Counted from the stretch's first letter, positions 1-64,000 are shown. The stretch is DNA of 64,000 bases from Candidatus Hydrogenedentota bacterium (GCA_046583315.1 JAYGCN010000343.1:1-64000), one strand, 5' to 3'. The notes: generated from the letters alone by a model not told the origin. Program-made: numbers and translations.

Positions 1-715
1 CGCGCGAATCCCGGCACGCCTCCATGAAGGTGCCCTTCACCGATTCCTTCTCAGGGAGAAGCCCCTTGGCGCGCAGCTCGCTAAAGTTACCCTCAGGTGT
101 GTCCTGCGTGAATCGATAGTAGGCGAGGCCCGTAACCAGGCACACCATCCCTGCGGCAATCATCGCCACGCGCCACGCGCCAGGCGCACTCACGCCGACA
201 GCCAGGAGCCCCGCGAACAACAGAGGCATGATGAGCTGCGTCGCACCGCTTCCCATGTTGCCCCAGCCCGCCGTCGTCGCATTCGCAGTACCCACTACGT
301 TCGGTGCAAACATGACCGAGGTGTGATACTGCGTAATGACAAACGAGGCCCCAATCGCCCCAATCGCCAGTCGGAACAACAATAGCGTTTCATAGTTATG
401 AGCCAATCCGACACCCATCACCGGAAATGAACATACGACCAGCAACCATGTGTAGGTCAAACGAGGCCCGAAGCGATCACAACACCATCCGATGAACAAT
501 CGCGCGATAATCGTGACCAATACCGAGGCGATAATTGTGTTCCCGATCTGTGCTTTCGTTAATCCCAACTCATCGCGAATGATCGCCATCAGCGGCGCAA
601 TTCCGAACCACGCGAAGAAACACAGAAAAAATGCGAACCAGGTCATGTGAAACGCGCGCATCTGCGGTGTGGCTAAACTGAATAACTCAATCTTTGTCGC
701 TTTGTTCGATTCCAC
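1..715 (-). CDS. narK: MFS nitrate/nitrite transporter (NarK/NasA/NRT2 family), 3' end runs off the window
   Basis: Not in the ORF track. Manual translation from GTG at 715 gives MESNKATKIELFSLATPQMRAFHMTWFAFFLCFFAWFGIAPLM, later GWCCDRFGPR and ANATTAGWGNMGSG. An AAGGAG RBS lies upstream and the gene is divergent from nitrite reductase. Confidence 0.92.
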   Translation of the reverse strand, partial: MESNKATKIELFSLATPQMRAFHMTWFAFFLCFFAWFGIAPLMAIIRDELGLTKAQIGNTIIASVLVTIIARLFIGWCCDRFGPRLTYTWLLVVCSFPVMGVGLAHNYETLLLFRLAIGAIGASFVITQYHTSVMFAPNVVGTANATTAGWGNMGSGATQLIMPLLFAGLLAVGVSAPGAWRVAMIAAGMVCLVTGLAYYRFTQDTPEGNFSELRAKGLLPEKESVKGTFMEACRDSR

Positions 716-783
716 CGTCGTACTCCTTCGTGCGGCTCATACTGGAAAATTGTCAACACATTGGTGACGTGATGCTTCAGAAA

Positions 784-800
784 AGCACGAACCGTGCCAA
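784..800 (-). promoter_or_regulatory. Sigma-54 (-24/-12) promoter for the nitrate transporter
   Basis: Minus strand reads TTGGCACGGTTCGTGCT, i.e. GG-N10-GC with TGGCAC, about 70 nt upstream of the start codon. Confidence 0.8.
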
Positions 801-954
801 GTTGAATTCGCGAACGGTACAGGCAACAAACACGTTGAAATCAGAATCGATCAGACGTGCAATGGGTTGTAAAAACGGCTGAACCGAAATCATCAATATC
901 CTACCCATATGTATGTACATGTGTATAAGCATTCATTTATGTAATAAATTGACT

Positions 955-971
955 TGCCCACTTTTGATGCC
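955..971. promoter_or_regulatory. Possible NtrC-type enhancer site
   Basis: TGCCCACTTTTGATGCC is a partial match to TGCACCA-N3-TGGTGCA and lies between two sigma-54 promoters. Confidence 0.4.
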
Positions 972-1066
972 AGACTAACCGGAAGCAACTCCAAAAATCA
1001 CCCAATCACCCTATAAACAGGCGATTCTTCTGTATTTGTACTTAAAAATCGATGGAATTATCGCTT

Positions 1067-1084
1067 CTGGCACAGCCCTTGCAA
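1067..1084 (+). promoter_or_regulatory. Sigma-54 (-24/-12) promoter for nirBD
   Basis: CTGGCACAGCCCTTGCAA matches TGGCAC-N5-TTGCA exactly, about 50 nt upstream of GTG 1133. Confidence 0.88.
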
Positions 1085-1132
1085 TAAGGCGGACATGAGA
1101 GATATATCGAATCGGAACAAAAGGACTCAGCT

Positions 1133-4105
1133 GTGAGCAACGTGAGAAAAAATATTATCGTTATCGGAAACGGAATGGTTGGTCACCGTTTCTGCGAGAA
1201 ACTCGTCGAATTCGGAGCACTCGAAACATTCAAGGTCACCGTGTTCGGCGATGAACCACGACGCGCCTATGATCGCGTGCATCTCTCATCCTATTTTGAA
1301 GAGGACAAGAGCGACGACGACCTCTACCTCTGCGCAGCCGATTGGTATACCGAAAACGGACTCGATTTACGCATTGGAACCAAAGCCACGCGAATCGATC
1401 GAGACAAGAAACGAGTCTACACGGACGACAACGATGGTCTGGATTACGATTACATCGTTTTGGCGACCGGCTCCTCGGCCTTCATACCACCCGTGCCCGG
1501 AATCGACAAGCAAGGTATCTTCGCCTACCGCACCATCGAAGATCTGGACGCGATCACCGCGTATGCAAAGAATGCCAAACGCGCGGCGGTGATGGGGGGC
1601 GGATTGCTTGGTCTGGAAGCCGCGAAAGCAGTACTCGATCTAGGCCTGGAAACTCATGTGATTGAATTCGCGCCACGCCTGATGCCGCGTCAACTCGACG
1701 AGTCCGGTGCCGGTTTACTGAAATCCAAAATCGAAGCGATGGGCGTCGACGTACATCTCTCGAAACAAACCATGGCCGTGCTCGGTAATGAAAAAATCGA
1801 AGGCCTGCTTTATGCGTGCGGTGAATCGCTCGATATTGACATGTTGGTCGTCAGTGCCGGCATTCGGCCACGCGACGAGATCGCAAAGGTATCCGGCATC
1901 AAAGTCGGTGAACGCGGCGGCATCCTCGTCGACGATGCCCTGCGCACCAGCGACCCCAACATCTTCGCCATCGGTGAAGTCGCCTTACACGACAAAATGA
2001 TCTACGGCCTCATTGGCCCCGGATACCGCATGGCCGAAGTTGTCGCGTCCAACCTGCTTGGCGATTCACTCGAATTCACTGGCTGGGACATGTCCACCAA
2101 ACTGAAATTACTCGGAGTGGATGTCGCCAGTTTTGGCGACCCCTTCGCGACCGAGGGCACGCAGGAAGTTGCCGTTCAGGATGAAGTAGGCGGTGTATAC
2201 AAAAAACTGGTTGTACACACGGAATCGAACAGATTGGTCGGCGGCGTACTCGTCGGAGACGCTTCCGATTATGCAACGCTGCTGCACCTGACGAACACGG
2301 GCGATGCGCTCGAAGGCTCTGCCGCGGATCTGGTCATCGGGAAATCCGACGCGCTGTCCGGCGATGCCTCATCGCTCCCCGATGCCCTCGTCGCCTGCTC
2401 GTGCAACACCATCACCAAAGGAGAAATCTGTTCCGCGATAGACGCCAACGAGCTGACCACGCCTGCACAAGTAAAATCCTGCACCAACGCGGGAACGGGC
2501 TGCGGCGGCTGCATGCCTCTGGTCACCGATATCCTCATGGCGCAACTCAAGGCCTCTGGGAAAAATGTAAAACAGGTCATCTGCGAACACTTCGCCTACA
2601 CGCGCCAGGAATTACTGGGCATCATGAAGGTGAAAGAACTCCGTTCATACGAAGCCATGCTAAACGAGTGCGGCACAGGCGAAGGCTGCGAAATCTGTAA
2701 ACCGCTGGTCGCCTCGTTGCTCGCCAGCACCTGGAACGACGCGATCCTCACCCACAGCACAATTCAAGACACGAACGACAAATTCCTGGCGAACATTCAA
2801 CAAGGCGGGACGTATTCTGTCATTCCGCGTATCGCCGGCGGTGAACCGACAGCCGAAAATCTTATCGTACTCGGGCAGGTCGCAAAAAAATACGACTTGT
2901 ACTGCAAAATCACCGGGGGACAACGAATCGGTTTATACGGCGCACGAGTAGAGCAACTTCCGCAAATCTGGGCAGAGCTCATCGCTGCGGGATTCGAAAG
3001 CGGACACGCCTACGGCAAGGCCCTGCGCACCGTCAAGAGCTGCGTCGGCACAAGTTGGTGTCGCTACGGCGTGCAAGACTCCACCACGATGGCCATCGAC
3101 GTGGAAAATCGATACAAAGGATTGCGCTCGCCGCACAAACTCAAATCGGCCGTCTCAGGATGCACACGCGAATGTGCCGAGGCCCAGAGCAAAGACTTCG
3201 GATTCATCGCGACCGAAAAAGGCTGGAACCTCTATGTATGCGGCAATGGCGGCACGACCCCGCGCCACGCCGACCTGCTCGCAAGCGATTTGGACACGGA
3301 CACCGCGATTCGATACATCGATCGGTTCCTGATGTATTACGTGCGCACCGCCGGCCCACTCGTTCGCACCGCGCGATGGATTGAAAAACTTGAAGGCGGT
3401 ATCGAACACCTCAAGGACGTGGTCATTCACGACTCGCTCGGCATTGCGGAAGAACTCGAAGCCGAAATGGAAGCAATCGTACAAACCTATCGCTGTGAAT
3501 GGAAAGATGTGGTCGAAAATCCATCCAAACGAGATCGATTCCAACACTTTGCCAACAATGAATCCAAGGACGAGACGGTATCCTTCGTGCGGGAACGTGG
3601 ACAGATCAGAACACCCGACTGGTTCAATGAAGCCTTGCCCGAAGAGACCGTTACCGACGGCGACGCCATCGCAATACGCGAAGGTATGGAGGATGCCAAA
3701 ACGTGCTGGGAGGCGGGAAGCGTATCCGACTTCCCTGAAAACGGCGGCATCGCATTGAAATACGGCTCCGTCCAAATCGCGTTGTTCCATTTCGCCAGCC
3801 GTGGCACTTGGTATGCCACGCAGAATCTATGCCCGCACAAACGCGACATGGTATTGGCCCGCGGACTCACGGGTGACGTTGAAGGCATCCCGAAAGTAGC
3901 CTGTCCACACCACAAGAAACAGTTTTCGCTGGAGACCGGCGAATGCCTGTCCGGCGATCCTTATAAGCTGAAAACATTTCCGGTCAGAGTGGAAGGAGAC
4001 AAGGTGTACATCGAGTTGCCCGAGCGAAGCGCGCTCATCGGCGATGCATGCGACAATGAAACCGCCTGCGATGCCCTTGCTGAAGCGGCAAACACAGGAG
4101 TGTGA
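1133..4105 (+). CDS. nirB: Assimilatory NADH nitrite reductase large subunit fused to a C-terminal NirD-like Rieske domain
   Basis: GNGMVG FAD motif, BFD-like Cys clusters (CSCN...CGGC; CEIC), siroheme/4Fe-4S motifs SCVGTSWCRYG and SGCTRECAEA, then Rieske motifs NLCPH...VACPHH at about 3707-4030. Confidence 0.95.
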   Translation: MSNVRKNIIVIGNGMVGHRFCEKLVEFGALETFKVTVFGDEPRRAYDRVHLSSYFEEDKSDDDLYLCAADWYTENGLDLRIGTKATRIDRDKKRVYTDDNDGLDYDYIVLATGSSAFIPPVPGIDKQGIFAYRTIEDLDAITAYAKNAKRAAVMGGGLLGLEAAKAVLDLGLETHVIEFAPRLMPRQLDESGAGLLKSKIEAMGVDVHLSKQTMAVLGNEKIEGLLYACGESLDIDMLVVSAGIRPRDEIAKVSGIKVGERGGILVDDALRTSDPNIFAIGEVALHDKMIYGLIGPGYRMAEVVASNLLGDSLEFTGWDMSTKLKLLGVDVASFGDPFATEGTQEVAVQDEVGGVYKKLVVHTESNRLVGGVLVGDASDYATLLHLTNTGDALEGSAADLVIGKSDALSGDASSLPDALVACSCNTITKGEICSAIDANELTTPAQVKSCTNAGTGCGGCMPLVTDILMAQLKASGKNVKQVICEHFAYTRQELLGIMKVKELRSYEAMLNECGTGEGCEICKPLVASLLASTWNDAILTHSTIQDTNDKFLANIQQGGTYSVIPRIAGGEPTAENLIVLGQVAKKYDLYCKITGGQRIGLYGARVEQLPQIWAELIAAGFESGHAYGKALRTVKSCVGTSWCRYGVQDSTTMAIDVENRYKGLRSPHKLKSAVSGCTRECAEAQSKDFGFIATEKGWNLYVCGNGGTTPRHADLLASDLDTDTAIRYIDRFLMYYVRTAGPLVRTARWIEKLEGGIEHLKDVVIHDSLGIAEELEAEMEAIVQTYRCEWKDVVENPSKRDRFQHFANNESKDETVSFVRERGQIRTPDWFNEALPEETVTDGDAIAIREGMEDAKTCWEAGSVSDFPENGGIALKYGSVQIALFHFASRGTWYATQNLCPHKRDMVLARGLTGDVEGIPKVACPHHKKQFSLETGECLSGDPYKLKTFPVRVEGDKVYIELPERSALIGDACDNETACDALAEAANTGV

Positions 4106-4108
4106 TTC

Positions 4109-4483
4109 ATGAATCCTACGATTCAACCGACAACCTCAGAAAACGCAGGAACCAGCTTGGACGATCTTGCACACAATAAACAGCAAATACTCAGCGCGGT
4201 AGAAGATGTGTTGCGCACGCCGCTCGACAGTGCCGCAAAGATGGATGTACGCGGCGCAGCGACGATCATCACGCAATATGTTTTTCACGACCAAATTGAA
4301 CCCTGTGACGCGACACGCTACGAATGGCATTACATGTTGCTCGGCAAAGCGATCACCATTGCACAAGCCTGGAAGCAAAATTTCGCCGGAGCCTTGAATA
4401 GACCCAGCGAGACGCGCGAAAGTCTGATTACTTACATCGACAACACCTACGGAACCGGTAGCGGCGAGTTCGCCAATCTCTAA
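4109..4483 (+). CDS. Hypothetical protein
   Basis: 124-aa ATG ORF starting 3 nt after the nirBD stop; no recognisable motif. Confidence 0.55.
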   Translation: MNPTIQPTTSENAGTSLDDLAHNKQQILSAVEDVLRTPLDSAAKMDVRGAATIITQYVFHDQIEPCDATRYEWHYMLLGKAITIAQAWKQNFAGALNRPSETRESLITYIDNTYGTGSGEFANL

Positions 4484-4566
4484 GAGATACCAGTTGCACT
4501 TTCTTCCAGGAAGTGCTATTTTCAATTCATACTCCTACGGGTAGCGACGCGAAGGGGGATGCGATC

Positions 4567-5007
4567 ATGAATACGATTCTGGTACCAGTGGATTTTTCAG
4601 AAGTGACCGGCGCGGTTCTCAAGAACGCCGAAAAGATGGCGCGCGCCTTCGAGGCCAAGATTTACCTGCTGCACATAGAAGCACCCGATCCCGATTTCGT
4701 GGGCTACGAGGTCGGCCCTGACTCAGTCCGCGACTCCGTGGCCAAGGGCATAAAATCCGACATGCACGAAATTCATGTCCTCCGGGACAGCATGCGCGAA
4801 AAGAATATCTAGGTCGAGTTGCTCGTGATTCAAGGGGTCACCGTCGAGAAAATTCTCGAAGAAGCGATACGCCTCCAATCCGATCTTATCGTCATGGGAT
4901 CCCACGGCAGAGGGGCTCTGTTACACCTCCTAATGGGTAGCGTGTGCGAGGGTGTCATCAAAAACGGCAGCTGCCCGGTTGTCGCCGTGCCGGCATCCAG
5001 CGTCTGA
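4567..5007 (+). pseudogene. Universal stress protein (UspA family) interrupted by an in-frame TAG at 4810-4812
   Basis: MNTILVPVDFS...KNI*VELLVIQG...DLIVMGSHGRG...LMGSVCEGVIKNGSCPVVAVP; both halves are in the same frame. Confidence 0.85.
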
Positions 5008-5055
5008 GTGACAGGACGAAACTCGAAGAATCGATCGTACATTTACACGCGCCGC

Positions 5056-6348
5056 CTACTTATTGTCAATTCGATAGAGATGCGTTTTAGATCGCAGAAT
5101 CAGAGACGAACCCAGCATCGCGGGCGAAGCCATGCACCCGACATCAAGCTCATTCGTGCCCACAATTCTCGGTTCGCGGCCCGTCTTCATCACGGTCGTC
5201 TTGCCCTGTGTACTGAAAAAATACAGGCTGTCTCCGGCATGCAACGGTGAGGCGACATAGTTTCCGCCAATGCGCTCCGTCCACACCTCTTCGCCATCGG
5301 CCGCATCCAAAGAGGTAACGATACCGCGATCCGTGCCCAGATAGAGAAGGCCGTCGATCAACAATAACGAAGGCGTGGTGGGAACGGCCCCGTCGCTCTT
5401 TCGCCATACGACATGTGAGTCCGTCACATCCCCTTCACCGTCCACGCGGATCGCCAGTAATTCCGTAGGCCCGCCGCCGGCCGTGACGTAGACGATGCCG
5501 TCCGCAAAAACAGGCCGAACCCGGGCTGTGTGACTGCCGTGACGCACATTCCAGATTTCCTTGCCGGTGCGTGGATCATAGCCGAACACGCTGAACGATC
5601 CGGGACTAATCATCAATGGTTTACCACCGGATTCGACAATCAACGGTGTCGAAAAGGCTTTCCGATAATCGCCGAGGTTTTTGGGTCTGCCCCGCTCATC
5701 CAGATCATCAAATACTGTCGTGCGGTCCGTACGCCAGACTGTTTTCCCCGTGTTCTTGTCCAGCGCGGTCAAGTACTGTTGATCGATGCCGTCGAAAGAA
5801 AGAATCAACAGGTCTTCAAAGAGAATGGGGGATGAGCCCGGCCCGCGAAAGTGGCGGCACTTCAGGTCATCGCGTTTCCACAACACCTTGCCCGTGTCCG
5901 TATCCAGACACGCCGTGCCGTAACTACCAAAATGAACATAGACCCGGCCCTCTTCCAACACCGGCGACGGAGACGCGTAACAATTGACCGCATTGCCGAG
6001 CGGCTCCGGATCATCCGAGTGAAACAAATGCTCATCCAGCTCAATCTTGCCCGTTTCGGCATTCACCTGAATCACGTAATAATCCGAACCCTCCTCAGTT
6101 GCAGTTGTGATCCAAATCTGATCGTCCAATATCGCGGGACTCGACCAACCCATATGCGGAATCGCTGTTTTCCAGGAAACGTGTTCCGTTTCACTCCAAT
6201 TTTCAGGTCCTTGCGAAACGTCCACGGCACTACCATTACCCAGTGGACCGCGAAACTCCGGCCAATGCTCCTGCGCGTCAACAGACCCGAGTCCAACTCC
6301 ACACAAGGCCAGGATCATGCCGACGTTGATTATTTTCACGGTAAACAT
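5056..6348 (-). CDS. Secreted PQQ-like/BamB-like beta-propeller protein
   Basis: Signal peptide, WPEFRGPLGNG, repeated D..TGK..W blades, and GSSP/ASP motifs. Confidence 0.85.
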   Translation of the reverse strand: MFTVKIINVGMILALCGVGLGSVDAQEHWPEFRGPLGNGSAVDVSQGPENWSETEHVSWKTAIPHMGWSSPAILDDQIWITTATEEGSDYYVIQVNAETGKIELDEHLFHSDDPEPLGNAVNCYASPSPVLEEGRVYVHFGSYGTACLDTDTGKVLWKRDDLKCRHFRGPGSSPILFEDLLILSFDGIDQQYLTALDKNTGKTVWRTDRTTVFDDLDERGRPKNLGDYRKAFSTPLIVESGGKPLMISPGSFSVFGYDPRTGKEIWNVRHGSHTARVRPVFADGIVYVTAGGGPTELLAIRVDGEGDVTDSHVVWRKSDGAVPTTPSLLLIDGLLYLGTDRGIVTSLDAADGEEVWTERIGGNYVASPLHAGDSLYFFSTQGKTTVMKTGREPRIVGTNELDVGCMASPAMLGSSLILRSKTHLYRIDNK

Positions 6349-6448
6349 TGGAGCTCCTTAGTCATTTCGCGCAACTATCAGGTCTTTATCAGTCACTATT
6401 TATATCATATCACGCGACGCTGACTTGAAAAGTCATCTGGCCCGCCGC

Positions 6449-6481
6449 AAAAAAAGACCGCCGAGAACGAACTCGACGGTC
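6449..6481 (-). terminator. Rho-independent terminator after the HupE/UreJ gene
   Basis: Minus strand GACCGTCGAG-TTCGTT-CTCGGCGGTC followed by T7. Confidence 0.75.
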
Positions 6482-6505
6482 AGCATTTCCATTTACGAAT
6501 GGGTC

Positions 6506-7564
6506 CTAATGATCATGGTCATGATCGTGGTCGTCCGCATGGTCGTCATCGTGATCCGCGTGGGGTACGCCGCCCAGTTCATCCACATGCATACCCTCAG
6601 GTATCTCATCGTGATCGTGGTCATCTGCATGCTCGTCGTCCCCGTGCGTGTGCGGGTCGGTCGGCAGACCGAAAGCATCGGTGTGAGTGTGTGGCTCGCC
6701 ATCGTCGTGCGAATGTTCCGCCTCGTCATCATGCGAGTGATCATCATCGTGATCTTCATGCGGCACGCCGCCGGGTTCGTCCACGTGGAATCCGTCGGGA
6801 ATATCCTCATGTGAGTGTTCTCCACCGCCAAGGCCCATATCTTCATGCTGATGCTGGTGTGCCTTGTCATCAAAGAACCCCATCGGATCGCGATCGTGTG
6901 AATATCCGTGCATCTGCATCAAGAACAAGAGTCCGCCAAGGATAATGAGTAAGGTATTGGCCGCCGTACTGAACCGCGCGAAGAACTCCGTGCGGCGCAA
7001 CCCGGCGAGCACGCCGAGAATAACGACCAATGCCGCAATCTGCCCGGCTTCAACCCCAACATTAAAGGCAACAATCTTTCCCAGCAGATCCATCCCCTCA
7101 CCAATCGTCAGAGTCTGGAGTCGAGTCGAAAGTCCGAAGCCGTGAATCAATCCGAAAATGAAAACCATAGCCACGAGATTCGGCGATTTCATGTCGAGGT
7201 ACTTCTTGAAACCCCCGACATTATCGAAGCCTTTATAGCAAACCGTGAGCGCGATTACCGCATCAATCAGAAAATAGTTCGCCTGAATTCCCAGGAAGGT
7301 CGCTCCAATGAGCGTGATGCTGTGTCCCAGCGTGAACGCCGTAACGAACTTTACGATGTCCTTAAACCGGGTCAAAAAGAAGACAACGCCAAACAGAAAC
7401 AGCAGATGATCGTAACCCGTGATCATGTGAACCGCACCCTGGCGCAAGAATTCCACGATGCCGCCATCCATCGCTCGAATCTGGTCTGCTTCGGACATTC
7501 CGTGGGCGAAAACCATTGACGGCAGGGAAATGAATCCCATGAACAAAACAGAAATTCTTCGCAT
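6506..7564 (-). CDS. HupE/UreJ-family membrane metal (Ni/Co) transporter with long His/Asp-rich C-terminal tail
   Basis: Signal ending in AH, then HMITGYDHLLFL, FTLGHSITL, FGLIHGFG and FNVGVEAGQ; tail of about 125 aa rich in H/D/E. Start at 7564 is preferred over 7600. Confidence 0.88.
   Translation of the reverse strand: MRRISVLFMGFISLPSMVFAHGMSEADQIRAMDGGIVEFLRQGAVHMITGYDHLLFLFGVVFFLTRFKDIVKFVTAFTLGHSITLIGATFLGIQANYFLIDAVIALTVCYKGFDNVGGFKKYLDMKSPNLVAMVFIFGLIHGFGLSTRLQTLTIGEGMDLLGKIVAFNVGVEAGQIAALVVILGVLAGLRRTEFFARFSTAANTLLIILGGLLFLMQMHGYSHDRDPMGFFDDKAHQHQHEDMGLGGGEHSHEDIPDGFHVDEPGGVPHEDHDDDHSHDDEAEHSHDDGEPHTHTDAFGLPTDPHTHGDDEHADDHDHDEIPEGMHVDELGGVPHADHDDDHADDHDHDHDH
6548..6818 (-). repeat. 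Imperfect ~25-aa duplication within the His-rich tail
   Basis: HEDIPDGFHVDEPGGVPHEDHDDDH versus HDEIPEGMHVDELGGVPHADHDDDH. Confidence 0.85.
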
Positions 7565-7689
7565 AGTGAGCCTATTCCTTGTTATCTCGAAGGTCATCAT
7601 TTCCTGATTTCGATAATCGCGCGAAAACCACGATCCGAATCATACTGAATCACCTTCGAGGGAAACAACGATAAAGCTCCTGTCGCTGA

Positions 7690-8328
7690 CTAACCTGTGG
7701 CTTCGGCGTAGCCGTCCAGGACTCTCTGCACTGTCTCCGGGGACGCTTCGTCAGGCGTTCCAGACGTAAAAGGCGGCTTGGGCGAATATTCCATACCCAA
7801 TTGAATCGTTTTAGCGACTTCTTCACCTGCAATTTCAGCGACCATGGCCAGTCCAAAATCGATGCCTGCAGTGACCCCGCCCCCTGTTGCTCGATTTCGG
7901 TCAATCACATACCGTCCCTTCGTAGGGATTGCGCCCAGGCCTTCAAGATAAGGGACTGCCGCCCAATGGGTCGTCGCCTTGTATCCTGCGAGCAATCCGG
8001 CCGCACCCAGGAGCAGCGCGCCCGTGCAGACGCTGGTCACCCACTGTGCCTTTTCTCCCCGGTCTTTCAAAAACGCTATCGTCTCCTCATCCTGCATCAG
8101 ATCCATGGTAGGTTTCGTGCCGCCCCCCACAAAAAGAATGTCTGGATTCTCAAACGAATCTGCAAAACTGTGCGTGGGCACAACAGCCATGCCCGTATCC
8201 GTCATCACGGGGTCCGTATTCTTCCAGACCACTTGAATCTCCGCGTCGGGCATTCCAGACCAGACTTGCAACGGCCCCAGCATATCCAAGGGGGTCATTC
8301 CCGGGTAAACCACCATCACAATCTTCAT
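7690..8328 (-). CDS. DJ-1/PfpI family protein (isonitrile hydratase InhA-like)
   Basis: LDMLGP, SVCTGALLLGAAGLL, ATTHW, GGVTAGIDF and EY.PKPPF.SG motifs. Confidence 0.9.
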   Translation of the reverse strand: MKIVMVVYPGMTPLDMLGPLQVWSGMPDAEIQVVWKNTDPVMTDTGMAVVPTHSFADSFENPDILFVGGGTKPTMDLMQDEETIAFLKDRGEKAQWVTSVCTGALLLGAAGLLAGYKATTHWAAVPYLEGLGAIPTKGRYVIDRNRATGGGVTAGIDFGLAMVAEIAGEEVAKTIQLGMEYSPKPPFTSGTPDEASPETVQRVLDGYAEATG

Positions 8329-8399
8329 CGTCTTCTCCTAAAGTTTAGTTATGAAAACCAAATTACCACTTTTTCGCTTCTGTCTGTTATGATAAACAG

Positions 8400-9407
8400 A
8401 TGTCTCAAACTGCCAAATCCAAAATAGTCTATTTCGCGCTCTACGACGGAGTCCAGATTCTCGACGTGACCGGGCCAGCCGAAGTGTTCTCCGAGGCAAA
8501 CCGGGAGGCCGGATACACGGTCTACGACATTCGCTACGCCAGCAATGCCCCTGATGGAGTGGTCTCTTCCAGTGTCGGCCTGGGTTTGGCGACCAAACCT
8601 TTACCCAAGAGGCTCATGAATTTTCACACGCTCGCGATTCCCGGAGCCGAAGCAAAGGCCATTGAAAAAGTTCTGGGAGATGAGGACTTCATGACCTGGC
8701 TGGGGAACGCTGCAAAGAAAGCTGACCGGCTGGCATCGATTTGCAGCGGCGCATTCATGCTGGGTCAGCTCGGATTACTTGACGGACGACGGGCGACAAC
8801 GCACTGGATGGGACTTGAGCAATTGCAACGGGATAACCCCGAATGCAAGGTCGAACACGATATATTGTATACTCAGGACGGAAATCTGTGGACCTCCGCG
8901 GGCGTGCTCTCGGGAGTCGATATGGCGCTCGCCATCGTCACGCAGGATTTGAGCGCAACCGTCGCATTGAAGATCGCCCGCAATCTAGTCATCTACCTCG
9001 TTCGGGACGGCGGTCAATCCCAATTTTCCGGCCCCATCGATTTTCAGACGAAAGCCAACCGTAGCGAGCTGCTCAGTCTGGTCGCCTGGCTGGAAGATCA
9101 ATTGAAGAACCACATCACCGTCGAGCAAATGGCAGAACACATGGCCACGTCGGTGCGCACAGTACATCGACACTGTCAGAACGTATTCGACTTGACCCCG
9201 GCACAATTGTTGAGTGAATTACGTCTGGAACGATCTCGAAATCTGCTGCACCAGCCGGATCTAAGCGTGAAAGTCATTGCCTACGAATGCGGATTCAGTA
9301 ATGCGTCATCCTATTCGAAAGCGTTCTCGGGCCGATTTGGCGTGTCCCCCATGCGGTACCGAAAGACCTTTCAGGAGCCCGCCCGGATCAACGTTTCGCT
9401 CCATTAA
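8400..9407 (+). CDS. GlxA-family AraC regulator (DJ-1 domain plus AraC HTH)
   Basis: SICSGAF, ATTHW, WTSAGV, RDGGQSQFS and a C-terminal IAYECGF...F...FGVSP HTH; divergent from the DJ-1 gene. Confidence 0.92.
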   Translation: MSQTAKSKIVYFALYDGVQILDVTGPAEVFSEANREAGYTVYDIRYASNAPDGVVSSSVGLGLATKPLPKRLMNFHTLAIPGAEAKAIEKVLGDEDFMTWLGNAAKKADRLASICSGAFMLGQLGLLDGRRATTHWMGLEQLQRDNPECKVEHDILYTQDGNLWTSAGVLSGVDMALAIVTQDLSATVALKIARNLVIYLVRDGGQSQFSGPIDFQTKANRSELLSLVAWLEDQLKNHITVEQMAEHMATSVRTVHRHCQNVFDLTPAQLLSELRLERSRNLLHQPDLSVKVIAYECGFSNASSYSKAFSGRFGVSPMRYRKTFQEPARINVSLH

Positions 9408-9698
9408 GATAAAATCCTGGCAACGAAATAGTAGTCTTCCGAATTACCCAATGAGCCGTCATCTTGCAACCCTATCATCTCAACGATGCCCTCTCTGTCG
9501 ATTGTCTGAAACAAATCGTCGGGATTGAACTCATTGAAAACATTGACTAACATGGGCCGCGCCACGTGGACTAGCGATATTTATACAACTCAATTGTGGA
9601 TTCCACGCTCCAACGAGTGGTAGATTGATAGTTTCGCCGTGCCGACGGCAGAACTCCGAATCATCCCGGACTTACGATATACCAAAAGGAGCAAGACC

Positions 9699-11090
9699 AT
9701 GAACGTTTTTCTTCGAAGCACTCTGATTACGCTATTCGTGTCGTGCCTGAACCCGCAGTTGACGCTCGCTGCCGAAGTCTCGGGCCCGATTACTTCTTCG
9801 TCCTCGAGTGCCCCTTTTTCCGCGCCACTGTTTGATGTAACGGATCACGGATACGTCGTCGAAGAATTTTTCATTGACGGCAACGCGTATGCCTACGAAT
9901 TCAAAGGCTCCTCGACTCAAACAGCGGACGGTCGATGGTCTACCCGGCGGCGCGAGAAAACGGCTCCGTTTCGATCAAGAATTCTCGTGGTGCGACCCGC
10001 GAAGGCGGCCGATTTCAACGGAACCATAATCGTTCATTGGCAAAACGTGACCGCAGGCTTTGAATTGGGATCGGTGACCGAGGGCGAGTACTTGCGCGGC
10101 TACGCGTGGGTCGGCGTTTCCGCTCAAAAAATCGGCATCGACGGTTCTCCAGGTCCCGATGCAGCCGGACTCAAACAATGGGACGATAAACGCTACGGCT
10201 CACTCAACCATCCTGGTGATGCCTATTCCTATGACATCTTTACCCAGGCCGGTCGCGCGATAGGACCGGATCGGTCACGGACAGGCGTTGATCCGATGGG
10301 GGGCTTGGACGTAAAACGTTTGGTCGCAGCCGGAGCATCGCAGTCAGCGGGACGGTTGCGGACGTATATCAACGGTGTCCACCCGATTGAACAGGTCTTC
10401 GACGGATACATCCCTTACATTGACTTCGGATCGACGATTCCATTCGCCAGCGATTTCGACCAGCAAGGGCGTCGTCAACGCAACTCCACCGTCATTCGCG
10501 ACGATCTCGATGTGCCTGTCCTGGTGGTTAATTCGGAGACAGAAACTCTGGCCTACGTAACGGCGCGCCAACCCGACACCAGCACCTTTCGCTTTTGGGA
10601 AGTGGCCGGCACCTCGCACGTGTCCGTTCCCCGTGGTGAGAAACGGCCCGGACTCGAGTCGGCCAATTGGCTCTCTTTCCAGCCCGTTTACTCCGCGTCG
10701 CTCAGGCATATGCACCGTTGGCTCAAAGACGGTACCGAGCCACCAAGTATGCCCCGCATCGTTGTCGGTGAAAAAGATTCGCCCGGCGTGGAGCGTGATC
10801 AGCATGGCAATGCCCAGGGGGGAATCCGCCTACCCGACTTCGTCGTCGCGACATCCACGCACAGCGGTACCGGCAAGCGCACTCCTGGCGGCAATCGATT
10901 CTCCTTCCTGTATGGCAACGCAGAGGACTTCTCGGAAGATCAACTGGCCTCCCTCTACCCGACGCAGACCGGGTTCCTTCAGGCCTACGACGAAGCGCTG
11001 AAGAATTCGGTGGCCGAAGGGATGGTACTGGCTGAGGACGCGCCGAATCTCCGCAACGCTGCACAGGATTGGTCCGCAAAACTGAAGTAA
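9699..11090 (+). CDS. Secreted alpha/beta-hydrolase-domain protein
   Basis: AAGGAG RBS, signal peptide, FNGTIIV.WQNVTAG, GASQSA nucleophile elbow and WEVAGTSH. Confidence 0.8.
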   Translation: MNVFLRSTLITLFVSCLNPQLTLAAEVSGPITSSSSSAPFSAPLFDVTDHGYVVEEFFIDGNAYAYEFKGSSTQTADGRWSTRRREKTAPFRSRILVVRPAKAADFNGTIIVHWQNVTAGFELGSVTEGEYLRGYAWVGVSAQKIGIDGSPGPDAAGLKQWDDKRYGSLNHPGDAYSYDIFTQAGRAIGPDRSRTGVDPMGGLDVKRLVAAGASQSAGRLRTYINGVHPIEQVFDGYIPYIDFGSTIPFASDFDQQGRRQRNSTVIRDDLDVPVLVVNSETETLAYVTARQPDTSTFRFWEVAGTSHVSVPRGEKRPGLESANWLSFQPVYSASLRHMHRWLKDGTEPPSMPRIVVGEKDSPGVERDQHGNAQGGIRLPDFVVATSTHSGTGKRTPGGNRFSFLYGNAEDFSEDQLASLYPTQTGFLQAYDEALKNSVAEGMVLAEDAPNLRNAAQDWSAKLK

Positions 11091-11233
11091 CTGGCTATGC
11101 TAGAAACTCCCTCACGTTTCACGTTCTTTGTGTTATGTTCAGCCTACTCATCGTTTTAGTATTGGAGTCGAAAACCGAAGGTCGCATTCTTACACCCTCA
11201 ATCTTTCCATAAGAGGTCGAAAGGTCATCTAAA

Positions 11234-12514
11234 ATGAACTATAGAGTTGTCCTATGCCTAACACTGGCTTCCATTTCTATAACGGCATTTGCGGATTGGC
11301 CCAGGTTCAGAGGACCCAATGGTGCCGGTGTCAGCGACACGACCACCATACCCACGGAATGGACCGACGAAGATTACAACTGGCGTACCAATCTTCCCGG
11401 TGAAGGTCATAGTTCACCCGTCGTGGTTGGAAACAACATATTCGTCTTGTGTGGCGACCCATTCACCGCTGCCCGTCGTGTCGTTTGCGTCAATTCAGAG
11501 GACGGGAAAATCAGATGGACAAAAAGCTTTAAGTCTGCACTCCACTATATCCACAGATCCAATAACTACGCCTCGTCAACACCAGCAGCCGACACCGATG
11601 GTGTTGTGACGATCTGGACAACTCCAAAAACCTTTATCGTGACAGCGCTGGACAATGACGGCGAACAAATGTGGCAGCGCGACCTGGGTGAATACAAATC
11701 GGCATGGGGTGGATGCCCGTCTCCGATCATTGTCGACGATATGGTTATCATCCAGAACGATCAGATGGATCCGAAATTCATGAAGGATTTCCTTCCAGAA
11801 GGCGTTGCCGTCACAGAAGCTGGCCATAGCTACGCCGTCGCTCTCGATCGTTCAAGCGGAGAAACGCGTTGGATGGTCGACCGAAAGTCGATCATTGCAA
11901 GCTACGCGACACCGTGTGTACGCGAACTGGACAATGGCGAAAAGGAACTTGTTTTCGTCGGAGCCTATAATGGAATGACCGGAATTGATGTAAAAACAGG
12001 CAAGGTCAACTGGCTCGCGGAAGACACGTTTCCGAACCGGACGGTGATGTCACCCGTTCTCGCTGGTGATTTGATCATCGGCAGCTCAGGATTGGGCACT
12101 GTAGGAGACCGGCTTGTGGCCGTACGTCCTCCAGACGGCAAGAATGATAAACCCGAAGTCGCCTACCGCATCAAAAAATCCATCCCTTTAGTCCCCACAG
12201 CAGTGTACAAAGACGGCTTGATCTTCTTGACCTGTGAAAACGGATCCGTAAGCTGCGTGGACGCTGAAACAGGTGAATATTATTGGCGGGAACGCACGGG
12301 CGGAAAATTTTTGGGTTCACCTATTCTCATAGATGGACGTCTCTTCTGCGTTGATCGCCGCGGGGATATCTTCGTCCTCGCAGCCGGAAAAACCTTTGAA
12401 ATACTAGCACGCAACAGACTGGACGACGACAGCTATGCAACCCCGGCAGTTGCCAACGGATCGCTATACATTCGCACCGTATCACAGCTGCTATCCATCG
12501 GCGGGAAGAAGTAG
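11234..12514 (+). CDS. Secreted PQQ-like beta-propeller protein
   Basis: ADWPRFRGPNG, GHSSPVV, YASSTP and repeated blades. Confidence 0.85.
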   Translation: MNYRVVLCLTLASISITAFADWPRFRGPNGAGVSDTTTIPTEWTDEDYNWRTNLPGEGHSSPVVVGNNIFVLCGDPFTAARRVVCVNSEDGKIRWTKSFKSALHYIHRSNNYASSTPAADTDGVVTIWTTPKTFIVTALDNDGEQMWQRDLGEYKSAWGGCPSPIIVDDMVIIQNDQMDPKFMKDFLPEGVAVTEAGHSYAVALDRSSGETRWMVDRKSIIASYATPCVRELDNGEKELVFVGAYNGMTGIDVKTGKVNWLAEDTFPNRTVMSPVLAGDLIIGSSGLGTVGDRLVAVRPPDGKNDKPEVAYRIKKSIPLVPTAVYKDGLIFLTCENGSVSCVDAETGEYYWRERTGGKFLGSPILIDGRLFCVDRRGDIFVLAAGKTFEILARNRLDDDSYATPAVANGSLYIRTVSQLLSIGGKK

Positions 12515-12749
12515 GTTGGAAACGGTACTCGGAATGCGATCACGGGTAATCGCTTCAATAAACTGAGAATCAAAAAACAGAAGAGCAATGAATTCCGACG
12601 CAAAACCTGGCTCATAGTGGAACACTGAAGGCATCGGTGAAACATCTGGGCATCCACTACTCGACCACCTAAGGTCAAAAAACTCAAGCCGTAGGTCATA
12701 ACGTTGGCGATGTTGCCAAGGATGCCGTCAAACTGATATCTGTATAGTC

Positions 12750-14057
12750 ATGCGTATGATTCTAATGATAGTGGTGTTGAGTTGCTTCTCGTCGGAGGCA
12801 GAGGCTCAGGTCGTCGATGTGGCACCAGTCTGGGCTGGGCACCCGGTCGGATTTTGTCTCTTGACCCAACCGCCACACCAGTTCGTGGCGTTCTATGATG
12901 CCAATCGGCAGATGACCGTCGCGCAACGGACCCTCGACTCTACCGAGTGGACATTCACTTACCTTCCGGAGCACGTGGGTTGGGATTCTCACAATTCGAT
13001 AACGATGATCATCGACGACAGCGATCAGTTGCACCTCACAGGGAATATGCATGGCGATCCCTTAAAAAATTTTCGCACAACGCGGCCGCTTGACAGTAAA
13101 AGTTTTGAGCGTGTCGAGAGTATGGTCGGAGAAAACGAACAACGAGCCACCTATCCCCACTTTGTACGTGGTCCAGACGACCAATTACTCTTTACCTATC
13201 GGGATGGCGGCAGCGGAAACGGAAATCAAATCTGGAATGCCTATAACTTGGAGACCCAGCGCTGGAGTCGACTACTCGACAAACCTCTCGTGGATGGTCG
13301 TGGCAAGATGAATGCTTACTTCAATGGTCCTCTTCAGGGGCCCGATGGCTACTGGCACCTGAGTTGGGTCTGGCGCGATACACCGGACTGTGCGACCAAC
13401 CATGACCCAAGTTACGCCCGAAGTCGTGATTTGGTGCATTGGGAACGCAGTGATGGACCGCCTCTCCTACTTCCCATTACTTTTGAAACGGCCGAAATTG
13501 TCGATTCTGTGCCTTCCGGGGGCGGGGTGATCAATGGCAATGTGAGACTGGGCTTTGACGCTCAGAACCGCGTTACGGTGGCTTATCACAAGTACGACGA
13601 GAACGGATTCACGCAGACCTACCTTGCTCGACGTGAAAATGATGAATGGAAGAAATATCGCATCACGGACTGGGACTATCGCTGGAATTTCAGTGGAAAT
13701 GGTTCGATCGGAACATTTGAGGTCGGAGTGCACCCACTCGAAGTGGAGAACGGTCGTCCAGTGTTGGCCTGGCGGCACGCCAAATTCGGTTCCCAGCGAT
13801 GGCGACTGGATGCTGACACGCTCAAACCCGTTGAACGTCTGCCAAACCCGCCATCGAAGATCCCCGCGGAACTGAGAAAAGTTCGATCCACGTTTCCCGG
13901 AGTAGGCGTACGATTCAGAGACGATAGTGGTCGGGCGGAAAGCGATGGCGTAACATACGTTCTGCGCTGGGAAACGCTTGGGGCCAATCGCGACCGTCCG
14001 CGGGCGAAACCCTGGCCCGCCCCCAGCACACTTCAGGTCATCCGAATCCAAGAGTGA
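12750..14057 (+). CDS. BNR-repeat (BNR_4-like) secreted protein
   Basis: WDSHN, GNMHG, TYP.F, YRDGGSGNG, WVWRDTPDC.TNHD and YARS.DL..W Asp-box. Confidence 0.8.
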   Translation: MRMILMIVVLSCFSSEAEAQVVDVAPVWAGHPVGFCLLTQPPHQFVAFYDANRQMTVAQRTLDSTEWTFTYLPEHVGWDSHNSITMIIDDSDQLHLTGNMHGDPLKNFRTTRPLDSKSFERVESMVGENEQRATYPHFVRGPDDQLLFTYRDGGSGNGNQIWNAYNLETQRWSRLLDKPLVDGRGKMNAYFNGPLQGPDGYWHLSWVWRDTPDCATNHDPSYARSRDLVHWERSDGPPLLLPITFETAEIVDSVPSGGGVINGNVRLGFDAQNRVTVAYHKYDENGFTQTYLARRENDEWKKYRITDWDYRWNFSGNGSIGTFEVGVHPLEVENGRPVLAWRHAKFGSQRWRLDADTLKPVERLPNPPSKIPAELRKVRSTFPGVGVRFRDDSGRAESDGVTYVLRWETLGANRDRPRAKPWPAPSTLQVIRIQE

Positions 14058-14175
14058 CAAGAGATAATCAAACTTACCGTCAACGATGAATACTGCTACG
14101 TCACCGCGCGAGATGAAAATCAACACCGTCGTTGAATCTGAAGCCAAAATGTTGTGCCCGGGCAAAGCCACCCGA

Positions 14176-15639
14176 CTAGAGGAGCGGACTCATGATTCGC
14201 AGCGCATTCTCGAGAAATTGTTCCTTGAACGAGCGCAGCTTCCAGGCTTCCGGGTCGAGTCGGTCGGAGTTATCGATGTAGGATTGTTGAAGGGCGCGAA
14301 GCTCTTCGGTGAAGACATCGTCATAAAAAAATAGCGCGACCTCGTAATTGAGCCATATGCTGCGCAGGTCCATATTCACGGTACCGAACATCGCTATCGA
14401 ATTATCCACGGTGATCGATTTCGTGTGCAACAAGCCTGTCTTGTACAAATAGATTTCAACGCCAAGCTCCAAAAGCTCATCATAATAGGATCGGCTGGCA
14501 TAGCGGGTGAGAATGGAATCCACCCGTTCAGGGAGTATGAGCGATACCTTGACCCCGCGACCCGCCGCGCCACGCAGGGCTCTGGAGATTGAATCATCCG
14601 GCACAAGATAAGGCGTCGTCAGCACGAGTTCGTCCATGGATGCATTGATTAATGCGAGCAGCATCTGCAAAATGCCATCCTCAACCCCTCCTGGACCCGA
14701 TGGGATGACCTGAATGTTCATCTTTCCGACCGGATCGGTGAGCTTGAGGCCTGCACTTTGGGCCACTTCCTGCGGCGATTCCCCGGTCTCCAGGACCCAG
14801 TCACCAAGCATCGTTTTCGCGAGCGGCACAACAACACAACCTTCAAGCCGCGTCATGGCATCGACCCACTCGCCTACACCCGAGTCCTGCTTGAAGAATC
14901 GAGGGTCAACCATATTCATGCTGCCACACCATCCTATCTCCCCGTCAATCACGACGATTTTGCGATGGAGTCGCAAATCCGTGCGCCCCACGAAGGTGCG
15001 GAAGAAACCGACGGGCAGTGCAGCCTGCAGTTGGACTCCGGCATCGCGCAACTGCTTGGGTTGTTGACCTCTCCACCACGGGCGGGCACCGAGGGCATCT
15101 ATCAATATTCTGCACGATACGCCCCGCTCTGCCGCGCGGATGAGCGCCAACAATACCTCATCAGCCGTGCCCCCTTCATTCCAAATGTAGAATTCCATCA
15201 GGATACTGGACTCGGCCGCATCCAAATCTTCAATAAGTGCCTGGAAAATCACATCGGTTTCGGAATACAACTTACAACGGCTGCCGTGAACTGCAGGACT
15301 GCCGACCAGATTGCGACCGAGCACATCCATGGCTCTCGCTGCCGGTACCTGCTGCGACCAGTCTATATCCAGCACGCCCTCCTGAATCTTAGTGGAGGCC
15401 ACATCCCTGCTGTCGCTCCGCAGCCTTCTGATTCTGGATTTGCGCTGATGGCCGATGCGCCGCTCTCCAATGAACAGGTAGAAAAGTACACCTGCGACAG
15501 GAAAAGCCGCAACAAGAAAAAGCCAGGCCAACGCGACTCCCGTAGCGGGTTTTCGCATAATCAAACGAACCGCAATGGTGGCCACGATGAGTGAATGCCC
15601 TATCGTGAACAGTGTCGACCCGTTAAAAATGAAATCCAT
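14176..15639 (-). CDS. cls: Cardiolipin synthase
   Basis: Two N-terminal TM helices and two HKD motifs (LHRKIVVIDG, LHTKSITVD). Confidence 0.92.
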   Translation of the reverse strand: MDFIFNGSTLFTIGHSLIVATIAVRLIMRKPATGVALAWLFLVAAFPVAGVLFYLFIGERRIGHQRKSRIRRLRSDSRDVASTKIQEGVLDIDWSQQVPAARAMDVLGRNLVGSPAVHGSRCKLYSETDVIFQALIEDLDAAESSILMEFYIWNEGGTADEVLLALIRAAERGVSCRILIDALGARPWWRGQQPKQLRDAGVQLQAALPVGFFRTFVGRTDLRLHRKIVVIDGEIGWCGSMNMVDPRFFKQDSGVGEWVDAMTRLEGCVVVPLAKTMLGDWVLETGESPQEVAQSAGLKLTDPVGKMNIQVIPSGPGGVEDGILQMLLALINASMDELVLTTPYLVPDDSISRALRGAAGRGVKVSLILPERVDSILTRYASRSYYDELLELGVEIYLYKTGLLHTKSITVDNSIAMFGTVNMDLRSIWLNYEVALFFYDDVFTEELRALQQSYIDNSDRLDPEAWKLRSFKEQFLENALRIMSPLL

Positions 15640-15914
15640 ACATCAGACCCTACTCTTGTTCCTGGCCGGATGGCAAGAATGAGCCTATCGCGAGTCTTAG
15701 TCCCGCGCTTGCGCCCCCATGTAGAATTCCTTGTTGTGATTGTCCGTTGGCAGATCGCTCGATCGGGAGAATACCGCCAAGGCGAACGGCAGCCGTGGCT
15801 AAAATTACCTTGTCCCTAAAAGATAAGCCAATTGTAAAATGAAGGGAAATATATTGGCAATACGAATGTTAGGGGTTTCATGTTATAGTCATCAGGGAAG
15901 ATGGTCAGATAACG

Positions 15915-16046
15915 ATGAAACTGACAGAAGTACAGGAAATTATTCTCGAAGGGAAATACCACCATTTTGATGGAGACATCGTTGACGCATTCTTGGAGAT
16001 TGAAGATCAATTTAAGCGCATTGCGGACGAATTTGCCGATGGCTGA
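15915..16046 (+). pseudogene. C-terminal remnant of an HD-GYP domain protein
   Basis: Manual translation MKLTEVQEIILEGKYHHFDGDIVDAFLEIEDQFKRIADEFADG* resembles the HD-GYP tail (I..G.G.HFDP..V.AF); no HD or GYP core upstream. Confidence 0.7.
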
Positions 16047-16090
16047 TCACTTTTCTGGAAGAGTCAGAATCGGCTCGACGTGATCCCCTG

Positions 16091-17527
16091 TTACTCGCTC
16101 TCCAGGTATTTGCGCAGGTATTCTTCCTTCGCCTCTGTGGCTTCTTTCATATCCACTTCACCATCGTCGTTGCGATCCATCGTCTCGAAAAACGGCGCGA
16201 AGGTTTCAGGGGTCTCTTCACGCTGCATTTTACCATCCTTGTTCCAGTCGTACATGACAATGACTGCCGTAAAGTCGATCGCGTCGCCCGTGCCAGTGAA
16301 ATTGTCGAAAAAAGTTTCGTAGTCGTCTGAATCGTTGATGAAGGAAATATAGCCGACCGACATTTCATCGGTTGTTGGATCGCCGTAGCGTACATCCACG
16401 GTCGGATCGGGATTAAACGGATTGTCCGATGAGTTGTCCCACGTCGTGGTAAAGGTCAGCTTCGTTCCCTTCGGCACACTCTTGTACTGCTTGTAGGTAT
16501 AGGCCGTTTGCCAATTGAAATCGTAGCGGGGCACCTCAAGAAGCACCTCGGAGCTACCATCCGGATACAGCACCTCGTATTTTGCCGCCTTGCCACGCAA
16601 ATGAAAGTGCGGCATATAGGAAATGATGCGCGAGGCATGCTTGAACGTGTAGGTCTGTTGCACGCTGTAATCCGACGCACCAGCCGGAATCACGAAATCG
16701 TAAAATCCGAGTTCGTTGCCCTGTAGTTTGTACTTTACGTCCGCAGGATCGTCGTAGAATTTCAATGCAACCATGGAGTGATCCCACATACCCGTGCCCG
16801 GCCCCGCTTCTTTATGATAGTGCATCTGCCAGGTAAGATCGTCTCCTTTCCTGAGCAACGCGCCGACCCCTTCAGGATAAATCGTGGCTTCATTGCCCGG
16901 CGCGATTCCTCCGAGAGGGATCGTGATGATGTGATGCACGGCGGAACTGCCTGGTCGAAATTCCACGGCCTTCATATAGCGATCCTCGGGCAGAAGTTCT
17001 TCCGTCATCGTCGTTTCCAGATAGACATACTCATCTTCTACGTCGTCTTTGACAAAATAGGGTTCATCAAACCGGACAATGAGATCAGGCTCGCCGATCG
17101 CCCATTCAGCAGAGGTTACGATTTTTTCAACAGTCGGTGCACGGGCGGCATCGCCACGTTTCGCACCCGTTTTCGCCCACGCCACGATGGTGTCAATTTC
17201 CGCCTGCGTCAGCGTCCGCTCGTTCTTGAACAATCCGTGTTGTTCCGGCGCGGCATGCCACGGCGGCATCTTGCGCGTCTCCACGGCGCGGGCCATCGCT
17301 TTGGCCCACGGTCGCGCCTCCGCGAAAGTTTCAAAGGCCATCGGAGCCACCATGCCGCCGAGATTGGCTCCATTCGGACGATGGCACACCTGGCAATTTT
17401 CCTGAATGATGGGAAGCACGTCGCGATAAAAGGTCGGCGCTGTAGCCGTTTGTGCGGCATGAGCTGGCGCGAGGGACTGTGCCAGGGCGACGATTGATAC
17501 GGCAATGGAAGGGCGAATGAGGCTCAT
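16091..17527 (-). CDS. Secreted heme c / copper type II monooxygenase-like / EF-hand protein
   Basis: Signal peptide, CQVCH heme motif, MPPW, VHH, QMHY, PHFHLRGK, DEM, and two EF-hand loops (DWNKDGKMQREE, DRNDDGEVDMKE). Confidence 0.8.
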   Translation of the reverse strand: MSLIRPSIAVSIVALAQSLAPAHAAQTATAPTFYRDVLPIIQENCQVCHRPNGANLGGMVAPMAFETFAEARPWAKAMARAVETRKMPPWHAAPEQHGLFKNERTLTQAEIDTIVAWAKTGAKRGDAARAPTVEKIVTSAEWAIGEPDLIVRFDEPYFVKDDVEDEYVYLETTMTEELLPEDRYMKAVEFRPGSSAVHHIITIPLGGIAPGNEATIYPEGVGALLRKGDDLTWQMHYHKEAGPGTGMWDHSMVALKFYDDPADVKYKLQGNELGFYDFVIPAGASDYSVQQTYTFKHASRIISYMPHFHLRGKAAKYEVLYPDGSSEVLLEVPRYDFNWQTAYTYKQYKSVPKGTKLTFTTTWDNSSDNPFNPDPTVDVRYGDPTTDEMSVGYISFINDSDDYETFFDNFTGTGDAIDFTAVIVMYDWNKDGKMQREETPETFAPFFETMDRNDDGEVDMKEATEAKEEYLRKYLESE

Positions 17528-17561
17528 TTCCATATTCCTTTTCGGTGGACTCTTTGTAACC

Positions 17562-17575
17562 TGTACGAATGTACA
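17562..17575. promoter_or_regulatory. Palindromic TetR-type operator candidate
   Basis: TGTAC-GAAT-GTACA inverted repeat about 35 nt upstream of the monooxygenase-like gene. Confidence 0.65.
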
Positions 17576-17689
17576 CTTTTTTGGCGAAAAAGTCAATATA
17601 TATTTTCGGATCAAATTCACATAAAATGGAGATATTAGCTAATAAATTGGCGATAATATTGTTTTCGGGGAAAATTTTAAGTATAGTTT

Positions 17690-17703
17690 AGAACAAACGA
17701 ACA
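17690..17703. promoter_or_regulatory. Second, degenerate operator candidate upstream of tetR
   Basis: The reverse complement TGTTCGTTTGTTCT aligns with TGTACGAATGTACA; it lies 16 nt before the tetR start. Confidence 0.5.
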
Positions 17704-17719
17704 GAAAGAAGGCGGTTTT

Positions 17720-18331
17720 GTGAGCACTCCACCCAAGCAGCAAACAGTCAGCAACAAGGCGGAACGGCGGCGCACTCAAATTTTGGAAGCGGCCATTCGT
17801 ATCGTACGAGACGGAGGAGTCGATTCGGTGACGGTCCGCAGCGTTGCGGCCGAAGCTGAGGTTCCGCTGGGGTCGCTGACCTACTACTTTGAGTCCCGCG
17901 AGGAACTGATCACGCTGGCTTTGCGCCATTACATGCACCGAATCGAGCAGCGGGTGGAAGAATTGGCGCACGACCGGCTCGGGCATCTCGATGATGACGC
18001 GCTGACCATTGACACGATTCTGGATGTGCTGGTGGAGACCGATGTTGCGCAAGATATGTGCGTGGTCGAATACGAAATGATTGTGTACGCCGCTCGAAAG
18101 GAAGAATTGATGCGGGAAGTTAGGGCCTATCGTCTCGGCTTTGAATCACAACTCGCGGAAGCCTTGGAGAAAGTCGGAGTACCCAAGCCGATTCTCGGAG
18201 CGCGCATGCTGCTGAACGTAGTCGATGGTTTCGATGTCGAGCGAATGATTCGGCCGGAAGACAGAGCAACCGATCTGCGTCAACGACTTGAATTGGCGAC
18301 CATCGGTTGGCTGACTGCAAAATCTGGATAA
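17720..18331 (+). CDS. TetR-family transcriptional regulator
   Basis: ILEAA...G...VTVRSVAAEAEVPLGSLTYYFESREEL HTH. Confidence 0.92.
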   Translation: MSTPPKQQTVSNKAERRRTQILEAAIRIVRDGGVDSVTVRSVAAEAEVPLGSLTYYFESREELITLALRHYMHRIEQRVEELAHDRLGHLDDDALTIDTILDVLVETDVAQDMCVVEYEMIVYAARKEELMREVRAYRLGFESQLAEALEKVGVPKPILGARMLLNVVDGFDVERMIRPEDRATDLRQRLELATIGWLTAKSG

Positions 18332-18342
18332 ATTGCTACCGA

Positions 18343-20224
18343 CTAATACACGACCGTGACCTCATTCGAGCAGACACTCGTTCCCGCGTCGCACACCTTG
18401 TAGGTATACGAACCCGGACCACTCAGCCGGTCGTTATATTTACCACCATTCGATCGAGTGACGATCAAGACACCGTTGCGGTAAATATAAACGTCTGTCG
18501 AGGTCGCTCCGGACCACTTCAGTTTAGCGGTCGTGCTGTTTCGCTGCCGCGCTATCCTCGGTGATTCCAAATGGACCGTCATCTGTCGCGACAGGATCTG
18601 TGTCGGAGAAACTGGATGTCAGATGAAGTTTTCCGTGGCCGTAGATTGGGTCCCAGCCGACGGCACCGGCATCTTCAGACATTGCGCGCAGAAGGGTTTC
18701 GATATCCCCTGCGGTACGCGACAAATCTTCGCTCATCAACAGTGCCGCAGCACCCGCGGTCGTCGGCGAGCTTAATGACGTGCCGTACGAAGCCTGACTG
18801 CCATAGGTCCAGCTGGTAGTGCCATCCGGCGCAATAATTTCGGGTTTTTGGCGACCGTCGTTCGTGGGGCCCTGGCTTGAGAAAGATTCGGGGGCATCAC
18901 TGCCATCCCAATTGGCCTGGTCAATCGCCGCAACACTGAAAGCACCGTCCGCGTTCGCCGGGTCCATCATACTGTTTTCGACCACGGCATGTTCAAGATT
19001 GTTGTAGAAACTGAATATCGTTAAGTCGAGACCAGCGGTCGGCCCCGAATAGGCATCGATGACAATGCTGTACGGATCAAAGCGAGTGTTGTAATTAAAC
19101 GCAACAACTTCAGAAGGTTCCTGAGTGCCTGTCTGTGAAGCCGTACTGGAGGCAATCGTTCTGCCTCGTCGGTCTACAATACGTAAGTCCAGATCGGTAA
19201 CGGAATTGCCATACTGATTCCAGTTGAGGAAAATATAGGTGACGCTGCTTGTGGTGGTGAGGCTGAGTTGTTCGTCAGCTCCACCGAACTCGAGGAAGTT
19301 GTCACCGTCCAGGTCAATCCAGCTACCGCGCCAGTGGCGTTGTGCGTTATTCCCTGCGGCAACGGCCCAGAATACACCGTCCGTGAATCGTGACTCGTCG
19401 ATGATACTGTTGATGGGGCCGGTGCCGTCATAGTAACTGGCGATCACCCATCCCACCGAGTGGTTGGCAATCGAAATGCCATTGTTCCGACAATAGTCGG
19501 CCGCGTTCTGCAGGTCGACCTCATCGCTGACCTTGAGGCAATAGAGAGATGCGCCGGGGGCCATGTCCATAACATGTTCGGCCACACCGACCCCGTGGGC
19601 GGTACCCGTTTCCAGGCCGCTTCCGCTAAAATCCACACCGGTCGTTCCCGCCGGAAGCTCACCCAAACCAATCGCGCTGGTCATACCGATGAAACCAAGA
19701 TCGATCACCGCCACTTTTACACCCGCACCGGTAATTCCGGAGAGTTGAACGTTTGCAGCGTCGGTAAGCGCAGGACTTTCGGAGACGTTCGGCCCCATGC
19801 TACTTTCTACAGCCGGAGTGGGGACGCGCGCTATTCTAATATCTGGATGACCCGCGAGCGTCCGTAGTGAACCGTAAGGTACAAGGACGCGCATAAAGGA
19901 ACGCGATACCGCATCCACCTGACCACCGCGGAGAAGCACTTCGCCCACATCGATGGATAAGGCACCCAGGGAATCGTTTGCTTCAAGAATAACGGCGAGA
20001 CGTCCGCCACTTCGCGAGGCGAGTCCATGTGAGCGCGCCGCTGATTGTGCGCCTGTAGCACCACGTTGACCAAAAGCTTCCGAGACCGAATTCAGCGGTC
20101 CGTCAAGTTTGGCATGGCCCGGATTCTTGTCCTGTGCGGCGGCACTAAAGGTAAACGAAAGCAAAAGGACAAGTGCTGAAACGGCACTCACTCGTCCAAG
20201 CGGTCTAATCGACGTAGATAACAA
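18343..20224 (-). pseudogene. Secreted S8 subtilase whose C-terminal domain is out of frame (frame break at about 18540)
   Basis: AAGGAG RBS and TTG at 20224; triad motifs VAVIDLG, HGVG and GTSLSSP; oxyanion region AAGN. The frame ends after PVATDDGPFGITED, while LKWSGATSTDVYIYRNG...YTYKVCDAGTSVCSNEVTV continues in another frame. The catalytic domain itself is uninterrupted. Confidence 0.75.
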
Positions 20225-20600
20225 GGTGTTGCTCCTTAACGCAGTGGTAATGAATACATGACATTCTACAGCCGATGACACGTTTGCCCAATATTCAGGA
20301 TTAGCCGAATACACGTATCATCGATAATTATGGGCATCTCTTCCACAATAATAATATACGCAAAGATCGATTCTGTCAAGAGATTACCTGGATTTCCCCT
20401 TCTCGTGCGGTTCGAGGTTCACTTGAAAAGAGGTGTCTTTCCTAAAACCCCAGGACATAGTATGTTTTTGGATGGCTAACCCCGTATCCCCTTTGCGAAG
20501 AGAAGCATTTGACTACAAAAGTCCTGAATCCCCTATTCGTGGACAAATTCGCAAGGTTTTTCAGAGAGTGCATTTCACCTAGACGGCTTCGATACAAAAA

Positions 20601-21522
20601 CTATACGCCTGTGAGAAACCGTTGTTCAGCATTCGCCAGCGGCTGAAAATTCCGCTCGATGAGAGTACACAATTGTGTGCAATCGAGTTGTCCTTGGAGC
20701 TCCACCGATGCCGCACCCATCGCTTCGTTTGTACGATGGCGTAAGAAAGGATCTCCTCCTTTTGCAATGCTTCTCCAACTTCCGCCTCACCCATCGTGCC
20801 GTCATAAGGTGCATATCCTTTTGCGCTCAATGTCGCCAAGAGCAGATTTTCGTCCCCGGTTCGCAGATCGGAAAGCCAATCTTCGATGTCGTCCGCCCAT
20901 TGCAGGCCCGTGACGAGGCAATCGAAGGCCTCCCTGATAATTTATTTGGTTGCCTCGCTGCAGTCGCTGGCAGCAGCGAGCTCAATGACAGCCACAACCC
21001 CGAACGCGGCCCCCGGCCTGACGAGTTTTCAAGTACCTGCGTGTCCGTTAACGTGACTCCGGGAAGGCCTGGAGGCTCAATTTGGCTCGAAGCATATTGA
21101 CGCATCAACGCTTCCACAGTAGATTCAAATTCCGCGTTGAAGGAGGCTGATTCCCGGATAATGGACAATCCTTTCAGCAACATGTTTTTAAAAAAAAGGA
21201 GTTCCTCTCGCGTCGGATCAAACTGACGATCCAGATAGCGATCTTCAATGAAGCTGTGCACCATGAGGCACAGATGTCCAAGCGTAGCTCGGCGCGCCAA
21301 CTCGTTTGATACGCCCTCCAAGCCTTCAGCCTGAAAAAGAGGGTAGAGCGTCGTCAGCGGAGAAAAACGCAGAATCCATTTGGGTTCCAGGCCGGGCCGT
21401 ATGCCGAGATATCCAATGATAGCGGTTGAACATCTCGACACGTTGGGACCAAAACTGGAAAGCACTATTTCAAACTGCGCATCCAGTGCGTGTAATTCTT
21501 CTTCAATATCGATCCAAGGCAT
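20601..21522 (-). pseudogene. Class I isoprenoid-synthase-fold (ComQ/prenyltransferase-like) enzyme, broken by two frameshifts and one stop
   Basis: First acidic motif FIEDRYLD. After a shift at the G5 run (about 21012) the frame reads AAFGVVAVIELA...TK*IIREAFDCLVTGLQWADDIEDWLSDLRTGDENLLL, containing the second Q..DD..D motif (TAA at 20942-20944). A further shift at about 20715 gives ...AEQRFLTGV*. Confidence 0.72.
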
Positions 21523-21528
21523 AGGGTT

Positions 21529-22093
21529 TTACCATTCGACACTTGCGGTTGATTTCATCGTGGCTATCGGTCTGCCCAACGCGAATCAATAATACGTGGC
21601 TTTGTCATCGTCTCCTGTGGGCGCTGCGCTCGTCTTCTCCTTCGTCCCCCGATTCTGCTTGTTGATGATGTTAAAAGAAATAGATTGCAGCGAATTGTAA
21701 GAAATGGCGTTGTCCTTTGGTTCAACCCAGACACCCGCTTCATACGGTGCAAGGATCACGCCAGCAATCCAGTCGATGTCCTTAGCCGCTACGGCACCTA
21801 CGCCTGAAGCGGAGTCTGGAAATGAAATCGTAACGCTCGCGTCGGTCTTCAAGTTCATAATGGCCGTACCCGCCAGATCCTTGCTCTTATCCGTACTGCC
21901 GAATCCGTTGGTATCGAATAACCAATCGGAGTGATCCGAAAAATTGTCCCAGCACGATGTTGTTGTGGGATTATCTTTTGAATTCGCCGAGCGATTTGAC
22001 ACTATCTGGGCAAACACAGTGAGCGCATTATTCTTCTTTGGAATTTCGGTATCCTCTCTTTCGTGCGCCTCCCAAAAGCGACGTTGGTTTCAT
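21529..22093 (-). pseudogene. Unknown ~187-aa protein ending in C-terminal Trp (candidate prenylated precursor)
   Basis: ORF 21586-22017 continues in frame past TGA as ...KATYY*FALGRPIATMKSTASVEW* (TAA at 21529-21531). The frame is open upstream (NQRRFWEAHERE...) to an ATG at 22093 that is offset by one base. Confidence 0.6.
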
Positions 22094-22133
22094 ATAGAAG
22101 CTCTCAAAAAAAAGGGCACAACGCCAACTATTT

Positions 22134-25061
22134 CTATTGAATGCGTTTCATAATCGATTCCAATGCGTCGATAAGGTCCTCGTACGAATCGAAACGTTCA
22201 TAGGGACTTTTCGACATCATACGCAGGATAACATTCATCGTTTCATCGCCAATCTCCTTTCTTCGTTTTCGTATGTCTGGCACCGTAGAGTGAACGTATT
22301 GATAGATCAGCGCTTCCACATTTTCCGCGTGAAAAGGCCTGGTACCCGCCAGGATTTCATATAATGTTACTCTGAGCGCGAATTGATCCGATTTCCACGT
22401 CGCCCGATTCCCCTGAAATATCTCTGGAGCCATGTAGTCTGGCGTGCCGAAGATATCTCCCGTACCCGTGATGGTCACGGCATCACCCAGTTTGGCCAAC
22501 CCGAAATCGCCGATTTTGATAATATTGTTTTGATCCAAAAAGAGGTTCTTGGGCTTTATGTCACGATGGATGATGCCTGCCGCAAGAGCGCAATTCAATC
22601 ATTTTGTCACTTGCAGGATGTACCTCAAGGCATCGCGTTCGGGAATCTTTTCCGAGACCTTGATCTGGATATCCAATGAACCATTGGAAAAGTATTCGAG
22701 AACAAAGTACGGCTCCTCTTTCTCCCAACCCAACTCGATAATGTTGGCGATGTTTTCGTGGTCCAGTTTGGTCATTGCGTCGGCTTCGCGGTGGAATCTT
22801 TTCATCGCCGATTGATTGGCTTGAATATGACGCTTGGCAACTTTGATAGCAACGTTCCGGGTACTATCGGCACCTTTGTACACGTAGGACATGCCGCCCT
22901 CCCCGAGGAATCCTTCAATGACATAGTTTCCAATTTTTTCAGGATAGGCGGGATACAAGTCGACAATGCGTGTATTCGGATCATCGATCTGCTGGCTGAT
23001 GAGGCTATGCAGCATCAGGGAAATCTGTCTGGCCACATGGTTCAAGGATTTCAATTCGTCGGCCGAGTAATTTTTGTAGTTTGACTTATCCCCGAGTGAT
23101 ATCGCTCCAATAACGCGGCCTCTTGCCACCATCGGGAAAATCACATTGGCGTTCAGCACTTGAAAACCCTCAAGCAACGCCCAGCGCGAGTCTCCCAAAT
23201 TGACGCGTTCTATGATTTCATCCTTGCTGAGTTCGTGCTGCGATTGTGTCATGAATTCAATCAGGGAACTGAAGCTCTCTGTCACGTCCTCAAGCGGAAG
23301 CGGCGGTTCCGCACCACCCACCAGCCACGTATCATTCTTGGGGTATCGGATCAGAATCACGATCTGTGAAGATTCACTCATGTTGCCAATTTTCACAGCG
23401 GCCTTCTTGGCAAATTCTTGTGGAAGAGATTCCTGGATTCCAATTTCCTCGATCATTTCAATCAAGGAATCAAAACCGGGCAGTCCTCGCCGATACCGCG
23501 TTGTAAGCGCAGTGCGCATGCGCCCATGTACCGGTATCGCCAGAACAGACACACCGGCGATGAGAATCGTCTTCGTAAAATCGGTGCTGCCGGGGATGAA
23601 TTGTTCGATCAGTGGACTTGCGCTCGCTATGATTAACAAATAGGCCGAGCCAATGCCCATGAAGAGCACGCCGTACAACAACGCTTCGAGCATAAATTCG
23701 CTTACTTGTAGCAGGTTGTGGGGAACAAACGCATATCCGGTGATGAGTGGAAACAACAAGACTGTCAACTCAAAAACGATCCTTACTTTCGGCCATTCCG
23801 CATGCGATTGGAACCAGAACAGCGTGAAGATCGTAACAGGAATGAAGCCCAGCGCCGTGGCGATGCGAATAATTTTCGCGCGTTGTCGGTCGGTCGCGCT
23901 CAGATTTACCTTGGTTAATTTGAAGACCAGATCGATTGGCAGGGTCAATACGGCCAGAACGAGAAAGGACAGTACCCATACACCAAAGACTTTCGTGTTC
24001 AAGGAGAAAGTATCGAACGAATCGCGACCGGTCAACCAGTCTGAAGCGATCAAAAGCACGCCGAAAATAAGTCCCGCCATCAGAATTCGCACCGGACGTT
24101 TGACGACTGTTCGCAACGGAGAAAAGGTGATCAAGAAGCCCATGGTTGCCATGGGTAGAAAACACTGAAAACAGTAGTACAGCCAGCGCTCCGGTGTGAC
24201 CCGTACTTCAAGAGGTACGCTGCGCAGCAACCAGTACACGCCAACATAGAGACAAAAAATGAGGAAGCCCAAAGAACTCCGGGAATCCGGTTTCAGCCAG
24301 AAAACGCCACACCCAAACAACCCGAAGAGCAATCCGACAAAGAAGTGTGCAAACTTGACGTTCCAGTAAAGCACGTGGAAAATGATGTCCACCTGCGGTT
24401 CAGCCAAATCGGTGGACTCCAGGGTGATCCGAACCGTACGTCCAAGCCCTTCGGTCATCACAGCCTTGTATTCTTCGCGAGAGGTGACCGGCTTTCCTTC
24501 AACGGCGGACATCCGATAATCGGGCCCAATGGGCAGATCCGCCAGATCGAAATCCGTTGTCCTTTCGATTTGCATATCCTCGCTGAGCTCAAGCGCTGGA
24601 TACTGAGAATCAATATAGTTGGCAAACAGGCGAACTTCAGGTTCGATGCCTTCGACTGGCGCGATTTCTACCGTACGCAAAACAACGAGTGAAGCTGACT
24701 GCGCAGAGACGGCACTCGAGTATCCCTTAAGCGTGATCACCCGCGTATCCCCGACATGGGTGACGCGGAACCCTTTTTCCGTTCCGAGTTCGTCCGGATC
24801 GGCTATCGGGCCGTTTACGATTTGAAGGGACTTATCCAATGTCATGATCGGGCGTGGATGATTGACCGCCCAGATGATGTGGAATCCGATGGAAATCGTA
24901 AGGACACAAAACGCTGCCAATATTCCCCACTATATCATGTGCCGTTTCCGGTATAGATTCGGCGATTCGGGGGAACGGAGCGGAAGACCTAATTTCGTCT
25001 CCGTCTCTGACCCTGCATCGTCGTTGCCATCCGGGGGACCTTTTTTGAAATCGTCGACCAC
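22134..25061 (-). pseudogene. Membrane receptor Ser/Thr kinase (TM, PDZ-like, multi-TM, GAF, kinase) with two in-frame stops
   Basis: GGAG RBS and GTG at 25061; a single frame of 976 codons with TAG at 24930-24932 and TGA at 22599-22601. Motifs: PDZ-like MSAVEGKPVTSREE, GAF-like IFPMVARGRVIGAISLGDK...YSADE, and kinase [30 protein letters not shown]. Confidence 0.88.
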
Positions 25062-25405
25062 GTAGTAATGTCTCCAGTTATGGTGGGAAAACTGAATGTT
25101 CGCTGTGCTTAAAAATTGTTCCAGAAAAACCACACACGACTGTCGATATATGGCGATTTTGTACTATTCGTGGATCAGGGACTCCCAGTACAATTTGACC
25201 AATTTAAGGTAGGTAATCAAGGTTCGTATCCTTACTCTGGAAGACAACCTGAGAAGTATTGAAAGGACTATCCTTATTGTATGAAAACGAGGTTGATAGC
25301 GTTTTTCGCGCTTTATACGGAATCCCAAAAGGGAAAAATTTGCTGGTAAATGGTACTGGCGGCGATATATCCTTGTTTCCTTTTAGACCAAAGGGGAATC
25401 CCACA

Positions 25406-26344
25406 TTGAGCGAGATACAAGAACAATCAAGCGCAACGGCTTCGGCAGACCTTCAATTGCTACATTCAACCTCGGTCACGCCCGACCAGATCGACCTGTT
25501 GGGACACATGAACGTGCGCTACTATGGAGTCCACGCCATGGCCGGTGCCCACAAACTTTCACGGCAAATCGGATTGACTACTGCCGCCGAGGCCCATTTC
25601 ACCGACTTGTACACGCGCCATTATCTCGAGCAACTCGAAGGAGCACCGTTGGAGGTCTGGGGCGGCATTCTGGATATCGCAGATACCGAAGTCCGGATGT
25701 ATCTTGAGTTGCGTAATCCCGTGCGCGAAGAGCTGGGCGCTACGTTTGTGTTTACTGCACAGCCTCCGACATTTGAATCACAAACTGAATCCGTTCTATC
25801 GCACGCTGTAGTGACCGCCGCTCAGAATGCGCTCATAGAATGGCCGGAACATGGAAAGCCGCGATCCATTCAATTGGGCAGTTCGCCACACATCATCTCC
25901 TACGACGAAATTCGAAAATTGAATCTCGTGGAACGTGAGGTGCAGGTCATCGATGGAGCACGTTGCGACAAAAGTGGCGTGTATCAAGTCGGTCTGTTCC
26001 AGGACCTCGTCTGGGGCGGCGAGAACATTACCGACGAAGATAACGATTGGCTCAGCACTCTTGAAAACGGCGATCGCATGGGTTGGGCCACGATGGAAAG
26101 TCGATGCACCTTGATAGAGCTGCCGCACGCGGGTGCACGCGTACAAAGTTTCTGGACGACGGTGGAGATGACCCGCAAGGCGCAACAAGAACGATTCTGG
26201 ATCTACGACATCGACCGGGGCGTGCTGCTCTGCACCGCCTCATTCGCGGAAGTCGCGTTCAACATCAACACACGCCGCGCCATCGAGATTCCCGACAAGG
26301 AACGAGCGCGACTCGGCGAACATTTTCATCCGGAACTTGCTTAG
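25406..26344 (+). CDS. Double hot-dog thioesterase-family protein
   Basis: IDLLGHMNVRYY motif; second fold ending F.INTRRAIEIP; AAGGGG RBS before TTG at 25406. Confidence 0.75.
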   Translation: MSEIQEQSSATASADLQLLHSTSVTPDQIDLLGHMNVRYYGVHAMAGAHKLSRQIGLTTAAEAHFTDLYTRHYLEQLEGAPLEVWGGILDIADTEVRMYLELRNPVREELGATFVFTAQPPTFESQTESVLSHAVVTAAQNALIEWPEHGKPRSIQLGSSPHIISYDEIRKLNLVEREVQVIDGARCDKSGVYQVGLFQDLVWGGENITDEDNDWLSTLENGDRMGWATMESRCTLIELPHAGARVQSFWTTVEMTRKAQQERFWIYDIDRGVLLCTASFAEVAFNINTRRAIEIPDKERARLGEHFHPELA

Positions 26345-26368
26345 CGTTCGTCGTTGAGGTCTTGCTCC

Positions 26369-27592
26369 CTATACATGTTGCGCAAGGAAACGCTGCGTCT
26401 CGGCCGGATCTTCTATCCACGGAAAGGTGGATTGCGGATTATTGAACCCCTCCACGAATGCATTCCGTACAGCCTCCGATTGTTGCGCCGCCATGAGAAT
26501 TTGCACGATGTGAGGTGCCGGCGGCACGCCGAGTTGGACGTTAGTGAAACGAACGCCCCATTGCGCCCAATCCCAGAAATCCTCGAAGGTTTGCTGCATC
26601 CAGTCCGAAGAGAATTCATCGTCCGCATGCTCAATAATTCGGCGTAGATATACCGAAGCCGCCATCGCCGCGCCATTGGCCCCGCGACCCGTCACAGGAT
26701 CGTTCAGCACGACCGCGTCGCCCATGCCGAGAACGTGCGCGCCGGACGGCAGTGTGGCAATGGGTGTTTTGACTGTCGGAGGAAATCGTCCCGTGAGCAA
26801 GGCCTTCGCGTCGGTCGGTTCGATGGCTTTGCATCGCTCGGCTTCCCAGGGCAGGAAGGCTTGCAACGTCGACTGTGCTTTTTCAACATGTTCATCCAGA
26901 CTCTGCACGCCGCCCCAGTCGTCCATCGGACCGCCCGGGGCTGCTTCAAACAGCATGATGTCGCATTCGCCGGTGGTCGTCAATGCGCGGAAGCAAAGAT
27001 ACTCACCAATTCCCGGCACCACGCTGAGTCCGCCCGTCGCTTCGTCGTCCCTGGGGGTCATGCCGTTGACAAACAAGAGCGTTAGACCGCGCTGAGGTCT
27101 GTCGAAAGGTGAACGGGATGCGTCGCGCTGAAAAAGTTTGCCGAGGTCTCCTTTTCCCGCAGCGACGATAACGAGATCGCTCGTTTCCGCATAGTGTTCC
27201 GCATCCTCGATCCCTGCTTCATGAATGATCAGTTTACCGCCGTGTTCCTCGAATTTTTTCATCCACACGGGAAACTTTACGCGCTGATCCAGAGATTGTG
27301 CGGGCTTGTCGAGTTTGGCGCACCAGTCGATAAGCGCAGAGCCGTCCGGGCCGACTCCGGTGACGCTGAGCGCATCCATCCAGGGGCATTCGTCGTCCCA
27401 AAAGTTGAGATCCAGGTCGCGCTCTGATTGTAGGCAGGGGTCGAACATGACCTGGCTCGACATAATGGAGCCATCATGAATATCTTCCGCCGTGCGATTG
27501 GATACAATGGTCACCTCGCAACCTTTATCGAGCAAGCCGAGTCCGAGTTGCAAGCCCGATTGGCCGGCCCCGATTATCGTTATTTTTCTCAT
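26369..27592 (-). CDS. Styrene/indole monooxygenase (StyA-like, group E flavoprotein monooxygenase)
   Basis: MRKITIIGAGQSGLQLG, SSQ.MF, AQSLDQRVK, AAGKGD and MGDAVVLNDPVTG.GAN; the true start is inside the 587-aa track ORF. Confidence 0.88.
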   Translation of the reverse strand: MRKITIIGAGQSGLQLGLGLLDKGCEVTIVSNRTAEDIHDGSIMSSQVMFDPCLQSERDLDLNFWDDECPWMDALSVTGVGPDGSALIDWCAKLDKPAQSLDQRVKFPVWMKKFEEHGGKLIIHEAGIEDAEHYAETSDLVIVAAGKGDLGKLFQRDASRSPFDRPQRGLTLLFVNGMTPRDDEATGGLSVVPGIGEYLCFRALTTTGECDIMLFEAAPGGPMDDWGGVQSLDEHVEKAQSTLQAFLPWEAERCKAIEPTDAKALLTGRFPPTVKTPIATLPSGAHVLGMGDAVVLNDPVTGRGANGAAMAASVYLRRIIEHADDEFSSDWMQQTFEDFWDWAQWGVRFTNVQLGVPPAPHIVQILMAAQQSEAVRNAFVEGFNNPQSTFPWIEDPAETQRFLAQHV

Positions 27593-28074
27593 TCGGCATC
27601 CTCTTCTTTTTGATTTCGCAAATCCGCGCGCGCGCCACGGAAGACGAAAACCATTGCCGTAATTACCGTGATGATGGCCGCTACGAACAGAAGATACATC
27701 AGGCTGTTCGAGAGACCGCCTCCAAATTCCAGACCCCTTCCGCCGAATAGTGGACCGATCATCGAAGCGGATATATTGCCCCACGACGTGATGATGAGTC
27801 CCCATCCGATCCATGCTTCGCCACGCGCAGTGAGCTTTAGCCTCGCGCCCGCCGCGCCAACAGCGATAAGCGTGAGTCCATTCAGAATCCCCTCGAGATG
27901 CGCCATGCGCCAACCCCGAACGTCTCCCGGCGGTGTCCAATCGATCGAGCCGGGAATAGGCCACAGCACCAGTTTTTCGATAATGACAAAGGCGTAGGGG
28001 AATCCCGCGGCCATGCCCACCAGAAACACCAACGCGCCGTGCGCGATCATGGTCGATTGCATACGTGGACTCAT
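27589..28074 (-). CDS. Styrene oxide isomerase (StyC)-like membrane heme protein
   Basis: M..HG, PG...GW..AH.....NG, W.N and RGL.FG motifs as recalled from StyC; four TM helices; its stop overlaps the styA-like start (ATGA). Confidence 0.78.
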   Translation of the reverse strand: MSPRMQSTMIAHGALVFLVGMAAGFPYAFVIIEKLVLWPIPGSIDWTPPGDVRGWRMAHLEGILNGLTLIAVGAAGARLKLTARGEAWIGWGLIITSWGNISASMIGPLFGGRGLEFGGGLSNSLMYLLFVAAIITVITAMVFVFRGARADLRNQKEEDAE

Positions 28075-28350
28075 CAGGGCCTGCCTTTCGTTGTACGGTT
28101 GGATTAAGTAAGCGTGAAAAAATGCGCCGCATTCATGTCGAGCCAAGCAGTAGACATTCCTGCCAGTATACACATTCGACGAAGTTGCGCGAATCGCGTT
28201 CGATCGGCAGTCGCCACTCGATTGATAGTTTCCGAAACCAGCTTGATATTTGAATTCTCCTATCCACCGCGATTGCCTGCAATGTGCAGATGCCTATCTC
28301 CCGTGTCGTGCTGACAGGTCCCTATGTCTACACTATCGCGATACGAAAGG

Positions 28351-29724
28351 TTAGTCCAGAAGTGCTCTCATGGCGGGCATCAACACATCCTCTACTTCGG
28401 GTGCCACTTTTGAGGCGCCCGGACTGTCTTCGTAGCCTCCCTGCGTATAGTGTTCCTTCAGGCAAATGTAACCCGGTGCATATTCGCCATAGGCCGCCAT
28501 CGCCACGAACAAGTCCGGACGCATTTCCTGGGCTGCCAACTGGTACTCCACGGCCAATTCGCCCGGCATGTGCAGAATACGTGCGGGCCCGAGTGTCAAA
28601 CACGTGAGATCGATTTTGTCTCCCACCTGACTGCGCCGCAACCACACAAGATCTTTCGCAATTTCGTTGCGTTGCGCGGCGGGCAGGTTCTTGCTGTCCT
28701 TGAGTCGTGCCATCAATTCCTCCTCGTTCAGATGCCGCGCGATGGGTAGCGCCACAGGAAGTGTCTCCCAATCGACATCCTCGGCGGTAAGGGGATATTT
28801 CTTTGTTGCTTGATACGCTTCCGCCATACCCTCCGCCAGGCGAACGGCCAGTTTCTGGCGATTTTCGTGCGCGCCGTCGTTGTACTTCCCCGCACCGATA
28901 TTGCCCCCAGCTCCATTAAAATGAACGTGCGTGAGACCATTGTGCGTCGCTTGGCGCAGGAAACGCGCCATGCCCGGAAAATCGGGATTCGCGATTCCGG
29001 TCTGATAATAACTTTGTGGGTGGGTGGCGTAATACGTGAGCACGACCAGCGGTTTGTCCTCGTTCCAGAAACTGATCGACTTGAGCATCGGATCGATGAT
29101 TCCCTCTGGCTCTGCACGCACGGCGGGATCGGCGGTTGCGGTGTAACGCACCACCCTCACTTTGCCATCATCCCCGAGAATTCGACGATTCGAAGCGACC
29201 TTTTGAACCCTCGCCTCCCCAAGCCCCACGTGGGTAGCGACTTGTGCGTTTGCCATCGCCTCCTTCGCGGCATCCGCAACATTGGCGATCGTCTGTCGCG
29301 CGAAATCGACGTCAAACATCGTTCCCTGATATCCCTGTTCATCGAGCAATTCGACGGCACTGAAATCGCATACCGGCGCGTCGTGCTGATGCAGAGCGTG
29401 AACCGAAACACGCTGCGGAGACGTGTTGACCGCTTTGGCAATCGTTTCCCGCCATTCGTCATAGCCACCATTGCTGATGCCAATCCAATCTACGGCGCAC
29501 AAGACGATAGGATCGTCCTTGCCGAGCAGAACAATTCCCCGTGCCGTGAGTGGCATGCCCACCGCGTCGCAACGGTTATACGCCAAAGGACTGCCAACTG
29601 GCGGCGAAGCATCGACAACGAAGGTTCCCACTCGAAGCGGTGATTCACGTTCGACCGCCGACGCGGCAATGGAACAAGAGACAACAATCAGCAGGCACAA
29701 CGCGAGAGTAAGGTTAGATTTCAT
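28351..29724 (-). CDS. Secreted neutral/alkaline ceramidase-like hydrolase (uncharacterised)
   Basis: Signal peptide, HALHQHDAP, YATHP, GAGGNI, HMPGE..VEY and GGYE. Confidence 0.7.
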   Translation of the reverse strand: MKSNLTLALCLLIVVSCSIAASAVERESPLRVGTFVVDASPPVGSPLAYNRCDAVGMPLTARGIVLLGKDDPIVLCAVDWIGISNGGYDEWRETIAKAVNTSPQRVSVHALHQHDAPVCDFSAVELLDEQGYQGTMFDVDFARQTIANVADAAKEAMANAQVATHVGLGEARVQKVASNRRILGDDGKVRVVRYTATADPAVRAEPEGIIDPMLKSISFWNEDKPLVVLTYYATHPQSYYQTGIANPDFPGMARFLRQATHNGLTHVHFNGAGGNIGAGKYNDGAHENRQKLAVRLAEGMAEAYQATKKYPLTAEDVDWETLPVALPIARHLNEEELMARLKDSKNLPAAQRNEIAKDLVWLRRSQVGDKIDLTCLTLGPARILHMPGELAVEYQLAAQEMRPDLFVAMAAYGEYAPGYICLKEHYTQGGYEDSPGASKVAPEVEDVLMPAMRALLD

Positions 29725-29888
29725 CGTAGTTTAAAATTCCTGTAGGGTGTTGAGAGTCGACCGCGCGCTTTAGGCCGCGCATGAGGGCTACTGGTTTCGA
29801 AAATAGCACGCTTTAGCCGGAATTGCAACCGAGACTCTTGGACTTGCTAATACCAGACTGTATGATGGCCGTATAAAGGATTTAAGCC

Positions 29889-30770
29889 ATGCGTGGTATC
29901 GTCACAGTTCTAAATACGCCGTTTACAACTACCGGGGACATTGATTTCAATGACCTGCGGCGTACTGTGGACGATGCCTTGGAAGCGGGCGTCGCGGGAT
30001 TTCTCGTGGGCGGACTCGCCAGTGAAGTCGGTATGCTTTCGGAAGACGAACGAATTCGCGTGCTTGAGACCATTCTCGAATTGAACGACGCGCGTACCCA
30101 GGTTATCGGGGGTGGTTTCGGAGAAACACAGGCCGATCGCGTTGCCGTCGCGCGCCGTCTCATCGATTGCGGATGCGAAGGCATCATGGCCAGCCTGCCA
30201 TTCACCGAGACAGCATCATTCGAATCGAATATCCGCGAGTTGGCCGACCTGCACCCGGGATTCTTGATGATTCAGGATTGGGATCCCGAGGGTACCGGCA
30301 TACCCCTTCCCGTGATCAAGCACCTCTTCGAGACGATTCCCGAATTCAAATGGTTGAAAATGGAGATCATCCCCGCCGGCCCGAAATATACCGAGGTATT
30401 GAACGCGACAAAGGGGCAACTGAAGGTCGCGGGAGGCTGGGCAGTCATGCAAATGATCGAGGCCCTCGATCGCGGTGTGCACGTCTTCATGCCCACGGCC
30501 ATGTACCGCATCTATTGTTCAATCTACAGCCGTTACGCCGAGGGTGATCGGGAAAGTGCGCAGCATCTCTTCAACGAAATTCTTCCAGTTCTCGCCTTCA
30601 GTAATCAGAATCTCGATATTTCCATTCAATTCTTCAAGCGACTTTTGGCAGCACAAGGCGTATTCCAAACGGATTCGGTGCGCATTGAGTGTCCGCCCTT
30701 TGACGAGGCGCAACGGCGTATCGCCGACGAACTCATCGCCAGAGTGATCGCCATCGAGGCTGAGTTGTAA
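29889..30770 (+). CDS. DapA/DHDPS-like aldolase family protein
   Basis: TPFT..G.ID, G.ASE...LS..ER, MIQD and LKME Schiff-base Lys region. Confidence 0.8.
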   Translation: MRGIVTVLNTPFTTTGDIDFNDLRRTVDDALEAGVAGFLVGGLASEVGMLSEDERIRVLETILELNDARTQVIGGGFGETQADRVAVARRLIDCGCEGIMASLPFTETASFESNIRELADLHPGFLMIQDWDPEGTGIPLPVIKHLFETIPEFKWLKMEIIPAGPKYTEVLNATKGQLKVAGGWAVMQMIEALDRGVHVFMPTAMYRIYCSIYSRYAEGDRESAQHLFNEILPVLAFSNQNLDISIQFFKRLLAAQGVFQTDSVRIECPPFDEAQRRIADELIARVIAIEAEL

Positions 30771-30789
30771 GAGCTCCGATGCTTGACCC

Positions 30790-31719
30790 TTAGCGAAAAA
30801 GTGGATTGGAGGTCGCGGGTTGCGCGCCGCCCATCGCCCCGTAGCCTCCGCCATGCCCGACCGGATTCCGCCCGACCCAACGCGCATCGATGGGCTCGCC
30901 TGCAGGCTGGAATCGCGTGTCCACCGACAATCGAACGCGTCCGGCAGGAGACCGGTTGTCCAGGCTTCCATGCAACATGAACATCGGGAAAATGACCACG
31001 TCACCCGCCCGGAATTCCGCTGTGAGCAGTCGCGAATCCCGTTCGCGCACCAGCGATACCGGATCGAGCGTGATATGACCCTGTCGGGTTTTGTCTTTGT
31101 CCACATCGAAACCGCGATACTCAGAAATCATGTCTTCCCAGAGGTGTGACCCTTCTACCAGTGCCAAAGGTCCGTCGTCCAGCCCGACATCCCCCAAAGG
31201 AGTCCATACCGTCAGGAGTCGCTCCGATCCCCGATTCATGTACACATGATCGAAATGATAGGCGGACGCGCGACCCGGGTGCATTGTGCGCATCCACAAG
31301 AAATCGAAGGCCCGAATATCGCTATCAAACAGGTCGCGCATGATTGAAACGATCGCCCCAGAATGGCTGACGTCCCGAACTTCAGGACACTCGCACAACC
31401 TTTGCCAAAACGCCCCGAGATCGTCGACTACTTCTCCACGCCGACTCGTTCCGGTCGATATCCCCTCAAGGAACGGTTCTTCGATCTCCCCGACCGATGC
31501 GAGCCTGGACAACACAACAGCGCGCGCCTCCATCACCCGGTCGCGATCCAGTGCACCTCGCAGGAACAAATATCCATCATCGAGGAGTCGTCTATTTAGT
31601 TCCGTCGCATTTTCGATTGAATCCGCGCTGTTGCGTAGCGGGCCAAGCAGTGTTTCAGAAACGGGCTGCTCATGGGCCGAAAGGGTATTGGGGATAATCA
31701 TATTCATCTTCTTTAGCAT
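30790..31719 (-). CDS. Phytanoyl-CoA dioxygenase (PhyH) family Fe/2OG oxygenase
   Basis: GYLFLRG, HFD (HxD), WTPLGD...GPL...GSH, MLHGS and RLSVD.R. Confidence 0.88.
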   Translation of the reverse strand: MLKKMNMIIPNTLSAHEQPVSETLLGPLRNSADSIENATELNRRLLDDGYLFLRGALDRDRVMEARAVVLSRLASVGEIEEPFLEGISTGTSRRGEVVDDLGAFWQRLCECPEVRDVSHSGAIVSIMRDLFDSDIRAFDFLWMRTMHPGRASAYHFDHVYMNRGSERLLTVWTPLGDVGLDDGPLALVEGSHLWEDMISEYRGFDVDKDKTRQGHITLDPVSLVRERDSRLLTAEFRAGDVVIFPMFMLHGSLDNRSPAGRVRLSVDTRFQPAGEPIDARWVGRNPVGHGGGYGAMGGAQPATSNPLFR

Positions 31720-31798
31720 TTGGAGACTATCCCATGTAGAATAACACGATACCGCATCTCATGTAACCACAGAACAACTTCAATAAAGGTTTCACTCA

Positions 31799-34135
31799 AT
31801 GCGCTTGACCACTCTTCTGATGTTGTTCCTCGTCGCTCTTGATGCCGACGCACAGAAAATTGACCTGAGCAACGCGAGCATTGTAGTCCGCCCAGGAGAT
31901 TTGCCGCTGGCAGAACAAGCAGCCGGCGTTGTGTTGCAAGAAGAGATCGAAAAACGAAGCGGGATTCGCCTACCTATTTCCGGGAGTTGGCCTGACCAGG
32001 GATCGGGTATCGCAATCTCCTCCACCGAAAACGTCCCAGCCTGGAACAAAGAACTTCCCGCATTCACTGAACGAAATGCCGAGGGCTATCGTCTTTATGC
32101 GGATGCAGACGACAACATCTGGATACTCGGTGCCGATGCGCGCGGCACGTTGTATGGAGTCGGTGATTTGTTACGGAATCTGGAGTGGGGGAAAGGCGTC
32201 GTTTCGTTATCAGCCCCCATCGACCGCCACACAGCCCCGGCCTACCCGATTCGAGGCCACCAGCTCGGATTTCGCCATCGTGCCAATTCCTGGGATGCCT
32301 GGACACCCGAACAGTTCGACCAATACATGCGCGAGCTCGCATTTTTTGGTGTCAACAGCATCGAGAACATTCCCTTCGAGGATGAGCGGGAAGGCCCGCT
32401 GATGAAGGTGACACGCCGTGAGATGAATCAAAAATTGAGCGAAATCTGCGCACGTTACGGCATGGATTATTGGGTGTGGACACCCGCGGACTACGACCTC
32501 ACCGATACGGATGCGCGCGCCGCGGCACTCGACAAACATGAACAACTCTACCAGGATTGCGAAGAATTGACCGGCGTATTTTTTCCGGGCGGCGATCCTG
32601 GTCACAACCCACCGGAGCTCGTGCTCCCCTTTCTGGAGGACATCTCAAAACGACTGAGTCAGTATCACCCGGATGCACGGGTGTGGTTGTCCCTTCAATG
32701 GTTCAACAAGAAGCAAATTGCCTACATCTACGATTTTCTCGAAACGGAATCGCCGGACTGGCTCGGCGGACTCGTTGCCGGGCCATCGTCTCCCCGGATT
32801 CCAGAGACACGTCGACGCCTTCCCGCAAAGTACAAATATCGCCTCTATCCCGACATCACGCACAACAAGATCTGCCAATATCCCGTGCCATGGTGGGACC
32901 AGGCCTATGCATTGACGCTCGGTCGCGAAGCCATCAATCCGCGTCCGGCACAATACACCCAAATCCACAATTGGTTCGCCCCGCACAGCGACGGATTCAT
33001 TTCCTATTCAGACGGCGTACACGACGACGTGAACAAATCCATCTGGAGCGCGCTCGGCTGGGATCCTTCACGGAAACCACGCGAGACACTCGTAGAATAT
33101 TGTCGAGTCTTTTTCGGCCCCGACGTTGCAGAAGCGGCCGCGGACGGAATACTGGCCCTGGAAAACAATTGGCGCGGCTCATTGATCGATAACGGTGCCG
33201 TCGAGAGTACGCTCCTGCTCTGGCAGAAGCTCGAAGAGGCTCATCCCGAGCTCGACGACAACTGGCGCTGGCAAATGAATCAGGTGCGCGCGGTTTTCGA
33301 TGCCTATTTGCGCCACCGACTCATTCATGAAACACGCCTGGAACAAGAAGTGAACGCCATCCTCCGTCGAACTGAGCTGTTCGGATCTCAGGCATCCATG
33401 CAGGCGGCTCTGGATAAGCTGAACGAAGTCAAAACGCAGCCAGAGAGCGTCGACCTGCGAGACCGCATCTTCGAACTCTGCGAGAAACTGTTTCAATCGA
33501 TTCAACTACAGACGAGCGTGCCGAAATATCAGGCGAGCGGTGCCGAGCGTGGGGCATTCCTCGATTTCGTTGATTATCCGATGAACAACCGCTGGTGGCT
33601 CGAAGATCAATTCGCAAAAATCGCCGAGATGAATACAGAGGCCGAGAAAAATGCACGATTGTTGGTCATCGCCAACTGGGAAAACCCTGGACTTGGCAGT
33701 TACTACGACGACATCGGAAACACTGCAAAATCGAATCACGTATGGCACAGCGACGTCGTCGTGACACAGCCGGGTGAAGAAGTAAATCCGGAGCCGACGC
33801 TGTGGTGGTGGGACAACGGCATGAGCCGCGAACGTTTGAGTTTTCAATCCAGCATGGGCTGGCCCAAAGCGGTGGTCTACGAAGGCCTCGACACCAACGC
33901 AAACTACATCATACGTACGACCGGTTACGGCCAAGCCCTATTGAAAATGGATGGCCAGCCGGCATCACCCTCGATCAACGGAACGGGTATCGGCGAATTC
34001 AAAGACTTCCCCGTTCCCACGGAGCTGATTCAGGATCGCGAACTCATTATCACCTGGGATCGCCCCACCAACGAAGGGCACCTAAACTGGCGGCAGCACT
34101 CGCGCGTTTCGGAGATCTGGCTATTGAAGCACTAG
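31799..34135 (+). CDS. Secreted glycoside hydrolase-like protein (GH20/GH67-type N-terminal domain)
   Basis: EGY.L....I.I.G.D.RG.LYGV..LL and P....RG motifs. Confidence 0.6.
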   Translation: MRLTTLLMLFLVALDADAQKIDLSNASIVVRPGDLPLAEQAAGVVLQEEIEKRSGIRLPISGSWPDQGSGIAISSTENVPAWNKELPAFTERNAEGYRLYADADDNIWILGADARGTLYGVGDLLRNLEWGKGVVSLSAPIDRHTAPAYPIRGHQLGFRHRANSWDAWTPEQFDQYMRELAFFGVNSIENIPFEDEREGPLMKVTRREMNQKLSEICARYGMDYWVWTPADYDLTDTDARAAALDKHEQLYQDCEELTGVFFPGGDPGHNPPELVLPFLEDISKRLSQYHPDARVWLSLQWFNKKQIAYIYDFLETESPDWLGGLVAGPSSPRIPETRRRLPAKYKYRLYPDITHNKICQYPVPWWDQAYALTLGREAINPRPAQYTQIHNWFAPHSDGFISYSDGVHDDVNKSIWSALGWDPSRKPRETLVEYCRVFFGPDVAEAAADGILALENNWRGSLIDNGAVESTLLLWQKLEEAHPELDDNWRWQMNQVRAVFDAYLRHRLIHETRLEQEVNAILRRTELFGSQASMQAALDKLNEVKTQPESVDLRDRIFELCEKLFQSIQLQTSVPKYQASGAERGAFLDFVDYPMNNRWWLEDQFAKIAEMNTEAEKNARLLVIANWENPGLGSYYDDIGNTAKSNHVWHSDVVVTQPGEEVNPEPTLWWWDNGMSRERLSFQSSMGWPKAVVYEGLDTNANYIIRTTGYGQALLKMDGQPASPSINGTGIGEFKDFPVPTELIQDRELIITWDRPTNEGHLNWRQHSRVSEIWLLKH

Positions 34136-34830
34136 CGGAAAAAGTCGACTATCCAGCGGGCCATTCGCTCGTTGTCGACTGCCACTTTCAAGGAATTGAT
34201 ACCCTCGTCGACCAGTTGGTCACCCAATTGTTCTCGGCGCAACGAGAAAAGATTTCGCGAATACTCCGGGCTGAATTCTGGATGTCCCTGAATCGTCAGA
34301 ATGTGATCCCCAACCCGACACATGGCCACGGGACACTTTTCGCTGCCCGCCAATGTCACACTGCCGATCGCCGGAACCACCACCTGATCCTGATGGCTGC
34401 AGATCACGTCGAATCCTTCGGTCAGACCCGTTAGTGCGAGGCCTTCGTCATTCAGCGCATGACGTTGTACGCCGATCAGCCAGCCCTCCGATGATTTTTC
34501 CGTACGCCCGCCCAAAACATGCGCCACCAATTGATGGCCGAAGCAAATACCAATCAACTTTTTCTTACGTCGATGCAATTTCTGAACGAATCGTCCCAGA
34601 CGACGTATCCATTCCTCGTCATCATAAACGCTCGCTTTGCTGCCGGTAATCAGATACGCATCCACTTCATCAACATCATCCGGATACTCAAGACGCAGCA
34701 CATCATATCCCACACATTCGATGGTGGCATCTACTTCGTGCAGTAGCCTGCCAAACATATCCGGATACTCCCCGAAATCATCGACCAACGATTCCCGAAC
34801 ATCATCCGTTTTTAGTATTCCAATCTTCAC
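34132..34830 (-). CDS. Class I glutamine amidotransferase-like protein
   Basis: ITGS, GICFGHQ, HQDQV and QGHPE triad motifs; GTG start with AGGGG RBS. Confidence 0.9.
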   Translation of the reverse strand: MKIGILKTDDVRESLVDDFGEYPDMFGRLLHEVDATIECVGYDVLRLEYPDDVDEVDAYLITGSKASVYDDEEWIRRLGRFVQKLHRRKKKLIGICFGHQLVAHVLGGRTEKSSEGWLIGVQRHALNDEGLALTGLTEGFDVICSHQDQVVVPAIGSVTLAGSEKCPVAMCRVGDHILTIQGHPEFSPEYSRNLFSLRREQLGDQLVDEGINSLKVAVDNERMARWIVDFFR

Positions 34831-34856
34831 AATATCCCCTGTCGAAAAATCGACCC

Positions 34857-35699
34857 CTAGTAAGGGTGGTCGCCCAAAATAACGGACCGCTCCAGTTTGC
34901 GATGCCCCGGGAAAAAGTCGTTCACCGGTTTGTGCTGCGTCGACCGATTGTCCCAAATCGCTATCGAGTTGGGTTCCCACGAAAAACGATAGGTGTATTC
35001 GTCGGTCGTTACGTGCTTGAACAAAAAGGACAGTATCGCGTCGCTCTCGTTCAGTTCCAAACCAACGATGTTCTTCGTAAACAACTCGTTTACAAAAATT
35101 ACCTTCTTGCCCGTTTCCGGATGCGCCTGAATGACCGGGTGCTCAACCGGAGGATTATCCAGCAAGGCCTGCTTGAGGCGTTCTTCACCGCCCGGTTCCG
35201 CCAGACTTTCCCGAAACCCGTAGCGAAAATCATGGACCGCCGTTAAGGCATCCAGAAACTCCTGCATGACCTCCGATAAACCCTCATACGCCGCCGTCAT
35301 GCTCGAGAAAAGCGTGTCGCCGCCTTTGGGAGGCGTGATGCGCGATCGCAGAACCGTTCCCACGGGCGGATGCTGGCGAAAGGTCATATCCGAATGCCAG
35401 GTGTCGATTTTCGAAGGCACTTCAGGCGTACTTTCCAGAATCATGATCTCTGGAAACCCCTCTACCGACGGATAAGCCGGGTGAAAATCCAGCGGACCAA
35501 ACAATTCCGCCAACGCTTTATGCTGGGCAGGCTGTAGATCCTGATCCCTGAAAAATATGACCTGATGTTCCAACAACAATGAGCGGATTTCGTTGCCGAT
35601 TGATTCCGTGATAAATTGCGTTAGATCAATTCCACGGATCTCCGCACCGATTGTTCCTGCAAGCAACTTTACCTCTGCCATTTCGCGATTTCCTGTCAT
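34857..35699 (-). CDS. TauD/TfdA family dioxygenase
   Basis: IGAEI.GIDL, WHSD, GGDT, HPV...HPETG and WDNRSTQH. Confidence 0.92.
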   Translation of the reverse strand: MTGNREMAEVKLLAGTIGAEIRGIDLTQFITESIGNEIRSLLLEHQVIFFRDQDLQPAQHKALAELFGPLDFHPAYPSVEGFPEIMILESTPEVPSKIDTWHSDMTFRQHPPVGTVLRSRITPPKGGDTLFSSMTAAYEGLSEVMQEFLDALTAVHDFRYGFRESLAEPGGEERLKQALLDNPPVEHPVIQAHPETGKKVIFVNELFTKNIVGLELNESDAILSFLFKHVTTDEYTYRFSWEPNSIAIWDNRSTQHKPVNDFFPGHRKLERSVILGDHPY

Positions 35700-36134
35700 G
35701 AATTGTTCGCGCTACTGTTTATTGAATACCGCTTCTCTCTTTTCCAGAAAAGCCTACGCACCTTCTCATACGCCCTCCGGAAAATACCCCTTTTGTGAAC
35801 CTTTCATCCGAAGCGGCACGATGAATCGTATATTCTCGCACTTCCGCACCAGTATATCCTAGCCCTTTTTCGAATTCAGCGCGGCCCCATCCTGAAATTG
35901 CGACACATGTATTCGAGACAAAAGTGCACTGCTGTGCTCTGAACGAACCCAAAATCTCAACAATTACGCGATTTAGCCGGATCGTGAGCACCCTGAAAGT
36001 TGTCACGATCGAGATCTTTAACAGCAGATCAGCTCAGAACGGAATACGTCCAAAAAAACATTGGACTTTAGTCCAATACGATGAATGCCCGATTGGATCC
36101 CCGTTTTCGATGCACGACTTCCACACACAACCCA

Positions 36135-38312
36135 CTATAACGACCCAACCGCCTTCTGTGCGACTTCAATTGGGGTGCCGTCGGACTCCGTCAGACGAAG
36201 CATGAAGCCCCATCCCCCCACAAGCTGAGTCACCTGAACGAGCAGTTGGTTTTCGCCCGCTTTGAGATGTACCGGCACGATATCCTGGTCCAGCAACATC
36301 CCGCGATCTATGTTGTTCTCATGAACGGATTGCCCATTGAGCCAAATACGCACGCCATCGTCACTGCCGACGCGAATTTGCGCTTCCTTGGACGTCTCCG
36401 AAGAAAAAGTCGTGTAAGCAAACATACTGACGTCGTCGTGGGCCCCAAATAACCCGAGTGCATTGATGATCTGTCCCGTCTCATGATGAACCCATGAGTG
36501 GCTATGCCCATCGACAGGATAGCTCGCTTCAAGATCAATGTCCGGCGCGCCCACAGGATTTGCAGTGAAACCATCCGACGATTTCCACGCAAACGGCCCG
36601 ACCAGATACCATCGCGTCAGGAATCCCATCTTACGGATAAACGGTTCCGCAATGCCCTGCTGATGCGCCATGTCGAGAATCGCCTGCACATTCGCCGTCT
36701 CCGTGACCACCTCATTTAAGGCTTCACGAAGCGCGATCGATTCTTCAGGATATTTCACCGAATCAATCATGACATTGAGCGTAATCAACAGATTCGTGGA
36801 GGCCTCTGAGAGCTTTTCGAGATCCAACTCGCTCAGAATTATTTCGTAGGCTTCCACCGAAGGATAATCCTTGATGCCCTGAAACGCGATCTCCCGAAAT
36901 TCAGCATTGTCCGTCGTTTGGTACAGCGTGAGATAGGCCTTGCCAGCAGCCCCAGTCGCATTCTGATGGCCCAACGCATCCGCGTAGGCCAGCAACTTAT
37001 CAATATCGAATTTGCGGTCCTCACTCGGAAGGGACTCGACATAGGAAGTGATGGCATCCACGCCATCGGGCAATTCCGAGCGCGTCAATCCTTCGTATGC
37101 CATCGCCCGAAAGTCCAGGTCGTCACTCTCCGCATTCGCCAGCAGCACGTCCAGGAAAACGGAATCCTGTCTGCGACCCATCAGACCCAACAACCCAAGC
37201 TGCATATCCCGGCTGGCGGAAGGGTAGGCTTCCAGAAGAACGTCGAAGCTCTCGCGACCACGCACGTCGTCCAGACTCATCAAGATGGATGCCTCAAGCT
37301 CGTGATTCTCTGCCGTCATGGCCAGCACACCCTTGATGATGTTCGCATCGCCGAAACGGCACAGAGCAGCCAATACCGGGGCCTGCACACCGATCGAACC
37401 GTTGAATGTCAGCGCGTCGGCATAGAGTCCTATGGCGTGATCCCAGTTTCCGCCATTTAGCATGAGGGATTCAATGAAATGGAGATATCCATCCATCATA
37501 TCCGCCGTATTGACCGGGCGCTCGCCTTGATTCGGAAACAGTATCGGGTTTGATTGCATCATGGGTATCATTACAAACTTGGGATCGCCGATAGGCCCGA
37601 TGGCTCGAAGTACTGCACTGGGGATATACGATCTGAATTCCATGCGCTCGTCTCTGGTGCGCATAGGACTCAATCCGTACAGAAAATTATCATCGAAGGC
37701 GTAGTCGTGTTGCAGCGAGATCGTGCGGAGCGCGTCCATACTTTCGAGAAAAGCATCAAACGATTTTTGCTTGTCCGGCACCTTGTTGATTCCCTTAATG
37801 AGCGTAATGATCCGCGAGGAAAGCTGGTCGCAGGCTTCCGGACTTCCAATGAGAATCAATGCGCTGAGTGCCTCGCCATGATAGTCATTGTGGTCAAGAA
37901 AACCTGCAATGGGTGCTACGTCGTACCCTGCTGGGCAAACAATTCCCAGAAGACGTAGCGATTCGATAACCCCATGCTTCGGCGATTCAGCTTCCAGCAA
38001 ACCCGTCAACTGGCTGGTCAGCGCGATGCGTTCTTCTTCGAAGCCCGGTACGGCAACCGTATGACAAATGTCTGAGAGTATATTGCGCGACGTGCGCCAG
38101 ACTCGTTGGTCGTCGTGCCGTAGCAATTCGATGAGATCCGGCACGGCGCGCATTCCCTCGCGAGGTAACATGTGCCGAGCTATGGCGCGACGAGAATCGT
38201 TATCCCCGGCGAGGTCTTGAATCCACGTGTCGTAGTCCGATGCAAAACCCGTGGCCGAAAATAAATTAGCGACAATGAATAATGAAGCAAGAATCGGTTT
38301 CATCAAAGCCAC
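36135..38312 (-). CDS. Secreted HEAT-repeat protein with C-terminal PA14-like beta domain
   Basis: Signal peptide, helical repeats, W.LVGPF and GSDDGVRIWLNG...LKAGENQLL...GWGF. Confidence 0.7.
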   Translation of the reverse strand: MALMKPILASLFIVANLFSATGFASDYDTWIQDLAGDNDSRRAIARHMLPREGMRAVPDLIELLRHDDQRVWRTSRNILSDICHTVAVPGFEEERIALTSQLTGLLEAESPKHGVIESLRLLGIVCPAGYDVAPIAGFLDHNDYHGEALSALILIGSPEACDQLSSRIITLIKGINKVPDKQKSFDAFLESMDALRTISLQHDYAFDDNFLYGLSPMRTRDERMEFRSYIPSAVLRAIGPIGDPKFVMIPMMQSNPILFPNQGERPVNTADMMDGYLHFIESLMLNGGNWDHAIGLYADALTFNGSIGVQAPVLAALCRFGDANIIKGVLAMTAENHELEASILMSLDDVRGRESFDVLLEAYPSASRDMQLGLLGLMGRRQDSVFLDVLLANAESDDLDFRAMAYEGLTRSELPDGVDAITSYVESLPSEDRKFDIDKLLAYADALGHQNATGAAGKAYLTLYQTTDNAEFREIAFQGIKDYPSVEAYEIILSELDLEKLSEASTNLLITLNVMIDSVKYPEESIALREALNEVVTETANVQAILDMAHQQGIAEPFIRKMGFLTRWYLVGPFAWKSSDGFTANPVGAPDIDLEASYPVDGHSHSWVHHETGQIINALGLFGAHDDVSMFAYTTFSSETSKEAQIRVGSDDGVRIWLNGQSVHENNIDRGMLLDQDIVPVHLKAGENQLLVQVTQLVGGWGFMLRLTESDGTPIEVAQKAVGSL

Positions 38313-39581
38313 CTAGATATGCCACGGCGCGCGATACGCCCGCGTAAGGTGACGATTCGCCGCTTCGTCATTGATAAACCGTTCCGCCTCGCCATCCCAA
38401 TGCAACTTCCGCCCTGCCTTGAGCGCGATGCCGGCTAGCAAGGCCGGCGTCGTAGAGCGAAACCCCTGCTCAATGTCGGCCGCTGGTTTCTGGCGAGTGC
38501 GCACGCAGTGAAAAAAGTTATTGTGATGTTCAGGATTCGCCCAGGACGCTTGCGGCGGAAACATCTTCTCGCGAGTGCGTCCATCCGCGTACGTCACCGT
38601 AAATACGCCGCGATGGCATTCGACGCGTCCATTTTCCCCATGAAATTTCATACCAAAGGTCTTGTTTGAGTACGCATTCACATGGCGTTGTTCCCAGGTG
38701 ACCGTGCAGCCCGGATACTCAAACAGCGCCTCGACAAATTCGTAATTGTCCGAGTGCGGTGCGCCGCGATAACTCCCGCCCAGGGTGACCACGTTGAGCG
38801 GACGGTCCTCGCCAATGCCCCAATGCAACACATCCATCAGGTGCACACCCCAATTCGTCAATTCACCGCCTCGCGCATAATCGTGCCAGCCCATAAATCC
38901 GAACTGTCGTTGCGGAGAATACTCCGCCCACGGCGCAGGCCCAAGCCACATATCCCAATCCAGACCCTCCGGCGGAGCTTCCTTCTTCTCGATGCCCTGT
39001 AAACCATTCGTGCCGATCCACGCCGTCGCCGTCGTAATCTGTCCCAATTCCCCTTCACGCACGATGCGCATCGTCTCCTTGAATACGTCCATCGACCGAT
39101 GCTGCGTGCCCACCTGCACCACGCGACCGTATCGACGGGCCGCCTCGACCATCGCGCGCCCCTCGTGAATCGTCGTGCATACCGGTTTCTCCACGTAGAC
39201 ATCTTTTCCTGCCTGACATGCCATCACCGTAATCAGAGGATGCCAGTGATCCGGCGTGACGACCCAAACCGCATCGATATCCTCACGACCCAGCACCTCT
39301 CGAAAATCCTGATAGGTATCCGGCCGTTTTCCGGTAATCGTCTTCACATTTTCGGCCACTTCCTCATAGCGTTTGACGAATACATCGCACAGCGCCACGA
39401 TTTCGCAGTTCGGATTGTACGCCAACGAATACGCATGCGCGCGACCCATACCGCCATTACCGATGATAGCAATGCGAACCTTGTCGTTGTAGGAAACCCG
39501 TGCCGCCTCGGCCAAATTCGGAGACGTCAGCGCGGCAAGCCCCGCCGCTTTTAGAAAAGTTCGGCGAGCGAATGGTTTCAT
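38313..39581 (-). CDS. Tat-exported Gfo/Idh/MocA oxidoreductase
   Basis: RRTFLK Tat motif, IGNGGMG, TPDHWH, YVEKP, LDWDMWLGPAP and WGVHLMD. Confidence 0.9.
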   Translation of the reverse strand: MKPFARRTFLKAAGLAALTSPNLAEAARVSYNDKVRIAIIGNGGMGRAHAYSLAYNPNCEIVALCDVFVKRYEEVAENVKTITGKRPDTYQDFREVLGREDIDAVWVVTPDHWHPLITVMACQAGKDVYVEKPVCTTIHEGRAMVEAARRYGRVVQVGTQHRSMDVFKETMRIVREGELGQITTATAWIGTNGLQGIEKKEAPPEGLDWDMWLGPAPWAEYSPQRQFGFMGWHDYARGGELTNWGVHLMDVLHWGIGEDRPLNVVTLGGSYRGAPHSDNYEFVEALFEYPGCTVTWEQRHVNAYSNKTFGMKFHGENGRVECHRGVFTVTYADGRTREKMFPPQASWANPEHHNNFFHCVRTRQKPAADIEQGFRSTTPALLAGIALKAGRKLHWDGEAERFINDEAANRHLTRAYRAPWHI

Positions 39582-40705
39582 CGTATGCCTTCTCTCTGGC
39601 CAAGGTTTTTGAACAGATACATACCCTCTTTGCCCGGCGCGACGATATCGTTCCAGCCGTTGCCGTCGATATCTGCGACCCACAGGTAGATGCCCGTGCC
39701 GCTGTTGCGATCAGCCGGACCATAATCCAGCGTGTGCCGCTCAAAATCCCCTCCGTTGATCACGTAATAATAGAGTCCGACCGGATCGTTTGCGCCGGGA
39801 TCGCCCCCGGAATGCGCTCGCCATCGTTTTCCCGTAATCAACTCAGGAACGCCGTCCTTGTTCAGATCCGCAAGCACCATTTCATGAAATTGCGATCGTT
39901 TTCCTTCGATTTCGTGGAAGGTCCAGCCACGTTTTCCTTGAGCATCCTTTGTTTGCTCCCACCAGGCGAGGCCGTAATCATGTCCCGCGCCCACGATGAT
40001 GTCAGCAAGGTTGTCGCCGTTGATGTCATGCACCAATATCGGAACACTCGAGCTGCCATAGAGTACCGGTTCCTCGTGAAAGGTCCATTCGTCGGTCCAG
40101 GGAGATTCAGGTGCCTCGAACCAGCCGCCTTGAATCACCAGATCGCCGCGGCCATCACCATTAATATCACCAAACCCCAGGCCATGCCCCGTCTTGCGTT
40201 CGTTGATGGTGTGCATTTCAAAAGTCGACTTGCCCGGGAGCAGTCGGAAGATGCGTTGCGGGCCGTTCGGCGTATTCGGCACGACATCGATCGCGCCGTC
40301 ACCGTCAATGTCCCAAAAGCAGGGCTTCTCGATATTGCCCACTTCCGCAATATCGTGGACGGTCCATTGCGTGGTCGCGCCCTTCGGATTCTCGCGCCAG
40401 GTTAGTTTTTGTCCAAACCACGCGCCCGACACGATATCCAGATAACCATCTCCATTGACGTCCATCGGGTAGTCCCCAAAGTCATCAAAATAATCACCCT
40501 CTGGTTTCACGTCGCAGATCTTGTGGCGCGCCGTAAACGCAGGCCCTGAAAACCAGTATTCGCCCGAGACGATATCCAGTTCCCCGTCCCGATCCACATC
40601 AAACACGGAACACGCCTCATAGGTCGTGTCCCCGATTCGGGACCGCTCAAAAATCAATTCAACCGACGGCGCAGAACACATGAACGACAGCAGTGCAATT
40701 AGCAT
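39578..40705 (-). CDS. FG-GAP/VCBS-repeat beta-propeller protein
   Basis: Repeated D(V/I)(N/D)GDG..D motifs. Confidence 0.85.
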   Translation of the reverse strand: MLIALLSFMCSAPSVELIFERSRIGDTTYEACSVFDVDRDGELDIVSGEYWFSGPAFTARHKICDVKPEGDYFDDFGDYPMDVNGDGYLDIVSGAWFGQKLTWRENPKGATTQWTVHDIAEVGNIEKPCFWDIDGDGAIDVVPNTPNGPQRIFRLLPGKSTFEMHTINERKTGHGLGFGDINGDGRGDLVIQGGWFEAPESPWTDEWTFHEEPVLYGSSSVPILVHDINGDNLADIIVGAGHDYGLAWWEQTKDAQGKRGWTFHEIEGKRSQFHEMVLADLNKDGVPELITGKRWRAHSGGDPGANDPVGLYYYVINGGDFERHTLDYGPADRNSGTGIYLWVADIDGNGWNDIVAPGKEGMYLFKNLGQREGIR

Positions 40706-40892
40706 GAAAAATTCTCCAAAACAGACACTTCCAAAAATACCTCAACTAGAGTATACGTCTATAAAAGTCAGCATGCAACGCTATTTCGAATGCCACGAAG
40801 ATTCGGGTAAACTAACGCAAGCTACTCGAAAAGCAGAATGTATGTTCATTAAGAACATCGCATCCAAGCACCGCGCACAAGGTAACGGGAAC

Positions 40893-41636
40893 ATGATCAG
40901 GGTCTTAACATTGAACATCCATAAAGGCTTCACCCTTTTCAATGCACGCTTCATGCTGCATGAATTGCGCGACGCCTTAAGACGTAGCGAACCCGATATC
41001 GTCTTTCTGCAGGAGGTGCAAGGCGTTCACACGGAAAAGGAAGAGAATCACCACGATTGGCCCGACGAAGCGCAGGTTGAATTTCTGGCCGACGAAGTGT
41101 GGAGCGATTTCGCTTACGGAAAAAACGCCGTGTACACCCTGGGACATCATGGTAACGCGATTCTGTCGAAATACCCCATCGAGCATTGGGAGCAAGTCGA
41201 CATTTCCACGAACCGGGTCGAGCAGCGCGGTCACCTGTATTGCCGCTTGCAGTTGCCTGAGGAGAAGAGAACACTCCACTGTCTGTGTATGCACCTGGGA
41301 CTATCGGCGCTATCCCGACGCAAACAGCTCCACATGATATCCGACTATATCGCCAAACATGTACCCGACAAAGAGCTGCTCATCGTCGCGGGAGATTCCA
41401 ATGACTGGACCGGTCTCCCAACGAAACGTTTCGCGACGAGAGCGAACCTGCACGATGTCGCGCTTGTTTCCAACGGGAAACACCTCAAGACCTTTCCCGC
41501 GAAGCGACCACTGCTGAGCCTGGACCGAATTTATGTGCGGGGATTAAAGGTGCTCTACGCCACAGCGCATGACGACGCAATTTGGCGAGAGTTGTCCGAC
41601 CATGTACCACTGACTGCCGAGCTGGAGCTCCTCTAA
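40893..41636 (+). CDS. Endonuclease/exonuclease/phosphatase family protein (YbhP-like)
   Basis: TLNIHKG, LQEV, HGNAILS, AGDSND, LDRIY and SDH.P. Confidence 0.9.
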   Translation: MIRVLTLNIHKGFTLFNARFMLHELRDALRRSEPDIVFLQEVQGVHTEKEENHHDWPDEAQVEFLADEVWSDFAYGKNAVYTLGHHGNAILSKYPIEHWEQVDISTNRVEQRGHLYCRLQLPEEKRTLHCLCMHLGLSALSRRKQLHMISDYIAKHVPDKELLIVAGDSNDWTGLPTKRFATRANLHDVALVSNGKHLKTFPAKRPLLSLDRIYVRGLKVLYATAHDDAIWRELSDHVPLTAELELL

Positions 41637-41689
41637 AACGCCTACGAAATCGATTCGTTGAACAGCGCTGCCGAGACCGTATCACCTCG

Positions 41690-43009
41690 CTATTTTTCAG
41701 CGATGCAATACAGGTTTTTCGCGCCTCTAAGATAAAGAACATCACCGATCACCACTGGCGAACCGTCCAGACCATCATCCAGCTGATTCGAGGCCAGAAT
41801 TTCAAAGGTGTCCGAATGTTTCACTACAATCGTGAGGCCCTTACGTCCGGGAATGTAGATGCGGTTCGCGACACCCACCGGCGACGCATACACCTGCCTG
41901 ATTCCTTCAAGTTTCCCGCGTTCGTAGATGGCTTCACCCGTGAGGGCGTTGAACGATGAAAGCGATCCGCTCAAACCGCGCGTGACATAGATCCGGTCAC
42001 CCCACAACAGTGGCGACGATACATAAGGCGTGTTCTTGTTGACCTGCCACACGACCGATTCGTCCGTGATTTCACCGGTGACACCCAGTTTTACCGCTTT
42101 CAATTGAGGACGCTGATAACCAGCAGACAGGTATACATTGCCATGGCCCACTACTGGCATCGGGATGGCCGAATCAAGCAATCCAGACATTTCCCAAAGC
42201 AACTCCCCATTCTTCGCGTTATAACCGCGAATGCCCAATTGACCCGCCGTGATGACCTGAAGCGTGCCATCAATCTCTTCCACCAACGGGGTTGCCCAGG
42301 TACTCTCTTCGTCGCGCGCCTTTTCCCAGAGAATCGAGCCATCGGCCTTGTTGTACGCAACAATTTTCGATTCGCCCTCGTGGTCCAGCGTTACAACTAT
42401 CGCGTCGCCCGCCAACACCGCCGAAGCACCTTCGCCGAATTCGTTGCTGATTGTCAATGGCATCGTCGGTTTGTCCCACTGTGAATTTCCGTCCATGTCA
42501 TAACAGTGGATGCCTTGCGAACCAAAACTGATCCACACGAATTCTCCGTCGGTCATTGCGGATTGTGGCGAATATGTGCTCGATACATGATGCCCTTCAT
42601 GCGGCACCGCTTCGGCCGCCGTACGTTCCCACAAAATTTCGCCCGTGTTACGATCCAGACACATCAGATTGAACTTGTACGCATTCGTTGGCTTAGGAGC
42701 CGGCTCACCACGCGGGCGGCGTCCTCTAGGTTTTTCAAGAGCCTCGCCAATGCGAACAGCCGTCGTCACGAAAATCTTGTCTCCCCACACGACCGGCGTT
42801 GAGTTGCCTTCGCCAGGAATCGCTACTTTCCAACGAATGTTTTCCGTTTCGCTCCAGGTGAGCGGTGGATTTCCCATTGCCGCCGCCAATCCATTTTGCG
42901 TCGGACCGCGCCATGAAGGCCAGTTCTCCGCATCGGCCATTCCGGTCAAGAACATTGTTATCGTGAGAAACGCTACCACACTACATTTATTCATGAAAGT
43001 TTCCTTCAT
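41690..43009 (-). CDS. Secreted PQQ-like beta-propeller protein
   Basis: NWPSWRGP, STPVVWGD, TWATP and YASPV. Confidence 0.85.
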   Translation of the reverse strand: MKETFMNKCSVVAFLTITMFLTGMADAENWPSWRGPTQNGLAAAMGNPPLTWSETENIRWKVAIPGEGNSTPVVWGDKIFVTTAVRIGEALEKPRGRRPRGEPAPKPTNAYKFNLMCLDRNTGEILWERTAAEAVPHEGHHVSSTYSPQSAMTDGEFVWISFGSQGIHCYDMDGNSQWDKPTMPLTISNEFGEGASAVLAGDAIVVTLDHEGESKIVAYNKADGSILWEKARDEESTWATPLVEEIDGTLQVITAGQLGIRGYNAKNGELLWEMSGLLDSAIPMPVVGHGNVYLSAGYQRPQLKAVKLGVTGEITDESVVWQVNKNTPYVSSPLLWGDRIYVTRGLSGSLSSFNALTGEAIYERGKLEGIRQVYASPVGVANRIYIPGRKGLTIVVKHSDTFEILASNQLDDGLDGSPVVIGDVLYLRGAKNLYCIAEK

Positions 43010-43082
43010 CGTGATCGCATCTTCAAACCATTGAATATACGAATTTCAAGAGGTACAAGGCAAATCTTCGCGACGTTGAACA

Positions 43083-43508
43083 CTACTTCTCCGGGTGGCG
43101 TCGAAGCAATTGCGTGGCACACGCCTTCGCCACCAATTTGCCGTTCGCATTGGTAAACGCTGCCTCAACATTCACGCACGACCGACCCCGGTGAATCACC
43201 GTCGCCTCGACCCGAAGCTTTTCAGATCCTGCTGGCCGGAAATAATCGATCCGGCAATTTGACGTAACAAAAATTTCATGGTCATCCAGCACCGTCATCG
43301 TCGCCATACCTACCATTTCATCCGCGACCGCCGACAGATAGCCGCCGAACACACTGCCATGCGGTTGAATCATTTTGTCGTCAATCGTCCATGAACTCCA
43401 GACGCGACCCTTCTCCCAGCCGTCGATATGAGGAATACAAAGGGTTTCGGTGCGCTGCGGGACAGGAGGATTGCCGCTGGCGATTCGGTCTAGCAATTCG
43501 TTCCACAT
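43083..43508 (-). CDS. PaaI-family thioesterase
   Basis: PHGSVFGG.....AD, DYFRP and A.V.HRG. Confidence 0.85.
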   Translation of the reverse strand: MWNELLDRIASGNPPVPQRTETLCIPHIDGWEKGRVWSSWTIDDKMIQPHGSVFGGYLSAVADEMVGMATMTVLDDHEIFVTSNCRIDYFRPAGSEKLRVEATVIHRGRSCVNVEAAFTNANGKLVAKACATQLLRRHPEK

Positions 43509-43626
43509 AGACACCGACGCGTTTTCTCCTCTGGATGCAACCTGCCTCACCAGTAACACGGCTCCTCCGTACAATACTCCATCAGGCACCCATTAACAAG
43601 AAGGCCTTCGAAAGCATCGAGAAATC

Positions 43627-44796
43627 CTACAGCGTTGTACTACATGCGCCCGTTGCGGCCGAAGATACGATAATTTCACTTTCGATTCCACTCTGCTCGT
43701 CATACGCCTCCCTAAGCAACACGCAAAAGGCATCAACACATTCCCGCGCAACGAGATTTATTGTGCAACCCCCGAAACCCGCTCCCGTCATGCGCGCGCC
43801 GTAACATCCTTCCAGCGACCTTGCAATGTCTGTCATGATTCGTAGCTCGTTACAGGAAACCTCATAGTCCGCGACAAGACTGACATCCGAGGCATTCATG
43901 AGTTCACCCAACTCGACCAGATTGCCATCGCGTAAAGCTCCACAGGCCTTCGATGTACGTTCGTTTTCAGAAATCACATGCCGGGCCCGGCGGAATTCGA
44001 CATCACCCAACGTATCTTTTGCCTCGTCAAGTTCCACTAACGTGAAATCCCGCAAGTGCGTGCCCGACGTGTTTAATGCGCCATTCAACCCAGCCACCGC
44101 GTGTTGGCACTCTGCGACCCGTTCGTTGTACTTCGAAGCCGTCAATTCTCTGCGCACCCCCGTATCCGCGATCACAAACAGCGCCTTCCCAAGGTTTGCC
44201 GGAATCGGCTGATGCTCCAGCGTGCGGCAATCAACGAATAATGCGTGACCCAATTTCCCCGCGCGAGAGATAAAGGGGTCCATAATCCCGCTACTCAACC
44301 CCAGATAGTAATTTTCCACCCGCTGACACAACTGCGCGGCAACCCTATCGGGCAACGTGAAATCACCCGTCGCCTCAAATAGACACAGCACGGCCATCTC
44401 AAGACTCGCCGAACTGCTCAATCCGCATCCCAGGGGAACGTCGCCGACAACCAGGATGTCAGCTCCGCTCAGTGATCGGCCCGTTTCTTGAAGCATGAGC
44501 GCCACGCCCGAAATATAGTCCAGCCAGGGGTGGTCTTCCGAGCGAGCGAGTCGTTTTAGATTAATCTCGGCACGCTGGTCCAAATCAGCTGCAAAAACAC
44601 TCAATATCGAATCATCCCGCACCGCCGACAGAACAAGCGTATCGCGATCGATCGCCATCGGCAACACAAAACCATGATTGTAGTCCGTATGTTCCCCGAT
44701 GATATTGACCCGGCCCGGCGCACGTCCCGCAACCTGTGCGGGGCGGCCGAAGCGTTGTTCGAAATCTTTTTTGGCCTGTTCAATATCAACACTCAT
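43627..44796 (-). CDS. galK: Galactokinase
   Basis: GRVNIIGEHTDYN, PLGCGLSSSA and GARMTGAGFGG. Confidence 0.95.
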   Translation of the reverse strand: MSVDIEQAKKDFEQRFGRPAQVAGRAPGRVNIIGEHTDYNHGFVLPMAIDRDTLVLSAVRDDSILSVFAADLDQRAEINLKRLARSEDHPWLDYISGVALMLQETGRSLSGADILVVGDVPLGCGLSSSASLEMAVLCLFEATGDFTLPDRVAAQLCQRVENYYLGLSSGIMDPFISRAGKLGHALFVDCRTLEHQPIPANLGKALFVIADTGVRRELTASKYNERVAECQHAVAGLNGALNTSGTHLRDFTLVELDEAKDTLGDVEFRRARHVISENERTSKACGALRDGNLVELGELMNASDVSLVADYEVSCNELRIMTDIARSLEGCYGARMTGAGFGGCTINLVARECVDAFCVLLREAYDEQSGIESEIIVSSAATGACSTTL

Positions 44797-44927
44797 GCAC
44801 GTGCCCGACGATTCCCGATTCGTTACCTGAAAATCCGAGTATAGCGTTTTCTGCCGCGGGCTTGCGATTCCCTGTCGGAATTGGTGTAATGGGAGGTCTG
44901 ACCAAAACCATGAGGAAAGGAATTATT

Positions 44928-45410
44928 ATGCCAGCCGAAAAATTTCCCATCGAGGCCGGACACATCATGTTGTTCTCCCGTGCCGTGGGTGATGCGAACC
45001 CGATTTACCATGATGCCGATCATGCCGCATCCACCGAAGTCGGCCATCAGATAGCACCGCCTACCTTCGTCCAGGCCAGTGCCCAATTCGACCCGAGCTA
45101 TTTTTTGCGCCCGAAAATCGGCGAACCCTGGTTCGGCTCCGGCAAGAATGCCACCGGAATAACCGATCCCGGCGACAAAGACATCTCCAGCGGACTGCAT
45201 GCCGAGCAACACTTCGAATACCATCGCCACATCAAACCCGGCGACGTGCTCAGCGCGACGACGAAAGCGGGGGAGACCTGGGAGAAACAAGGGCGCCGCG
45301 GCGGTAAGCTGATGTTTAGCGAAGGCATCACCGAGTACCGCGATCAGAACGGCGAACTCGTCATCACCGCACGCTCCGTTGGCGTCAAAACCGAAAAACC
45401 CGCATCCTGA
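44928..45410 (+). CDS. MaoC/FAS1-like dehydratase, N-terminal-type subunit
   Basis: FSRAVGD.NPIY, APPTF and LHAEQHFEY.R.I.PGD. Confidence 0.85.
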   Translation: MPAEKFPIEAGHIMLFSRAVGDANPIYHDADHAASTEVGHQIAPPTFVQASAQFDPSYFLRPKIGEPWFGSGKNATGITDPGDKDISSGLHAEQHFEYHRHIKPGDVLSATTKAGETWEKQGRRGGKLMFSEGITEYRDQNGELVITARSVGVKTEKPAS

Positions 45411-45433
45411 TTGCGATTCAGAGGAGAACAATT

Positions 45434-45856
45434 ATGCCCTTGCAAGCCAGTTCACTATCCGTCGGCGATACCTACGAAGAAGTCGTCGTCGACGATTTAA
45501 CACGGACCCAGCTCGTGCAATATGCCGGCGCGTCAGGAGACTACAATCCCCTGCACACCGACCATAAATACGCCACCGAAGTTGCCAACTACCCCGGCGT
45601 ATTCGCACACGGAATGTTATCCATGGGCCTGACCGGAAAAATGCTGACCAACTACGTCGGAGACGGTCGCCTGAAAAAATACGGTGTCCGATTCTCCAAA
45701 CAAGTCTGGCCCGGCGATACCTTGACCGCCACGGCTACCGTCGATGCCATTCGTGACGAAGACGGCGGGCCCGTAGTTGATTTATCCATCGTGACGGTGA
45801 ATCAGGATGGCGACACCGTCATCAAAGGCAGCGCCACGGCCCGCATCGACGCTTGA
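45434..45856 (+). CDS. MaoC-family (R)-hydratase
   Basis: YAGASGDYNPLH...FAHGM and VWPGD. Confidence 0.9.
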   Translation: MPLQASSLSVGDTYEEVVVDDLTRTQLVQYAGASGDYNPLHTDHKYATEVANYPGVFAHGMLSMGLTGKMLTNYVGDGRLKKYGVRFSKQVWPGDTLTATATVDAIRDEDGGPVVDLSIVTVNQDGDTVIKGSATARIDA

Positions 45857-45873
45857 ACGGTACTACAGCTTGA

Positions 45874-46662
45874 TTAACGTTCCTGAGCCAGTAACCATTC
45901 CACAGCGGCCTCGCTTTTTCCGTATGCCTTGTCCCAGGAGTTATGGTTGACGCCCGGATACTTCGTGAACTTCACCGATCCGCCTTCTTCGCGGATGGCA
46001 TTCACCATTTCTTCAGAACGCGCCACTGGTACCACCGAATCCGCTTCGCCATGCAGCACCCACATCGGCTTTGTCGCCAACTGCGCCGCACCCGCAACAT
46101 CGCCGCCGCCACAAATCGGCATGAACGCCGAGAAGCGGTCCGCGTGTTGGGCGCCGTACGAGAAGGTGCCAAATCCGCCCATCGAAAGACCCGTCAACGA
46201 CACGCGGTCCTCATCAATCGAATAACGGCTCAGGATCTGCTCAATTCCATCCGTAATGTGCGCGTGACCTGATTCGTCCCCGCCTCGTCCAGGAATGGCG
46301 CTCCACCAATCTCCCGCCGGGCATTGTGGCATAAATACAAGACACTGGAAGCGATCAGGATTCTGGCGTATCGCCGTGCCTATACCCACTTGCGACTGTC
46401 GCACACCATCATCGCCCCGTTCACCGGCGCCGTGCAAGAATACAATTAACGGATACTCTCTTGAGGGATTATAATCGGCAGGAACGTACAATACCGCCGG
46501 GCGGTTTTCGCCAGCAGCGCGGGTTTCCATATCCAGAAAGCCCGTCGCACGATTAGAGGCATGAATTCTATCGTCCACCTCAAGATTATCCACCCGAACG
46601 CTGATGCAGCCAGTCAGCAATACGCCGATCAATGCGACACATCCGAAACGCAAAAAAGCCAT
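45874..46662 (-). CDS. Lipoprotein alpha/beta hydrolase (esterase/peptidase)
   Basis: LTGC lipobox, FLHGAGERG, GLSMGG, HGEADSVV and HNSW. Confidence 0.85.
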   Translation of the reverse strand: MAFLRFGCVALIGVLLTGCISVRVDNLEVDDRIHASNRATGFLDMETRAAGENRPAVLYVPADYNPSREYPLIVFLHGAGERGDDGVRQSQVGIGTAIRQNPDRFQCLVFMPQCPAGDWWSAIPGRGGDESGHAHITDGIEQILSRYSIDEDRVSLTGLSMGGFGTFSYGAQHADRFSAFMPICGGGDVAGAAQLATKPMWVLHGEADSVVPVARSEEMVNAIREEGGSVKFTKYPGVNHNSWDKAYGKSEAAVEWLLAQER

Positions 46663-46756
46663 GATAGTTCTCCTCATTGAATATCGATTATGACAGGGAA
46701 TCAGTCTACCGTGTTCCTGCAAGCAGACGCAATTTGGTCAGGATTATTCACTCTTT

Positions 46757-48103
46757 CTAAAAGAATGTATCCCCCGAATCGGGCATGTCGAGCAACAAAC
46801 CCATGACATCGTTCTCAGACAGACCCAAAGCGTTCATGCTCGCCATACATTCGGACAGGTTCACTTCGCGGTCTTCACGCCTCGGATCGGCAGACGCGGC
46901 CACAACATCGGCCACATGAATCAGATGCACTGTCATGCGATGATCCTCCGTGGCGAATTCTGGCGAATGATGAAATCGAATCGCCTCAGCCAGGTTTGTC
47001 GGGAAATTCCAGTGCAGCGCGAGCTGATAACCAACTTCCGTATGCGTAATGCCCAGTCTCCCCTCCTCGGCCTGAATTAATTCTTCACCATTCAGCCCCT
47101 GCGGAATCAACGCGTAATGATCCGGAATAATATGGGCCAACGCGATCCGACCGAGATCGTGAAGCAAGCCCGCCGAAACGATTCCCGATCCACGTACACC
47201 GGAAATCTTGGCCAATTCACGCGATATGCCCGCGCAGGTCGTCGCCTGCATCCAGAAGCGGACATAGTCAAAACGTTGACTATGGCGCAATACATCAATT
47301 ACGGCCGACGTAACGACAATGGAATAAGTGTCCAGTAAACCCAGTAGCGACACCGCCCGATCCACACTGTCAATCGATTGCACAAAACCATAAGCCGGAC
47401 TGTTCGCCACCTTCAACATCTTCGCCGCAATGGCCGGATCCCGTTCAATCACCGCGCCAAGTTCTGCCGCCGTACCTGTGTCATCAAAGAGCATCTCCCG
47501 AACCCGTTGCACCGTACCCGGGAGTGCCGGCAACGAATCCAGATGCCGCAACATCGTCACCGCCGTCGCCAATTTCATCGTGCCTGCGAGCTGCTCCGGC
47601 GTGGCCGGCGTACCCGGCGTACCGTAATGGCGATGCAAGCACGGAAGCAAGTCATCGGCGCAGCAAATGAACGGATGAATGACCAGACCCGTTGCAATCT
47701 CCAGTGCATCGATCGTAGCCATGTCCAGTGGACACACCATCGCCAACATCAATTCGTTTCCGTCTTTATCGATAGGCACCACTTCGTGCTGCAACGCGAA
47801 ATCACGGGATACCAGAGCAATGACCTCAGGCTCGATATCGAATTGCTCCAATTCTTCGATAGAAGGATACGCGCTCGTCGAGGTGAGAAAATTCACGAAC
47901 TGTTGTGCATCGATTGCACCCAAGGCCATCAATATATTGACGATTCGTTCCCCGGAATTTTCCTGAAGCTTGAGTGCTTCGTCGAGTTGATCCACCGTAA
48001 TCAACCTCGCCTCCCAAAGTAACTGACCTATCAGCAGTTCTGGTTCTTCCGACTCTTCTGGCTCACGCTGCATTTGGTACCCCCCAAAGTCGTTCCGTGA
48101 CAT
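46757..48103 (-). CDS. MshEN/T2SSE_N plus HDOD domain protein
   Basis: IGQLL....LIT..QL..AL..Q N-terminus; HDOD motifs LPALP, DPAIAAKMLKVANS, GLLHDLG and AIRFHH. Confidence 0.85.
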   Translation of the reverse strand: MSRNDFGGYQMQREPEESEEPELLIGQLLWEARLITVDQLDEALKLQENSGERIVNILMALGAIDAQQFVNFLTSTSAYPSIEELEQFDIEPEVIALVSRDFALQHEVVPIDKDGNELMLAMVCPLDMATIDALEIATGLVIHPFICCADDLLPCLHRHYGTPGTPATPEQLAGTMKLATAVTMLRHLDSLPALPGTVQRVREMLFDDTGTAAELGAVIERDPAIAAKMLKVANSPAYGFVQSIDSVDRAVSLLGLLDTYSIVVTSAVIDVLRHSQRFDYVRFWMQATTCAGISRELAKISGVRGSGIVSAGLLHDLGRIALAHIIPDHYALIPQGLNGEELIQAEEGRLGITHTEVGYQLALHWNFPTNLAEAIRFHHSPEFATEDHRMTVHLIHVADVVAASADPRREDREVNLSECMASMNALGLSENDVMGLLLDMPDSGDTFF

Positions 48104-48155
48104 CAGCTGTTGCGCCGATACACGGAGTATAGCACTTGCGAAGGCCGAATTCCCC

Positions 48156-48977
48156 CTAGCTCAGCCAGCTCCAAAGGCGAGTCACCAGTTGAATATTGAA
48201 CAACAATTGAATCCCCGCCAACAGCGTCAAAACCATAATAACGCGATTGAAAACCGATTCCGACACATGCGTCAACAGCCACTTCCCCATATACGAACCC
48301 ACCGGAATCAGCGGGACCAGATACAAATCAAAAAGCAGCACATCGCTGCGCAACATGCCGATAGCACCGTAAAAAGGCAGTTTCGTAAGATTCAACAACA
48401 TGAATGTCCAGGCCATCGTGCCCACAAACAAGCGTTTGCCCATGCCCTGCGAAAAAAGATACAGGCTCACGATCGGACCCGCCGCATGCGCCAGCGTCGT
48501 CGTGATGCCACCCATGACTCCCGCAACCAATGCCCACACCGACCCGGCACGATGTTCGGATGCCCACTTCAGCGAAGACTCCCGCGCGATAATGTACAAT
48601 CCAAAAACGATGGCGATCACACCCACGAATCGCTTCAGGCCGACCGCATATACCTCGACACCTGCCTGCCCGATACGCCACCACATGAAACTGCCAATCG
48701 CAATACCAATGATCGCCGGAAAGTACACCGCGAATACTTGACGCCACACGACATTCAAGCGGTGATGGTAAATCGCGTTGATGTCGCACAATACCAGCAA
48801 CGGCAACATCGTCGCCGCGACTTTATCCACCGGCATCACCGTCATCATCAAGGGAAGCGACAAAATCGCCGCGCCCGACATGCCCGATTTGCTGATACCC
48901 AGAATGATGATCGCCAGACCCGTGAACAGCCAGAACAGTGGAACCGGGATGCCTGGCAGGATAAAGGATTCAATCAT
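48156..48977 (-). CDS. TauE/SafE-family membrane transporter
   Basis: GISKSG, LPLL..CD, AHAAGP and N.TKLPFY; about 8 TM helices. Confidence 0.85.
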   Translation of the reverse strand: MIESFILPGIPVPLFWLFTGLAIIILGISKSGMSGAAILSLPLMMTVMPVDKVAATMLPLLVLCDINAIYHHRLNVVWRQVFAVYFPAIIGIAIGSFMWWRIGQAGVEVYAVGLKRFVGVIAIVFGLYIIARESSLKWASEHRAGSVWALVAGVMGGITTTLAHAAGPIVSLYLFSQGMGKRLFVGTMAWTFMLLNLTKLPFYGAIGMLRSDVLLFDLYLVPLIPVGSYMGKWLLTHVSESVFNRVIMVLTLLAGIQLLFNIQLVTRLWSWLS

Positions 48978-48981
48978 TCGA

Positions 48982-50310
48982 TTAGGCTTTGTGTATCTTG
49001 CCCTGTGGATCGGCGATTCCATGTGTCGCGTTGCGCGTATCCACAATCAAAGGCGCATGTTTGACGATGAGTTCATAATCAAAATCCGAGTGATCCGCGG
49101 CAATCAATACTGCATCCACAGCCGACAAGGATTCCGGCGTTAATGCAACCGAATCCAACTCCAAATCATATCGGCGTTGCACGGGAAACGACGGAATCAA
49201 GGGATCGCTATACGACACATCGGCACCTTTCGCCAACAAGTTCGCCAACAGTGTGATGCCCGGCGATTCACGCGGGTCCGCCACATCCTTCTTGTAGGCG
49301 ATGCCCAAAACCACCACCCGCGCACCCGAAAGCGATTTCCCCTGCGTTTCCAGTGCCTCTTCCAGCCCGGCGATCACATAATCCGGCATTGCCGTATTCA
49401 CTTCACCCGCCAACTCGATAAAACGACTCGTGACCCCGTGCTGTTTCGCTTTCCAGGTCAAATAAAAGGGATCAATCGGAATGCAGTGGCCCCCGAGACC
49501 CGGTCCCGGATAAAACGGCATAAAACCGAAAGGCTTTGACTTCGCCGCTTCGATTACTTCCCACACATCGATGCCCATTTTCGAGTACACCATCTTCAAT
49601 TCATTCACCAACGCGATGTTCACACTGCGAAAAATATTCTCCAGCAGTTTTACCGCCTCCGCCGTCTCTGTGTTCGACACGCGCACCGTGCTCACCACGA
49701 TCTGGCTATACAACGCGTCCGCCGCATCCAGCGATGCCGCATCCGTACCGCCGACGACCTTGGGGATTTTGCTCGTCGAAAATGTCGGATTACCCGGGTC
49801 CTCGCGCTCAGGCGAATACGCCAACAAGAAATCGACCCCGGCTTTCAACCCGCCCGTTTCCAAAATAACGCGCAATACTTCCTTGGTCGTGCCGGGATAG
49901 GTCGTCGATTCCAGGATGATTAACTGCCCCTCGCGAACATGCGGCGCGATGGCCTTCGCGGTAGCCTCGATATAACTCAAATCCGGCTCGTGATTGTCCG
50001 CCAGCGGCGTCGGTACACAAATCAGAATCGCATCCGCCTCGGACGCACGCGAAAAATCACTCGTGGCTTCCAGCAGGCCACCCTTTGCGATGACACTTAC
50101 TTCTTCGGAGGGAATGTGGTGGATGTAGCTCTCGCCGCGGTTCAAGCGCTCAATCTTGTCCGTATCAATATCGAAGCCGACCACACGAAAATCATTGCGG
50201 CAAAACTCCATCACCAAAGGAAGGCCTACGTAACCAAGCCCGATTACCCCTACAACCGCCTCTTTCGACTTAAATTTCTCTATTAATTTCTGCGCGTCCA
50301 ACGAATTCAT
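48982..50310 (-). CDS. Nucleotide-sugar dehydrogenase (UDP-GlcNAc/ManNAc 6-dehydrogenase family)
   Basis: GLGYVGLP, CVPTP, ESTTYPGTT, SPER, GGHCIP.DP and D.RESP. Confidence 0.92.
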   Translation of the reverse strand: MNSLDAQKLIEKFKSKEAVVGVIGLGYVGLPLVMEFCRNDFRVVGFDIDTDKIERLNRGESYIHHIPSEEVSVIAKGGLLEATSDFSRASEADAILICVPTPLADNHEPDLSYIEATAKAIAPHVREGQLIILESTTYPGTTKEVLRVILETGGLKAGVDFLLAYSPEREDPGNPTFSTSKIPKVVGGTDAASLDAADALYSQIVVSTVRVSNTETAEAVKLLENIFRSVNIALVNELKMVYSKMGIDVWEVIEAAKSKPFGFMPFYPGPGLGGHCIPIDPFYLTWKAKQHGVTSRFIELAGEVNTAMPDYVIAGLEEALETQGKSLSGARVVVLGIAYKKDVADPRESPGITLLANLLAKGADVSYSDPLIPSFPVQRRYDLELDSVALTPESLSAVDAVLIAADHSDFDYELIVKHAPLIVDTRNATHGIADPQGKIHKA

Positions 50311-50477
50311 CCCCTGTCTCAAGTTAAGACCGATATGATACCTGTTTCGCCCCGATGATTCCCACAGCCGTATATCCCCAACATTGGGAAGTGACATCGG
50401 ATTCGCGTTCCAGTATACTACTCGTTTTCCAAGAATAACGATCCATAAACTGGACGCAAATAGAAGGAACATGAGCC

Positions 50478-50972
50478 GTGGGCGACACAAACGAAATTAA
50501 AGTAGTGATGATAATGGGCAGCAAATCCGACTGGGACGTGATGAAAGCCGGTTCAGACATTCTGAACGACTTCGACATTCCCCACGAATGCAGAGTGCTC
50601 TCCGCCCACCGCACGCCCGGCGAACTCGTCGAATACCTCAAAGATGTCGAAGCCCGTGGCTGTCAAGTGTTTATCGGCGGCGCAGGCGGTGCCGCACACC
50701 TTGCTGGAGTCATTGCTTCGAAAACGGTACGTCCGGTGCTCGGCGTGCCCATGACCAGCGCGCTCAACGGACTCGACTCATTACTTTCCACCGCACAGAT
50801 GCCCGGCGGCATTCCAGTAGGGACTCTCGCAATCGGGAAAGCCGGTGCACAAAACGCCGCGCTGCTCGCCATTTCCATTCTGGGTACTTCAGACGAAAGC
50901 CAACTCGAAAAAATCCGCGCCTACCGGAAGAAGCGCGCCGACGCGATACTCGCAGAAGACCTGCTGACCTAG
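50478..50972 (+). CDS. purE: N5-carboxyaminoimidazole ribonucleotide mutase
   Basis: MGSKSD, SAHRTP, AG.AAHLAG and QMPGGIPV. Confidence 0.96.
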
Positions 50973-52363
50973 TCCGATGGACCAATCATCTTCGACGGGT
51001 CAACGGCCTCATGGAATTCTTCTTCCGTGAGCAGTCCGGAATTCAGCACTTCTTCCAATAACGTCGTGCCGTTGTTGTACGCCGTCTTCGCAATTTTCGC
51101 GGCGTTGTCATAACCGATTTTACTGTTCAACGCCGTCACCAGCATCAGCGACTTGTGCAGCAACTCGTCGATACGCTCCTGATTCGGCTCAATGCCCACC
51201 GCGCAATGGTCATTAAAACTTTGTGCCGCATCGCCCAGCAGTCGAATCGATTGCAACACGTTATACATGATTACCGGCTTGAACACGTTCAACTCAAAAT
51301 GGCCCGTAGCCCCCGCGATATTCACGGTCGCGTCATTGCCCATCACCTGCGCCGCCACCATCGTCGTCGCTTCGCACTGGGTCGGATTGACCTTGCCCGG
51401 CATAATCGAAGACCCCGGCTCGTTCGCAGGGATGATGATTTCGCCCAAACCACAACGGGGTCCACTCGCCAGGAAACGGATGTCGTTCGCGATTTTCATC
51501 AGACTCGCCGCGACCGTCTTCAGTGCGCCGTGCGTCATCACCATCGCGTCATGCGCGGCAAGGGCTTCAAATTTATTCGGTGCCGTCGTGAAGGGAAGCC
51601 CAGTCAATTCAGCAATTTTCGCCGCGACCTGCACGTCATAGCCCTTTTTCGTATTCAGTCCCGTGCCCACCGCCGTGCCGCCCAGCGCCAATTCGCCTAG
51701 CTTTTCCAGTGTTGACTCAATGCGTTCGATACCATTCGTCAACTGTTGCGCATAACCTGAGAATTCCTGGCCCAGCGTCAACGGGGTCGCGTCCATCAGG
51801 TGCGTACGCCCGATCTTAATGATGTCCTGAAATGCCTCTGCCTTATCAGCCAAGGTATCTCGCAATAGCGTGAGCTTCGGGATCAAATGGTGATGAATCT
51901 GCTCCACCGCTGCAATACTCATGCCCGTTGGGAAAGTATCGTTCGACGATTGCGACATGTTCACGTGATCGTTCGGATGCACGGGCGTTTTGCTGCCCAG
52001 TTCACCACCCAGAATCTCAATCGCGCGATTCGAAATCACCTCGTTCGAGTTCATGTTCGTCTGCGTGCCGCTACCCGTCTGCCACACCACCAACGGAAAA
52101 TGGTCGTCCAGTTTCCCCTCGATGACTTCATCCGCTGCCTGCACGATTGCGTTTAAAATGTCTTCGTCCATCAGGCCCAGCGCATGATTCGTCAGTGCCG
52201 CCGACTTCTTCAGAATACCCAACGCCCGAATCGTTTCCCGCGGCATACGCTCTGTGCCAATCTTGAAATTCTCCAGCGAGCGCGCAGTCTGGCAGCCATA
52301 GTATCGATCCGACGGGACCTTCATCTCGCCCATCGTATCGGTTTCAATGCGGTATTCCATCAA
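50969..52363 (-). CDS. fumC: Fumarate hydratase class II
   Basis: [29 protein letters not shown] and [15 protein letters not shown]. Confidence 0.97.
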
Positions 52364-52395
52364 GTGGTACTCCTGTCGTGCTGTATTCGTTTCGT

Positions 52396-52662
52396 TTAGA
52401 TGCCGAGTCGAGCCAGCGCATCAATGACGCGGCCGATGGATTGAGTCAATTCCGGATGGTCCTCTTCAAAATCCTGCTTGGCTTCATTGAGGCGGTCAAT
52501 CAACCCGTGAGGCTCCTCCGCGCTGTCGTCAGATCCGGCAATAGCCTGAATGTCGTCGACGACCGTACCCAATAACGATTTCGCATCATCGTCCAGCGAT
52601 TCCGTTTTCGACAACTCATCGTGGAGCTTCTGTAGCAATTCCTTGAGATGTTCCTGCGTCAT
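52396..52662 (-). CDS. Small helical protein (DUF4404-like)
   Basis: L..LH.EL...FE..HP.L........LA.LGI pattern. Confidence 0.7.
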
Positions 52663-52698
52663 ACTGGTTTCCCTTTTGTTAACCCGAAGGAGCTGAGA

Positions 52699-52893
52699 TC
52701 AGGTCGAATCCGATTCGCATTCCCCGCGTTGGCGCACCGGACACGTCGCGCAATTCAGCAATTCCCCATCGGCATCCCAGATTTCTTCGCCGCCGCACGA
52801 TCCGCGCAGGCACTTTCCCTGAAAGATAGCGCCCACAGACATAATCAGCACAACAACGCCGAATACAACCATTGTGAGAACGAGGATTTCCAT
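52699..52893 (-). CDS. NqrM-like small membrane protein
   Basis: TM helix, MSVG.IF....GSCGG and further Cys residues (C..C...C). Confidence 0.7.
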   Translation of the reverse strand: MEILVLTMVVFGVVVLIMSVGAIFQGKCLRGSCGGEEIWDADGELLNCATCPVRQRGECESDST

Positions 52894-52998
52894 GTGTCTA
52901 GTATACCCTTTCTCGTCAAGCCTTTCCCAGCGGGATTGAAATCAGGGACGCCGATACCGTAGCGTGGATATTCCGAAACACACGAGGAGACCAACACC

Positions 52999-53451
52999 AT
53001 GCCAGCCCTGGACCGTAACACCGTAGACGAAATCCTGCAACGGATTGAGTCCATTCCTGACGACGCTGAACCAGCGTGGGGGACCCTTCGCAAAGATACC
53101 TTGGTCGGACATCTCGTCTGGGTCGTGAAAAGTTCGATGGAATCTTCAACGAATGTGCCCTATCAGGGAAACTTTTTACTGAAGAATATCGTCGGGCCGT
53201 TGTTGCGTGAGGGAATAATCAAGTTTCCAAAGAACGTGAAGTTCAAGGACAATTCGGGCGGGACGCTCAATGTCCTAAGCGAGGGAACCATGGACGATTT
53301 ACGCGAAGTGGTGGATACCTTCATTTCAGGAATCGCGGACGGAACACTGGAGACCTCAAGCCATCCTGTATTCGGCGACCTCGGATCCAAAAACTGGCCA
53401 AAATTTCACTACCGCCACTTCGAACATCACCTCGGACAGTTCGGCGCGTAG
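52999..53451 (+). CDS. DinB-like protein (DUF1569-like)
   Basis: WG.L......H, HPVFG.L and H..HHL.QFG. Confidence 0.75.
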   Translation: MPALDRNTVDEILQRIESIPDDAEPAWGTLRKDTLVGHLVWVVKSSMESSTNVPYQGNFLLKNIVGPLLREGIIKFPKNVKFKDNSGGTLNVLSEGTMDDLREVVDTFISGIADGTLETSSHPVFGDLGSKNWPKFHYRHFEHHLGQFGA

Positions 53452-53467
53452 CTAACCGGATAAATCG

Positions 53468-53953
53468 CTACCTGTTGAACTTTTCCTTCATGCGTTCCAT
53501 CACGATGTCCGGCACAAACTGTGAAGCATCTCCGCCCAACTGAACGATTTCCTTTACCAGCCGCGAGCTCACAAACATATACTCCTCGCTCGGCATGAAA
53601 CTGATCGTGTCGCAGGAAGGCAGCATTCGACGATTCGTCGCCGCCATCGTCATCTCGTTTTCAAAGTCAGACACCGCGCGCAATCCACGAATCAGCGCAA
53701 TCGCGTCCAATTCACGCACGAGATCGATAATCAATCCCTTAAACGGACGTACCTCGATACAGCCGATATGTTGCGTCAGCTCTTCAATCATGCCCACCCG
53801 TTCTTCATAGGTAAAGAGATTGTGTTTTTCCGTATTGTTCGCCACCGCCACCACAACTCTGTCAAACAACCTCGCGGCGCGTTCCATCAAGTCGATGTGC
53901 CCCTTTGTCGGCGGGTCAAAACTGCCCGGGTATACGCCTATCCGATCAGCCAT
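53468..53953 (-). CDS. coaD: Phosphopantetheine adenylyltransferase
   Basis: YPGSFDP.T.GH, RGLRAVSDFE.E and SS..VKE. Confidence 0.95.
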   Translation of the reverse strand: MADRIGVYPGSFDPPTKGHIDLMERAARLFDRVVVAVANNTEKHNLFTYEERVGMIEELTQHIGCIEVRPFKGLIIDLVRELDAIALIRGLRAVSDFENEMTMAATNRRMLPSCDTISFMPSEEYMFVSSRLVKEIVQLGGDASQFVPDIVMERMKEKFNR

Positions 53954-55136
53954 CGATAAATTCTCCTTTTATCGCCGCTGCATAAGCGGCTTCATAAACT
54001 TCCCGCGTCGTGACACCCGCTTCTCGGGCGACCCGCTCGCAATCATCATATTCCGGTGCGGTACTGCTCACCGAACCTTTGTACGTTCCAATTTTTATTC
54101 TTACAGGGGCCCACGGTGTAGCAACCGATTTCCATTCGCGTTCCAAGGTGATCCGTTCCTCGCGGCGCATACGCAAACCTAGGGTAGACGAACCGTTAAG
54201 CAGCGTATCGGCCGCCACCGAAACGAGCGCTTCATCCACCAGGACCGTGATGAGATGAGCAGGACGGCCCTTCTTGCCCAGAATCGGCGTCAGGAATACG
54301 TCACGCGCGCCGTTCACCAGTAAATCACTCACCAGGGGAGGAAACAGCTCCGGATTCATGTCGTCAATGTTTGCTTCTATCACAACCACCGTTTCATTGG
54401 CCGTTTGGCTATCAGAGGTCTCGCCGATCATCGCGCGAATCACGTTCGGACGATCCGGAATATCCTTCGTGCCGCTTCCTACGCCAACCGATTCAATCGT
54501 CATCGTCGGCATCGGACCAAAAGACTCAGCCAATTGCGCCAATAATGCCGCACCGGTAGGCGTTACGAGTTCACCATCAACCTCGCCGCCATAACTCGGC
54601 ACACCACGCAACAAAAGAGCCGTCGCCGGAGCCGGAACAGGCATAATGCCGTGGGCACACTTGACCGTGCCACTGCCGACGTGCAATGCCGAAGACTGAA
54701 TCACGTCAGGCTTTAACTGATGCAACGCCAGATGCGTCCCGACAATATCAATGATGGAATCCACGGCACCAACTTCATGAAAATGTACCTTCTCAATCGT
54801 GGTCCCATGCACTTCTGCTTCACATTCCGCCACGCGCCGAAAGGTTTCCAGGCTGGCCTTCTTCACTTCATCCGGCAGATCGCCCGATTCGATAATCTCC
54901 ACCACATGGCGCAAATGGCGATGCGGATGGTCATGCTGTTCATCCAGATGCACATCAAATTTCGTGGCCATCGTGCCGTGTTTGTTTACTTTTTCACAGG
55001 ACAGCCGATAACCATCCACTTCCAGCGTATTCAGAGACGCCTCAAGTTTCGCAAAGTCTGCCCCGGCATCAATCAGCGCGCCCACAATCATGTCGCCGGC
55101 CGCGCCGCAGAAACAATCAAAGTAAAGCATCTTCAC
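53946..55136 (-). CDS. larC: Nickel-pincer cofactor nickel insertase
   Basis: DCFCG.AGDM, His patch HDHPHRH, HFHEVGAVDS, ELVTPTGAA, NIDD, KKGRP and PEYDD. Confidence 0.93.
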   Translation of the reverse strand: MKMLYFDCFCGAAGDMIVGALIDAGADFAKLEASLNTLEVDGYRLSCEKVNKHGTMATKFDVHLDEQHDHPHRHLRHVVEIIESGDLPDEVKKASLETFRRVAECEAEVHGTTIEKVHFHEVGAVDSIIDIVGTHLALHQLKPDVIQSSALHVGSGTVKCAHGIMPVPAPATALLLRGVPSYGGEVDGELVTPTGAALLAQLAESFGPMPTMTIESVGVGSGTKDIPDRPNVIRAMIGETSDSQTANETVVVIEANIDDMNPELFPPLVSDLLVNGARDVFLTPILGKKGRPAHLITVLVDEALVSVAADTLLNGSSTLGLRMRREERITLEREWKSVATPWAPVRIKIGTYKGSVSSTAPEYDDCERVAREAGVTTREVYEAAYAAAIKGEFIDG

Positions 55137-55897
55137 GAGGCTTCTCCATTCGCCAGACGATTAATCAGCGACGCCGTAATCGCCGCACCAAATCCGTTGT
55201 CAATATTTACCACCGTCACGCCTTCCGCGCAGGAATTCAACATGCCCAACAACGCCGCAATGCCGCCAAAACTGGCTCCATAACCAACACTCGTCGGAAC
55301 CGCGATTACAGGCTTATCTACCAATCCCGCCACCGCCGTCGGCAACGCACCTTCCATACCCGCGCAAACCACAATCGCGTTCGCACCCGAAAGCGCTTCA
55401 CGCTGGTCCAATAACCGATGCAATCCCGCCACGCCGATGTCCGTGATGCGTTCTACGCGATTACCCAGCATCTCGCACGTCACAGAGGCTTCTTCGGCGA
55501 CAGGCAAATCCGAAGTACCCGCGCACACAATCGCGATATATCCCGTACGAGTCTCAGGCTCAGAAAAGGAAAGCGTCAAGCAGCGCGCCGTATCATGATA
55601 CGTCACATCCGGGTGCGCCGCCAGAACATCTTTGGCCATATCCGCATCACAACGCGTCGCCAGAATATTCGAGCCGTGTTCTTTCATATGCCCGATAATG
55701 CCGATGACCTGCTCAGAGGTCTTACCCCCGGCAAAAATAGTTTCCGGCATGCCCTTACGGATCTGGCGATGATGATCAATCTTCGCAAAACCCAGATCCT
55801 CATAAGGAAGATGTTTCAGTCTTTCAGCCGCATCCTCAGAAGACAACGCACCCGTAGCGACATCTTCCAGAAGGGCTTTTAGCTTGGTTTGGTCCAC
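55133..55897 (-). CDS. larB: Nickel-pincer cofactor carboxylase/hydrolase
   Basis: DHHR..RKG.PE, AGTSDLPVAEE, D.GVAGLHRL, PTSVGYG, LNSC and NIDNGFGAA. Confidence 0.94.
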   Translation of the reverse strand: MDQTKLKALLEDVATGALSSEDAAERLKHLPYEDLGFAKIDHHRQIRKGMPETIFAGGKTSEQVIGIIGHMKEHGSNILATRCDADMAKDVLAAHPDVTYHDTARCLTLSFSEPETRTGYIAIVCAGTSDLPVAEEASVTCEMLGNRVERITDIGVAGLHRLLDQREALSGANAIVVCAGMEGALPTAVAGLVDKPVIAVPTSVGYGASFGGIAALLGMLNSCAEGVTVVNIDNGFGAAITASLINRLANGEAS

Positions 55898-55963
55898 AAT
55901 ACACCTCGTTCCACTCGACGAAACGGGTAGTTTACGACATAAACAGTGGACATTGAAAGTTTA

Positions 55964-57088
55964 TTACGGATTATTCACACGCTCATGTTCCTGCATGATT
56001 TTAATCAGCGGTTGCATGAAACCACCCAGATCCGTGTACTCCGAATTACTCATGAAGGTAACCGCCAGTTCCTGTTCAGGAATCAGCACCAGACTCGTCC
56101 GGGTCTTGTTCTGGGAACCCGAATGTTGCGCAACGAAATCGATACCCCCTCCCTGAATGTCAAATCCAAGCCCACGCCCCGTCGCCTCACCATCGTCCGT
56201 CGGTTGTTCCATCCACATCAACGTCAAGGTCTCCGATTTGACGAGCCCGCCGTCCAGAATCTTCTTCGCAAACAACGTTAAATCTTCAATGTTCGAAATA
56301 AATCCGCCGCCGCCCAATTTCCAGTGTACGTCCCGATCACCCGAAGGCCGCGGTCCGCGCCGACTTTTGTAGTATCCCGAAACCCGATTCGGAATATCCA
56401 CCCACGGATAATCTGGTTGCATCGTTTCCATGCCGCTCGGCTCAAAAATACGGTCATGCGCCTGTTTCGCGAATGCCTCACCGCCCGCCCGTTCGACCAC
56501 CGCGCTCAGCAACATAAAACCATGTGTCGTATACGAAAATTGCGCGCCAGGTTTACCGATGAGCGGCGATTCCTTGAACTTGTCCAGAGATAAAATTACA
56601 CTCTCATAAGGATGCTCCACATCATAGTCGATTTTTGTCGGAATGACTTCGCCGTTCGAGTAATGCACGATGCCGCCCTGATGTCCCATCAACTGTCGAG
56701 CTGTAATTTTCACGCCCTTATCCGGAAACTCCGGCACATACTCACGCACATCCGCATCCAGATCCAGCTTGCCCTGTTCCCACAACTGCATCGCCGCCAA
56801 CGCCGTCACCAGCTTCGATATCGATGCCCACCGAAACATCGATTCAGTCGTCACCGGAACATTATCGCGCTGATCCGCCATGCCATAACTCTGTAAATAG
56901 ACAATCTCGCCGTGATGCACAATACCTATCGCCGCACCGACGGTCTCCTGTTTCTCCATCTCCTGCTTCATCATTGATTCGATGGATACATAGACGGGAC
57001 GCGGGAGGGTGTTGATGTTCTCCGCAGTCGCGCAGACACACACAACTAGGGTTGCCAACAAAGAAGCTAGAAATGATGTGCGTCTCAA
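55964..57088 (-). CDS. Serine hydrolase, beta-lactamase/class C-like family
   Basis: ASISK (SxxK), FSYTT and HSG; signal peptide. Confidence 0.88.
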   Translation of the reverse strand: MRRTSFLASLLATLVVCVCATAENINTLPRPVYVSIESMMKQEMEKQETVGAAIGIVHHGEIVYLQSYGMADQRDNVPVTTESMFRWASISKLVTALAAMQLWEQGKLDLDADVREYVPEFPDKGVKITARQLMGHQGGIVHYSNGEVIPTKIDYDVEHPYESVILSLDKFKESPLIGKPGAQFSYTTHGFMLLSAVVERAGGEAFAKQAHDRIFEPSGMETMQPDYPWVDIPNRVSGYYKSRRGPRPSGDRDVHWKLGGGGFISNIEDLTLFAKKILDGGLVKSETLTLMWMEQPTDDGEATGRGLGFDIQGGGIDFVAQHSGSQNKTRTSLVLIPEQELAVTFMSNSEYTDLGGFMQPLIKIMQEHERVNNP

Positions 57089-57103
57089 GATGCTTTTCTC
57101 CGG

Positions 57104-57712
57104 TTACTCCACGTAAAACTTCGTATTCCCCGACACTGTGGACTGGTCCGTCTGCGCGGTCTGTTCAAGCGTGTATTCGCCCGCGTCCCAATTTTCAGGA
57201 ATCCGGAATTGCTGGTTACTGACCCACGTCCCATCATTGCGCGTGAATTTCTGCGAGGAGATCTGCGAGATGACTTCACCGTTGCGTTTGATGATGCGCG
57301 TCTCGGTTACCGTCTTTCCCGCGCCCGTTCCCAGCAATGCGTACTGCATCGAAGCAGTCGTCATCTGGCCGCGCGGAATCGCCGTAGGTGTCACGCCTGA
57401 CATTTCAAATATCATGCTTTCGCCCTGCGAAGGCGTGTAGTTGTATTCGATGACGGTTTCCGACGCGCTAAGCCGCTTTTCGGCATTCGTCTTCTGCACA
57501 TCCTTTACGATCGCGCCACCCAAGCCACCGAGAACCGCACCAATCAAGGCTCCTTCGCCAGCGTTACCCGATTGATTGCCGATGATGGCCCCGGCCGTCG
57601 CGCCGAGGACAGCTCCGAACCCGGCCGATTCGCCAGTAGTCTCACATCCGGTTACTGTTGCGACAAAAACAAGTGCAATCAGCCCGGTTCCTATACGATT
57701 TCGTGTGTTCAT
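57104..57712 (-). CDS. Glycine-zipper lipoprotein
   Basis: VTGC lipobox followed by GAVLGATAGAIIG...GALIGAVLGGLGG. Confidence 0.8.
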   Translation of the reverse strand: MNTRNRIGTGLIALVFVATVTGCETTGESAGFGAVLGATAGAIIGNQSGNAGEGALIGAVLGGLGGAIVKDVQKTNAEKRLSASETVIEYNYTPSQGESMIFEMSGVTPTAIPRGQMTTASMQYALLGTGAGKTVTETRIIKRNGEVISQISSQKFTRNDGTWVSNQQFRIPENWDAGEYTLEQTAQTDQSTVSGNTKFYVE

Positions 57713-57803
57713 GATCGATCCTTTCGACTCAAAGGTACCCTAAATGGTTTGCATGCTATATCAAATGACGCATTTCAGGGACGATTTATTCATTTTGCGC
57801 CCC

Positions 57804-60800
57804 CTATTTGCGACTATATCCCCCTCCGCCTGGCGTTTCAAGCGTAATTTCGTCGCCTTTTTCCACCGATACCGACGCATGACCCGGCAATTCAGTCGTT
57901 TCCCCCCCCGATTGCAGCGAATTTCGCCCCGGTTGACCCTTTTCAGCCGAGCCAACGGAATAAGGCCGCGTCGTCCGTCTTTCGGACAAAATCCCCACCT
58001 CCATCGCTTCCAGAAACTCGACGCGACGTATCACCCCATCCCCGCCTCGATGTTCGCCGCCGCCGCCGCTACCCCTGCGCATGGAAAACTCATTCAACAA
58101 CACCGCGTACCGCCGCTCCAACACCTCTGGGTCCGTGATGCGCGTATTTGTCATGTGAGAATGCACCGCCGACGCGCCATCGAAATCTGGACCCGCGCCC
58201 GTGCCCCCGCAAATGGTCTCGTAATACCCGAAGTCATCCGTGCCGAAAGTAAAATTATTCATAGTGCCCTGGCTTCCTGCAACCACGCCCAGTGCCGCGC
58301 CGATAACATCCACTACCCGGTTCGATGTCTCCACATTGCCGCCGACCACCGCCGCGGGTGATTCAGGCGACAACAAGGACCCCTTCGGAATCGTAATCGT
58401 AATCGGATCGAGACATCCTGCGTTCAACGGAATCGCCTTGTCAACCAGACATCGAAAAAAGTACAACACCGCCGCTTTCACGACAGCCTCTGGCGCATTC
58501 AGATTGCCTTCAAGTTGCGCATCAGTCCCCGTGAAATCCACATGCGCGTTCTCCCCCTCAATCGCGATCGAACACGCAATGCGCGCGCCACTGTCCAGAT
58601 AATCAATCGCCTCGCGGCATCCATCCGGCAACGCGGCAATGCACGCACGCATCGCCTCCGCTGCATTCTCACGCACATGCCCCATGTACGCCTGCACCGT
58701 CCCGGTCGAGTAGGTCTCGCACAACTCCGCCAGCAAGCGTTCGCCCGTCTTGTTCGCCGCGACCTGCGCACGAAGATCGCTCATACGCTCCGGAATATTT
58801 CGCGCCGGGTAGGGTCCCGACAACAACAAATCCGTGATTTCCTGCTCGTGAAAAACATCCTCCGAAACCAGCGTGAAATTGTGAATGACAACCCCCTCCT
58901 CTTCGATAGACGTTGAAAACGGGGGCATCGAACCTGGCGTAATCCCGCCAATATCCGCGTGATGTCCCCGACTCGCCACGAAAAATACCGGAGTAGAATC
59001 GCCCATAAACACAGGAGATACAACGGTCACATCGGGCAAATGCGATCCCCCGTGAAAAGGGTCATTCGTCACATACACCTCGCCCGCAGCCATCGTGCCA
59101 CGCGCCTCAATAATCGCCCGAACACTCTCCGACATCGCCCCCAAATGCACGGGAATATGCGGCGCGTTCGCAATTAGATCGCCGCCCGCATCAAACACCG
59201 CGCACGAAAAATCCAGTCGTTCTTTGATGTTCGCCGAATGACTCACCCGCTCCAGCGTTTCGCCCATCTGCGTCGCGACCGACATGAATAGGTTGTTGAA
59301 CACCTCCAGTAAAACGGGATCACATTCAGATCCCAACGCTGCCCGTTTTGGAGAGGCCGCATGACCCGTCAACACCAGATGCCCGTATTCATTGTTCGAC
59401 GCCGACCACCCGTTATCAAGAACAATTGTCGATACCGCTTCAACCACAAGCGCCGGACCCGATAACGTCGCGCCCGGCAACAAATCATCCCGGCGATAAA
59501 CAGGCACGGTCTGCATTGAATCGGATTGCGCACTCCACATATCCACGTGCGCCACGGCATCCAAGTCGTCAACGGGTCCGCCATCCAGTTCCAGCGCGAA
59601 ATCTTTCGGTTTTACCGTATGCCCCACCGACTCCACCCGCGCATTCACGATTTCAATCGCCGTATCCTTCTGCACAAACCCATAGAGTTGCTGATGGCGC
59701 TCCTCAAACGATTCAATCACCTTCGCGGAATCCGTCAACAGCACATTCAGATACGCATCCACACCTGTATAGCGCAGATCCAGCGACCGCAGATGCTCAA
59801 TCTGATCCAGAGAATATCCCTCGTCGACGAGATGTCGCGTTCCGTCATCCTCCATCGACGCGAAGACCCCATCCAACATCTCAAGCGAGTCCTGCGCATA
59901 AATTTCCAGCACCGATCGCGATTGACTCACCCGCGAATCCGCCAGCCCCATGCCATACGCACTCAACACGCCCGCGTAGGGATGAATCAGCACGGCTTTC
60001 ATGCCCAGTGACTCCGCCAGCGCACACGCATGTTGCGCGCCAGCACCCCCGAACGACACCAGTGCATACCCCTGCACATCGTAGCCCCGCGCGACGCTGA
60101 TCTCCTTAATCGGCTTGACCATGTTTTCATTGGCAATGCGGATAAAACCGGCTGCGACCTCTTCAACACTCCACTCCCGACCCGTACGCTCTCCAATCGC
60201 CCGGGCAAGTTCAGCGAGCGCAGCACGCGATGCACCCGCATCAAGACATTCATCCCCGTCCGGCCCGAAACACGCGGGGAAAAATTCCGCCTGAACGCGA
60301 CCCAGCAGCACATTCGCATCCGTCACAGTCGCCGGACCTCCATTGCGATAACACGCCGGACCCGGATAGGCCCCGGCACTTTCCGGTCCCACCAAAAATC
60401 GACCATCTTCAAATCGCAATATCGATCCGCCACCCGCCGCGACCGTTTCAATCGCCATCATCGGAGCCTTCAACCGAACGCCCGCCACCTTCGTCTCAAA
60501 CACACGCTCATACTGTCCGTCGAAGCGACTCACATCCGTTGACGTGCCGCCCATATCGAAGCCGATGGTTTTGTCATAACCCGCCACCTGCCCGACATGC
60601 GCAAATGCCACCACGCCGCCCGCCGGCCCCGACAAAATCGCGTTCTTCCCGCTAAACGTCGCCGCGTCGGTAAGTCCGCCGTTCGACTGCATGAATCGTA
60701 ATGGAGTATCGGGGTCAAGATACGCGCGCAGTCGACCAATGTACTCGCGAAGAATCGGCGTGAGATACGCATCGACCACCGTCGTATCCCCGCGCCCCAC

Positions 60801-61403
60801 CGCCTTGATTTCCGGGGCCACCTCATGACTCAGGCTAATCTGGCCGAATCCCGCCTCTTTCGCCATTGCGCCGATACATTTCTCATGTTCCGGATACGCA
60901 AAGCCATGAATCAACACCACCGCGAGAGCATCGATCCCTTCACCCTGTAGCGTTGCAAGCGCCGAACGCACCTCGTCCTCATCCAGCGATTTCCGCACCG
61001 TACCGTCCGCCATCACCCGCTCATCAATTTCGATAACGTGGTCCGTGAGCGTCTCCGGCTTCTGAATATTCAACGCAAACAGGTCGGGCCTGTCCTGATA
61101 GCCAATTTGCAATAGATCACGAAACCCCTTCGTCACCAGCATCGCGACCCTGGCACCCTTACGCTCCAACAAGGCATTCGTCGCCAGCGTTGTCCCCATT
61201 TTTATCGAATGAACGGACGCTGCAGGAATCGCAGCGTCCCCCTCAAGCCCAAGCATCGTGCGAATCGCGTGCAACGGCGCGTCCGCATACCGATCCGGGT
61301 TATCACTGAGTAATTTCTCAACCCGAATCGACCCCTCCGGATCGCGTGCCACGACATCCGTAAAGGTACCGCCGCGATCAATCCAGAATTCCCAACCCGA
61401 CAC
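57804..61403 (-). CDS. ATP-dependent 5-oxoprolinase (fused hydantoinase A and B domains)
   Basis: IDRGGTFTD, DMGGTSTDVS, NIKERLDFSCA, NAPHIPVHLG and TPGGGGY. Confidence 0.93.
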   Translation of the reverse strand: MSGWEFWIDRGGTFTDVVARDPEGSIRVEKLLSDNPDRYADAPLHAIRTMLGLEGDAAIPAASVHSIKMGTTLATNALLERKGARVAMLVTKGFRDLLQIGYQDRPDLFALNIQKPETLTDHVIEIDERVMADGTVRKSLDEDEVRSALATLQGEGIDALAVVLIHGFAYPEHEKCIGAMAKEAGFGQISLSHEVAPEIKAVGRGDTTVVDAYLTPILREYIGRLRAYLDPDTPLRFMQSNGGLTDAATFSGKNAILSGPAGGVVAFAHVGQVAGYDKTIGFDMGGTSTDVSRFDGQYERVFETKVAGVRLKAPMMAIETVAAGGGSILRFEDGRFLVGPESAGAYPGPACYRNGGPATVTDANVLLGRVQAEFFPACFGPDGDECLDAGASRAALAELARAIGERTGREWSVEEVAAGFIRIANENMVKPIKEISVARGYDVQGYALVSFGGAGAQHACALAESLGMKAVLIHPYAGVLSAYGMGLADSRVSQSRSVLEIYAQDSLEMLDGVFASMEDDGTRHLVDEGYSLDQIEHLRSLDLRYTGVDAYLNVLLTDSAKVIESFEERHQQLYGFVQKDTAIEIVNARVESVGHTVKPKDFALELDGGPVDDLDAVAHVDMWSAQSDSMQTVPVYRRDDLLPGATLSGPALVVEAVSTIVLDNGWSASNNEYGHLVLTGHAASPKRAALGSECDPVLLEVFNNLFMSVATQMGETLERVSHSANIKERLDFSCAVFDAGGDLIANAPHIPVHLGAMSESVRAIIEARGTMAAGEVYVTNDPFHGGSHLPDVTVVSPVFMGDSTPVFFVASRGHHADIGGITPGSMPPFSTSIEEEGVVIHNFTLVSEDVFHEQEITDLLLSGPYPARNIPERMSDLRAQVAANKTGERLLAELCETYSTGTVQAYMGHVRENAAEAMRACIAALPDGCREAIDYLDSGARIACSIAIEGENAHVDFTGTDAQLEGNLNAPEAVVKAAVLYFFRCLVDKAIPLNAGCLDPITITIPKGSLLSPESPAAVVGGNVETSNRVVDVIGAALGVVAGSQGTMNNFTFGTDDFGYYETICGGTGAGPDFDGASAVHSHMTNTRITDPEVLERRYAVLLNEFSMRRGSGGGGEHRGGDGVIRRVEFLEAMEVGILSERRTTRPYSVGSAEKGQPGRNSLQSGGETTELPGHASVSVEKGDEITLETPGGGGYSRK

Positions 61404-61558
61404 GATATGGCCCCTTGGTATGTGGAAGTATCTGGGCCTAATAGCCCCTGTTTACAGGGCGAGTATAACATAGCCGCCGACCCCGTTCGCGTAAATCAAA
61501 ATCACGTGGTATACTCCGATCACGCCGTAAATTGGCCCCTCAGGAGAACCACAGAACC

Positions 61559-62140
61559 ATGAAAAAAACGTTGCCCACGCTCGTTCTGCCACTCATTCTC
61601 GCGGCATTCAGCATTCCCGCTTTCGCCGATGGCCGTACCGACGACGAACTCAATCAGGCACTGGGAAACTGGGTCGTCAACTCCATTCACGCCGGCATGC
61701 ACGACCCCGAATTGATGGATGCCCTCTGGAACAAAGCCGCCGACCTGCTGGGCAAAGATGACCGAAAAGCCGCCCACATCCCCGAGACCATCCGACACCG
61801 CGAACGCGCCGTCCTCGTGGAACGCGATATGAAGGTTGAGAAAAAAGGCGGGCCTCCCCCCTGGGCACCCGCTCACGGATGGCGCAACAAATTCGGACAC
61901 CAGCAAGAACGTGAACTCGGCCACTACATCACCGCCAGAGTCGAAGAAGGCATCTACGGAAGCGTGCTCATCGATCTCGTCCACAAACAGATTAAACAAG
62001 TGAGCCTCGGCGGAAAAATCGGCGACAACCTCGTCGTTAACGCCACCATACTGGGCGACAGCGACCCCGAAGCTCACGGTTCAAAAAATAGAGGGAACAG
62101 GGGTAAAACACAAGACAAGCAAAGAGGCAAGAAGCACTAA
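61559..62140 (+). CDS. Secreted hypothetical protein with PPPWAPAHGW motif
   Basis: AGGAG RBS, signal peptide (...PAFA-D), GGPPPWAPAHGWRNK and a basic tail. Confidence 0.7.
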   Translation: MKKTLPTLVLPLILAAFSIPAFADGRTDDELNQALGNWVVNSIHAGMHDPELMDALWNKAADLLGKDDRKAAHIPETIRHRERAVLVERDMKVEKKGGPPPWAPAHGWRNKFGHQQERELGHYITARVEEGIYGSVLIDLVHKQIKQVSLGGKIGDNLVVNATILGDSDPEAHGSKNRGNRGKTQDKQRGKKH

Positions 62141-62193
62141 CGCCGGTTGCGGGAAAAATTGCGCGCACGTCAAACGCGTAATGCAGCGGAATC

Positions 62194-62222
62194 AAGCGGG
62201 GGCGACCGAGTCGCCCCCGCTT
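62194..62222. terminator. Strong hairpin between convergent genes (likely terminator)
   Basis: AAGCGGGGGCGAC-CGA-GTCGCCCCCGCTT, a perfect 13-bp stem. Confidence 0.75.
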
Positions 62223-62247
62223 CCGTTTCTAAACCCTAATTAATTCA

Positions 62248-63948
62248 CTACTTCCACGTCTCCACCAGCTCCTCATAACTCATCGTCATGGGTTGTTGAT
62301 CGGGGCGTTCGGGTTTGGGTGAGCCGGTCTGGTTGAGCCAGTAGCTGGCTTCTTTTTCTTCGTTGAGTTTCGGCGAGTAGGTCGCGAGTTTCATTTTGGA
62401 CATCAAGTTGTCCATCGAAGTCGCGATATTGTCCATGGCCTGTTGCGGCGTTACGTCGCCCGTCACCGCCGGCGCGATGTTCTGCCACCACTGTTCCGCG
62501 AGAAGGGGGTAGTGGGGGACATTTGGGCCTGAATCCGTCCACAACTTCTCGGCTTCCGATTTATAGAAGGTGATCAATCCGCCGAAATCGCCTTCACGTT
62601 CGGCAAGGTAATCGGATTTCACTGTCGACTTGCGAATTGGGGTCTTGCCTTCCATAAACTTTTTCAGGCACACCGTTTTCGATACGCAGAACTGAGCCCA
62701 CAACCACGCCGCATGGCGATCTTTGCCCTTGACGGAGTCCTTTAGAATTGTCCATGACCCCGCGTCCTGATAACCGACCTTCATGCCCTCGTCCCAATAT
62801 TTTCCGTGCGGAGTGGGGGCCACACGCCAAAGCGGTTTCCCGTTGGCATCGGTGACTGGAGAATCCGGCGAGGTAAAGGCATCGTCCGACAACCACGTGG
62901 TGTATTGGAATACCCGTTGCGCAATAATGCCGCGTGACGGAACCGGACCCGCCTCGGACCACGTCATCGAAGCCGCAAAGGGCGGTGCATAGTCTTTCAT
63001 CCACTCCACATACTTCGTGAGCGCATACACGCCCGCTGGACCATTCACCGCGCCGCCACGGGTGACCGAAGAACCCACCGGCACGCCATCTTCCACGCGA
63101 ATGCCCCATTCATCCACCGGCAATCCGTTCGGCAGACCCTTATCACCCACGCCAGCGATCGACAGCCATGCGTCCGTGAATCGCCAACCCAACGACGGCG
63201 ACTTTTTTCCATAATCCATGTGGCCGTAAACAGTCTTGCCGCCTATGTCCATACCTGTAAAGAATTTTGCGATGTCTTCGTAGGCCGCCCAGTTCAACGG
63301 TACGCCCAGCTCGTAGCCATACTGTGATTTGAATTCCGCTTTCAACGCGGGATCGCTGAACCAGTCATAGCGGAACCAATAGAGATTCGCGAACTGCTGA
63401 TCGGGCAGTTGCAACTGGTTGCCGTCGTAATCCTGACCGAATTCCAGATTCAAGAAGTCATCCAGGTCAAGCGTCGGGTTCGTGACATTCGCGCCTTCAC
63501 CCACCATGTACTCCGAAAGATTCAGCGCCGAATCCAACCGCAGATGCGTGCCAATCATGTCCGCATCATTCACATAAATATCGTATAGTTTGCGCTTCGT
63601 TTGAATCTGGCGTTGCACCCTATCAACAATTTCGCCTTCCCCGATGATGTCGTGTGTGACCTTGATGCCCGTAATGTCGAAAAACGCTTTCGCCAGTATC
63701 TCAGACTCCCATTTGTGCGTGCGAATTCCCTCTGCGGCTGATTTGATTTCCATGCCCGCGTACGGCTCTGCGGCTTTTGCGAACCATTCCAATTCCGCAC
63801 GCTGTTCCTCTTTACTCAGCGCAGACGGTTGGAACACGTCAATCCATTCATCGATTGACATGCGCTCGTCTTCATCCCCGCCGCCACATCCAGCGACAAG
63901 CGCACCCAGACCGCACAGGGTCAATCCAAAAGCGAAGGTTTTTTTCAT
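62248..63948 (-). CDS. ABC transporter substrate-binding lipoprotein, glycerol-uptake (GlpV-like) type
   Basis: VAGC lipobox, QLPDQQFANLYWFR, YGYELGVP.NW.AYEDIA, GWRFTDAWLS and GYQDAGSWT. Confidence 0.88.
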   Translation of the reverse strand: MKKTFAFGLTLCGLGALVAGCGGGDEDERMSIDEWIDVFQPSALSKEEQRAELEWFAKAAEPYAGMEIKSAAEGIRTHKWESEILAKAFFDITGIKVTHDIIGEGEIVDRVQRQIQTKRKLYDIYVNDADMIGTHLRLDSALNLSEYMVGEGANVTNPTLDLDDFLNLEFGQDYDGNQLQLPDQQFANLYWFRYDWFSDPALKAEFKSQYGYELGVPLNWAAYEDIAKFFTGMDIGGKTVYGHMDYGKKSPSLGWRFTDAWLSIAGVGDKGLPNGLPVDEWGIRVEDGVPVGSSVTRGGAVNGPAGVYALTKYVEWMKDYAPPFAASMTWSEAGPVPSRGIIAQRVFQYTTWLSDDAFTSPDSPVTDANGKPLWRVAPTPHGKYWDEGMKVGYQDAGSWTILKDSVKGKDRHAAWLWAQFCVSKTVCLKKFMEGKTPIRKSTVKSDYLAEREGDFGGLITFYKSEAEKLWTDSGPNVPHYPLLAEQWWQNIAPAVTGDVTPQQAMDNIATSMDNLMSKMKLATYSPKLNEEKEASYWLNQTGSPKPERPDQQPMTMSYEELVETWK

Positions 63949-64000
63949 GGTGAGACATCCTTCCACGCAGGTTACCAATCAACAGGTTTCCCCCCATGGT

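Follow-up and report, generated by a model that had tools for sequence, protein, structure and literature searches.

A pseudogenised cassette of a membrane Ser/Thr kinase, an aromatic-terminated protein and a predicted prenyl-synthase-fold enzyme, with intact relatives suggestive of prenyl-peptide signalling

In the stretch of 64,000 nucleotides analysed here (the window), a cassette of three co-oriented genes occupies positions 20601-25061 on the minus strand, namely a sensor Ser/Thr kinase (gene 1), a putative precursor protein (gene 2) and an enzyme with a predicted prenyl-synthase fold (gene 3). This copy is pseudogenised, under relaxed selection and non-functional in its source genome, a metagenome-assembled genome of 355 contigs (96.7% complete, 5.4% contamination). 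The window thus holds a dead copy, and we see about an even chance that the intact form found in relatives works like the ComQXP and PalPXQ systems, with an output through a Hanks-type kinase and a sigma factor of the extracytoplasmic-function (ECF) class. In the preliminary description of this DNA, the three co-oriented genes and their decay had already been recognised; the former are confirmed by the ORFs and the sequence, and the latter by the lesions, which are shared with other metagenome contigs, and by substitution counts. The gaps of 40 and 6 nt given at that time are on the other hand replaced, after correction of gene 2, by 89 nt between genes 1 and 2 and 63 nt between genes 2 and 3. 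The features of the locus are as follows.

18524..20314, minus strand: secreted S8 subtilase (Pfam Peptidase_S8, E 2.2e-17), just downstream of gene 3
20604..21522, minus strand: gene 3 pseudogene, trans-isoprenyl-diphosphate-synthase (trans-IDS)-fold prenyltransferase-like by prediction, in three frames; stop codon at 20601-20603
21529..21585, minus strand: intergenic stretch between genes 2 and 3, source of a read-through ending in MKSTASVEW; outside gene 2
21586..22044, minus strand: gene 2, 152 codons ending in DDDKATYY followed by TGA; putative precursor, orthologous to P0010
22134..24929, minus strand: gene 1 kinase pseudogene, with a first transmembrane segment (TM1), a PDZ-like extracytoplasmic region, about eight more TM segments, a GAF domain and a Hanks kinase domain
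24930..25061, minus strand: relic linker and TAG (24930-24932), the latter immediately ahead of the Trp with which TM1 begins; about 43 relic codons lie beyond

For gene 1, TM segments were taken from hydropathy, domains from Pfam and conserved positions from alignment A6, which comprises the window copy and six relatives. The domain order proposed earlier, i.e., TM, PDZ-like, multi-TM, GAF and kinase, stands, but not the continuous reading of 976 codons, which is interrupted by the TAG at 24930-24932 and by an in-frame TGA at 22599-22601. The latter splits the Pfam Pkinase match into profile positions 1-108 on a 773-aa ORF and 117-253 on a 154-aa ORF (GAF being matched as well), and replaces a Gly kept in all six relatives within xGLxxA, before HRDIKP (A6). 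The window kinase starts at TM1, while the relatives carry about 88 extra N-terminal residues with a CxxC...CxxC zinc ribbon (A6); this N-terminus and the ECF sigma gene are both missing from the window locus, where the next gene lies on the plus strand and starts at 25259. As for the term "PDZ-like," it is sustained by VNG motifs conserved in all aligned kinases (A6) and by a PDZ_6 match in the kinase of locus L011 (E 3.3e-8), but not by the window copy, which has no PDZ match in Pfam; with one match in the seven kinases scanned, this point counts against a prenyl-peptide reading. The relatives' sensor is matched as a Hanks Pkinase domain with E values of 1e-46 to 1e-48 (Pfam).

Gene 2 is 70% identical to its closest intact ortholog, P0010 (154 aa; alignment A9). 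The start of P0010, MAKKNNALTVF, aligns at window position 22044, where its initial Met faces an ATT (22044-22042) with AGAGGA about 7 nt upstream, and its C-terminus, SKATYY, faces DKATYY immediately before the TGA in the window. From this alignment of both ends, gene 2 is delimited to 22044-21586, unframeshifted and Tyr-ending, hence the gaps of 89 and 63 nt. Since the KATYY end is common to the closest intact ortholog, the ending MKSTASVEW is an artefact of reading through the TGA. The Trp-terminated protein of about 187 aa put forward previously, in which an ATG of another frame (22093) had been joined and TGA 21586-21588 read through, was rejected on the basis of the P0010 alignment.

Precursors had been expected to end in or near Trp in neighbouring cassettes, and what emerged is a terminal aromatic residue in 9/9 gene 2 proteins, which is however Tyr in seven, as in the window, and Trp in two, for an overall share of Tyr plus Trp of about 5% (computed for 8 of the 9). 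While the tail evolves fast, its last residue is its sole strongly conserved feature; a His is present at -4 in 7/9 proteins and GY forms the end in 3/9. Across the family, gene 2 proteins are about 150-400 aa long (152-396 aa) and display several conserved His residues. Tat (twin-arginine translocation) signals are clear in three of the nine and doubtful in L016, and the other five have no export signal; with such a signal missing from most of them, the export step is unaccounted for there, which speaks against prenyl-peptide signalling. Gene 2 has no NHLP match in NCBIfam. Its AF2 model (pLDDT 41.9) is uninformative, a point that also counts against that reading.

Gene 3 runs from 21522 to about 21013, is shifted in a G-run around 21010, proceeds to about 20717 and, past a 1-nt deletion around 20713, ends at 20604; besides these two frameshifts, it contains an in-frame TAA at 20942-20944. 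Its three tblastn pieces are 76%, 72% and 82% identical to the intact 306-aa ortholog P0002, and no second copy was found by tblastn in the 96.7%-complete source genome. The AF2 model of P0002 (pLDDT 90.5, pTM 0.90) is made exclusively of helices, 17 in number. Foldseek returned 119 PDB matches to this model at E<=1e-3, full-length to polyprenyl synthases with TM scores of 0.6-0.71, and among the matches listed are polyprenyl, GGPP and octaprenyl synthases as well as the indole prenyltransferase Ord1; the best match is 4jxy (E 1.3e-5, TM 0.70), and Ord1 (9v4g) ranks 12 (TM 0.67). On this basis, a class I trans-IDS fold is predicted with high confidence for the gene 3 ortholog, in line with the all-helical enzyme initially suspected, the two acidic motifs of which, EDRYLD and LQWADDIED, are indeed present in the window sequence.

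Six residues never vary among the 11 gene 3 sequences, namely D94, D98, Q207, D210, D211 and D214 (numbered as in P0002), and the two Asp-rich motifs to which they belong lie at the C-terminal ends of long helices in the P0002 model (D94/D98 on helix 73-97; Q207/D210/D211/D214 on helix 189-213 and the next turn). The second motif is complete (QxxDDxxD), and the first reads xDxxxD, with the canonical DDxxxD in only 3/11 sequences, which weighs against prenyl-peptide chemistry. The diphosphates in PF00348 synthases are bound by the basic residues of the GKxxR, RRG, KT and GK...K motifs; 8 basic residues are invariant in 14 local canonical polyprenyl synthases versus 1 in the 11 gene 3 sequences, the sole invariant Arg being R170 in P0002 (R174 in L012), aligned with the Lys of KT. 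A conserved Gln just upstream of the second motif is presented as a ComQ/PalQ-type feature in the available text of PMC13290415 (section 2.4), but although Q207 is kept in 11/11 sequences, it does not discriminate because canonical synthases likewise have FQxxDD.

At the level of sequence, gene 3 shows no tie to any isoprenoid-synthase family, a further point against the prenyl-peptide reading: neither PF00348 nor any other Pfam family is matched by P0002 even at E<=10, nor by the window pieces, L015 or L016, NCBIfam gives nothing for gene 3, and no pertinent match came from comparison with the sequences in the PDB. With hhalign against the 14 local PF00348 synthases, the motifs aligned in order with a probability of 0.4-0.6% and E of about 0.1, which is not significant. 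In the ESM Atlas, gene 3 falls into a cluster with 47% PF00348 members (score 0.93).

The suggestion that intact versions be sought in relatives proved fruitful, with gene 3 homologs in 5/13 other genomes of the family and at two loci on metagenome contigs, versus 0/121 of the other genomes of the phylum searched. The sequences compared are 26-46% identical. The intact cassette consists of an ECF sigma factor, the kinase, gene 2, gene 3 and often a protease; the sigma factor and the proteases were absent from the earlier reading. As anticipated, gene 3 co-occurs with gene 2 and a PDZ-like/multi-TM/GAF Ser/Thr kinase, the latter being clustered with it at 8/8 loci read. Gene 2 lies directly upstream of gene 3 at 6/8, with a gap of 9-105 nt in the four relatives with direct adjacency, and one protease gene intervenes at the other two (L015 and L048). 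The ECF sigma gene is present at 5/5 relatives' loci having that side on the contig (L013 and L048, at contig ends, being left out of this count), upstream on the same strand in L011, L012, L014 and L016 and convergent in L015; none of the cassette ORFs was seen to encode an anti-sigma factor. A protease is encoded inside 4/8 cassettes, i.e., astacin in two, S8 in one (L015) and a trypsin-like peptidase in one. The S8 subtilase at 18524..20314 in the window is possibly the cassette's protease; it is dissimilar to the S8 protease inside cassette L015.

Considered together, the gene 3 enzyme likely attaches a lipid to the terminal Tyr or Trp of the gene 2 protein, which would yield a signal for the kinase. 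In the cytoplasm, the enzyme would bind a prenyl diphosphate via Mg2+ at DxxxD and QxxDDxxD, and would pass its prenyl moiety on to the aromatic residue that closes the gene 2 protein. Export of the modified protein would follow, through Tat where twin-arginine signals are present, and the cassette protease would trim it, whereupon the lipidated C-terminal fragment may be sensed by the PDZ-like and polytopic membrane domains of the kinase, which would in turn work on the ECF sigma factor encoded alongside it, presumably by phosphorylation. Of the ComQXP-like module first imagined, the fold, the cassette, the terminal aromatic residue and the gene order of PalP-PalX-PalQ are retained and the Trp-terminated precursor is not, with prenylation and sensing as steps we infer. 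In its most specific form, which is tentative and falls well short of an even chance, intact members would be the first trans-IDS-fold protein prenyltransferases with a natural C-terminal Tyr acceptor (Trp in a sister clade), acting on a partly Tat-exported protein of 150-400 aa from which a protease frees a lipidated peptide, with a PDZ-bearing Hanks kinase reading it and switching an ECF sigma factor, in a pathway of marine Nitrospirales.

PDZ domains bind C-termini, and DegS in the sigma-E pathway is activated by the C-terminal YxF peptides of outer-membrane proteins. By analogy, the free C-terminus of the gene 2 protein (His-x-x-Tyr/Trp) could itself be the ligand of the kinase PDZ-like domains, with gene 3 acting on a small isoprenoid or having another role. 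Such an arrangement, which we regard as unlikely, would fit the PDZ_6 match in L011 and the VNG motifs of all kinases, the invariant terminal aromatic and the His at -4 in 7/9 tails, the output through an ECF sigma factor, as well as the clear Tat signals (3/9) that would bring the gene 2 protein beside the PDZ region. It leaves however no role for an enzyme with six invariant active-site residues that adjoins gene 2, or lies one protease gene away, at 8/8 loci, and the five gene 2 proteins of nine without export signal would not meet a periplasmic PDZ domain; besides, a prenylated tail could equally be the PDZ ligand, so that the two proposals are compatible.

Somewhat less likely still, gene 3 might be a small-molecule isoprenoid enzyme (for elongation, cyclisation or prenylation of an aromatic metabolite), sharing nothing but regulation with gene 2, which would encode an unrelated exported and possibly metal-binding protein. 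The fold matches are overwhelmingly to chain-elongating synthases, the complete DDxxD second motif is that of canonical synthases, several His residues are conserved in gene 2, and Ord1, of the same fold, uses free indole according to the accessible portion of PMC12510300. Yet, for 7 of the 8 basic residues invariant in the local canonical synthases, gene 3 offers no invariant equivalent, the genomes already possess 1-3 ordinary polyprenyl synthases each, the pairing of enzyme and gene 2 persists across sequences only 26-46% identical, and the last residue alone is strongly kept in the fast-evolving gene 2 tail.

Regarding the state of the window copy, separately assembled contigs from runs of other studies were compared. 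Contigs of metagenome run X1 bear the same lesions; the kinase TGA is kept in X2, X8 and X9, and X2 and X9 also retain the TAG as well as the ATT of gene 2. In gene 3 of X2, CAA stands for TAA and the base at 20713 is present, i.e., there is no second frameshift, the G-run being still out of frame by count, and further kinase indels occur in other populations (7 nt in X3, 9 nt in X8). Between the window and X2, 31 substitutions are nonsynonymous and 5 synonymous (86% nonsynonymous), with 21 to 2 for the kinase, for which the random expectation is 77% nonsynonymous, and 4 to 0 for gene 2. Lesions shared by independent contigs, together with the 31:5 substitutions, identify the window copy as a pseudogene cassette. 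That the cassette would instead be functional, its stops and frameshifts stemming from faulty sequencing or assembly or from recoding that is tolerated, is highly improbable: the genome is a contaminated assembly of many contigs, one frameshift lies in a G-run and the kinase TGA occupies a Gly position, as genetic code 25 reads it, but the lesions recur in these separate assemblies, vary between populations as decay would produce and accompany substitutions that are 86% nonsynonymous, the neighbours read normally under code 11 (the other large window ORFs being intact with ordinary Pfam matches), and the kinase 5' end and sigma gene are wholly missing. As such, the window documents the loss of the module in one lineage, with stages of decay differing between ocean populations.

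In the accessible portions of the literature, prenylated-peptide signalling of the ComX/PalX type is described for the Firmicutes and, from 2026 on, for a single enzyme of the Chloroflexi, with Trp as the described acceptor in every case and histidine kinases as the described sensors; the literature searches listed no work that brings ComQ or PalQ together with Hanks kinases or with bacteria of the Nitrospira type. If true, the proposed mechanism would carry this chemistry into a marine lineage that is diderm and uncultured, and link it with an ECF sigma factor and a Hanks kinase, components not seen in combination before. The cassette also suggests a Tyr-directed enzyme of trans-IDS fold, a useful tool for attaching lipids site-selectively at the C-terminus of proteins.

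Among known systems, PalP-PalX-PalQ of Paenibacillus alvei, as far as described in the available text of PMC10853753, shows the same order of sensor kinase, precursor and all-helical prenyltransferase of the isoprene synthase superfamily; the prenyl group goes there to a conserved aromatic residue at the C-terminus of a precursor built of a long folded or leader part and a short tail, and D89/D93, Q197 and D200/D204, the residues reported for PalQ, are spaced as D94/D98, Q207 and D210/D214 of gene 3. From the portion of PMC13290415 (a 2026 review) at hand, the PalQ acceptor must be at the very C-terminus, with a preceding Gly helping, other nucleophilic residues were rejected, and Trp is the target of all the trans-IDS-like peptide prenyltransferases that have been characterised, in contrast to the Tyr tails in 7/9 gene 2 proteins, which disfavours the prenyl-peptide reading. 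The cassette further differs from PalPXQ in (i) its kinase, which is of the Hanks Ser/Thr type, combines PDZ-like with GAF domains and is joined by an ECF sigma factor, where PalP is a histidine kinase, (ii) its precursor of 152-396 aa, without NHLP match, mostly ending in Tyr and with Tat signals in some members, (iii) its embedded proteases, and (iv) its host, in or near the order Nitrospirales.

ComX is short, gene 2 far longer. The output of ComQXPA passes through the His kinase ComP and the response regulator ComA, against a Hanks kinase with an ECF sigma factor as its partner in the cassette. In the parts available of PMC10853753 and bioRxiv 10.64898/2026.08.29.745113, ComQ resembles the enzyme proposed for gene 3 as a trans-IDS-fold protein modifying a near-C-terminal aromatic residue of the neighbouring product, with a polytopic membrane kinase as presumed sensor and a signal matured by a protease. 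In ComQ, according to the same sources, the first motif is DDxxD and the second a degenerate "pseudo" motif (NDxxx), the reverse of gene 3, where the first is degenerate and the second a complete DDxxD; the Trp of ComX is internal, the gene 2 aromatic terminal.

StheQ/StheX of Sphaerobacter thermophilus (bioRxiv 10.64898/2026.08.29.745113) and Ord1 (PMC12510300; 9v4g) combine, in the text available, the all-helical trans-IPPS fold predicted for gene 3 with aromatic prenylation, and have like gene 3 a Gln or Asn placed a turn ahead of the second motif and implicated in acceptor positioning (Q216 in Ord1, with D219 and D220). No linkage to a kinase or sigma factor is described in those parts. 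StheX, with 69 aa, carries its Trp second from the end, whereas gene 2 is longer with the aromatic last, and indeed far longer than PalX or StheX, a difference unfavourable to the prenyl-peptide reading; the Ord1 substrate is free indole, as opposed to the protein tail proposed for gene 3. Lastly, although neither a prenyltransferase-fold enzyme nor an aromatic-terminated partner is described for them in the accessible portions of PMC7826278 and PMC13147305, the ECF sigma factors under Ser/Thr kinase control, a regulatory class named in PMC7826278 and exemplified by PknS/EcfK (PMC13147305), share with the cassette a sigma gene directly beside that of a transmembrane Hanks kinase.

Three co-oriented genes, as asserted in the preliminary description, are present between 20601 and 25061, all on the minus strand of the window, namely gene 1 (sensor Ser/Thr kinase), gene 2 (putative precursor), and gene 3 (prenyltransferase-like enzyme), with the following features.

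Features of the cassette in the window (gene 3 pieces and frames relative to P0002, an intact ortholog of 306 aa)
24930-24932, minus strand: gene 1, TAG directly before the Trp opening the first membrane helix
22599-24920, minus strand: gene 1, first ORF, 773 aa (ORF reading)
22599-22601, minus strand: gene 1, in-frame TGA separating the 773-aa and 154-aa ORFs
22134-22598, minus strand: gene 1, second ORF, 154 aa, same frame as the 773-aa ORF
22044-21586, minus strand: gene 2, 152 codons, no frameshift, terminal Tyr (from the P0010 alignment)
21522-21007, minus strand: gene 3, piece 1, 76% identity
~21010, minus strand: gene 3, frameshift 1, in a G-run
21010-20708, minus strand: gene 3, piece 2, containing a TAA, 72% identity
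20942-20944, minus strand: gene 3, the TAA within piece 2
~20713, minus strand: gene 3, frameshift 2, missing base
20717-20604, minus strand: gene 3, piece 3, 82% identity; the three pieces occupy three different frames

The kinase gene is present, but its claimed unbroken length of 976 codons requires passing both the TGA and the TAG at 24930-24932. Pfam recognises GAF and Pkinase domains, the latter divided between the 773-aa ORF (Pkinase positions 1-108) and the 154-aa ORF (positions 117-253), and in the alignment the TGA takes the position of a Gly kept in 6/6 relatives' kinases (xGLxxA, shortly ahead of HRDIKP). By hydropathy, a single N-terminal helix is followed by ~170 extracytoplasmic residues and ~8 more helices, with the GAF and kinase domains last. 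The relatives' kinases extend ~88 residues further at the N-terminus and carry a CxxC...CxxC zinc ribbon there, of which no counterpart is left in the window. The designation "PDZ-like" is based on two VNG motifs conserved in the alignment and on a PDZ_6 match (E 3.3e-8) in the kinase of one relative's locus, L011; Pfam reported a PDZ match in none of the remaining scanned kinases, that of the window included.

Gene 2 had been described as a Trp-terminated precursor (...MKSTASVEW), a reading that joined an out-of-frame ATG at 22093 to the main frame and then passed the TGA at 21586-21588. The gene in fact extends from 22044 to 21586 and ends in Tyr, since P0010, an intact ortholog of 154 aa found by profile search and 70% identical to the window's frame, aligns there at both its start (MAKKNNALTVF, at 22044) and its C-terminus (...SKATYY, against ...DKATYY followed by TGA). 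At the start Met of P0010 the window has ATT, with AGAGGA ~7 nt upstream, this codon being either a lost start or a weak one. Recoding of TGA as Gly was rejected because the second TGA ends gene 2 precisely where the ortholog ends. The genes of P0002 and P0010 appear to be neighbours, since each was reported from a 24,678-base contig. P0009, representative of the cluster of the window's gene 2, ends in KATCY vs KATYY in the window (21589-21594), i.e., the second-to-last residue is polymorphic and the last Tyr is kept.

Homologs of gene 3 were found in 5/13 other genomes of the same family and in none of 121 other searched genomes of the phylum. A scan of genome contigs gave one locus, at the same place as in the relative's genome G008, and a metagenome scan gave two, one of which (L016) encodes a GAPDH 65-78% identical to GAPDHs of the window's order. 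Word-indexed protein searches yielded six clusters for gene 3 and four for gene 2, and the family may be wider than these searches show. The intact trios to be sought in relatives do exist, a kinase accompanying gene 2 and gene 3 in 8/8 loci, i.e., the window and the seven below.

Organisation of the cassette in relatives (sigma, ECF sigma factor gene)
L011: sigma, kinase, gene 2, gene 3
L012: sigma, kinase, gene 2, gene 3
L014: sigma, kinase, astacin (6936-7829), gene 2, gene 3
L016: sigma, kinase, astacin (5067-5954), gene 2, gene 3
L015: kinase, gene 2, S8 protease (5547-6857), gene 3, then convergent sigma
L013: kinase convergent with gene 2 and gene 3; contig end
L048: kinase, gene 2, opposite-strand trypsin-like peptidase (543-1646; Pfam E 2.4e-5, below the Pfam cut-off), gene 3; contig ends on both sides

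Same-strand intergenic gaps of 9-105 nt suggest that the same-strand genes form operons. The sigma gene is found in 5/5 relatives' loci having that flank on the contig; upstream of these five genes, a search for a common ECF-type promoter (a 5-mer and a 4-mer 14-18 nt apart) gave no pair present in at least 4/5 regions. A protease lies inside 4/8 cassettes, where three unrelated families occupy the same slot (astacin twice, S8 and trypsin-like), which looks like non-orthologous replacement at a needed processing step.

The nine gene 2 proteins are 152-396 aa long and, outside the closest pair, 13-35% identical, having in common an N-terminal ERLxN motif, a HxxWLF motif and the tail, namely HTGY (twice), HGGY (twice), HDFY, HTSW, HDSW, and KATYY (twice). 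The terminal residue is aromatic in 9/9, while Tyr and Trp together make up about 5% of residues, and His stands at -4 in 7/9; the expectation that relatives' precursors end in Trp holds for two of the nine, the other seven ending in Tyr. Twin-arginine signals are clear in three proteins (L011, L013, and L048; NCBIfam gives a weak TAT-region match for L013, E 0.011) and doubtful in L016, the others beginning directly at the conserved core. An AF2 model of the shortest member (alignment A8, six sequences) was too poor for a fold search (pLDDT 41.9, pTM 0.28), and the ESM Atlas held no usable match for gene 2.

For gene 3, no Pfam or NCBIfam family matched, the PF00348 profile included, nor was a relevant match found among PDB sequences. 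The AF2 model of P0002 (nine-sequence alignment) is all helices (pLDDT 90.5, pTM 0.90), and Foldseek returned 119 PDB matches at E<=1e-3; among the matches listed are the trans-isoprenyl diphosphate synthases 4jxy (E 1.3e-5, TM 0.70), 5jfq, a GGPP synthase (TM 0.71), and the E. coli octaprenyl synthase, with Ord1, an all-helical indole prenyltransferase, at rank 12 (9v4g, TM 0.67). The predicted fold thus agrees with the isoprenoid-synthase assignment first made for gene 3. Membership of the SQS/PSY type, an idea prompted by motifs, was discarded: PF00494 was not found in the genomes of family f1, and the fold matches listed are all trans-IPPS enzymes, none being a squalene or phytoene synthase. 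Across the gene 3 family (11 sequences, 26-46% identical), 20 columns are invariant, including, in P0002 numbering, D94 and D98, where helix 73-97 ends, and Q207, D210, D211, and D214, where helix 189-213 ends. Their spacing is that of the residues named for PalQ (D89/D93, Q197, D200/D204; PMC10853753) and Ord1 (Q216, D219, D220; PMC12510300). Against 14 polyprenyl synthases of the same genomes, the gene 3 profile gave a low-confidence alignment (probability 0.4-0.6%, E about 0.1) with three motifs in order, i.e., H...(E/D)D-hHDD, GR-KT, and LQWxDDxxD-FQxxDDxxD. Because the family has one invariant Lys/Arg vs eight in these synthases, the enzyme would not be expected to bind IPP like chain-elongating enzymes. 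As leads only, the ESM Atlas offered unnamed clusters of ~300-aa proteins (Chloroflexota, Bacillota) scoring 0.96 and another cluster, scoring 0.93, in which 47% of the members belong to PF00348. The first motif has a DD pair (DDRxxD) in the Trp-type loci L014 and L016 and in P0006, and ED, MD or YD in Tyr-type enzymes, a distribution confounded by phylogeny; likewise, 42 enzyme columns differ between Trp- and Tyr-tail loci, the two Trp-type loci being sister sequences, so that the comparison is uninformative.

For intact cassettes, analogy with PalP-PalX-PalQ suggests, as the likeliest scheme, five steps, whereby (i) gene 3 would act in the cytoplasm and prenylate the C-terminal residue of the gene 2 protein, (ii) the product would be exported, via Tat where a signal exists, a route that fits modification preceding export, (iii) the cassette protease would release a lipidated C-terminal peptide, (iv) the PDZ-like and polytopic membrane domains of the kinase would sense it, and (v) the ECF sigma factor would be the target of the kinase. 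Free C-termini are the ligands of PDZ domains, and a rather unlikely alternative is that the unmodified gene 2 tail is itself the PDZ ligand, gene 3 having another role. Against the five-step scheme stand the unusually large substrate and the absence of an export signal from most members, as well as Tyr being no known acceptor for ComQ/PalQ-type enzymes (PMC13290415). A little less likely again, gene 3 would be a small-molecule isoprenoid enzyme, merely co-regulated. Under the prenylation scheme, the last step has a precedent in kinases of this type that phosphorylate ECF sigma factors directly, as reported in PMC7826278 and PMC13147305.

The window (contig C354) belongs to a metagenome-assembled genome of 4.65 Mb in 355 contigs (96.7% complete, 5.4% contamination), and its stretch is present in marine and hydrothermal-vent metagenome runs from 12 studies, with no RNA data set listed among them, lesions being compared between populations on the assembled contigs of the runs.

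Lesions in metagenome runs and substitutions between the window and X2
X1: contigs carry the window's lesions
X2: single contig over the whole stretch, about 99% identity; kinase TGA, TAG and gene 2 ATT all kept
X2, gene 3: CAA for TAA; base missing at 20713 present; G-run one base shorter (4 G vs the window's 5; 3 or 6 needed), still out of frame by count
X8: kinase TGA kept; 9-nt deletion at 24158 in the kinase (one low-depth contig only)
X9: kinase TGA, TAG and ATT kept
X3: 7-nt deletion at 23323 in the kinase (one low-depth contig only)
Kinase substitutions: 21 nonsynonymous, 2 synonymous (77% nonsynonymous expected from random changes)
Gene 2 substitutions: 4 nonsynonymous, 0 synonymous
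Gene 3 substitutions: 6 nonsynonymous, 3 synonymous
Total: 31 nonsynonymous, 5 synonymous

Since the lesions recur across runs, substitutions stand at 31:5, the remaining large ORFs of the window are unbroken with ordinary Pfam matches, and no second gene 3 copy was found in the genome, the stretch is a pseudogene cassette, of which the kinase died first, while decay of the enzyme gene continues; the copy had rightly been called decayed. That its stops and frameshifts are artefacts is highly improbable, the same lesions being present in contigs of other runs. Homopolymers vary between ocean populations, the gene 3 G-run (21006-21012) being shorter in X2 and the T-run between kinase and gene 2 (22106-22113) having one base fewer in X2 and X9.

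GC content is 48-51% over 20-26 kb and 53-58% in the rest of the window, and synteny comparison found no DNA match with the same-genus genome G001. Directly downstream of the cassette lies an S8 protease, for which no similarity to the S8 protease within L015 was found. In a 587-aa ORF (26369-28132, minus strand), a substrate domain of the styrene-monooxygenase type was recognised (Smoa_sbd, E 9.5e-36); as the dinucleotide-binding motif begins only near residue 180, the initial ~170 codons probably do not belong to the gene but extend the ORF spuriously upstream. A 990-aa fusion (1133-4105, plus strand) of pyridine-nucleotide oxidoreductase, BFD-like 2Fe-2S, nitrite-sulfite reductase 4Fe-4S and C-terminal Rieske-like domains resembles an assimilatory nitrite reductase whose large and small subunits have been joined in one chain. 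At 53946-55897 (minus strand), a nickel-insertion protein gene (PF01969, E 3.6e-146) adjoins an AIR-carboxylase-like gene, the arrangement of the Lar nickel-pincer cofactor pathway; a further AIRC gene stands apart at 50478-50972.

Of the systems described, PalP-PalX-PalQ comes closest; its gene order is sensor kinase, then a precursor whose C-terminal Trp is conserved, then an all-helical prenyltransferase belonging to the isoprene-synthase superfamily (PMC10853753). PalQ, according to PMC13290415, accepts Trp solely at the very C-terminus, helped by a preceding Gly; 3/9 gene 2 tails end in GY. In the main texts of the literature searched, no paper was found that brings ComQ or PalQ together with Hanks kinases or with Nitrospira-type bacteria. 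The proposal of a ComQXPA-like module survives as a likeness in mode of working to ComQXP/PalPXQ, the relation to ComQ/PalQ resting on predicted fold, motifs and gene order, but not as regards the acceptor, Trp being absent from 7/9 tails. The cassette departs from these systems in lacking both a Trp acceptor as a rule and a His-kinase output. Particular to it are a Tyr-dominated tail on a long, sometimes Tat-targeted protein, a PDZ-like sensor, an ECF sigma factor and interchangeable proteases, and particular to the window is a copy of this cassette caught mid-decay.
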